Source: Dimorphilus gyrociliatus (lineage: Eukaryota > Animalia > Annelida). Taken from it: a DNA stretch of 40,499 nucleotides. The notes below the pieces were generated by a model. That model was not told the origin of the DNA, made no database searches, and saw only the letters and a list, made by a program, of their open reading frames with translations. Below are positions 1 to 40,499 of the stretch, piece by piece. Position numbers and translations under genes: made by a program. The stretch lies in the NCBI GenBank assembly GCA_904063045.1, contig CAJFCJ010000045.1, positions 99,961 to 140,459 on the forward strand, given 5' to 3'. Each line of letters starts with the position of its first letter. The stretch's first letter is position 1.

Positions 1-1217
1 GTCCATTAGCCTGATTTCCTTTTCAGAATAAAGGACATAAAGGTCCTGTATACATAAGGCAATGACCTCTCTTCCATTATGATATTTAATTCGAAATTGG
101 AAATCTTTTCTGCCTTTTACCAAAGAAGTACACTTAAAATGTGCGATTTTCTCTTTTTTTGAGATTAAATGTTGCATTCTTCCTTTAGAAATTTCAGTCT
201 CATTCGGTTCATCAGGTCCAACATGTATTAGTCTCTTAAAGCTGCTTTTTCATTATTTCCTGCATTTCCATTTCTTTGTTGTTGAAATCTATTTTGAGAA
301 AAAGGTTTAAATGTATGTTCATTTTGATTTGAGTTACTCTGATTGTTGTCAAATCTCCTTTTGTACTGTTTGAATTCATTTTTGCTTTCCTTTCTTGCAT
401 TATCAAAAAATATTTTTGCTGTTTTTGCCAAATTAATATACTGATTAACTGAGTTAATCTTTCCATCTTTTTCCACATGATTAAAATTTTTCCTTTAAGA
501 CCATTCCTGAATACAGTTAACAGTTTGAAGTTCTCTAACTCTTTCAGTAACAAGCCATTTCAGTATTATTGAATGGTAGGAATTTTTCCCCAAGTTCTTT
601 ATTCTTCTAATAAAACTTTGGACAGTTTCATCATTGAACTGTCTCAATCTATCAATTTCTTTTTTGTAAGCCATAGGATCTGGATTAAATTCTTCATCCA
701 ATGCATACCAAATTTCATTTTCATTTGCCATGGAGGGTAAACTTTCAATAGCATCTCTGGCTCTTCAGTAGTATATTTCTCAGCATTCGAATTCTTTTCT
801 CCTCTGGATCCCAAAGGTTTAATTCACAAGCTGTTTGAAAGTTCCTCTTAAAGGCCAAGTATCTTTGCTACCCGAATAGGGTCTCAGCAAAGTAGTATTA
901 GGTTTCTCATTAGCATCAATTAGAAGACTTGCAATTGTCTTTTCCAAAGTGTTATCTTGAATGCCATCATAAGTGAATTTTGGTTGAGTAGGATCAGGAT
1001 TAACCATACCTTCAGGAATTGTAGCTGCCCAGTCATCAAATGGTTACTTTAAAAAGCTATTACCATCAACATTGGCTCCACTACTTTTAATTCTCAACAT
1101 TAATTCATTAATTTTTGAAAGATACTCATCTACTTCCTAGGCTCTGGCTTTGTCACTCCCATAAACCAAAATAACATTCATTGAAGTAGCATTGTGGGCT
1201 GTCACCTGTGCCTTATT
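1..1217 (-). mobile_element. Decayed LTR-retrotransposon internal region (gag, zinc-knuckle relic, aspartic protease relic), Ty3/gypsy-like; continues off the left edge
   Basis: Minus-strand ORF pieces 819-1007, 495-731 (EFNPDPMAYKKEIDRLRQFNDETVQSFIRRIK, retrotransposon gag-like) and 228-476. A CWT..EP knuckle relic lies near 200-225. At 41-60 (rc GCC TTA TGT AT ACA GGA) one missing base restores AL-C-DTG, a retropepsin motif. The region lies directly downstream of an LTR-like sequence on the same strand. Confidence 0.65.
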
Positions 1218-1727
1218 TGTACTTTGTTGTATTGTAATTGTAGGAATTTCTGGTTCGTCACAACTGTAATTGTCCTTTCCAATCATTTACCAACTTGCCA
1301 AAGTATGGGTCCAAATAGAAACTTTAAAGTTCATCCAAAAATAGTCTAACAAATGCAATATCGATAGAAATGAATCAACAAAACACCAGTATTTCATCGA
1401 AAGAATATTTATTGAGTAAAATGAGCTTCTAGTTCTAAACAAGCTAGTTTAAACAACTAGCTGATGGTTAGAAAACTGAACTATCAACTGTTAATTTCGT
1501 AGGGTTTATATACTCTTTTAAGGGTTGATAGTTCATAAATTTCAAAGTTGACAAAAACAAAAGTAACATTTTAAGACAAAGAAAAGTACTAAATATGGTC
1601 ATGTTTTTATTGTTTTCCTCTTCTAAATAACAGTTGAATTTCAAAGGTTGGAGAGTTGCATAAGATGTAACAATTTTAGTCAGACAAGTCCAACAATCAA
1701 AACAACATGTAGATTGAATATTTGACC
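1218..1727 (-). mobile_element. LTR, subfamily B (probable 5' LTR of the decayed element at 1-1217)
   Basis: Begins TGTACTTTGTTGTATTG like the solo LTRs and shares about 250 bp with them, then follows a different sequence that recurs at about 26825-27182. Minus-strand TATATAAA (~1505) and AATAAA (~1410). The right boundary is inferred from where similarity to the 27 kb copy ends. Confidence 0.6.
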
Positions 1728-1944
1728 ATTTTTGTATTCTATCTTAATAATGATATTCAATTGATTGAGTTAGTAATTTTAGCATCAGCATATAAGGAGG
1801 AAGTTTATCTGAAACTTAGAATTTAAGCATAATTGATACTTAATTGAACTAGTTTTAGTTCAAAATCATAAATTTATGGTTTAATAAATTGTAATATTAA
1901 TGCTAGGTTGCAAATAGCAATATTCTTTTACTAATTTAATAGCT

Positions 1945-2410
1945 ATAATTTGAATAAAGAACAGAGCAAAAATCTAGAAAATTTTCTTAAGAATTGTTGT
2001 AAAATAGAAACCTTACAACTGTCAAAGAATATTGGAATTGGTGATGGAAACTTCAATTTTTGTGAAGCACTTCACAAATCTTCAAATACACTGTCAAGTC
2101 TCTACTTACTTGAATGTAATTTGAATGAAGAACAAACCAAAAATCCACAAAATTTTCTAAAGAATTGTTTCATCATAGTTGAGTAACTATTATATCTGTT
2201 ACTTACTTAATAAATATGCATATTTGTTTTTGAAGTCTGTAAAAGAATGATCATTAATAAAATCATCTATTTTTGTGGCTTATGAAAAATTTCTTCTTCA
2301 ATGTTTAAATAATTTAGAAAATTTAACTTCTGAAAATTATGAACTGTGCTGCTTTGGAAAGAAATATTTTAAGAAAATTGAATCCTTTTAACCACAATGA
2401 CCCAAATTTA
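1945..2410 (+). pseudogene. 5'-truncated relic of the 57-aa LRR family: last ~1.5 units, stop codon and 3' flank
   Basis: ORF 1950-2186 (NKEQSKNLENFLKNCCKIETLQLSKNIGIGDG...KNCFIIVE*). Positions 2150-2410 match the reverse complement of 14398-14660, the 3' end and flank of the giant gene. Confidence 0.8.
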
Positions 2411-2627
2411 ATTATTGGGCTGATTTATTAGAATCAACCTTTCTATATGTTCTGTTATGGATTTTCTGAGTATTAGCATTTTTTGAAAATACCTTTGTTT
2501 TTATTTTTAGAACTTTCATTTGTAAAGCACCAAGAAGTTACTTTCAAATGAGTCTAATTTTTGCAGATTTAAGTACTTCTAAATGTTCAATGTATAAAGG
2601 AAATGAGACACCTCAAATTTTCTTATG

Positions 2628-2703
2628 CCAAAGAACATCTTCCACAATGAAGGAGCTATGGTTTTCTGCATTCAGCCTTCTCCTTTTTCTCCAGACTTCA
2701 AAT
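2628..2703 (-). mobile_element. Tc1/mariner transposase fragment
   Basis: GAACATCTTCCACAATGAAGGAGCTAT..CTCCAGACTTCAAAT is nearly identical to 36937-37012, part of a Tc1 remnant. Confidence 0.5.
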
Positions 2704-2949
2704 CATATTTTCTATTATGTAAAGTAATCCTTTTTTTTCTTTTTTCTTCTATAGTTTCAATTTTTCCAAGTTTTTGTTGAGATGTAGGAGAGAATATCTT
2801 TTAAGGTAGGTTAAGTGTTTTAAAGTGGATATTTTTAAACTTCCAAAGAAGTAGCCAAGTATAACAAGGAAAAAAGGACTAGTTTGACTTAAAAATTTAA
2901 ATTTTCAATTTGATTCAACTTTTGTGCTTTTTGAATTTTGGGAGAAAGA

Positions 2950-3052
2950 TATTTATTCAAGCAATGAAAGAATATTAGTATTTGCAATTGACAATCATTT
3001 AAAACTCTTGTCTTTGGCAAAGATGTGGTATATGGATGGTACTTTCAAATAG
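2950..3052 (+). mobile_element. MULE transposase fragment
   Basis: Translates as ILVFAIDNHLKLLSLAKMWYMDGTFK*, the same W-x-x-DGTFK first-catalytic-Asp motif seen in the other copies. Confidence 0.6.
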
Positions 3053-3299
3053 TATGTATCAAAAGTGTATGCACTGCCCTATGCAAAACTAGGTCAATAC
3101 TGCCTATTTCTATCAGTGCTATCTGTACAGTACAATATTGGTTCAATACTTTTTATCTATTGTACAATATTGCTGACAATTGTATATGTATAATCTGAGA
3201 AAATGAAAACTGTGAAATTGGAAATGAAAAAGTTTTTTTGATAGCATATTTTTTCAAATGGCTTGAAGATTTTTAATACTGTACATATTTAATAATATA

Positions 3300-3970
3300 A
3301 AGCAGAACATATCTCAATAAGTTGACATGCTGTGATGTCACCAACTTTGAAGTTTTCCCAAATGGAAAACAGTTCTTTTTTAATTTTTGTGTAGAATTTT
3401 TTTTTGCATTCTCAATATCTTCTTCTCACTTAATAATTTTTCATATACATAAATTAATTTAGACTCTCTCTTTAGTTCATTAATATTTTTGTAAAATGAT
3501 TAATTTATTTCCATGATTTTATTGAATCTATTATGAAATCCTTCCAGATCATTATTCATTCGGATTGATTATTTAAAAATAGACCAAGTTTCTAGAGGCC
3601 AAAAGCTTCAAACTTAATTCTTTCAGCCAGCTCACTTTTTATTTTTTAGAATTGATTTACAATTAAAGTATGAGGAAGGCAGGGCAAAGCCATAATCATT
3701 TTCATTGATTGGCATTCTCCTTCTCTCTTTTTAAATTCTGGGCTGTGACCCAGATCCTAAAAGTAAAATAATAAACTTTGATTAAATATTGACACTTATT
3801 AGTATTTTTTCTAACCTGAAGTGTTTTAAAAATGGCTTGTGACCAATGTAAAGATCAACCAAGCATTGTAACATCTGGCCATGTATCTCTAATACTTTTC
3901 CAAATGGCCTTCTCATAGTTCAACACATTTTTTGGAACAGAGATGTGATCAGTTAATTCATTTACAATCA
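3300..3970 (-). mobile_element. Decayed MULE transposase (middle exon, intron, C-terminal exon)
   Basis: The reverse complement reads ...YEKAIWKSIRDTWPDVTMLG*SLHWSQAIFKTLQ, then a gt..ag intron, then DLGHS..MKMIMALPCLP..IRMNNDLEGFHNRFNK. Multiple stops. Confidence 0.7.
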
Positions 3971-4059
3971 AAATGCACAAATTTTCATTGATTTAAGTAT
4001 TTAAAAATATAACTTACCTTGAATAGTAATTTATTAGCTTTTTGCTTTTTAAAAGTTAA

Positions 4060-4520
4060 GAATGGAAAAAGCAATGGCACCAGCTTCAACTATACATCAC
4101 TTCAGAAATCTTCAAATACACTAACAAGTCTCTATTTACCTGAATGTAATTTGAATGAAGAACAAACCAAAAATCTAGAAAATTTCCTGAAGAATTGTTC
4201 TAAAATAGAAAATTTAGACCTTAATGAAAATATTAGAACTGGTGATGGAAACTATAATTTTTGTGAAGCACTTCACAAATCCTTAAATACATTGAATTGG
4301 CTGACTCTGAAATCATGTAAAATCAAAGCAAAAATCTAGAAAATTTTCTAAAGAATTGTTCTAAAATAGAAAAGTTATATCTGTCAAAGAATATTGGAAT
4401 TGGTGATGGAAACTTTAATTTTTGTGAAGCACTTCACAAATCTTCAAATACACTAACAAGTCTCTATTTACGTGAATGAAGAAAATTGAATACTTTCAAG
4501 CACAATGACACAAATTTAAT
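4060..4520 (+). pseudogene. LRR-family relic (~2 diverged 57-aa units) joined by a deletion to the family 3' flank
   Basis: ORF 4019-4339 plus a frameshifted continuation to ~4475. Positions 4478-4520 match the reverse complement of 14398-14440. Confidence 0.8.
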
Positions 4521-4522
4521 GA

Positions 4523-4630
4523 GGGTTGTTGAAAATGCCCACTGTTGAAAACGCCCACTGTGCTTGTTCAAAACACCCACTGGGCTTGTTGAAAACGCCC
4601 ACTCTGCTTGTTGAAAATGCCCACTGTGTT
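4523..4630. repeat. About 5 tandem 16-21 bp repeats (GTTGAAAAYGCCCACT), probable terminal repeat of MULE copy A
   Basis: Visible tandem motif starting GGGTTGTTGAAAATGCCC, 160 bp beyond the MULE-A stop codon. No partner end was found. Confidence 0.55.
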
Positions 4631-4792
4631 TATTGATAATTACGCACCATTCCTAAGCTACAAAAGTTGTTTAATTACGTTTGAAATGATAACTCTTCAA
4701 GTTGAAGTAATAGAGATGTAATTAGTTTTAACATGTGTATTAAAAAAATGTAATAGAATTATTTAGAGTAGAAACATTGATGGCAGACAGAT

Positions 4793-7162
4793 TTATAAAT
4801 GATAAATTGCTGAATATTTTTCCAAAAGCTCACCAGTACAAATATTACCATTGTACCTTGTTGTATTGTAATTGTAGGAATTTCTGCTTCTTCAGAACAG
4901 TATTCGTCCTTTCCAATCATTTATCAATTTACCAAAGTACTGGTCCAATTAGAACCTTTCAAGTTCGTCCACAAATAGTCTTAACAAATGTAATTTCGGT
5001 AGAAATAATTCAACAAAATACCAGTATTTCGTCCAAAGAATATGTATTGAGTAAATGAGTTTCTAGTTCTAAACAAGTAAGTTTAAACAATCAGTTAACA
5101 GTTAAAGAACTGAACTGACAAGCTGAGGAAATGCATTTCCTTTTATACATTTTCCAAAGCTTGGGTTCAAGTGGTCAAAGGATTACAAAGTTGAAATCTG
5201 ATGGTCTCATAATTCTCATGTAACAAAAATATGAAAGACTGTTATATCACACATATAAAATATAATCCTAAGATTAGGGCCACATGCCAAACATGTGCCA
5301 CAGCAAACAGGCCTGTCTCATCAGCATCTGGTGTTTGACCTGCATCTTTTCCATGTTCTTTGTTCCTTTGTTAATTCCCCAAGTAGCCACCATCTGTTAC
5401 AGTCAAAGAGTCTATTTCTTACGAAATAGAGTTCTTTCTAAAGTACTAAAAGCTAACTCTACGAAATAAAAGTCTTTCTAAAGTTCCACCACTATAATTG
5501 CTACGAAATATAAGTATTTCTATAGTTGCACCAGTCTAATTCCTATAAAATAGAAGTCTTTCTAATGTACCCTTATATCTAAGTGCACAACCATTTTCAA
5601 ATTTATACCAAATTTCATAAATTTTCTTTTGTATGTTGGTATAGATTTTTTTTGTATTCTACAAATCTTCTTTGCTGATAGTAGCTTTTGATAAACATCA
5701 ATTAGATCACTTTCTCTCTTTAATTCGTCTATAGTGCTATAAAATGAAGAATGTTCTTGTAAATTTCCATTAAATTTGTTGTGGAAGCCTCCCAAGTCAT
5801 TATTTGTTCAAATAGCTCTCTTAAACACTTACCAATTATTTGGTGACCAGAGATTATTATATATCCATGTTTCCTCCATGTATTTAACAAGATCATGTAA
5901 TTTATTAACCTCAGTTAGATTTCTTTTATTCTTTTCAAATTGATGCTGAATGATATTACCAGGAAGAAATGGAAGGGCTAACATCATCTTAATTGCATAC
6001 CACTCTCCTTTTTTATTTTTGTAGTCTCTACTATAGCCAAGCTCATATTGTTTTTTCAACATTAAAAATATCAAAGTTCTATTGAAAATCATTACCTTGA
6101 TTTTTCTAAATACAGCCTGAGACCAATGAAATAATCATCCACTTATTTCTGCATTTTCCAAAACAGACAAAATTGCTCTCCAGATTGCCTTTTCGAAATC
6201 TATTACAAATCTTTTTGGCTGATGATTATTTGTTAATTCACAAACTGCCTGAAAAATTTACATAGAGTAATTAAGTAAAGAATTACTTTAGCAACACATA
6301 TACAAAAACTTTGTCCTTACTTGAAACAATAGTTCATATGCTTTTTTCTTTTTGAAGACATAAACACAGTTAATAGTGGTACTTGTTTCAAAGCATCATT
6401 TTTTTTCAGAAATCCATGGATAAAGAATATTTGTATAAAAGGATTATGAGCATGTTTAAAAGTACCATCAAGAAACCATGTTTTTGTTGAGGAAAGAAAT
6501 TCAATTTGCTTATTTGTTGCAAATATTATAATTTGAAAGCTATTTTCATTTATATCTTTCCTTAGAAATCTGTCAGGTAAGAAGGTATGGTTAAGAAAAA
6601 TATTAATACCATCTGGCTCTCTTGGATGATTTTTTCTCTTCTGATAATTCACAACTTGTACACAGGATGTTACTTATGGTAAATGTTCTGCATCTGTATG
6701 CTTTATCAAAACCTCTTCTGCAAATCTTCTTCCACTTAGTATTAGATTTTCTTTACTTTTGGTTTTTAAATCACTTCTTATCAATAGCTTCTTTTCATTA
6801 TCCTCATTTCCCAAATGTATGTGTGCTCTTTTACCTAATGTAAAAGAAGATCCATTTTGATTGACACTGACAGGACATCTTTGATTTCTATTTCTTCCGC
6901 TGCAAATCCATATAGTTCTCTTCTTTGTTTTAAACTTTATATTAAAAGAAAAGCCATTATGCACTAATAAATCCTTTCCTTTCTGACTACCATTTTTTAT
7001 AATTTCAAATTTAGAGGAATCAAAAAGTTGAATACTAGATGGTTCTTTTTCAAATGAGCTTTTTTCAACATCACTAACTTCAAAATTAGGATCACAACCA
7101 ACAGTTGAATTTGTAATACCTATTGAAGGATTATCAGTATCCATCACTTGATCATAATACAA
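4793..7162 (-). mobile_element. MULE copy A: FLYWCH + MULE transposase pseudogene (Phantom-like), two introns, interrupted by a solo LTR
   Basis: FLYWCH motif (KGKDLLVHNGFSF..TIWIC..RCP..AHIH, ORF 6674-7162), WFLDGTFK (6317-6652), DFEKAIW..LFHWSQAVFRK exon (~6100-6265), MLALPFLP and TNNDLGGFHNK. Removing the LTR restores ..FENG|NICTGELLEKYSAIYHL*. Contains stops and frameshifts. Confidence 0.9.
4852..5589 (-). mobile_element. Solo LTR, subfamily A, 738 bp, 5-bp TSD ACCAT
   Basis: TG...CA ends (TGTAC.. / ..GTGCACA), with ACCAT at 4847-4851 and 5590-5594. About 98% identical to 13287-14023. Minus-strand TATAAAAG at ~5140 and about four 41-bp repeats in the U3-like part. Confidence 0.92.
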
Positions 7163-7538
7163 CTATGGTCAATAATACTCATATAATTTTTAAACAATTG
7201 TACATGTTCATTGTTGATTTAACAGCTTTAGATTTTGAAAATTGTAACATAACTAAATCTGTAGCTATTTATATTGGTGATTTCCTGATAAAAAGTACTC
7301 GAATTTACTCCCTGACTAAAAATGCTGACTAGGCAAAAATCAATACAGAATAATATTGCGAAACGTTTTGCAATAGAAGCCAGACACATTGAAACTTGAA
7401 CTGAAACCATACTATTCAATATGGCTTCCTAATTTCATAACATTTACCAAATAACTTCATATTTCTTTAAATGAGAAGATAAGTAAGTGAAATATTAAAT
7501 AAATCAGCAGTAATCTGAATCTGTGTTAGAAAGAGAAA

Positions 7539-9341
7539 ATGTATGTTTATAGCTTACAAATGTTAAGTTTAAGAAATGTTTCTTCTAATTTATACTTAAA
7601 CTATAGAATATGTCATAATTATTCATTTAAAGTACCATATGGAATAGGAGATTTAATACTTCAATACTATTACGATAATATAAATCCAGTACGAGAAGAA
7701 GATTTAAAATTTTTTTCAAAAGAAATAACATCATTAACTGAAATATACTGCAATGAACAATCTAAAACTATTCTAAAATTATTAAATATCATTGATACGA
7801 CAAACTTAAAAGCTTTAAAATTTTCTGTTAATGAAATGGATTATTATAATGTTATTAAAATATCTAAGAATATAGTCAACTGCTCACTTGAATCTTTTAA
7901 ATTAAAATCAAAAACTTGTTTGGAAAATGGAATTGATAAAATATTTAATATTTTTGTTCATTCGTGTAATACTTTACGGTTTGTGGCTTTGATAAATTGT
8001 AATCTAAATGAGAAATATTGTGAGAATTTGGGACAAATTTTAAAAAATTGTTCTAAAATTACAGAATTTAATCTTTCGAATAATCAAGAAATGAAGAATG
8101 GACTAAGATTTATTTTTAAAAGTCTTGTGAAATCATCAAATGAATTAAAAATATTAAATTTAGGTGGATGTTCATTGGGTGGTAATCTCTCTAAAGATCT
8201 CAGGAGATTGTTGGCAAAATGTACCAACTTGGAAAAAATGGAATTATCAAATACAAAGTTAGGAGAACAATTGTTGCATATACTCAAAGGTCTTAGTGTC
8301 TCATCCAACAAATTAAAGCTAATAAGCCTGTATAATTGTAATTTGACTGAACAAGTATGTAAATGTTTTGGAAAATTTTTAGAAAATTGTTCTACCATTG
8401 AAGAAATAAACCTTGAAGAAAATGATTTAAGTGGAAATTGTTTGTTTTATTTATGCAAAGGGTTGAAAAAATCATCTGACAATTTAAAGATTATTAATTT
8501 GAGTAGTTGTGAATTAAATATTGATAATAGTAGATATGTCCAGAAACTCTTAAATACATGTTTTAAAATTGAAAGAATATATTTGAAGAATAATTTAAAT
8601 TTACAGGAAGGATTATCAAATATACTTGAAGGGCTCATGAGTTCAGCAGAAAAGTTAAAGGAAATTGATATCACATATTGTATTTTTCCTGAAACGGAAA
8701 ATGTTTTTCTTGAAAAATTTTTATCCTGTTGTTCAAATTTGGAAATATTAACACTAACTGCTACTATTCATACAGGCAGTAGAATGGAATCTGTTTGCAA
8801 AGGGCTTAAAAATTCTTCAAAGACATTAAGAAGCTTAAACACAAGTAAATGTTGGTTTGGTAGAACAAGTTTCTTTTCAATTGTTGAACTGTTTAAAAGT
8901 TGTTCAAGCCTAGAAATTTTGGATTTTGGTAATAATACTGGAATTAAACATGTATTTGAAGATGTTTATAAACATTTTCATAACTTTTCTACAAAATTGA
9001 ATGTTTTAAAGTTACAATGGTGTGGTTTGCATGATAATCATGTAGTAAATTTGGAAAAAGCTTTGAAAAATTGTTTTGGTATTGAAAAATTGTATCTTCA
9101 CAATAATCTTTTATCAGAGAGTAAATTACAGAGTATATGTGACAGTTTAATGAATTCAGCAAAGAGTTTAAAAAAATTAAAATTGGGTTATCATTATCAT
9201 ATGCCTGTTAACATTTCTACTTTCTGCAATCTGATAATAAATTGTTCAAGGTTAACTTTATTTGTTATACACAAAAACACTTATAGTGGTGATGAAATTG
9301 CTGAATTAAAGAGAAACTCAGTAAAAAGTTTAGTAAAGTAA
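7539..9341 (+). CDS. Intact 600-aa ribonuclease-inhibitor-type LRR protein (~8 diverged 57-aa LRR pairs), no recognisable N-terminal domain
   Basis: Uninterrupted ORF with a 57-aa period (CNLNEKYCENLGQILKNCSKITEFNLSNN..LKILNLGG|CSL), homologous to the giant-gene unit. AATAAA at ~9378. Upstream exons cannot be excluded. Confidence 0.85.
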   Translation: MYVYSLQMLSLRNVSSNLYLNYRICHNYSFKVPYGIGDLILQYYYDNINPVREEDLKFFSKEITSLTEIYCNEQSKTILKLLNIIDTTNLKALKFSVNEMDYYNVIKISKNIVNCSLESFKLKSKTCLENGIDKIFNIFVHSCNTLRFVALINCNLNEKYCENLGQILKNCSKITEFNLSNNQEMKNGLRFIFKSLVKSSNELKILNLGGCSLGGNLSKDLRRLLAKCTNLEKMELSNTKLGEQLLHILKGLSVSSNKLKLISLYNCNLTEQVCKCFGKFLENCSTIEEINLEENDLSGNCLFYLCKGLKKSSDNLKIINLSSCELNIDNSRYVQKLLNTCFKIERIYLKNNLNLQEGLSNILEGLMSSAEKLKEIDITYCIFPETENVFLEKFLSCCSNLEILTLTATIHTGSRMESVCKGLKNSSKTLRSLNTSKCWFGRTSFFSIVELFKSCSSLEILDFGNNTGIKHVFEDVYKHFHNFSTKLNVLKLQWCGLHDNHVVNLEKALKNCFGIEKLYLHNNLLSESKLQSICDSLMNSAKSLKKLKLGYHYHMPVNISTFCNLIINCSRLTLFVIHKNTYSGDEIAELKRNSVKSLVK

Positions 9342-9867
9342 TTTTTAACTTGAATTTTGTATTTGAGATTTGACATTTAATAAATCTGTTTTTTTACCAA
9401 ACTTTTGATACTGTTTAATTGTGTTTTCTGTTAGGTACATTTTTAAAACTCATTAAGTAGTTAATTAACATTCTGCAGGTGCAAGGGATGGATACAATTA
9501 AAAAATTGATTAGTATGTAGTAATGAATATAGAATTAAATCTAGCTCTTCTTGTTGAATATAGGTTCAGACAATAGTGACATAATCAAAACTTTAAAACT
9601 CCATAGCTCCAGAACCATTTGGCTGATTTGGCTGAAATTTTGTACAGTGATTCAGATCAATTGGATCTAAGCCTGTACAAGAGCTCAAATAAACCTCTGT
9701 AGGTTGAAAATTTTGAAATTTTCAGTGGTTGATTGACTATTTAAAGTGCTAAAAAATAACAGATTTCTCCAATTATTTCTACTGATTAGTGGGTAGATAA
9801 ATTTGAATGGACTATAATTGAAATATCTTGATCAAATGAATTCAATACATATGTATATTTAGGGGTT

Positions 9868-9914
9868 GGGTGGGAACGTACCTGGGTGTGAATGTACCCA
9901 GGTAGTTCCCACCC
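9868..9914. other. GC-rich inverted repeat (hairpin)
   Basis: GGGTGGGAACGTACCTGGGT ... ACCCAGGTA-GTTCCCACCC: about 20-bp arms with a single bulge. Confidence 0.6.
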
Positions 9915-10164
9915 TCTTTCCTCTTTTGTTTATTTATTGAATTTTCATCCAATGGTTTTGTTAATAATAGATATATATGTATATACTCAGACTGTAAAAA
10001 GCAATATTTTATCAATGTGAAGTATTATTTAAAAATATTAAATATTGTTGAAAAGTGAAATGGCAGGAAGTTCAATAGTGAAGGTGGTTGAAATAAACTT
10101 TCACTTTGGACAGCATATACTTCCAAAGGTAAGCTATATTTCCTAAATAAATTTGGATAAAGCA

Positions 10165-10400
10165 TACCAAAGCATATATTCAAGCATTTCAGGTGAATAA
10201 TTTTTTTTTCTGTACAAGAATAATGATGAAATATAATTTTGCTTGCAGCATATCAACAATCTGATAAATGAACATCCCAAAAGAATTACAATGGATTTTG
10301 AAAAAGAACTATGGAAAGCATTAATAAAAATATACCCCATGACTGAATTTCAAGGTTGTGTGTTTCATTTCACACAAGCAGTTTATAGAAAAATACAGGT
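10165..10400 (+). mobile_element. MULE transposase relic (copy E): intron 1, middle exon, intron 2 donor
   Basis: KAYIQAFQ/gtgaat..ttgcag/HINNLINEHPKRITMDFEKELWK..GCVFHFTQAVYRKIQ/gtaag. Confidence 0.75.
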
Positions 10401-10415
10401 AAGTTATTTTTATCC

Positions 10416-12372
10416 GGTTTATGGAGAAAACATCCACAAGAGAAAACGTCCACAAGAGAAAACGTCCACAAGAGAAAATATCCACAGGAGAAATGTCCAC
10501 AGTGGAAAAAGTCTATAGGGGAAAATGGCCATGGAAATTAAAATTAATAATGTATGTACATTGTAGTGATAATAAAAATTATGCAATGTCAGGTTCTCCA
10601 TTTTGTTGAGGAACTATTTCCTGTTTATGATTTCCTGTTTTTGTTCCATACAAAGGAGAGTTTGATTCAAATATTATCTGAAAAGGATATTTCACAAGTA
10701 CAACACAATATCAAAAAAATTCAATACACCAGAATATCTCTTGATAATTCTTTTAAATTGAATCAGTTTAAGGTAAAACTTTAATTAATAAAATCTCTTT
10801 TAAAATATTTGAGCAGCCATTTTGGGGTAACTCTCTCTTTTTACTGATAGATAATGGCATATTGCTACAATTGTAAGGAGAAAATGGTTGGAAGACAGCA
10901 TAAAGCAAAGTGTCAACTATGTCACCATTGGGTAATAATTCACAAGAAATGCATGAAAAGTAGGTTAAATTCAATTTTATAGCATATATCATTTTTTTAA
11001 ATGATTGTATTAACAGAAAATCATCTCTTTCTTTGCAATATTTGTGAAGATATTTCTAAGAGAACATGTTTGGTCACCTTACAACAGCTGTCTACTAGTC
11101 AAATCAAAACAGTGAACTCTGAAGTGGAAAAGGAAGTAGAGATGACATATGAAGTTCATAATACTATGAATGATGTTGTTGGTAATGGTCCAGATATTTA
11201 TGAAAATGAAAAAGAAAGTGATAGAAATATGAGAACAGATGTTGATGATAATGATGTTATTGTTGAAAACAACAGCACAGATCTAATGATTGGGTGTAAC
11301 ATTGAAATCACAACAGAAAATCATTCACAGGATTCAAATAATTTGATGGAAACTTCTTTCATAAATTCTCCAACATCAAAAAGAGTAGATATGGAGCCAA
11401 CTTTCAAAATTCTGAAAGGAATGAGTCAAAAAGGTAAAGACCTATTAGCCTATGATGGTTATATGTTTACAATAAAGATGAAAAGGTCAACAAAAATATT
11501 TTGGACATGTAGTGTAAGGAATAAGAACAACAAATGCCCAGCAAGTGTCAATCAATTGGAAGATCAATTCCATCCTGGAAGAATACCCCATTCCCATAAA
11601 AGAGAAGATGGACTGGAAAAGAAAATTTTAATTAAAAATGAAATTAAACAATTGTGTGAAATTGAAACTTTCTCTTCTGGAAAATCAAGAACCAGTGGCT
11701 ATATGGATATTACCCACCACATACCTGGTCAATATATGGTGAAGCAATCAGAACCAACAATGACCTGGAAGGATGGCACAATAGATTAAACAGGAATATC
11801 CATGCCAATTCTACATTGTATGTTATCATTGATGAATTAAAGAGAGAAGCAGAGTTGATTACATTGTACAAGAAATTATTAAGTGAGAAAAAGATATGTT
11901 GACAACAGAGAAAGCCTTATCAGAAAATTCAAAGTCAGATCTTTGGCTTATGGGAGCAATTTGAGGTCAGATTAATATCTGAAACAGATTTATTGGAAAA
12001 GGCAGCCAGCATTTATATAGCATCATAACTCATTCATTTAGCTTGTTACCATGTTATAAACTTAGTCTTTTATAATTTTTTTGCAGTTTGTTTTGTAGTT
12101 ATTAGTTTTTGTTTTCAACATATCAAAATATCATAAATACAAATTATATATTTATTCTCTCAATTTTCCTTTTCATCTTAATCTCCAAAGGTTTTAAAAA
12201 GAAAAATTCTCTTTCACTATGGACATTTTCTCCTCAGTTGTGGATGTTTTCTCCTGTGGATGTTTTTTTCTTGTGGACGTTTTCTCCTGTGGACATTTTC
12301 TCTTGTGGACGTTTTCTCCTCAGTTGTGGATGTTTTCTCCTGTGGACGTTTTCTCTTGTGGACGTTTTCTCC
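10416..12372 (+). mobile_element. Internally deleted MULE (copy C) with paired inverted termini made of 17-bp tandem repeats
   Basis: Left end GGTTTATGGAGAAAAC(G/A)TCCACAA repeats (10416-10520); inverted repeats at 12217-12372. ORF 11001-11789 has FLYWCH and then jumps to the C-terminus (alternate frame AIRTNNDLEGWHNRLN..ELKREAEL). The catalytic middle is missing and no TSD was found. Confidence 0.8.
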
Positions 12373-14397
12373 TGCACCCATTCATTCCTCCTGAATTTTT
12401 AAAGAAGGATATAAATATGAATAATGAGAGGATCATTATCTTTGCAACAAATCATCAATTGGAGCTATTGTCAAAGGGGGAAATTTGGTACCTTGATGGT
12501 ACTTTTAAGATTGCCAATGAACCTTTTATTCAAATGTACTCTATTCATGTATTTTTGAAAAAACATGGACAGCTTAAGCAAGTTCCATTGCTTTTTTCTT
12601 TTCTTTCTTCTAAAAAAAAGAGAGCATATAAGCTACTTTTCCAGGTAAGAATTACATTTCATAAATATACTTACTAATAAGTAATCATGTTAAATTTTTA
12701 AGGCTGTGAAGGATTTAGCTGAAAATTGTGCTCCTAAGAAAATAGTTTTAGACTATGAAAAGGCTGTTTGGAAAACTTTACAAAATATATGGGCTGATGC
12801 CATCTTCACTGGATGTTCATTTCACTGGTCTCAGGCAATATTTAGAAAAATTCAGGTTTATTAATTTCTAAAAATTTTAACAATCAAACTAATATTTGTT
12901 TTGTTTAAGGAACTCGGTTATAGCAGGGAATTTAGAAAAAAAGGGGAGCTTGGGAATCCATGAGAATGATTATGTCTTTACCATATTCACCTCATGGCAT
13001 GATTGAAAATCAATTCACTAAAATTCAAAATCAACTGACAAAAGAAAATAAACTGTCTGATTTGTTGGACTATGTGTCTAATACTTGGATAAAAAATATA
13101 TTTTGGTCTCCAGAGACTTGGTCTGTTTTTAATCAAAGCATAAGAACAAATAATTATCTGGAAGGTTATCATCAAAGGCTCAATAAAATTGTTGGAGAAA
13201 ATGTTTCTTTTTATTTAGTGATTGATGAGTTAAAGAGGGAGGCAGACGTGATAAATCTGTACAAAAAGCTTTTAAGTGAAAGAAAGTGTACTTTGTTGTA
13301 TTGTAATTGTAGGAATTTCTGCTTCTTCAGAACAGTATTCATCCTTTCCAATCATTTATCAATTTACCAAAGTACTGGTCCAATTAGAACCTTTCAAGTT
13401 CATCCACAAATAGTCTTAACAAATGTAATTTCAGTAGAAATAATTCAACAAAATACCAGTATTTCGTCCAAAGAATATGTATTGAGTAAATGAGTTTCTA
13501 GTTCTAAACAAGTAAGTTTAAACAACCAGTTAACAGTTAAAGAACTGAACTGACAAGCTGAGGAAATGCATTTCCTTTTATACATTTTCCAAAGCTTGGG
13601 TTCAAGTGGTCAAAGGATTACAAAGTTGAAATCTGATGGTCTCATAATTCTCATGTAACAAAAATATGAAAGACTGTTATATCACACATATAAAATATAA
13701 TCCTAAGATTAGGGCCACATGCCAAACATGTGCCACAGCAAACAGGCCTGTCTCATCAGCATCTGGTGTTTGACCTGCATCTTTTCCATGTTCTTTGTTC
13801 CTTTGTTAATTCCCAAGTAGCCACCATCTGTTACAGTCAAAGAGTCTATTTCGTAAGAAATAGAGTTCTTTCTAAAGTACTAAAAGCTAACTCTATGAAA
13901 TAAAAGTCTTTCTAAAGTTCCACCACTATAATTCCTACGAAATATAAGTATTTCTATAGTCACACCAGTCTAATTCCTATAAAATAGAAGTCTTTCTAAT
14001 GTACCCTTATATCTAAGTGCACAGAAAGATAATTAGACTTCAAAGGAAGACTTCTAACAAAATTCAAAAAGATCTTTTCTTAATTTGGGAAAATTTTAAA
14101 ACAGGTGAAATTAATGCAAACCAGGTTCTGCAGCTTTGATCAGAATTATATTATTGAAAATAATCGACAATACCCTGATATCAAAAAACTTTACTTGAAA
14201 ACACTGGTCATTTAATTGTAAAACTTGAAAAAAGTTTGTCTTTGTTTTAAAGTTGTTTACAAATAATCAATACACAATTTATATGGTAAACCTGAAGTTA
14301 GATTCGACAGAAAATGTCCCCAAATGCATGGTTTAACCCTAACCTAGCCCTTGTCTCTCTCTAACCTTTTTGATTACCCCTGTTTTCTGTTGACCCC
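12373..14397 (+). mobile_element. MULE copy B: 5'-truncated transposase pseudogene with two introns, interrupted by a solo LTR
   Basis: WYLDGTFK exon to 12644; introns 12645-12702 and 12856-12909; GCSFHWSQAIFRKIQ; one frameshift near 12940; IRTNNYLEGYHQRLN. Removing the LTR restores LLSERK|IIRLQRKTSNKIQ. The right end (~14300-14397) is tentative. Confidence 0.85.
13287..14023 (-). mobile_element. Solo LTR, subfamily A, 737 bp, 5-bp TSD GAAAG
   Basis: TG...CA ends, with GAAAG at 13282-13286 and 14024-14028. About 98% identical to 4852-5589. Confidence 0.92.
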
Positions 14398-14623
14398 ATT
14401 CAATTTGTGTCATTGTGGTTGAAAGTATTCAATTTTCTTTAAAAATTTCTTTCCAAAGCAGCACAGTTCATAATTTTCATGTGTTAAATTTTCTAAATTA
14501 TTTAAATATTGAACAAGAAATTTTTCATAGGCCATAATGATAGATGATTTTATTAATGATCATTCTTTTAAAGACTTCAAAAACAGATATGCATATTTAT
14601 TAATTAAGTAACAGATATAATAG

Positions 14624-17600
14624 TTACTCAACTATGATGGAACAATTCTTTAGGAAATTTTCTAGATTTTTGCTCTGTTCTTTATTCAAATTACATTCAA
14701 CTAAGTAGAGACTTGTCAGTGTATTTGAAGATTTGTGAAGTGCTTCACAAAAATTAAAGTTTCCATCACCAATTCCAATATTCTTTGACAGTTGTAAGGT
14801 TTCTATTTTAGAACAATTCTTTAGAAATTTTCTAGATTTTTGCTCTGTTCTTTATTCAAATTACATTCAACTAAGTAGAGACTTGTCAGTGTATTTGAAG
14901 ATTTGTGAAGTGCTTCACAAAAATTAAAGTTTCCATCACCAATTCCAATATTCTTTGACAGTTGTAAGGTTTCTATTTTAGAACAATTCTTTAGAAAATT
15001 TTCTAGATTTTTGCTCTGTTCTTTATTCAAATTACATTCAACTAAGTAGAGACTTGTCAGTGTATTTGAAGATTTGTGAAGTGCTTCACAAAAATTAAAG
15101 TTTCCATCACCAATTCCAATATTCTTTGACAGTTGTAAGGTTTCTATTTTAGAACAATTCTTTAGAAAATTTTCTAGATTTTTGCTCTGTTCTTTATTCA
15201 AATTACATTCAACTAAGTAGAGACTTGTCAGTGTATTTGAAGATTTGTGAAGTGCTTCACAAAAATTAAAGTTTCCATCACCAATTCCAATATTCTTTGA
15301 CAGTTGTAAGGTTTCTATTTTAGAACAATTCTTTAGAAAATTTTCTAGATTTTTGCTCTGTTCTTTATTCAAATTACATTCAACTAAGTAGAGACTTGTC
15401 AGTGTATTTGAAGATTTGTGAAGTGCTTCACAAAAATTAAAGTTTCCATCACCAATTCCAATATTCTTTGACAGTTGTAAGGTTTCTATTTTAGAACAAT
15501 TCTTTAGAAAATTTTCTAGATTTTTGCTCTGTTCTTTATTCAAATTACATTCAACTAAGTAGAGACTTGTCAGTGTATTTGAAGATTTGTGAAGTGCTTC
15601 ACAAAAATTAAAGTTTCCATCACCAATTCCAATATTCTTTGACAGTTGTAAGGTTTCTATTTTAGAACAATTCTTTAGGAAATTTTCTAGATTTTTGCTC
15701 TGTTCTTTATTCAAATTACATTCAACTAAGTAGAGACTTGTCAGTGTATTTGAAGATTTGTGAAGTGCTTCACAAAAATTAAAGTTTCCATCACCAATTC
15801 CAATATTCTTTGACAGTTGTAAGGTTTCTATTTTAGAACAATTCTTTAGAAAATTTTCTAGATTTTTGCTCTGTTCTTTATTCAAATTACATTCAACTAA
15901 GTAGAGACTTGTCAGTGTATTTGAAGATTTGTGAAGTGCTTCACAAAAATTAAAGTTTCCATCACCAATTCCAATATTCTTTGACAGTTGTAAGGTTTCT
16001 ATTTTAGAACAATTCTTTAGAAAATTTTCTAGATTTTTGCTCTGTTCTTTATTCAAATTACATTCAACTAAGTAGAGACTTGTCAGTGTATTTGAAGATT
16101 TGTGAAGTGCTTCACAAAAATTAAAGTTTCCATCACCAATTCCAATATTCTTTGACAGTTGTAAGGTTTCTATTTTAGAACAATTCTTTAGAAATTTTCT
16201 AGATTTTTGCTCTGTTCTTTATTCAAATTACATTCAACTAAGTAGAGACTTGTCAGTGTATTTGAAGATTTGTGAAGTGCTTCACAAAAATTAAAGTTTC
16301 CATCACCAATTCCAATATTCTTTGACAGTTCTAAGGTTTCTATTTTAGAACAATTCTTTAGAAAATTTTCTAGATTTTTGCTCTGTTCTTTATTCAAATT
16401 ACATTCAACTAAGTAGAGACTTGTCAGTGTATTTGAAGATTTGTGAAGTGCTTCACAAAAATTAAAGTTTCCATCACCAATTCCAATATTCTTTGACAGT
16501 TGTAAGGTTTCTATTTTAGAACAATTCTTTAGGAAATTTTCTAGATTTTTGCTCTGTTCTTTATTCAAATTACATTCAACTAAGTAGAGACTTGTCAGTG
16601 TATTTGAAGATTTGTGAAGTGCTTCACAAAAATTAAAGTTTCCATCACCAATTCCAATATTCTTTGACAGTTGTAAGGTTTCTATTTTAGAACAATTCTT
16701 TAGAAAATTTTCTAGATTTTTGCTCTGTTCTTTATTCAAATTACATTCAACTAAGTAGAGACTTGTCAGTGTATTTGAAGATTTGTGAAGTGCTTCACAA
16801 AAATTAAAGTTTCCATCACCAATTCCAATATTCTTTGACAGTTGTAAGGTTTCTATTTTAGAACAATTCTTTAGAAAATTTTCTAGATTTTTGCTCTGTT
16901 CTTTATTCAAATTACATTCAACTAAGTAGAGACTTGTCAGTGTATTTGAAGATTTGTGAAGTGCTTCACAAAAATTAAAGTTTCCATCACCAATTCCAAT
17001 ATTCTTTGACAGTTGTAAGGTTTCTATTTTAGAACAATTCTTTAGAAAATTTTCTAGATTTTTGCTCTGTTCTTTATTCAAATTACATTCAACTAAGTAG
17101 AGACTTGTCAGTGTATTTGAAGATTTGTGAAGTGCTTCACAAAAATTAAAGTTTCCATCACCAATTCCAATATTCTTTGACAGTTCTAAGGTTTCTATTT
17201 TAGAACAATTCTTTAGAAAATTTTCTAGATTTTTGCTCTGTTCTTTATTCAAATTACATTCAACTAAGTAGAGACTTGTCAGTGTATTTGAAGATTTGTG
17301 AAGTGCTTCACAAAAATTAAAGTTTCCATCACCAATTCCAATATTCTTTGACAGTTGTAAGGTTTCTATTTTAGAACAATTCTTTAGAAAATTTTCTAGA
17401 TTTTTGCTCTGTTCTTTATTCAAATTACATTCAACTAAGTAGAGACTTGTCAGTGTATTTGAAGATTTGTGAAGTGCTTCACAAAAATTAAAGTTTCCAT
17501 CACCAATTCCAATATTCTTTGACAGTTGTAAGGTTTCTATTTTAGAACAATTCTTTAGAAAATTTTCTAGATTTTTGCTCTGTTCTTTATTCAAATTACA

Positions 17601-20600
17601 TTCAACTAAGTAGAGACTTGTCAGTGTATTTGAAGATTTGTGAAGTGCTTCACAAAAATTAAAGTTTCCATCACCAATTCCAATATTCTTTGACAGTTGT
17701 AAGGTTTCTATTTTAGAACAATTCTTTAGAAAATTTTCTAGATTTTTGCTCTGTTCTTTATTCAAATTACATTCAACTAAGTAGAGACTTGTCAGTGTAT
17801 TTGAAGATTTGTGAAGTGCTTCACAAAAATTAAAGTTTCCATCACCAATTCCAATATTCTTTGACAGTTGTAAGGTTTCTATTTTAGAACAATTCTTTAG
17901 AAAATTTTCTAGATTTTTGCTCTGTTCTTTATTCAAATTACATTCAACTAAGTAGAGACTTGTCAGTGTATTTGAAGATTTGTGAAGTGCTTCACAAAAA
18001 TTAAAGTTTCCATCACCAATTCCAATATTCTTTGACAGTTGTAAGGTTTCTATTTTAGAACAATTCTTTAGGAAATTTTCTAGATTTTTGCTCTGTTCTT
18101 TATTCAAATTACATTCAACTAAGTAGAGACTTGTCAGTGTATTTGAAGATTTGTGAAGTGCTTCACAAAAATTAAAGTTTCCATCACCAATTCCAATATT
18201 CTTTGACAGTTGTAAGGTTTCTATTTTAGAACAATTCTTTAGAAAATTTTCTAGATTTTTGCTCTGTTCTTTATTCAAATTACATTCAACTAAGTAGAGA
18301 CTTGTCAGTGTATTTGAAGATTTGTGAAGTGCTTCACAAAAATTAAAGTTTCCATCACCAATTCCAATATTCTTTGACAGTTCTAAGGTTTCTATTTTAG
18401 AACAATTCTTTAGAAAATTTTCTAGATTTTTGCTCTGTTCTTTATTCAAATTACATTCAACTAAGTAGAGACTTGTCAGTGTATTTGAAGATTTGTGAAG
18501 TGCTTCACAAAAATTAAAGTTTCCATCACCAATTCCAATATTCTTTGACAGTTGTAAGGTTTCTATTTTAGAACAATTCTTTAGAAAATTTTCTAGATTT
18601 TTGCTCTGTTCTTTATTCAAATTACATTCAACTAAGTAGAGACTTGTCAGTGTATTTGAAGATTTGTGAAGTGCTTCACAAAAATTAAAGTTTCCATCAC
18701 CAATTCCAATATTCTTTGACAGTTGTAAGGTTTCTATTTTAGAACAATTCTTTAGAAAATTTTCTAGATTTTTGCTCTGTTCTTTATTCAAATTACATTC
18801 AACTAAGTAGAGACTTGTCAGTGTATTTGAAGATTTGTGAAGTGCTTCACAAAAATTAAAGTTTCCATCACCAATTCCAATATTCTTTGACAGTTGTAAG
18901 GTTTCTATTTTAGAACAATTCTTTAGAAAATTTTCTAGATTTTTGCTCTGTTCTTTATTCAAATTACATTCAACTAAGTAGAGACTTGTCAGTGTATTTG
19001 AAGATTTGTGAAGTGCTTCACAAAAATTAAAGTTTCCATCACCAATTCCATTCCAATATTCTTTGACAGTTGTAAGGTTTCTATTTTAGAACAATTCTTT
19101 AGAAAATTTTCTAGATTTTTGCTCTGTTCTTTATTCAAATTACATTCAACTAAGTAGAGACTTGTCAGTGTATTTGAAGATTTGTGAAGTGCTTCACAAA
19201 AATTAAAGTTTCCATCACCAATTCCAATATTCTTTGACAGTTGTAAGGTTTCTATTTTAGAACAATTCTTTAGAAAATTTTCTAGATTTTTGCTCTGTTC
19301 TTTATTCAAATTACATTCAACTAAGTAGAGACTTGTCAGTGTATTTGAAGATTTGTGAAGTGCTTCACAAAAATTAAAGTTTCCATCACCAATTCCAATA
19401 TTCTTTGACAGTTGTAAGGTTTCTATTTTAGAACAATTCTTTAGAAAATTTTCTAGATTTTTGCTCTGTTCTTTATTCAAATTACATTCAACTAAGTAGA
19501 GACTTGTCAGTGTATTTGAAGATTTGTGAAGTGCTTCACAAAAATTAAAGTTTCCATCACCAATTCCAATATTCTTTGACAGTTGTAAGGTTTCTATTTT
19601 AGAACAATTCTTTAGAAAATTTTCTAGATTTTTGCTCTGTTCTTTATTCAAATTACATTCAACTAAGTAGAGACTTGTCAGTGTATTTGAAGATTTGTGA
19701 AGTGCTTCACAAAAATTAAAGTTTCCATCACCAATTCCAATATTCTTTGACAGTTGTAAGGTTTCTATTTTAGAACAATTCTTTAGGAAATTTTCTAGAT
19801 TTTTGCTCTGTTCTTTATTCAAATTACATTCAACTAAGTAGAGACTTGTCAGTGTATTTGAAGATTTGTGAAGTGCTTCACAAAAATTAAAGTTTCCATC
19901 ACCAATTCCAATATTCTTTGACAGTTGTAAGGTTTCTATTTTAGAACAATTCTTTAGAAAATTTTCTAGATTTTTGCTCTGTTCTTTATTCAAATTACAT
20001 TCAACTAAGTAGAGACTTGTCAGTGTATTTGAAGATTTGTGAAGTGCTTCACAAAAATTAAAGTTTCCATCACCAATTCCAATATTCTTTGACAGTTCTA
20101 AGGTTTCTATTTTAGAACAATTCTTTAGAAAATTTTCTAGATTTTTGCTCTGTTCTTTATTCAAATTACATTCAACTAAGTAGAGACTTGTCAGTGTATT
20201 TGAAGATTTGTGAAGTGCTTCACAAAAATTAAAGTTTCCATCACCAATTCCAATATTCTTTGACAGTTGTAAGGTTTCTATTTTAGAACAATTCTTTAGA
20301 AAATTTTCTAGATTTTTGCTCTGTTCTTTATTCAAATTACATTCAACTAAGTAGAGACTTGTCAGTGTATTTGAAGATTTGTGAAGTGCTTCACAAAAAT
20401 TAAAGTTTCCATCACCAATTCCAATATTCTTTGACAGTTGTAAGGTTTCTATTTTAGAACAATTCTTTAGAAATTTTCTAGATTTTGCTCTGTTCTTTAT
20501 TCAAATTACATTCAACTAAGTAGAGACTTGTCAGTGTATTTGAAGATTTGTGAAGTGCTTCACAAAAATTAAAGTTTCCATCACCAATTCCAATATTCTT

Positions 20601-23258
20601 TGACAGTTGTAAGGTTTCTATTTTAGAACAATTCTTTAGAAAATTTTCTAGATTTTTGCTCTGTTCTTTATTCAAATTACATTCAACTAAGTAGAGACTT
20701 GTCAGTGTATTTGAAGATTTGTGAAGTGCTTCACAAAAATTAAAGTTTCCATCACCAATTCCAATATTCTTTGACAGTTGTAAGGTTTCTATTTTAGAAC
20801 AATTCTTTAGAAAATTTTCTAGATTTTTGCTCTGTTCTTTATTCAAATTACATTCAACTAAGTAGAGACTTGTCAGTGTATTTGAAGATTTGTGAAGTGC
20901 TTCACAAAAATTAAAGTTTCCATCACCAATTCCAATATTCTTTGACAGTTGTAAGGTTTCTATTTTAGAACAATTCTTTAGGAAATTTTCTAGATTTTTG
21001 CTCTGTTCTTTATTCAAATTACATTCAACTAAGTAGAGACTTGTCAGTGTATTTGAAGATTTGTGAAGGCTTCACAAAAATTAAAGTTTCCATCACCAAT
21101 TCCAATATTCTTTGACAGTTCTAAGGTTTCTATTTTAGAACAATTCTTTAGAAAATTTTCTAGATTTTTGCTCTGTTCTTTATTCAAATTACATTCAACT
21201 AAGTAGAGACTTGTCAGTGTATTTGAAGATTTGTGAAGTGCTTCACAAAAATTAAAGTTTCCATCACCAATTCCAATATTCTTTGACAGTTGTAAGGTTT
21301 CTATTTTAGAACAATTCTTTAGAAAATTTTCTAGATTTTTGCTCTGTTCTTTATTCAAATTACATTCAACTAAGTAGAGACTTGTCAGTGTATTTGAAGA
21401 TTTGTGAAGTGCTTCACAAAAATTAAAGTTTCCATCACCAATTCCAATATTCTTTGACAGTTTAAGGTTTCTATTTTAGAACAATTCTTTAGGAAATTTT
21501 CTAGATTTTTGCTCTGTTCTTTATTCAAATTACATTCAACTAAGTAGAGACTTGTCAGTGTATTTGAAGATTTGTGAAGTGCTTCACAAAAATTAAAGTT
21601 TCCATCACCAATTCCAATATTCTTTGACAGTTGTAAGGTTTCTATTTTAGAACAATTCTTTAGAAAATTTTTAGATTTTTGCTCTGTTCTTTATTCAAAT
21701 TACATTCAACTAAGTAGAGACTTGTCAGTGTATTTGAAGATTTGTGAAGTGCTTCACAAAAATTAAAGTTTCCATCACCAATTCCAATATTCTTTGACAG
21801 TTCTAAGGTTCCTATTTTAGAACAATTCTTCAGAAAATTTTCTAGATTTTTGCTCTGTTCTTTATTCAAATTACATTCACCTACATAGAGACTTGTCAGT
21901 GTATTTGAAGATTTGTGAAGTGCTTCACAAAAATTAAAATTTCCATCACCAATTCCAATATTCTTTGACAGTTCTAAGGTTTCTATTTTAGAACAATTCT
22001 TTAGAAAATTTTCTAGATTTTTGCTCTGTTCTTTATTCAAATTACATTCAAGTAAGCAGAGACTTGTCAGTGTATTTGAAGATTTATGAAGTGCTTCACA
22101 AAAATTAAAGTTTCCATCACCAATTCCAATATTCTTTGACAGTTTTAAATTTTCTATCTTAGAACAATTCCTTAGGAAATATTCTAGGTTTTTGCTTTGT
22201 TCTTTATTCAAATTACATTCATATAAGTTGAGACCTGTCAGTGTATTTGAAAATTTGTGAAGTGCTTTAGAGATATTAACAATGGCATTTCCAATGACTT
22301 CATTTTGTTGAAGATTCAAAGGTGCAATTGTTGAAAAATTGCTTATGAGATATCCAATTATCCAAACATTTTTTTCATTCAAGTTAGATTGTGGAAAGTT
22401 CACATTTGTTATTTGTTGTGTTGATTCAACTGAATCTGAAAAATCATTAATTTTCTTGTCATTAACACTTTGTTTAGGTACGTTATCAATTTTATTGTTT
22501 TCATTTTCGAAATACTGTTTTAGCTTTGAAAATGCTTTCTTTTGAGAGTCATCAAAAACATTTATATAACTTTTTTCCATTTTGTTCAAATTGTGATGTA
22601 TTATATATTTTGTTGGTAAATTATCAAAAATTTTCAAGTTTATTTTGAAGTGTGTGTTTAACAGACTTTCCAGTCTTTCAGTTTGAGTGGTAAATGTTTT
22701 AAAAAAGCCAGTACGTAGATCATTTATCTCTAAAAATTTGTGCCTTATATATTCAAACTCTAATTTTAATTTATCCATTGCTTTTCTTTCATAGTTGTCA
22801 ATTTTTTTTAAAAATTCTCTTGTAGTTGTTCTGTCTCTTATTAAGATTATATTTAGTTTTTCTTTCAAATTTGCTAATTTCTTCATTGAAAATGTTGAGC
22901 ATTTTTCATGGGTTTCATCCAAACAGGAAATACATAAATTTTCAATATTATGTGTTTGACAATACATCAATAACTCCTCACCATGTTTTTCACATAGACT
23001 TTTGTTCTTTATTTGACTTCCTATTAAAGGTTGAAGTCGATTTTTTGGTAGTTGATCAAACTGGCCAAAAGGTATGTTAACCTTTTCTCTGCAAGCAGGA
23101 CATTCTATTTGATTATTAGCAACTGCTAAGTTTTGTATACATGTGAAACAAAAGGTATGTTGACAAGGAAATATTCTAGGATCATTTCCTATCCAAGAAT
23201 CTAAACAAATCGCACAATCAAATTCTTCTTGGTTAATAAAAAAGCCTGTGGCAGCCAT
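14624..23258 (-). CDS. TRIM-like (RING, B-box2, coiled coil) protein fused to a giant RI-type LRR array; ~2,880 aa if 8 indels are repaired (as written, the frame ends after ~530 aa)
   Basis: C3HC4 RING (CAICLD..PCQHTFCFTCI..CPACR), B-box2 (CEKH..YCQTH..CISCLDETHEKC) and a helical region, then LRR units through ORFs 21660-23303, 21044-21358, 20478-21017, 18989-20335, 16188-18962 and 14821-16056. Ends KNCSIIVE* at 14624-14626, with AATAAA at 14596-14601. 8635 bp + 7 deleted bases - 5 inserted bases = 2879 codons. Confidence 0.8.
14641..22260 (-). repeat. Coding tandem array, 171-bp unit x ~44-45
   Basis: The 171-bp period is read directly (e.g. AACAATTCT at 14641 and 14812). Core units differ only at two recurrent SNP sites and rare indels; the 3-4 units at the gene's 5' side are more diverged. 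Confidence 0.98.
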
Positions 23259-23646
23259 TTTTACACTGTGTATGGATCTTGTTATTTTTACTTTCAGTTT
23301 CAAATTTTCAATAGTATTTACTTTTGTTTTTTAAAATTTGTGATATTTTATGGAAAATGGGAATTTTTAAGTATTTTTTAAATATATCAAATGTGGAAGT
23401 GTCTAAAATACAAAATTTTTAAATGGTTATTGCTAAAACAGGGTTGTGAAGAAGTATCTAAATATAATATTGAATAATATAATGATCACATTATACAGAA
23501 TCTGTTGAGCTGAATTATACTTTTGAAATTTAACATAATAGGGGTAAAACCATACCTGAGTGAAAGCCTAGTCATATTAGGTGAAATGATACTCTTGAAA
23601 TTCCAGACATTTTATTTATTAATACTTAGGAAAAGCATATAGAAAA

Positions 23647-23790
23647 TGTACTTTGTTGTATTGTAATCATAGGAATTTCTGCTTTTTCAGAACAGTATTT
23701 TTCGTTTCCAATCATTTATCAATACACCAAAGTACTCACACAAATAGAACCTTTCAAGTTCCTACACAAATAGTCTTAAAAAATGTAATT
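23647..23790 (-). mobile_element. LTR fragment (U5-like end)
   Basis: TGTACTTTGTTGTATTGTAATC..., homologous to the first ~140 bp of the solo LTRs. Confidence 0.8.
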
Positions 23791-23917
23791 TTGTAGAATT
23801 GAGGGAGGGTTAGGGTTAGAACCAAAATGTAAGAATAATATAACTGTATTCTAAAGTAATACTAGACCTGTTCACTAAGGCAGTTGATTCAGGACTGAAT
23901 GCCTGTTACCACCTGGG

Positions 23918-24000
23918 ACCCAGACAGAACGTCCCCTGGACAAAATGTCCCCTGACAAAAATCTCCTGGACAAAACATCCCCTGGACAGATTGTCTCTTG
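23918..24000. repeat. About 5 tandem 16-bp repeats (GGACAAAATGTCCCCT), MULE-type terminal-repeat remnant
   Basis: Visible tandem motif resembling the GAGAAAACGTCCACAA repeats at the ends of copy C. Confidence 0.5.
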
Positions 24001-24181
24001 AGCTAGAAAAGTGAAATAATTTCTTTATTGTGCTAAATAATGTTTTATTGAATTGCTAATTAAATATTGAGATAAAAAGTGTTTCAAACTATTTTAAAAA
24101 TACCTAAAATTAGAATTATTTGATTTAAAGAAAAAAGGACTATTATACAGGAAGTCTTGTCCACTTCCTGTTTATAATAAC

Positions 24182-25658
24182 TGTGCACTTAGAAACATCA
24201 ACATAATAATATTTAGACTTAGATATTATAGAACTTTAGAAAGGCTTTTATTTTGTAGCAATTATAATGGTGGAAGTTTAGAAAAAGTGTTATTTTGTTC
24301 AAAGAGTATTTATTGAGTAAATGAGTTTCTAGTTCTAAACAAGCAAGTTTTAACACCAAGTTAGCTGTTAGAAAACTGAACTGCATACTGATGAATTCAT
24401 AGGCTTTATATACTTTTCCAAAAGTTAACAGTTCACAGATAAAAATATCTACACAAAACAAATGTATCATTATGGATAAAAGGAAAGTTCAAATATGGTT
24501 CCATATTTGTTGACTTTGCTTTGTTAAGGAAAACTGTTGTCAATAGGTCAGAAAATTGCATAAGATGTAACAATTTTTGCTAAATGTTGGATTGGTTCCA
24601 ACACACAAAAATAGACAGAGGTCATCATAATTCTGTTTTTAAATACCACAAATTATAAATAATAATTGTTTGTCAAAGGTAAAATATTTGAGTATAAGTC
24701 ATTGGCAGAGTAAGGTTAATTTCACTTGACTATCTACAATAGTATTGCGCTTACAATACTTGTGGAAGTGACAATGAACTACACACTTCAAATATATATG
24801 AAATAGTGTAAGATATAATTAATGATCATTAAATATGATGTGCAAATTAATAAAAACTAGAATTTAAGTTTAGTTGTAAGTATATTCTACAACTACCTGT
24901 AAATAGTATAAAAATAGGGTGTGTTGTACACTAGGCAGGCAGAGTATTGTTAAATACTATTTTGATATTTCTTTTCCACAGGTGAATGGAATGTAACAAT
25001 TTGAAGTTACTCTATAGACTGTGCATACTTGTAGGTAAGTATATGCGTATGGTTTACAATAATTACCTGAATGTGTACATCATTCAAATATTAATCTCTA
25101 AACCATTAGAGATAAAAAATTGCTGTTGATGTTTTCTCCTAAGTTATGGAAGTTTTCTCTTGTGGACATTTTCTCCATAAACCAAAATTAATCAACAAAA
25201 TGTCAGTATTTTATTAAAGAATATGTATTGAGTAAATAAGTTTCCAGCTCTAAACAAGTAAGTTTAAACAACTGGTTAACAGTTAAAGAACTGAACTGCC
25301 AAACTGGGAAAATGTATTTCCTTTTATACATTTTCCAAAGCTTGCGTTCAATTTATCAAAGGATTATATTTGTCACAAAAAGATAAAGACAATGTATGAT
25401 ATTTCAAGAAACATAATCACCAAACAAAGGCTATATGGTCAAGATATGTTGCCACACAACACATCTGTGTTATCAACATCTGATAATTGTTAAGAAAAGC
25501 AACTTTGACACATTTCTTTCTAAAGTGCTAAAGTTAACTCCATGAAACAAAAGTCCTTCTAAAGTTCCAGCATTATAATTCCTACAAAACAGAAGTCTTT
25601 CTAATGTACCTTATATCTAAAGTCTAAGTATTGATAAATCATTATATCTATGTGCACA
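24182..25658. mobile_element. Mosaic of LTR-family fragments (inverted piece 24182-24290, forward pieces ~24290-24570 and ~25190-25658) plus a MULE terminus at 25125-25183
   Basis: TGTGCACTTAG at 24182 and GTGCACA at 25652-25658; shared ATTGAGTAAATGAGTTTCTAGTTCTAAACAAG motif; TTTTCTCCATAAACC at ~25170-25183. Confidence 0.65.
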
Positions 25659-26824
25659 AATTATTTCATTTTGATGAGAAAAGAACAAACTTCACATATA
25701 ACTATTGTTACAATTTTTTTTTCAATTGACTACAAAAATCAAACTGACATTCTCTGTTTAATAGAAAAAGATGTTGGGACTGGTTGAAAACAGCCAGAGC
25801 CTTGATTGAAAATGGCCAAACACTTATTTTTATATAGATATGTTATATATAAATGTTAAAACAAGACTTAGATGGTACTTTTTGTCTCATTTAATAGTGT
25901 ACATATTTTTAATATTTAATTGTATTGTTTTTCACTGCTCAAAGCCTTCACATATTTATAAGATTAATTAATGTGTTTGGGTGATAATGTCACAATTAGA
26001 ATAATTTACTAGTTTTCTTTTGAAAAATATATATTTCATTGATTTTGAAACTTTCTGTTTGAAAGCATTAGGTAACATTCACAAATTTGAAGAGAAAATT
26101 TGATGTAGTTATTGTGTAATCTTCACCAATCCTCCATGGATCTTCTCTAAGATGGTATTGCACAACTTGTAGATATTTTAGTGATAAAACTTCTGCTAAC
26201 TGTCTAATGTGTTCTGTTAATTTGTGGTGTGGTGACTTTAGCGTAAATATTGAATGGAATGTTTTTATGAAATCTTGAACATATGACTTACTATTATTCA
26301 GCCATAAATTTTCTTTTTTTGTTAAGAAATAAATATGACAACAAATCAATGTTCAGCTCTTCCAGTTTCTCCTTAAACAACACAAATACTAGCAGGACAA
26401 TACATTAAACCAAAGTAACAGTTCACAACAAAAGAAGAAACAAAACCAACTATCAAATTGTTTAATGGAGTGGAATTTAAAAACTGCCTGAGTCCAATAA
26501 AATAGACAGCATTTTACTTCAGACTTCTTTTTGTCATTATTAATGTTAAAGATATAGAATATGAAAATACTTATAGAAAATAAAAGGCAAAAGTTCACAG
26601 GCCAATACATTAATTATAGTAAATAATTCACCAATTTATAAATTACATAATCTGTTCAAACACTGATCTTTTGAAGTATCACTTGGCAAAAGTTAGCTTG
26701 CAAAAAAATATTTTGTAAAAGTTGATTTTCCCAATGAATAGAACTTTTTCCAGAAAGAAAGCTTTAAAGAAGTCTATCAATCCTCACAAATAAACACACA
26801 GTCCTTTTTAATTAATTAGTAAGT

Positions 26825-27182
26825 AGAGATCAACAAAACATCAGTATTTCATCCAAAGAATATGTATTGAGTAAAATGAGCTTTTAGTTTTAAACAGGCT
26901 AGTTTAAACAACCAGCTGATGATTAGAAAACTGAACTATCAACTGTTAATTTTGTAGGATTTATATACTCTTTTAAAGGTTGATAGTTGACAAATTTCAA
27001 TGTTCACAAAAACAAAAGTAACATTTGAAGACAAAGAAAAGTTGTAAATATGGTCATGTTTTTATTGTTTTCCTCTTCTAAATAATAGTTGAATTTCGAA
27101 GGTTGGAGAGTTGCATAAGATGTAACAATTTTAATATGACAAGTCCAACAATCAAGAAAACAAGTGGATTGTATATTTGACA
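26825..27182 (-). mobile_element. LTR subfamily B fragment
   Basis: Close match to ~1375-1727. Confidence 0.75.
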
Positions 27183-27599
27183 AAAAGTAATGTCCTTCTT
27201 GCAGGGCATTTATTACAGGATATGTTGTTATTACATCAGATCAGACTGAACTTTATTGCAAATTCTATAAAACATTGAATTAAAATGTCACATTTAATTT
27301 ATCCACATCTGATTGAATAAGATTGTATTCCTTGTAATAAATTCCACAAGCAGGACATTTTGGTTCTGGAAATTCTAATAAGCAAAACAGCAAATAATAT
27401 CATTAAAAGGTAAAAGCAGAACATTTCAAATCTGGCTATGACAAAATTTACATTGAAGATTGACAAGTGTTTTCTTGTACAACCTTGACTGATATTTTCT
27501 CACTCACTGAGGCGACTTCTGCCTTAGCTCTGGGCAACTTCTACCTTAGTTCTGGGCGACTTCTGCTATCACTGATAAGATTCTGATAAGATTCTTATT

Positions 27600-27864
27600 T
27601 TATTAATCAATTTCACAAATTGAAATTATGTATACCTGAAATAATTTCCTATAAGCTGTCGTTTTCTTCGATCCCATATATGCAAACAGTAATGGAACTT
27701 GTTTCATTTCTCCATGTTTTTTGATGAACCCATGAACTGTGAACAATTGGTAAAATGGGTCTCTGACACATTTAAATGTTCCATCCAAAAACGTGTGGAT
27801 ATTTTCCTCTGTGGACGTTTTCTCCTGTGGACATTTTCTCTTGTGGACGTTTTCTCCATAAACC
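27600..27864 (-). mobile_element. MULE copy D: terminal repeat joined directly to the DGTFK region (internal deletion)
   Basis: The reverse complement begins GGTTTATGGAGAAAACGTCC (same terminus as 10416), then FLDGTFKCVRDPFYQLFTVHGFIKK..KQVPLLFAYM..AYRKLFQ/gt. Confidence 0.8.
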
Positions 27865-29244
27865 TTTTAAATGTTACCTAAATTTCTCCTACATTATGGC
27901 TATTTCTGGAAATTGTTGTATATAGTTTTATGTTCATGACAGGAAATTTTGAATGAATATCAAACTATTAAGTGTCATCTTATTCATTTCCCCCTTTCCT
28001 CTATAAAAAGTAGCTCTAGTGATTTATCATGCATAACTAAAAATATATGTAGATATTTAAAAAACCATAAACATAAAACAATCTGATGGAAGAGAAAATG
28101 TCCACTGATGAAAAAATTACATTAAAACATCAAGTAAATATTGAAAAAGTATTTGTGTAAAAAGAGAATATGTTTAATAAACATGTTGTATACATTTAAT
28201 GATTTGCTAAACATGTTATACATAGTTTTTATCAATATACAGTAAGAATATAAATTTAATGATGACAGAGAAAATACATCAATTAATCAATTTAATTAAC
28301 TATTTATAAGCATTCTACTTTGTTGTATTGTCTTTATAGAACTTTCATTCTTGTCCATACCACTTATTTTGAAACATGTCAAAGTGGTGACACAAAACAG
28401 AACCTCAAATTTCCTCCACATGAATTAGTAAATAAATGAAGAGAAGTTGACAGCAAGATTTTGGAATAAAAAATTGTTGTTAAGAGCAAGACAGTAAATG
28501 ATCTATATCTTTGAGGATTTTACCTAAAGGCTATGACTAATCAAAAAAAGTAGATAAATAAAAAGAATTAGGTCAGGGATGATGAAGAATCATTCATTGT
28601 AGATATTTTCTATTGTATTCAAATGAAATTTGTTAAAATTTTTTTCCAACCTGTTAATAAAATGTCAATATTTTACCAAATTAAATATGCAATCAGTATT
28701 CTTCGCATCTAATTTTAATCAAGTGGTTAGGAAACAAAGCTTCATACTGTTCAGATTTTATATTCTTTTCCAAAGTTCACAATTTTAAAATAGTTCATGA
28801 TTCAGTTCTGTAAACTTATTGTTTTATTTTGCTTGTTGGACAAAGAAGCACATATACTCTATAGATAATCTATGTTGTGTAATAGTGATATAAACATTAA
28901 TTATTAAACAGTGATACAGATACAATATTATCATTTTAATAATTAATTATCAATTTCACAGTTTGAATTGATCATCTGGAAATTTGATAGATAATATTCA
29001 CTTTTGAATTATATTCATTATCCTTCTTCTGTTTATAAAAGTAATTATTTATGAACCTTTTAATAAAAGCTATCAAAGGAGATCATTAAACAAGTTTATC
29101 AAAATTATTAAATTTCTTATGTTGTATAAAAGAAAAAAAAAGTAAAAAACCAATTTTTAGCTAACTATACAATATATGAATGAGCTAATAACCATTTGGC
29201 ACATTACCTTCATCTGTCAAATGGCAACTAAACCAAGAGTTGAA

Positions 29245-31100
29245 ATGAAGAAAGAATCATGGTATTTTGCAAAAAAAATTATTGTTTTACATTTAACATT
29301 CATTGCACAATGCCAATGTTTTGTGACTGATATTGAAAATAATGTCAAATCTAAACCTGTTTATCAACAGTATACTGTTAATGATAGCTATCTGGCTAAA
29401 TATGCTGTTTTTGATGAAGAAAATCCAATCAATCTTTATTCCCATGATGAGATAACTAGTAATGGATTTTTACTTATTGATCTACAGGCTGATTATGAAA
29501 TTTTTGAAATATGTTTATGTAACAGCCAGAATTCTAGTAAGTTTTTAATAAATGAAATGATAGATTTATAAATCTTTGAATCAATTAAATAAACAACAGA
29601 TCATTTGAGAAATTTTAAAGTTTATGCTAGCAATTCTATGATTGAAGTGGAAAATAAAAATCTCTGTTTTCACTTTACTGATGAAGTTAGTCAGCTAACT
29701 CTCCTGGAAGACAGCAGTTATATTTGTAAAATGTGCAATTGTCTGGGACAGTTTGTGAGACTCCAGAAAACTGAACATAGTTATATGACTATAACAGATA
29801 TTAAAATTAGAGGAAATTTGTCAAAAGAGACAGGTTAAAACTTCAAAATAATTTTTTTTACTTTCAGAAAAATTTCAAAACTTTTCAGATGATCAACTGA
29901 TACCTTTAGAAAGTACTGAGCTTTTTTATGCAAATGAATCAAGGCTAAACTCTCTTTCTACTTTATGTGATAGATTATTTTCAACTTATGTTGAGTTTAG
30001 CAAACCCTATGAATCTAAGTACTTTTTACAAATCAATTTGAGAAAAGTCCTCCAAATTAAAAGAGTCATATTAGATTTACCAAAGAAACAAGGTTTTTTC
30101 CAAAAACATTCACCTTCTCCGTCTAACCATAACATTTTTACATATCTTTTCAAAAGGATCATCATTCAGATATATTAGAGTTGATACCTTGCTACTAAGA
30201 AAATCACATAGAGGTGGAGAAGGTACAACTTATTCAGGAATATCCACGAGGCCTTATAAGAAGGTTTTTTCTACAAGGATATTTGAATTTCCATGTTATA
30301 AACATGCAAAATACATAAGCATCTTTGGAGGTTAGAAGTCAAATCGTGTTGAAAGTATGGAAATTTCAAACATGTATATCTATTATAAACAAAATTTCCA
30401 AAAAGATAACATATATGGTATGACCCATAAATTTAGTCTTTTTTATGATAATCTAACCATAAACCAAAATTTTTGCAAGAGCCGGAAAAAAGGAAGATGT
30501 AATTTTTCCAAATAATCTCCAAGATGATGTATTATTACCAAATGAACTCGATCTGAACTTGACTGATGGTGATAGAATATATATTTATCTAAAGCCAACA
30601 CTTTTAACTGTCATATGTTTGATGTGTATGTATATATAAACAAATAAGTATATATAATTTTTAGAGTGTATTCAAAATATTTCAGATTTCAGTCTTGAAA
30701 GAGTAGAATACAAAATCATAGCCACTGACATAACACAAGGTACTGAACAAATTAATGTGACAGTGACTGTTTATGGTGTTTACATGTTCAGAATTATCAC
30801 TAGCTTTTTATCATACTCTATACTTGATTGCTGTGAAATCCATGACAATAACTGAATGTGAACTTTTCACCAATTTACCAAACAGCTATAGTAAGCATTT
30901 TAGATATTTTTTCTTATCACCCTATTAATTTTAGAAGTTTACAGGTCCTATTGAGGGTATTCTTACAAATTGTGATATGCTTCAAAGACAAAAAATTACC
31001 CTGAAAAAGTCACTTTTCAAAAAGTGGTAATAATTTAGATATCATTAATATTCAGGTTGTTGCCCTTCAGGATCATCAATTTGCAGAATGCCAAAATGAC
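29245..31100 (+). CDS. Multi-exon secreted-type protein with FTP (fucolectin)/F5-8C-like domains; 3' part disrupted or uncertain
   Basis: Signal-like MKKESWYFAKKIIVLHLTFIAQCQC; LLIDLQADYEIFEICLCN..LRNFKVY..C..C..GQFVRLQK..MTITDIKIRG. Phase-1 GT-AG introns 29537-29599, 29834-29888 and 30093-30156 keep the frame. There is an in-frame TAG at ~30333 and a frameshift near 30490. The 3' end is not resolved. Confidence 0.6.
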
Positions 31101-32329
31101 AAACAAATATATACAACAGAAAGAGGCAAAGTCTTTTTTTATTATTGTTGGATGGATATTCATAGTGTTGAAATTTTCATAATGGACCCAAAAGTTCATA
31201 TAAGGAACTTGATAATATTATAAAATAATAAGAAAATACACATATTTATAAAACTGATTATTTACTGCCTGACATTTGATTAGTTTCACATTTTACATAT
31301 ATATATATATTTTTATGCAAATGAATCAACTTTTTGACAGCTTCGCTTCTGTGACCTGTTCACTAAGAGGGTTGATTCAGGACTGAATGCCTGTTACTAC
31401 CTACACCCTGCTTTTATACAATTCCTTATCAGTTGTTTATGCCTTAGAGGTCAACAACAAGGGTCTAACCCCATATAAGGATTGTTCACAACAAACAAGG
31501 TCAAGGGTTATTACATTATGTAATACTGATGTAAACAACAACAACTTTGTGGAGGGTAACTCTCAAGGGTCAACTGTTACATCATATTTATGTAAATAAA
31601 CACTTGTTGTTGTTGTCAACATGTTTGGTTATGTAACACCTTATCCTTTGCCTATAAAAAAGGGGTTGATTCTTGCAGTTTCGTACCAGCTACTCCAGAG
31701 GCAACATCTACTTCAATATGTCTACCATATAGTAAGTATTATTTATAAAATATTTATAAACTATAGTTCATAAGGGTACACTAGTAGAAAATAGAATCCA
31801 TTCCATTTTCCATTTACTCCATTGATAGATAAATTTGTTGAAATACTTTTTTCATTTATCATATTCACCAAACAATTCCTTTTGACCTAACAATGATCCT
31901 GACAAATCTGATGCATGAGATAAATTTTTCAACAAGAATAATCAATATTAAAATATAATATTAAATATAAAAAGAATTAAATGAAGATTACAGACACTTA
32001 ATTGGCCATTGCTTCTGTTCTCTTACATATTCTTCAAGAATCTTTTCCCTTTCTAATCAACAATAATTTTTCCTGCAAGATATAAGTTTCTACATATTAA
32101 TAATTATTAGCATCAATTCAAATTAGTTATTAAGTATATCTTAATACTTAAACTAAAAATTTTACAAGGCGGTTTGGGACTTTTTGCCCATACTGTATCA
32201 TAAAACAACTTTTCATATTTTTGCTAATTGTGAATACTTTGGTCAGTTGAAAAATGATTGGAAAGGACAATTACCTTTCAAAAAGGGACAGAAATTTCTA
32301 CAACTACAGTAAAACAGAATACAACAAAT

Positions 32330-33647
32330 TTCACAAAGAAAGAAACTAAAACTTTGTGCAAAATTATAAAGTAACAATATTGAAAAATAGCTTTTTTACT
32401 GTATCTGAAGATTTTTCAAGTCTTTTACAAATACAAAGTATCAAATTACATGGAGGAAATTCATATAATTACAATAAAGCAAACTTCATCAAATGTGAAG
32501 AATAGACAAACTAAAACTTTGAGAAATTTAAAAAGAAAGCTCTTTCAAATTCAAAAATTTATAACAAGATACTTAATTTTCTTTATTTAATCTTCATTCA
32601 AATTACAAAAACAGATTGCTTATTGTATTTGAAGCTTTTTGAAATTCTTAAATATTTTCATTTTGTTCAGATGTTTCTATTTAAAAACAATTTTTTAAAG
32701 AAATTTTCAAGGTTTTTGGTTTGTTCAGCATTCAAATTACATGAACTTAAGTCAAGTAGTTGTATTGTATTTGATAAGTTTCGAAAAGCTTCACAAATAT
32801 TAAAATTTCCATCACCAATTCCAATATTATATGACAGTAACCAAGGTTTTTATTTCAAAACAGTTCTTTAAGAAATTTTCTAGATTTTTGCTTTGTTTTT
32901 TATTCAAATTACAGTTATGTAGGTAGAGATTTTTCAATGTATTGCAAGATTTTTGAAAGGCTTCACAAGTATTAAAGTTTTCATCACCAATTCCAAAATT
33001 TTCACTTAGTCCTAAGGTTTGTATTTTAGAACAATTCTTTAATAAAAATTCTATATTTCTGCTTTGTTTTTCATTCAAAATACAGCCTTGTAAGTAGAGA
33101 CTTTTCAATGTATTGCAAGAATTTGGAAGTTCTTCAAAGATATAAATAATCTCATTTCCAATGTCTTTATTTTGTTCTAGATTCAAAGTTGTAATCATTG
33201 AAAAATTCTTGGTGAGATATCCAATTTTCCAACAATTTTTTTCATTTAAATTAGATTGAGGAAAGATTACAGATGTTACTTGTTGTCCTAATTCAGTTTA
33301 GAAATGTTATCAATTGTATTTTCCAAATACTGTTTTATCTTTGAACACTTTTTCTTTTGAGATTCATCAAAATTATTTATATAATTATCTTCTATTTTGT
33401 TCAAATTGTGATGAATTATATTAAGTTGATTTTTTGGTAGTTGATCAATCTGGGCAAAGGGTATTTTAAACCTTTTTCTGCAACCAGGACAGGTTATTTG
33501 ATTATTATCAACTGGTAATTTTTGTACACATTTGAAACAAAAGGTATGTTGACAAGGAAATATTCTAGGATCATTTCCTATCCAAGAATCTAAACAAATG
33601 TCACATTCAAACTCTTCTTGATTTTTACAATAGCATGTGGAAGCCAT
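32330..33647 (-). pseudogene. Second RING-LRR paralogue: B-box and coiled coil deleted, a few diverged LRR pairs, frameshifted
   Basis: ORF 33288-33647 has a RING nearly identical to the giant gene, then jumps DQLPKN|QLNIIHHNLNK. Frameshift near 33300 into 32827-33198; another near 32830; the LRRs decay to ~32330. Upstream 33650-33900 is homologous to 23260-23515. Confidence 0.85.
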
Positions 33648-33899
33648 CTTTACACTATGTATGGGTTTTGGTATTTTTACTTTCAGTTTTAAATTTTCAA
33701 AGGTAGCTATTTTTGTTTTTTAAAAAATGCGATATTTTATGGAAAATAGAAATTTTTAAATATTTTTAAAATACATGAGATGTGAAACTGTCTAAAAGTC
33801 AAAATATATTAAATGGTTATTGCTAAAACCTGGTTGCGAAGTAGTATTTAAATATAATATTGAAATTATTATGGTCACATTTTACAGAATATATTCAGC

Positions 33900-34715
33900 T
33901 AAATAAATTGAAAACGAGTTGGTGATGTAACATTAAATTTAGGCAAAGTTAATTTGCTGGGTTCTTTAATTAAAGTCAATAAGTTTTTCACATGGAGAGA
34001 AGTGTAGTAAATCTCATTCCTAAATTCTTTTCTTAAGATAAAATATCCATAGCTATTGTTGAAATCTTGCATTTTCTCTCTGAGCAGTTGGATGTCTTTG
34101 AGCAAAATTTTATAGTGATGTTGATATGCTGATGCATTGGAGTATATTTTGAATATTAAGCGACTCTTTCCAGGATAGACTGGTACTGTTATTCTATTCC
34201 ATTCTCTTTCTCGTAAAAATTTCAACAAGTAGCTATAAGATTTTCCACTGGAAACAATCCCTTCAACAATCACTTGAAAGATTCCAGGTTCAATTGTTAC
34301 TATGGCCCTACTCCAATCATGCGAAATTGATGGAGTTGCTCTACTCCAAATAGTCTTTTCCATGTTCCTTGTATTGCGTTGTTTAATATTTAAAATACCG
34401 GGTTGAGTACTATACATACTAAACAAAAAACAGTGTAATTTAAATGCTTAATATGGACAATAATTCAAAAGTGAATTTGGAAAGTGTCCAACCCAATTTT
34501 AAAAGACGAATATTAATGACTCACTTGTAATAAAATTTCATAGTAAGTTTACTCTTTGATTGTAAAAAAGGTGATATTAATTTCGCTACAGACCCTTGTT
34601 GCCTGTTTGTAGCTTCAACATAGATGTAATAGCCTCTACCCATTGTATGATCTTCAATTGGACCTGTGTCAAATGTTGAAATCTTTTCCTTACTTTCTAA
34701 AGAAATTATTTCCAC
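33900..34715 (-). pseudogene. MAM-domain gene fragment
   Basis: TGPIEDHTMGRGYYIYVEATN..AKLISP..MKFYY / intron 34524-34419 / NMYSTQPGILNI..W..DWSRAIVTIEPGIFQVIVEG matches the MAM consensus. Its N-terminal part appears frameshifted. Confidence 0.7.
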
Positions 34716-34959
34716 CTGTAATATATTTTACACCATGAAATGCAGTGTCCTGCGTAAAATTGATAGTTTTCTGCAAAGTCGATTTTTCTGTTTTTCAAGG
34801 CAATTAATCAAAGTTCAAAAAAAAAAAAGAGAAATGTTGAAAAGGGAAGAAATAACAAACTTTGATGCAGATTCCTTTTTTATTATATAATTGGCAACTT
34901 GCCAGAATACACTAAGAATTGTAAAAATTGAAGCTGAGAGAGTGATGTCACCACCTGTA

Positions 34960-35390
34960 AATGAGTAAAATAACAATTGAATAATTTGAATACTTTTTAA
35001 AAATAGTTTACAATTAGCTAATGCTCTGTTATTGCTTCCTTTGTACTGAGCACATTTGATGGCAGTATGCTGACAATTTCGAGCGCAAGGGGTAACCAAC
35101 TGAGTAGATAAATCGTTGTAACGCCAAATAGCATAGTCATTGTCTTAACATTCTTATTGATAAGTTTAAGATCCATTGAAATATTACCAGTTTCACTGAC
35201 CTTATTTCTTCTTAGTCTTAAACTTCTAAGATAGATAATTCTATAGATTAGCACATAAATTGAGTACAAGATGACAACTGCTCCTACGTAACAAATTTCT
35301 AGAATAATAGCATAAGGACAGCAAATTCCACAAATTACAATATCAACAATAGCCATACTTTTTATAATTTTCAAATTAATGATTATCCAT
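34960..35390 (-). pseudogene. Class A GPCR relic with an internal deletion
   Basis: SMAIVDIVICGICCPY (TM2-like) is fused to LYSIYVLIYRII..KNVKTMTMLFGVTTIYLLSWLP (TM5-TM6-like). The 5' part of ORF 35018-35539 is LTR-derived. Confidence 0.55.
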
Positions 35391-35535
35391 AGATATACTT
35401 CTATTTTGTAGGAATTATAATGGTGGAACTTTAGAAAGAACTCTATTTCATAGGAAATACCCTCTTTGAATGTAACGAATGGCGCTACTTGGGAATTAAC
35501 AAAGGAACAAAGAACATGGAAAAGATGCAATGTCA
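35390..35535 (+). mobile_element. LTR-family fragment, inverted relative to the solo LTRs
   Basis: Reverse complement of the solo-LTR segment ~5340-5560 (CTTGGGAATTAACAAAGGAACAAAGAACATGGAAAAGATGCA). Confidence 0.75.
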
Positions 35536-36023
35536 TCATAAATAACAGTCTAAACTATCCTTTATGAGCTCTTTTATAAATAATACAATTTATGGTTCAA
35601 TAAGGCTTATTGGACTTATTTAAAACTCAGTATGGTAAATTACACCATGAAAATAACCAAGATTTAAATATCCACCCTTATTAATCCAAGTATAAGTGGT
35701 AAGATCACTGAACTTTGTGGTAATGTGCTTGCAGAAATCATTTGGTTAATAATGTGTAACAGTTTCTGTAACATTGATTTCAAATATTGCATGGCAGAAA
35801 TTGAAATTGGTCTAAAGCAATCATGTTGATAAATCAGATTCCAGACTTAACAAAAACATTAAAAAGAGTAGAAGAATTAGTTGAGTTCTCTAAAAAGTTA
35901 TTGTTTAAAAGGGGATTTTTACAATTTTAAATATCGCAATTGTGAAGTAATAATTTCATTTGTAAGTTTAAAGTATTTCTTTTTATTTCCAGATCAATTT
36001 TTTATTTGTTTCTGTATGTTTAG

Positions 36024-36310
36024 CTTGTCCTGATAATTGCATAAAATGCTACGAAAAAGTAAATGATAATGAAGGAAGATGCAGTGAATGCATGATTGGT
36101 TATAGTGCAGATTTAAATTATGGAAGATGCACTGGTGAAATTCTTTTTTATTTCCTGATTTTTATTCTTTATATGTTCATTTTAAAACCTATACAGCTTG
36201 TTCTAATGACAATTCATGCAAATGTTGTAAAATTATAAATGATCAACCAGTCTGCTCTAAATGCTTTAGTCGTCATGCAGATTTGACAACTGATAAGAAA
36301 TGCATAAAGT
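36024..36310 (+). CDS. Two exons encoding CxxC (furin-like) cysteine-rich repeats; rest of the gene unresolved
   Basis: ag|ACPDNCIKCYEKVNDNEGRCSECMIGYSADLNYGRCT, intron 36135-36196, then ACSNDNSCKCCKIINDQPVCSKCFSRHADLTTDKKCI. Confidence 0.55.
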
Positions 36311-36639
36311 ATAAAGTAAATGACAGGAATATTGGAACAACTCAAATTTTTTTAGGTCAAATATTAAAAATCTTTTTCATGATGAAAAAAGATAATTTGT
36401 TTTATTTTTTCAGTATTTAATAATAGGTTCAACTTGCAATTTTATATAAATTTCTTTAAAATAGCAGTTAGGTAAGTTTTTACATATTTTCTTTTTAATA
36501 GAAATTACCATAGTTTTGTGATTTTTTTCTTTTTAGGCCTCGCAACATGTTTATTGGAACAATGTTAAATTTTTGAATTGTTTTACTATTTCTGTATGTG
36601 CCCACCCTCTCTTTCTATGCATTTGCTTATTCCCTCATA

Positions 36640-37012
36640 TTAACTTGGCAACAACAGTGGATTTCTGTTGATAACCTTATAGCAGCATTTCTTAATCTTT
36701 TCCCACAGTTCATCCTCTGACTCAAACTGTGGGCCATCATAGACCATTGTCTTGGTCAGTTGCCACATGTTTTCTTTTAGGCTGAGATCAGGGCTCCTTG
36801 CTGGCCAATCTATGGGTTTGATGTTATTGTTTTTAAAAACACTTTTTGTTTTCCTTGTTGTATGACAGGCCAACATTGTCTTTCTGGAAGATGTACTCCT
36901 GCCAATTTTTACCTCAATTTCTTCTATGACAGGCAGAACATCTTCCACAATGAAGGAGCTATAGTTTTCAGCATTCAGCTTTCTCCTTATCCTCCAGACT
37001 TCAAATATGCCA
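36640..37012 (-). mobile_element. Tc1/mariner transposase remnant
   Basis: HTTRKTKSVF..IDWPARSPDLSLKENMW matches the Tc1 WPxxSPDLNPIENxW motif; the second catalytic Asp region is deleted. Confidence 0.8.
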
Positions 37013-37109
37013 TCAGAGAAAAAAAACCATAAGTTTTAATATAAGCTTAATTAATTAGTTTGACATAGCTTTTTTTGCTAAATTTCTATTTTTTGTCAAG
37101 GTATTAAAG

Positions 37110-37770
37110 TTATTTTTCTATCCTGTCACCTTTGTTGGCAACAACTTGCCAAACTCTTTCTCCCATTCTTTCATATAAATGTTTGACATATTGCCTATTA
37201 TCTTTGTTTATTTTTTCAACCTCTGATTGAATTTTGTCCCACAACTGATTAAGTGATTGGCATCTGACAATTTCATATACATTTTGCTTTAAATAGCCCC
37301 ATAAATTTTCAACTGGGTTTAGATCTCGTGAATATGGAGGCGAAGGAAGGACTTGTATTCTGTTTTCCTCCAGTGTATCTCTTGTTAAACTGGCAATGTG
37401 TGGGGGTGCATTGTCCTGCTGCCAGATGAAGTCTTCACCAAATTTTTCCCTTAACATTGGAAAAACTGTCCCCTGAATAAATTCCGAGTAAATTTCTCCA
37501 TTGATGTTAGAGGGAAGTCTTTGGATGAAGACTTCACCATCTGAAGATATACACCCCCACACCATCACTCCTCCTCCGCCAACAGGGAGTTTATCCCCAA
37601 ACAGTCTTGGATGATCATCCAATTGCCAAGTTAGCAGATGGTCTGGGCCCTCCAGAGAAAATCTGGACTCATCAGTAAAGATAACTTTACTAAAATTGAC
37701 TTGTTGTTGAACCCATCCACCAACTACTTCAAACCTAGTTCTTTTTGCCCTTGCTGTTAAAGGGCAAATT
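37110..37770 (-). mobile_element. Tc1 (DD34E) transposase catalytic domain; N-terminus missing
   Basis: In frame: VIFTDESRFSL..GGGGVMVWGCIS..WQQDNAPPH..SPPYSRDLNPVENLW. There are 34 residues between D(NAP) and E(NLW). Confidence 0.92.
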
Positions 37771-38479
37771 TTGGGGAGAAAATAATTCTATTCCTCCAAA
37801 TTACAGAAAAAAATTTTTTTTTTCTAACTGAAAAAAAAATTATGTAGCTGTGGGCTGGAGGGGGCAGCACTACCCATCCAGTTGTTTCAAGATATTGGCT
37901 AGTTTATAGGGTGGTACCATCATCCATACTGTGCCACAACAAAAGTCGCAATACCTTTTGAACCAGGGCTTGTAAGTTGAGAAATTTTTTAGTGACAGTA
38001 CATGAATCAATTCACTTTCTATTAATGATAAAAAAAATGCGTACAGTGTACTGTTTTAAAAATACAGCAATGCTGCAAGAATTTTTGGGTGACCCTAAGA
38101 TAATGAATAACTTGTTGAAGTATATTGTTAGAGTATTTTGCCAATATCATCTATTGAGGTGAACAGAAAACATCTATCATCGAAAAGCATTTAAATGATT
38201 TAAATGTAAAGAATTTTTTTAATAAAGTAAAATTTAAAATTTCCACAGCCACTGATATTATTCAATAGCTACTACCATGCAGAAAAAAAATGTTCACTAG
38301 CTTTCCCACCACCTCTTTTTAAAATTTTTTTTTTCTTTGTGAAATGTTAAAGAAATTGTTTAGATGAAAATTCACATTATACTGAAATAAAAGAAAGCAC
38401 CTTTTATTTTCTAGAGGTATTCTTCTTTTCTCTCTTCTGGTGGAGTTCTGGCTTGGCTGATAGAATTTTTATTGAATGT

Positions 38480-39480
38480 CACTATTGCTTACAGAATAGT
38501 CAATAAACAAAACTGGTATACAATTTTTACAAATTGAATATTTGAAAAGGAAATATTCAAGAAGATTTGTTGTTATTGAAAATTTTTATAAAAATTTTTT
38601 TCTATTGCCCATAAATATTGAATTTGTTTGAATAAGAATGTTTTCCCAATACCAATTTCTCCTTGAATTAAAATAATTAAATGTTTCCCTTGAAAAGAAC
38701 AAAAACAAAATAATTTCCTGAAAAGAACAAATTGTATAAATATAAATTTTTCTTCTTGTTGATTTGCTCTATTAATTTGTATATAATTAATTTTGGTAAG
38801 GTGGCACCAATTTCTCAGTGTCAACAACTTTTCATTTATTTCTTTCAATTCTATATAGACTTTACTATTTGTATCAATAGTTTGAATGCTTTCCACTGCT
38901 TCAGGTTCATCATTATTATCATTTGTTTGAACTTCCATTTGCTCTTCTAAATAATAAAATTCTTCATCTTCCTCATCATCTTGCCCATCATCATGTTGTT
39001 CTTCTACTACACTCTCTACAAGGTCTTGTTGTTATACATGATCCTGGTGTATTGGTGTGTCATGATCTTCTGATTCTTGTTCTTTTTCCTCATGTGTTTC
39101 AGAATCATAAAAAAGATTTTTAATGTTTGCACATAAATTGTCAATTAATTCTGAAGATGGTTCTTTATCAAACATTTTTCTTTTAAAAAAGTTAAGCAAT
39201 TCTTCAATTTCATCCCAACTTTGTGTTGCTTTCAATAGAGGTTTTAAATAAAAATAATTGTCAAGGTCCAATCAGTGTTAGAAAACGTTTCTTGAAATTC
39301 TTATAGGCTTGAAAAATGTATCTTAATTGTAGCATTAAGTTTGGTCTATTTAACTGGATAAAAGTTGGCTTTAGGTAATTTTCCAAAGGAAAATTGTACC
39401 AATCATAGAGATCTGGGAAAAAAGGAACAAATTTTTTAAAATGAATTTTAAAATATTATTTGAAATGAACCAACCATTGT
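38480..39480 (-). pseudogene. NACHT/STAND-type NTPase relic (NLR-like)
   Basis: LIILIQGEIGIGKTFLFKQIQYLWA..F (hydrophobic strand, Walker A, then a W-A motif typical of NACHT) followed by a stop. Upstream broken ORF 39032-39271. No Walker B or LRR was seen. Confidence 0.55.
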
Positions 39481-39633
39481 CCACAGAATAATTCATTTTT
39501 TAAAACTGTTCAAGTGAAATATATCAATTTAATAAGTTAAAAAAAAAACAAATAATAGCCAAAAAAAAAGGAAAAAACACAAAACAATATTTATATAAGT
39601 TTAATTTTTAAAGTTGAAAAAGGAAACCTACTA

Positions 39634-40499
39634 ATGTACAATGAAAACAAAGGATCAAACTACAAATGGCCAAGAACAACAGTGGTTGAAGAATTTACAA
39701 CAATTCTCCAAATTGGCAAAGCTTATTGGCACCCAAGTCAGGATAAGATAACAACCAACTTGGAATATTTAGAGGACTGTTCTATCAAACATAAATTTTG
39801 TAGAACTCTGGATTCCATTATTATTTTCAATCCTCAGAAAGGACAAAATCTCCTTGGTCATGAATCCCCATGGAAAGCAGTATCCTACAATGTAGAGTGC
39901 ATTAAGCTTGGAGGATATTTTTCATGTCCCAACTATGCAATAATGGATTTACCTTATCAAGATAGATATATCAAAGGATATGGTGGTCCTGGAACAAGAA
40001 TTTTAGTACCCCAGAAGGAATACAACTTATTAAGAACTGATCTTACAAATTCAAATTATGCTGATAACCGCATGATGGCAGATATCAAATATAAAATCAT
40101 TTCAAACAAAGAAGTTGCAAGATTGCAGAATTATGATGGAAAGAAATCAACTTTGAGAAAAGCAAATAATACAGAAATACAAAATATACTAACCTATAAT
40201 GATTGGTATAGAGATGGTGACAAGACTTATCCTATGCTGATCAAAAATCATGTAACACCACTGGTTAGGACCTGGATGGTCAGAGAAATAATCTCACCTG
40301 ATATATGGGATATTAACAACAAATACATACTCAAAATGTTGAAAACAACCAAAATGGAACCTGCTAGAATGGCAAAAGCAGAAGATTTTGAACTCAACAA
40401 GAAGAAAATTAGTTTCAATCCCTTACCAAGACTGGACACTTGGTACCAAAATGCAAAAGATAAACAATTTCAAACACATCAAGCAAATGGAAAATTTAC
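39634..40499 (+). CDS. Open reading frame of at least 288 codons running off the window; possibly viral or retroelement glycoprotein-like
   Basis: No stop from ATG 39634 to the window end (MYNENKGSNYKWPRTTVVEEFTTILQIGKAYWHPSQDKITTNLEYLEDCSIKHKFCRTLDSIIIFN...). Intronless. The functional call rests only on a remembered Cys pattern. Confidence 0.45.
   Translation, partial: MYNENKGSNYKWPRTTVVEEFTTILQIGKAYWHPSQDKITTNLEYLEDCSIKHKFCRTLDSIIIFNPQKGQNLLGHESPWKAVSYNVECIKLGGYFSCPNYAIMDLPYQDRYIKGYGGPGTRILVPQKEYNLLRTDLTNSNYADNRMMADIKYKIISNKEVARLQNYDGKKSTLRKANNTEIQNILTYNDWYRDGDKTYPMLIKNHVTPLVRTWMVREIISPDIWDINNKYILKMLKTTKMEPARMAKAEDFELNKKKISFNPLPRLDTWYQNAKDKQFQTHQANGKF

Follow-up and report, generated by a model that had tools for sequence, protein, structure and literature searches.

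A TRIM-like gene with a giant array of ribonuclease-inhibitor-type leucine-rich repeats, a probable member of a lineage-restricted intronless family, in Dimorphilus gyrociliatus

A gene on the minus strand of a 40,499-nt stretch of Dimorphilus gyrociliatus DNA (the window; Table 1) joins a RING, B-box2, and coiled-coil (RBCC) module to a long array of leucine-rich repeats (LRRs) of the ribonuclease inhibitor (RI) type. We regard it as a probable member of a lineage-restricted, intronless family that combines a TRIM-type RBCC with RI-type LRRs; in this member the array would have expanded recently, and the interruptions of its reading frame would be errors of the assembly. The product is probably an E3 ligase of TRIM-like type in which the LRR solenoid would choose the substrate, with a predicted function in immunity.

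The RING finger matches Pfam RING models with E values from 3e-8 to 9e-7 (zf-RING_2, 3.2e-8; zf-C3HC4, 1.7e-7) and is modeled by AlphaFold with a pLDDT of ~90. The ligands C15, C18, H34, C37, C40, C53, and C56 are invariant in the 34 family sequences and the eighth is conserved in at least 90% of them. The domain also keeps Ile17, Pro54, and Arg57, which we take to be the positions that RING E3s typically use for E2 contact. The B-box type 2 motif (C89-x2-H92-x7-C100-x2-H103-x5-C109-x2-C112-x4-H117-x2-C120) has all eight ligands at least 90% conserved across the 34 members and a pLDDT of 87–92. The Pfam zf-B_box model gave only an E value of 0.03 for this protein, below threshold, and 3 of the 34 family members pass E 0.01; the family profile alignment runs through the B-box of both TRIM21 (RING-B-box) and TRIM3 (RBCC). 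AlphaFold predicts a 63-residue helix next (aa 125–187, pLDDT 80–88), and the profile match to the TRIM3 RBCC reaches position 195, into the coiled coil. The linker that follows is poorly conserved and of variable length in the family alignment, with pLDDT values under 50 at aa 216–280.

Against TRIM proteins, the family profile scored 1.6e-16 for TRIM2, 6e-15 for the TRIM21 RING-B-box, and 1.5e-14 for the TRIM3 RBCC. With its N-terminal RING, the zinc ligands of that RING, and a B-box directly after it, the RBCC module is, judged by sequence, TRIM-like. The nearest RBCCs (TRIM2, TRIM3, TRIM56, and TRIM21) share with it the order and spacing of RING, B-box2, and the predicted coiled coil. The family is barely detected by the Pfam B-box and TRIM_CC models, and the coiled coils of solved TRIMs are longer than the ~63-aa helix modeled here. 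TRIMs differ from the present gene in what follows this module, which here is an RI-type LRR solenoid.

Each 171-bp unit of the array encodes 57 aa, corresponding to one 28-aa and one 29-aa RI-type LRR. Tandem Repeats Finder detected a period of 171 with 98% matches (score 14903), and the DNA is identical in 24 of the 43 array units. Substitutions recur at just two sites of the unit, position 30 (T/C, synonymous) and position 61 (C/G, Gln/Glu). Among solved structures, the LRRs are most similar to mouse RNase inhibitor (E 4.6e-19), in an alignment that is free of gaps over 222 residues, and then to NLRP1/7/14. Foldseek comparisons of the LRR model also retrieved NLRP and RI chains (E 1e-7 to 1e-6). 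Strands and helices alternate every 28–29 residues in the AlphaFold models, and those of the diverged LRRs at the start are ~28 aa apart from about aa 285. A 16-unit model had moderate confidence (pLDDT 67, pTM 0.50). The 57-aa period, the RNase inhibitor alignment, and the strand/helix alternation place the solenoid in the RI-like LRR subfamily, whose 28- and 29-residue repeats alternate and have LxxLxLxxN/C strands and convex-side helices, as the original prediction had proposed. Pfam itself did not recognize the LRRs, and its matches on the repeat ORF (BMT5-like, ATP_bind_1, Rop, and others) were discarded as spurious and inflated by repetition. The LRRs of RI and of NLRP/NLRC proteins are likewise strand-and-helix repeats of alternating 28 and 29 residues, whereas the present gene has no NACHT, about 90 repeats, and almost identical units. 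RNase inhibitor, for comparison, has 15–16 LRRs. Membership in the NLRs was rejected because neither the 532-aa N-terminal product nor any of the 34 family members contains a NACHT domain.

The reading frame is open for its first 532 codons, from the RING to the fourth repeat unit, with no introns. A misassembly at ~22300–22500, which the original prediction had itself named as a way in which it could fail, left no sign: single contigs of 843 and 530 nt from four public runs span the RBCC/LRR junction. On the strength of these contigs and of the same junction in paralogues, a misassembled join was rejected. The in-frame, intron-free passage from RBCC to LRR held for the first 532 codons but not for the whole frame, which eight indels interrupt. 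Exact look-ups in the public gene set returned no annotated gene for the 532-aa product or for a 600-aa ORF containing LRRs only.

Table 1. Positions in the window of the TRIM-LRR gene, its parts, and related sequences.
Feature	Position	Strand	Basis
TRIM-LRR gene of D. gyrociliatus	ATG 23258 to TAA 14626–14624	−	
Start codon (MAATGFF...)	23256..23258	−	First ATG of open frame; N-terminus fits family consensus 'MA...Y.I.E'
C3HC4 RING finger, aa 14–57	23088..23219	−	Pfam, conserved ligands, AlphaFold
B-box type 2, aa 85–124	22887..23006	−	Ligand conservation, family profile, AlphaFold
Coiled-coil helices, aa 125–187 and 193–202	22653..22886	−	AlphaFold, profile match to TRIM3 RBCC
Low-confidence linker, aa 203–283	22410..22652	−	pLDDT, family alignment
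First, diverged LRRs preceding the regular array	22268..22409	−	Model spacing and RNase inhibitor alignment
Tandem array, 44.6 units of 171 bp	14640..22267	−	Tandem Repeats Finder
Span with eight frame breaks	14827..21671	−	Unit-versus-consensus comparison; tiling by open segments
Stop codon TAA after ...FLKNCSIIVE	14624..14626	−	Translation
AATAAA signal	14596–14601	−	3' of TAA
Degenerate paralogue, RING frame then separate LRR frame	32694..33647	−	tblastn, open frames, Pfam RING
Two relic pieces, LRR 3' end of same family	1935..4476 (1935–2186, 4019–4476)	+	tblastn, open frames

The architecture recurs beyond this gene. An exhaustive HMMER search identified an RBCC with the same LRR in 34 of the best 150 RBCC matches, representing at least 34 protein clusters. 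Eight members are annotated but unnamed D. gyrociliatus proteins (e.g., CAD5126870, CAD5126727, and CAD5118051) and at least 22 come from Logan assemblies of one apparently related animal; among these best 150 matches, the architecture has so far been found in these two species. The seven proteins whose contigs were identified, namely five family members, one NACHT-LRR protein, and P0072, were all in runs SRR23372216/28/29/31. The RBCC tree has a 97/92 branch with every one of the 32 LRR-bearing sequences on the same side, where sequences of the two species intermingle. P0002, the closest paralogue, consists of a single ORF without introns and has genes for a NACHT-caspase and a lectin next to it. 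This intronless multigene family is restricted to one lineage, in which it has expanded; its genes lie in tandem and differ in repeat number. As the other members carry 2–16 repeat pairs (4–32 LRRs), compared to about 45 pairs in the present gene, the giant array is an outlier rather than the family design.

Word-indexed protein searches were a poor guide to the family's range, returning one amphioxus TRIM for the RBCC alone and, for the family alignment, a single family member along with TRIMs and NLRs of amphioxus. An Atlas search yielded B-box clusters with LRR_4/LRR_8 (taxa unrecorded) at scores of 0.85–0.86, below the reliable level. UniProt labels the members only as 'RING-type domain-containing protein'; with neither the LRRs nor the B-box picked up by Pfam, standard domain annotation does not reveal the family. 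For the same reason, similar families may hide in other genomes.

Relatives of the gene also occur in the window. The degenerate paralogue has open frames at 33647–33288 and 33198–32827 with 72% identity to aa 1–75 and 57% identity to aa 204–345 (tblastn); its RING is confirmed by Pfam, and the B-box and coiled coil are absent. The relic pieces on the plus strand are 73–94% identical to the array unit, and the copy at 1950–2186 ends in the same tail as the gene (...NCFIIVE*). A NACHT fragment (38573–38938) is separate from the TRIM-LRR gene.

Seven 1-bp deletions (at about 21671, 21462, 21068, 20486, 20472, 16194, and 14827) and one 5-bp insertion (at about 19051–19056) divide the reading frame into eight open stretches that overlap and measure 532, 101, 143, 197, 503, 965, 465, and 75 aa. 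Every break is restricted to one unit; the T4-to-T3 loss at unit position 27 occurs in two units. Four of the eight breaks fall within A or T runs, including two at the T/C-variable site; a fifth is at the C/G-variable site. When each broken unit is restored to 171 bp, the length becomes 8,637 nt, which is divisible by 3, and the sequence closes with the family-typical tail. The D. gyrociliatus assembly was built from PacBio P6-C4 reads with Quiver and polished using Pilon with 101-bp reads (PMC7854359). Reads of that length cannot be assigned a position among the 171-bp units of a 7.6-kb array.

Uncorrected indel errors of PacBio sequencing most likely account for the eight breaks. This assignment rests on the match between the breaks and the error type that the sequencing chemistry and polishing method predict (PMC7854359), and from the contrast, in 41 homogenized units, between eight indels, each in one unit, and no singleton substitutions. 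Decay should also have brought substitutions, yet no unit contains a stop codon created by one. For these reasons we consider it unlikely that the gene is a copy that has died or been truncated recently, with real breaks, a 532-aa product (RBCC plus about eight LRRs), and an untranslated remainder that is a satellite-like expansion of the coding unit. That reading is consistent with the presence of all eight breaks in the assembly, the gene's omission from the public annotation, and its setting among three relics of its own family and several transposons, one in which pseudogenes are common. Furthermore, three of the breaks (those at ~21671 and ~21068 and the 5-bp insertion) do not amount to simple homopolymer changes. 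Nor does the open phase of the array testify to selection, because units this similar would keep an open frame without it. Contigs with the base that is missing from the assembly were recovered at both of the first breaks (at 21462 in the DNA run and run X3, at 21667 in run X4), as collapsed consensus sequences that are mute on single units. No contig carries an indel, but each collapsed contig was placed once, which informs on at most four of the eight break sites, and the absence says little since known, real substitution variants are also absent from the DNA run. The assembled length of the array, in turn, is supported by short-read depth. In DNA run X1, a 201-nt cyclic contig reaches a depth of 8316 where the unique flank has 230, or about 36 copies, and the window contains the 31-mers of this contig 39.7 times. 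One array fully explains this depth, and a dispersed satellite was rejected on that basis. Long, near-identical arrays do assemble poorly and run X2 has a repeat-to-unique depth ratio of about 113 rather than about 40, which would fit an array with far fewer or far more than 44.6 true units. However, X2 may be RNA or come from another strain, and PacBio reads of several kilobases would cover a large part of the 7.6 kb; a length artifact is very unlikely. The original count of ~89 LRRs agrees with the 44.6 assembled LRR pairs, while their union in a single chain depends on the eight breaks being errors. The array is a clear case for studies of repeat-protein growth and a warning about frameshift artifacts in long-read assemblies.

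Runs X2–X4, with run types labeled '?' or 'DNA?', cover the gene body and not the upstream flank. Run X3 reaches 23244, with an array depth about 50 times that of the unique part, and X2 is without the RING-coding part. We guess that these runs are RNA, in which case their coverage would be evidence of transcription.

In this family, RI-type LRRs follow the RING, B-box2, and predicted coiled coil, where TRIMs usually have a PRY-SPRY or NHL domain. The RING would recruit an E2 enzyme, the coiled coil would dimerize, and the B-box would promote assembly, as in TRIMs, while the concave face of the LRR solenoid would bind the target to be ubiquitinated. The LRR part would have grown very recently to about 45 near-identical 57-aa units, likely by unequal crossing-over, as divergence is greater at the edges of the array and segmental patterns mark its interior. 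If the breaks are errors, the native product would have about 2,878 aa and about 90 LRRs, repeating one binding surface. Ligase activity, a receptor role, and sensing are all predicted from sequence. Gene neighborhoods and copy-number dynamics hint at a role in cell-autonomous immunity, as does the analogy to TRIM5/TRIM21 and LRSAM1. LRRs with other duties, whether as a housekeeping substrate adaptor (F-box/LRR-like), an RNase-inhibitor-like binder, or a scaffold like the oocyte-lattice NLRPs, are possible but doubtful. RNase inhibitor is indeed among their best sequence and fold matches, as are NLRP proteins that belong to the mouse cytoplasmic lattice. Yet a lineage-restricted, expanded, tandem family of variable repeat number, with NACHT-caspase and lectin genes as neighbors, is more in keeping with a sensor of foreign molecules, and the few expanded families of this genome are mostly immunity-linked local duplicates (PMC7854359, where the TRIM-LRR family is not named). 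A more ambitious scenario takes the breaks as errors in a ~2,900-aa TRIM-type ligase whose ~90 identical RI-type LRRs wind through several turns of a superhelix and so present a periodic binding face. This would be an avidity-based intracellular receptor-E3 for polymeric targets (capsids, filaments), with fast repeat-number change by unequal crossing-over, strain-level variation in receptor length, and a family that constitutes a new TRIM class, having adopted the LRR sensor of NLRs. Taken as a whole, this scenario is improbable.

Cell-autonomous immunity counts TRIM ligases and LRR receptors among its main toolkits, and the two are normally separate. The family described here joins a solenoid of the NLR/RNase inhibitor type to a TRIM ligase head, and its C-terminal domain is outside the TRIM list (PRY-SPRY, NHL, COS-FN3, PHD-bromo, MATH, ARF, filamin, TM, or none). 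The TRIM classification comprises classes C-I to C-XI and subfamilies A–I and nowhere mentions LRRs (PMC3503706). Nor did we find in the literature a paper describing a TRIM-LRR class, as the original prediction had surmised. Its claim of a new class stands in that the RBCC-LRR combination recurs and is described in no paper that we found, but the concept of LRRs plus an E3 was already known (LRSAM1, F-box/LRR, LRR-NEL).

The fish finTRIM and NLR-C proteins, both from expanded, fast-evolving multigene families, share a B30.2 module (PMC2657112). Here, too, a module is common to TRIMs and NLRs of one lineage, as the LRRs of P0058, a NACHT protein of the related animal, also repeat every 57 aa. 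What is shared in fish is B30.2, and here it is an LRR, with only 23–25% identity between the LRRs of the two families. The parallel would add evidence for the exchange of recognition modules between TRIMs and NLRs, with the present case a candidate transfer.

LRSAM1 provides another precedent: two reports describe its LRRs as recognizing bacteria and its RING as ubiquitinating them (PMC8567218, PMC11863841). Like the present gene, it has LRRs and a RING E3 on one chain. LRSAM1 starts with the LRR and ends with the RING, has a SAM domain, non-RI LRRs, and no B-box, and is a single conserved gene. By contrast, the present gene has the RING first and the LRR last and no Pfam match to a SAM domain. 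FBXL proteins and bacterial LRR-NEL effectors (IpaH/SspH) also use an LRR domain to pick the substrate of a ubiquitin ligase, and an FBXL2 chain was among the Foldseek matches of the LRR model. An F-box or NEL was not seen in the present gene, where the ligase domain is instead a RING within a TRIM-type module.

The order and identity of the modules encoded by the window gene are clear: a RING, a B-box2 and a coiled coil (RBCC, the TRIM-type module) precede ribonuclease-inhibitor-type (RI-type) LRRs. A C3HC4 RING occupies amino acids 14–57 of the 532-aa N-terminal product (Pfam, 3e-8). The B-box gave only a weak Pfam match (E 0.03). Across 34 aligned family members, however, each of its eight ligands (C89, H92, C100, H103, C109, C112, H117 and C120) reaches a conservation of at least 90%, and together they form the B-box2 pattern. 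A family profile of the first ~300 residues matched solved structures of TRIM2 (1.6e-16), the TRIM21 RING-B-box (6e-15) and the TRIM3 RING-B-box-coiled coil (1.5e-14), as well as TRIM56 and TRIM32. Furthermore, the AlphaFold2 model of the N-terminal product, computed with the family alignment as input (pLDDT 79.7), shows the RING and the B-box followed by a 63-residue helix (aa 125–187), a disordered linker (aa 216–280) and then strands each ~28 residues. Pfam detected no LRRs in the products of the window gene or in the family members. The best match of the LRRs among solved structures (phmmer) is mouse ribonuclease inhibitor (E 4.6e-19, 222 residues without gaps), followed by NLRP1, NLRP7 and NLRP14, and a Foldseek fold search was consistent with this assignment. 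In a model of sixteen array units by themselves, 32 strand-helix repeats stack into a regular solenoid, with moderate confidence (pLDDT 67, pTM 0.50). The original prediction of an RBCC module joined to RI-type LRRs, which had proposed AlphaFold modelling of both parts as a check, is borne out.

An architecture search also confirmed that RBCC-LRR proteins recur. An exhaustive HMMER search with RBCC aa 1–345 as the query retrieved 2,672 proteins at E ≤0.001, and 34 of the best 150 combine the RBCC with the same type of LRR. Eight of the 34 are D. gyrociliatus proteins of 485–851 aa (CAD5126870, CAD5126727, CAD5118051, CAD5126962, CAD5126609, CAD5126625, CAD5126989 and CAD5126338), listed in UniProt as ‘RING-type domain-containing protein’ or uncharacterised; 22 are recorded solely from Logan assemblies. 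All of the proteins that we traced (five family members and the LRR proteins P0058 and P0072) are on contigs of runs SRR23372216/28/29/31. The Logan contigs with family genes are AT-rich (23–29% G+C) and carry them as single ORFs, including three genes of ~1,166 aa in tandem on one contig. A Cupin_5 (DUF985) gene adjoining a family gene (contig L004, 13452–13979) has 63% identity to the D. gyrociliatus protein P0172, versus 52–58% to its next best matches, which are bacterial (Bacteroidota). This suggests that the animal behind these runs is a relative of D. gyrociliatus. The Cupin_5 gene itself may be an old transfer from bacteria.

When RBCC sequences were placed in a maximum-likelihood tree, a branch supported at 97/92 separated all 32 sequences that bear LRRs from the amphioxus TRIMs and from 17 RBCC proteins whose C-terminal domain is different and unnamed. 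Sequences of D. gyrociliatus and of the second organism are interleaved, and the window gene falls in a group with CAD5126870 and CAD5126727. The 17 proteins (P0021, P0025, P0030, P0034 and 13 others) form a sister set; they are ~500 aa long and share a strand-rich C-terminal domain of ~230 aa with no Pfam match. Family members have 2–16 of the 57-aa units and the window gene ~45. CAD5126625 contains three near-identical units, so that units have been duplicated repeatedly within the family.

The units of the window gene form a tandem array (14640–22267; period 171 bp, 44.6 copies, 98% matches by Tandem Repeats Finder), each encoding one 28-aa and one 29-aa LRR. After cutting at one fixed anchor, 24 of 43 units were identical in DNA, and only two substitutions recurred: T/C at position 30 (synonymous) and C/G at position 61 (Gln/Glu). 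The two units closest to the 5′ edge are more divergent. Among the unit variants (window 14683–22034), a triplet of Glu-unit, consensus and T-to-C-unit repeats exactly 10 units apart, with starts at 20158 and 18443, so a segment of 1,710 bp may have been duplicated within the array.

The RBCC was predicted to run in frame into the LRRs. This holds through the first 532 aa but not for the whole array, where eight indels split the frame: seven 1-bp deletions (at ~21671, 21462, 21068, 20486, 20472, 16194 and 14827) and one 5-bp insertion (~19051–19056). The resulting eight overlapping open segments (532, 101, 143, 197, 503, 965, 465 and 75 aa) cover 23258–14627 without gaps and have the 57-aa unit in common. 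We argue that the breaks are assembly errors because the 41 homogenised units contain eight indels, each within one unit, versus zero singleton substitutions. Four of the breaks fall within runs of A or T (two of these at the T/C site) and another deletes the base of the C/G site. The published assembly (PMC7854359) was made from PacBio P6-C4 reads with PBcR, Quiver and Pilon; the 101-bp reads used with Pilon are too short for placement in the array. Furthermore, with every broken unit restored to 171 bp, the length becomes 8,637 nt, or 2,878 codons and a stop. At the first two break sites, the base absent from the assembly is present in collapsed consensus contigs from public sequencing runs (X1, a DNA run, and X3 at 21462; X4 at 21667). 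The indels are in none of the short-read contigs, but the X1 contigs placed on the array also lack known real variants. A single chain with ~90 LRRs is probable.

The RBCC/LRR junction is sound. We checked for the misassembly at ~22300–22500 that could have created the fusion and saw none: a single 843-nt contig spans 22115–22957 with zero mismatches in X1 and again in X2, and a 530-nt contig covers the junction in X4. The assembled array length is also supported. The repeat collapsed in X1 into a 201-nt cycle (171 + 30) with a depth of 8316 versus 230 for the unique flank, equivalent to ~36 copies, and the 31-mers of the cycle are present 39.7 times in the window. A single array is thus enough to explain every copy of the unit in the genome. 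In X2 (window 19032–23450), the repeat-to-unique depth ratio is ~113, and ~35 for the Glu variant, versus 43 and 6 assembled copies, perhaps because X2 comes from another strain, because RNA coverage is biased or because the array is longer than assembled.

Runs X2–X4 look like transcriptomes, with contigs that total 36–60 Mb and a longest contig of 16–28 kb versus 252 kb in X1. Coverage extends over the gene body and is absent from the 190 nt preceding the ATG. In X3, 22202–23244, including the RING, is covered at a depth of 6–10 and the array at ~500; X2 lacks the RING-coding part and has zero coverage upstream of 22987. Transcription of the window gene is taken as likely and no more, given that X2–X4 are typed from contig sizes and coverage and that X2 is missing the RING-coding stretch.

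LRR recognition is coupled to a ubiquitin ligase in F-box/LRR proteins and bacterial LRR-NEL effectors. Two reports describe the same coupling in LRSAM1 (PMC8567218, PMC11863841). The principle is thus already known. The window gene has the RING and B-box of the TRIM family. It belongs to no established TRIM class, as none of these includes LRRs (PMC3503706). The lack of a NACHT domain sets it apart from NLRs, and its domain order sets it apart from LRSAM1. As originally suspected, a full-text literature search that included invertebrate TRIM, B-box and LRR terms and covered a part of the journals found no description of a TRIM-LRR or RING-LRR class. The RBCC-LRR family is genuine and, to the extent of this search, undescribed. 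Its closest evolutionary analogy is in fish, where finTRIMs and NLRs have B30.2 in common (PMC2657112).

By analogy with TRIMs, the RING would bind an E2, the coiled coil would dimerise, the B-box would help assembly and the C-terminal module would select the target. The latter is here an LRR solenoid, making its concave face the likely binding site. A receptor-E3 function is a reasonable inference from this analogy. An immune role is suggested by the lineage-restricted expansion and tandem arrangement of the family, its variable repeat number, the NACHT-caspase and lectin genes among its neighbours and the presence in the second organism of a NACHT protein with LRRs of 57-aa period. The genome paper likewise noted few expanded families, mostly local duplicates tied to immunity (PMC7854359). 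The NACHT protein (P0058; L012 5836–11157, run SRR23372229) has 1,773 aa and ~18 LRR pairs. Its LRRs align gap-free with those of the family at 23–25% identity, and the LRR module may be common to different heads.

The closest paralogue of the window gene consists of one ORF without introns and lies on D. gyrociliatus contig CAJFCJ010000096.1, where its neighbours are a lectin gene and a NACHT-caspase gene. This contig shares interspersed repeats with the window as well as its AT-rich base composition (~28% G+C), in support of assigning the window to D. gyrociliatus. The NACHT-caspase gene (L015 18335–22139) encodes NACHT and Peptidase_C14 in one product of >1,146 aa. The window also contains a degenerate family paralogue and two 3′-end relics, in addition to the features tabulated here.

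Features of the window gene and its surroundings (window coordinates)
Feature	Position	Strand	Remarks
Start codon (MAATGFF)	ATG 23258	minus	Open-frame start
Stop codon TAA	14626–14624	minus	Behind peptide ...FLKNCSIIVE; reached after frame breaks
AATAAA signal	14601–14596	minus	3′ of stop codon
Intact LRR-only gene, 600 aa	7539–9341	plus	RI-type LRRs, no RING, no NACHT
NACHT fragment	38573–38938	minus	ORF ending in P-loop GEIGIGKT; Pfam NACHT 7e-5
Tc1-like DDE_3 transposase ORFs	36640–37622	minus	Adjoin NACHT fragment
MULE-type transposon with FLYWCH zinc finger, copy 1	5562–7162	minus	
MULE-type transposon with FLYWCH zinc finger, copy 2	11001–13493	plus	

The best solved-structure match of the LRR-only ORF is ribonuclease inhibitor (E 2.7e-27), and its identity to the array unit is ~35–40%. 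The NACHT fragment may be an NLR gene disrupted by a transposon. The two MULE/FLYWCH copies flank the region. Tandem repeats of 16 bp (TGTGGACGTTTTCTCC) are present at 10424–10501 and 12239–12374, where ORFs beside or within the second MULE copy read through them, and similar 16-bp arrays are at 23923–23988 and 27794–27857.
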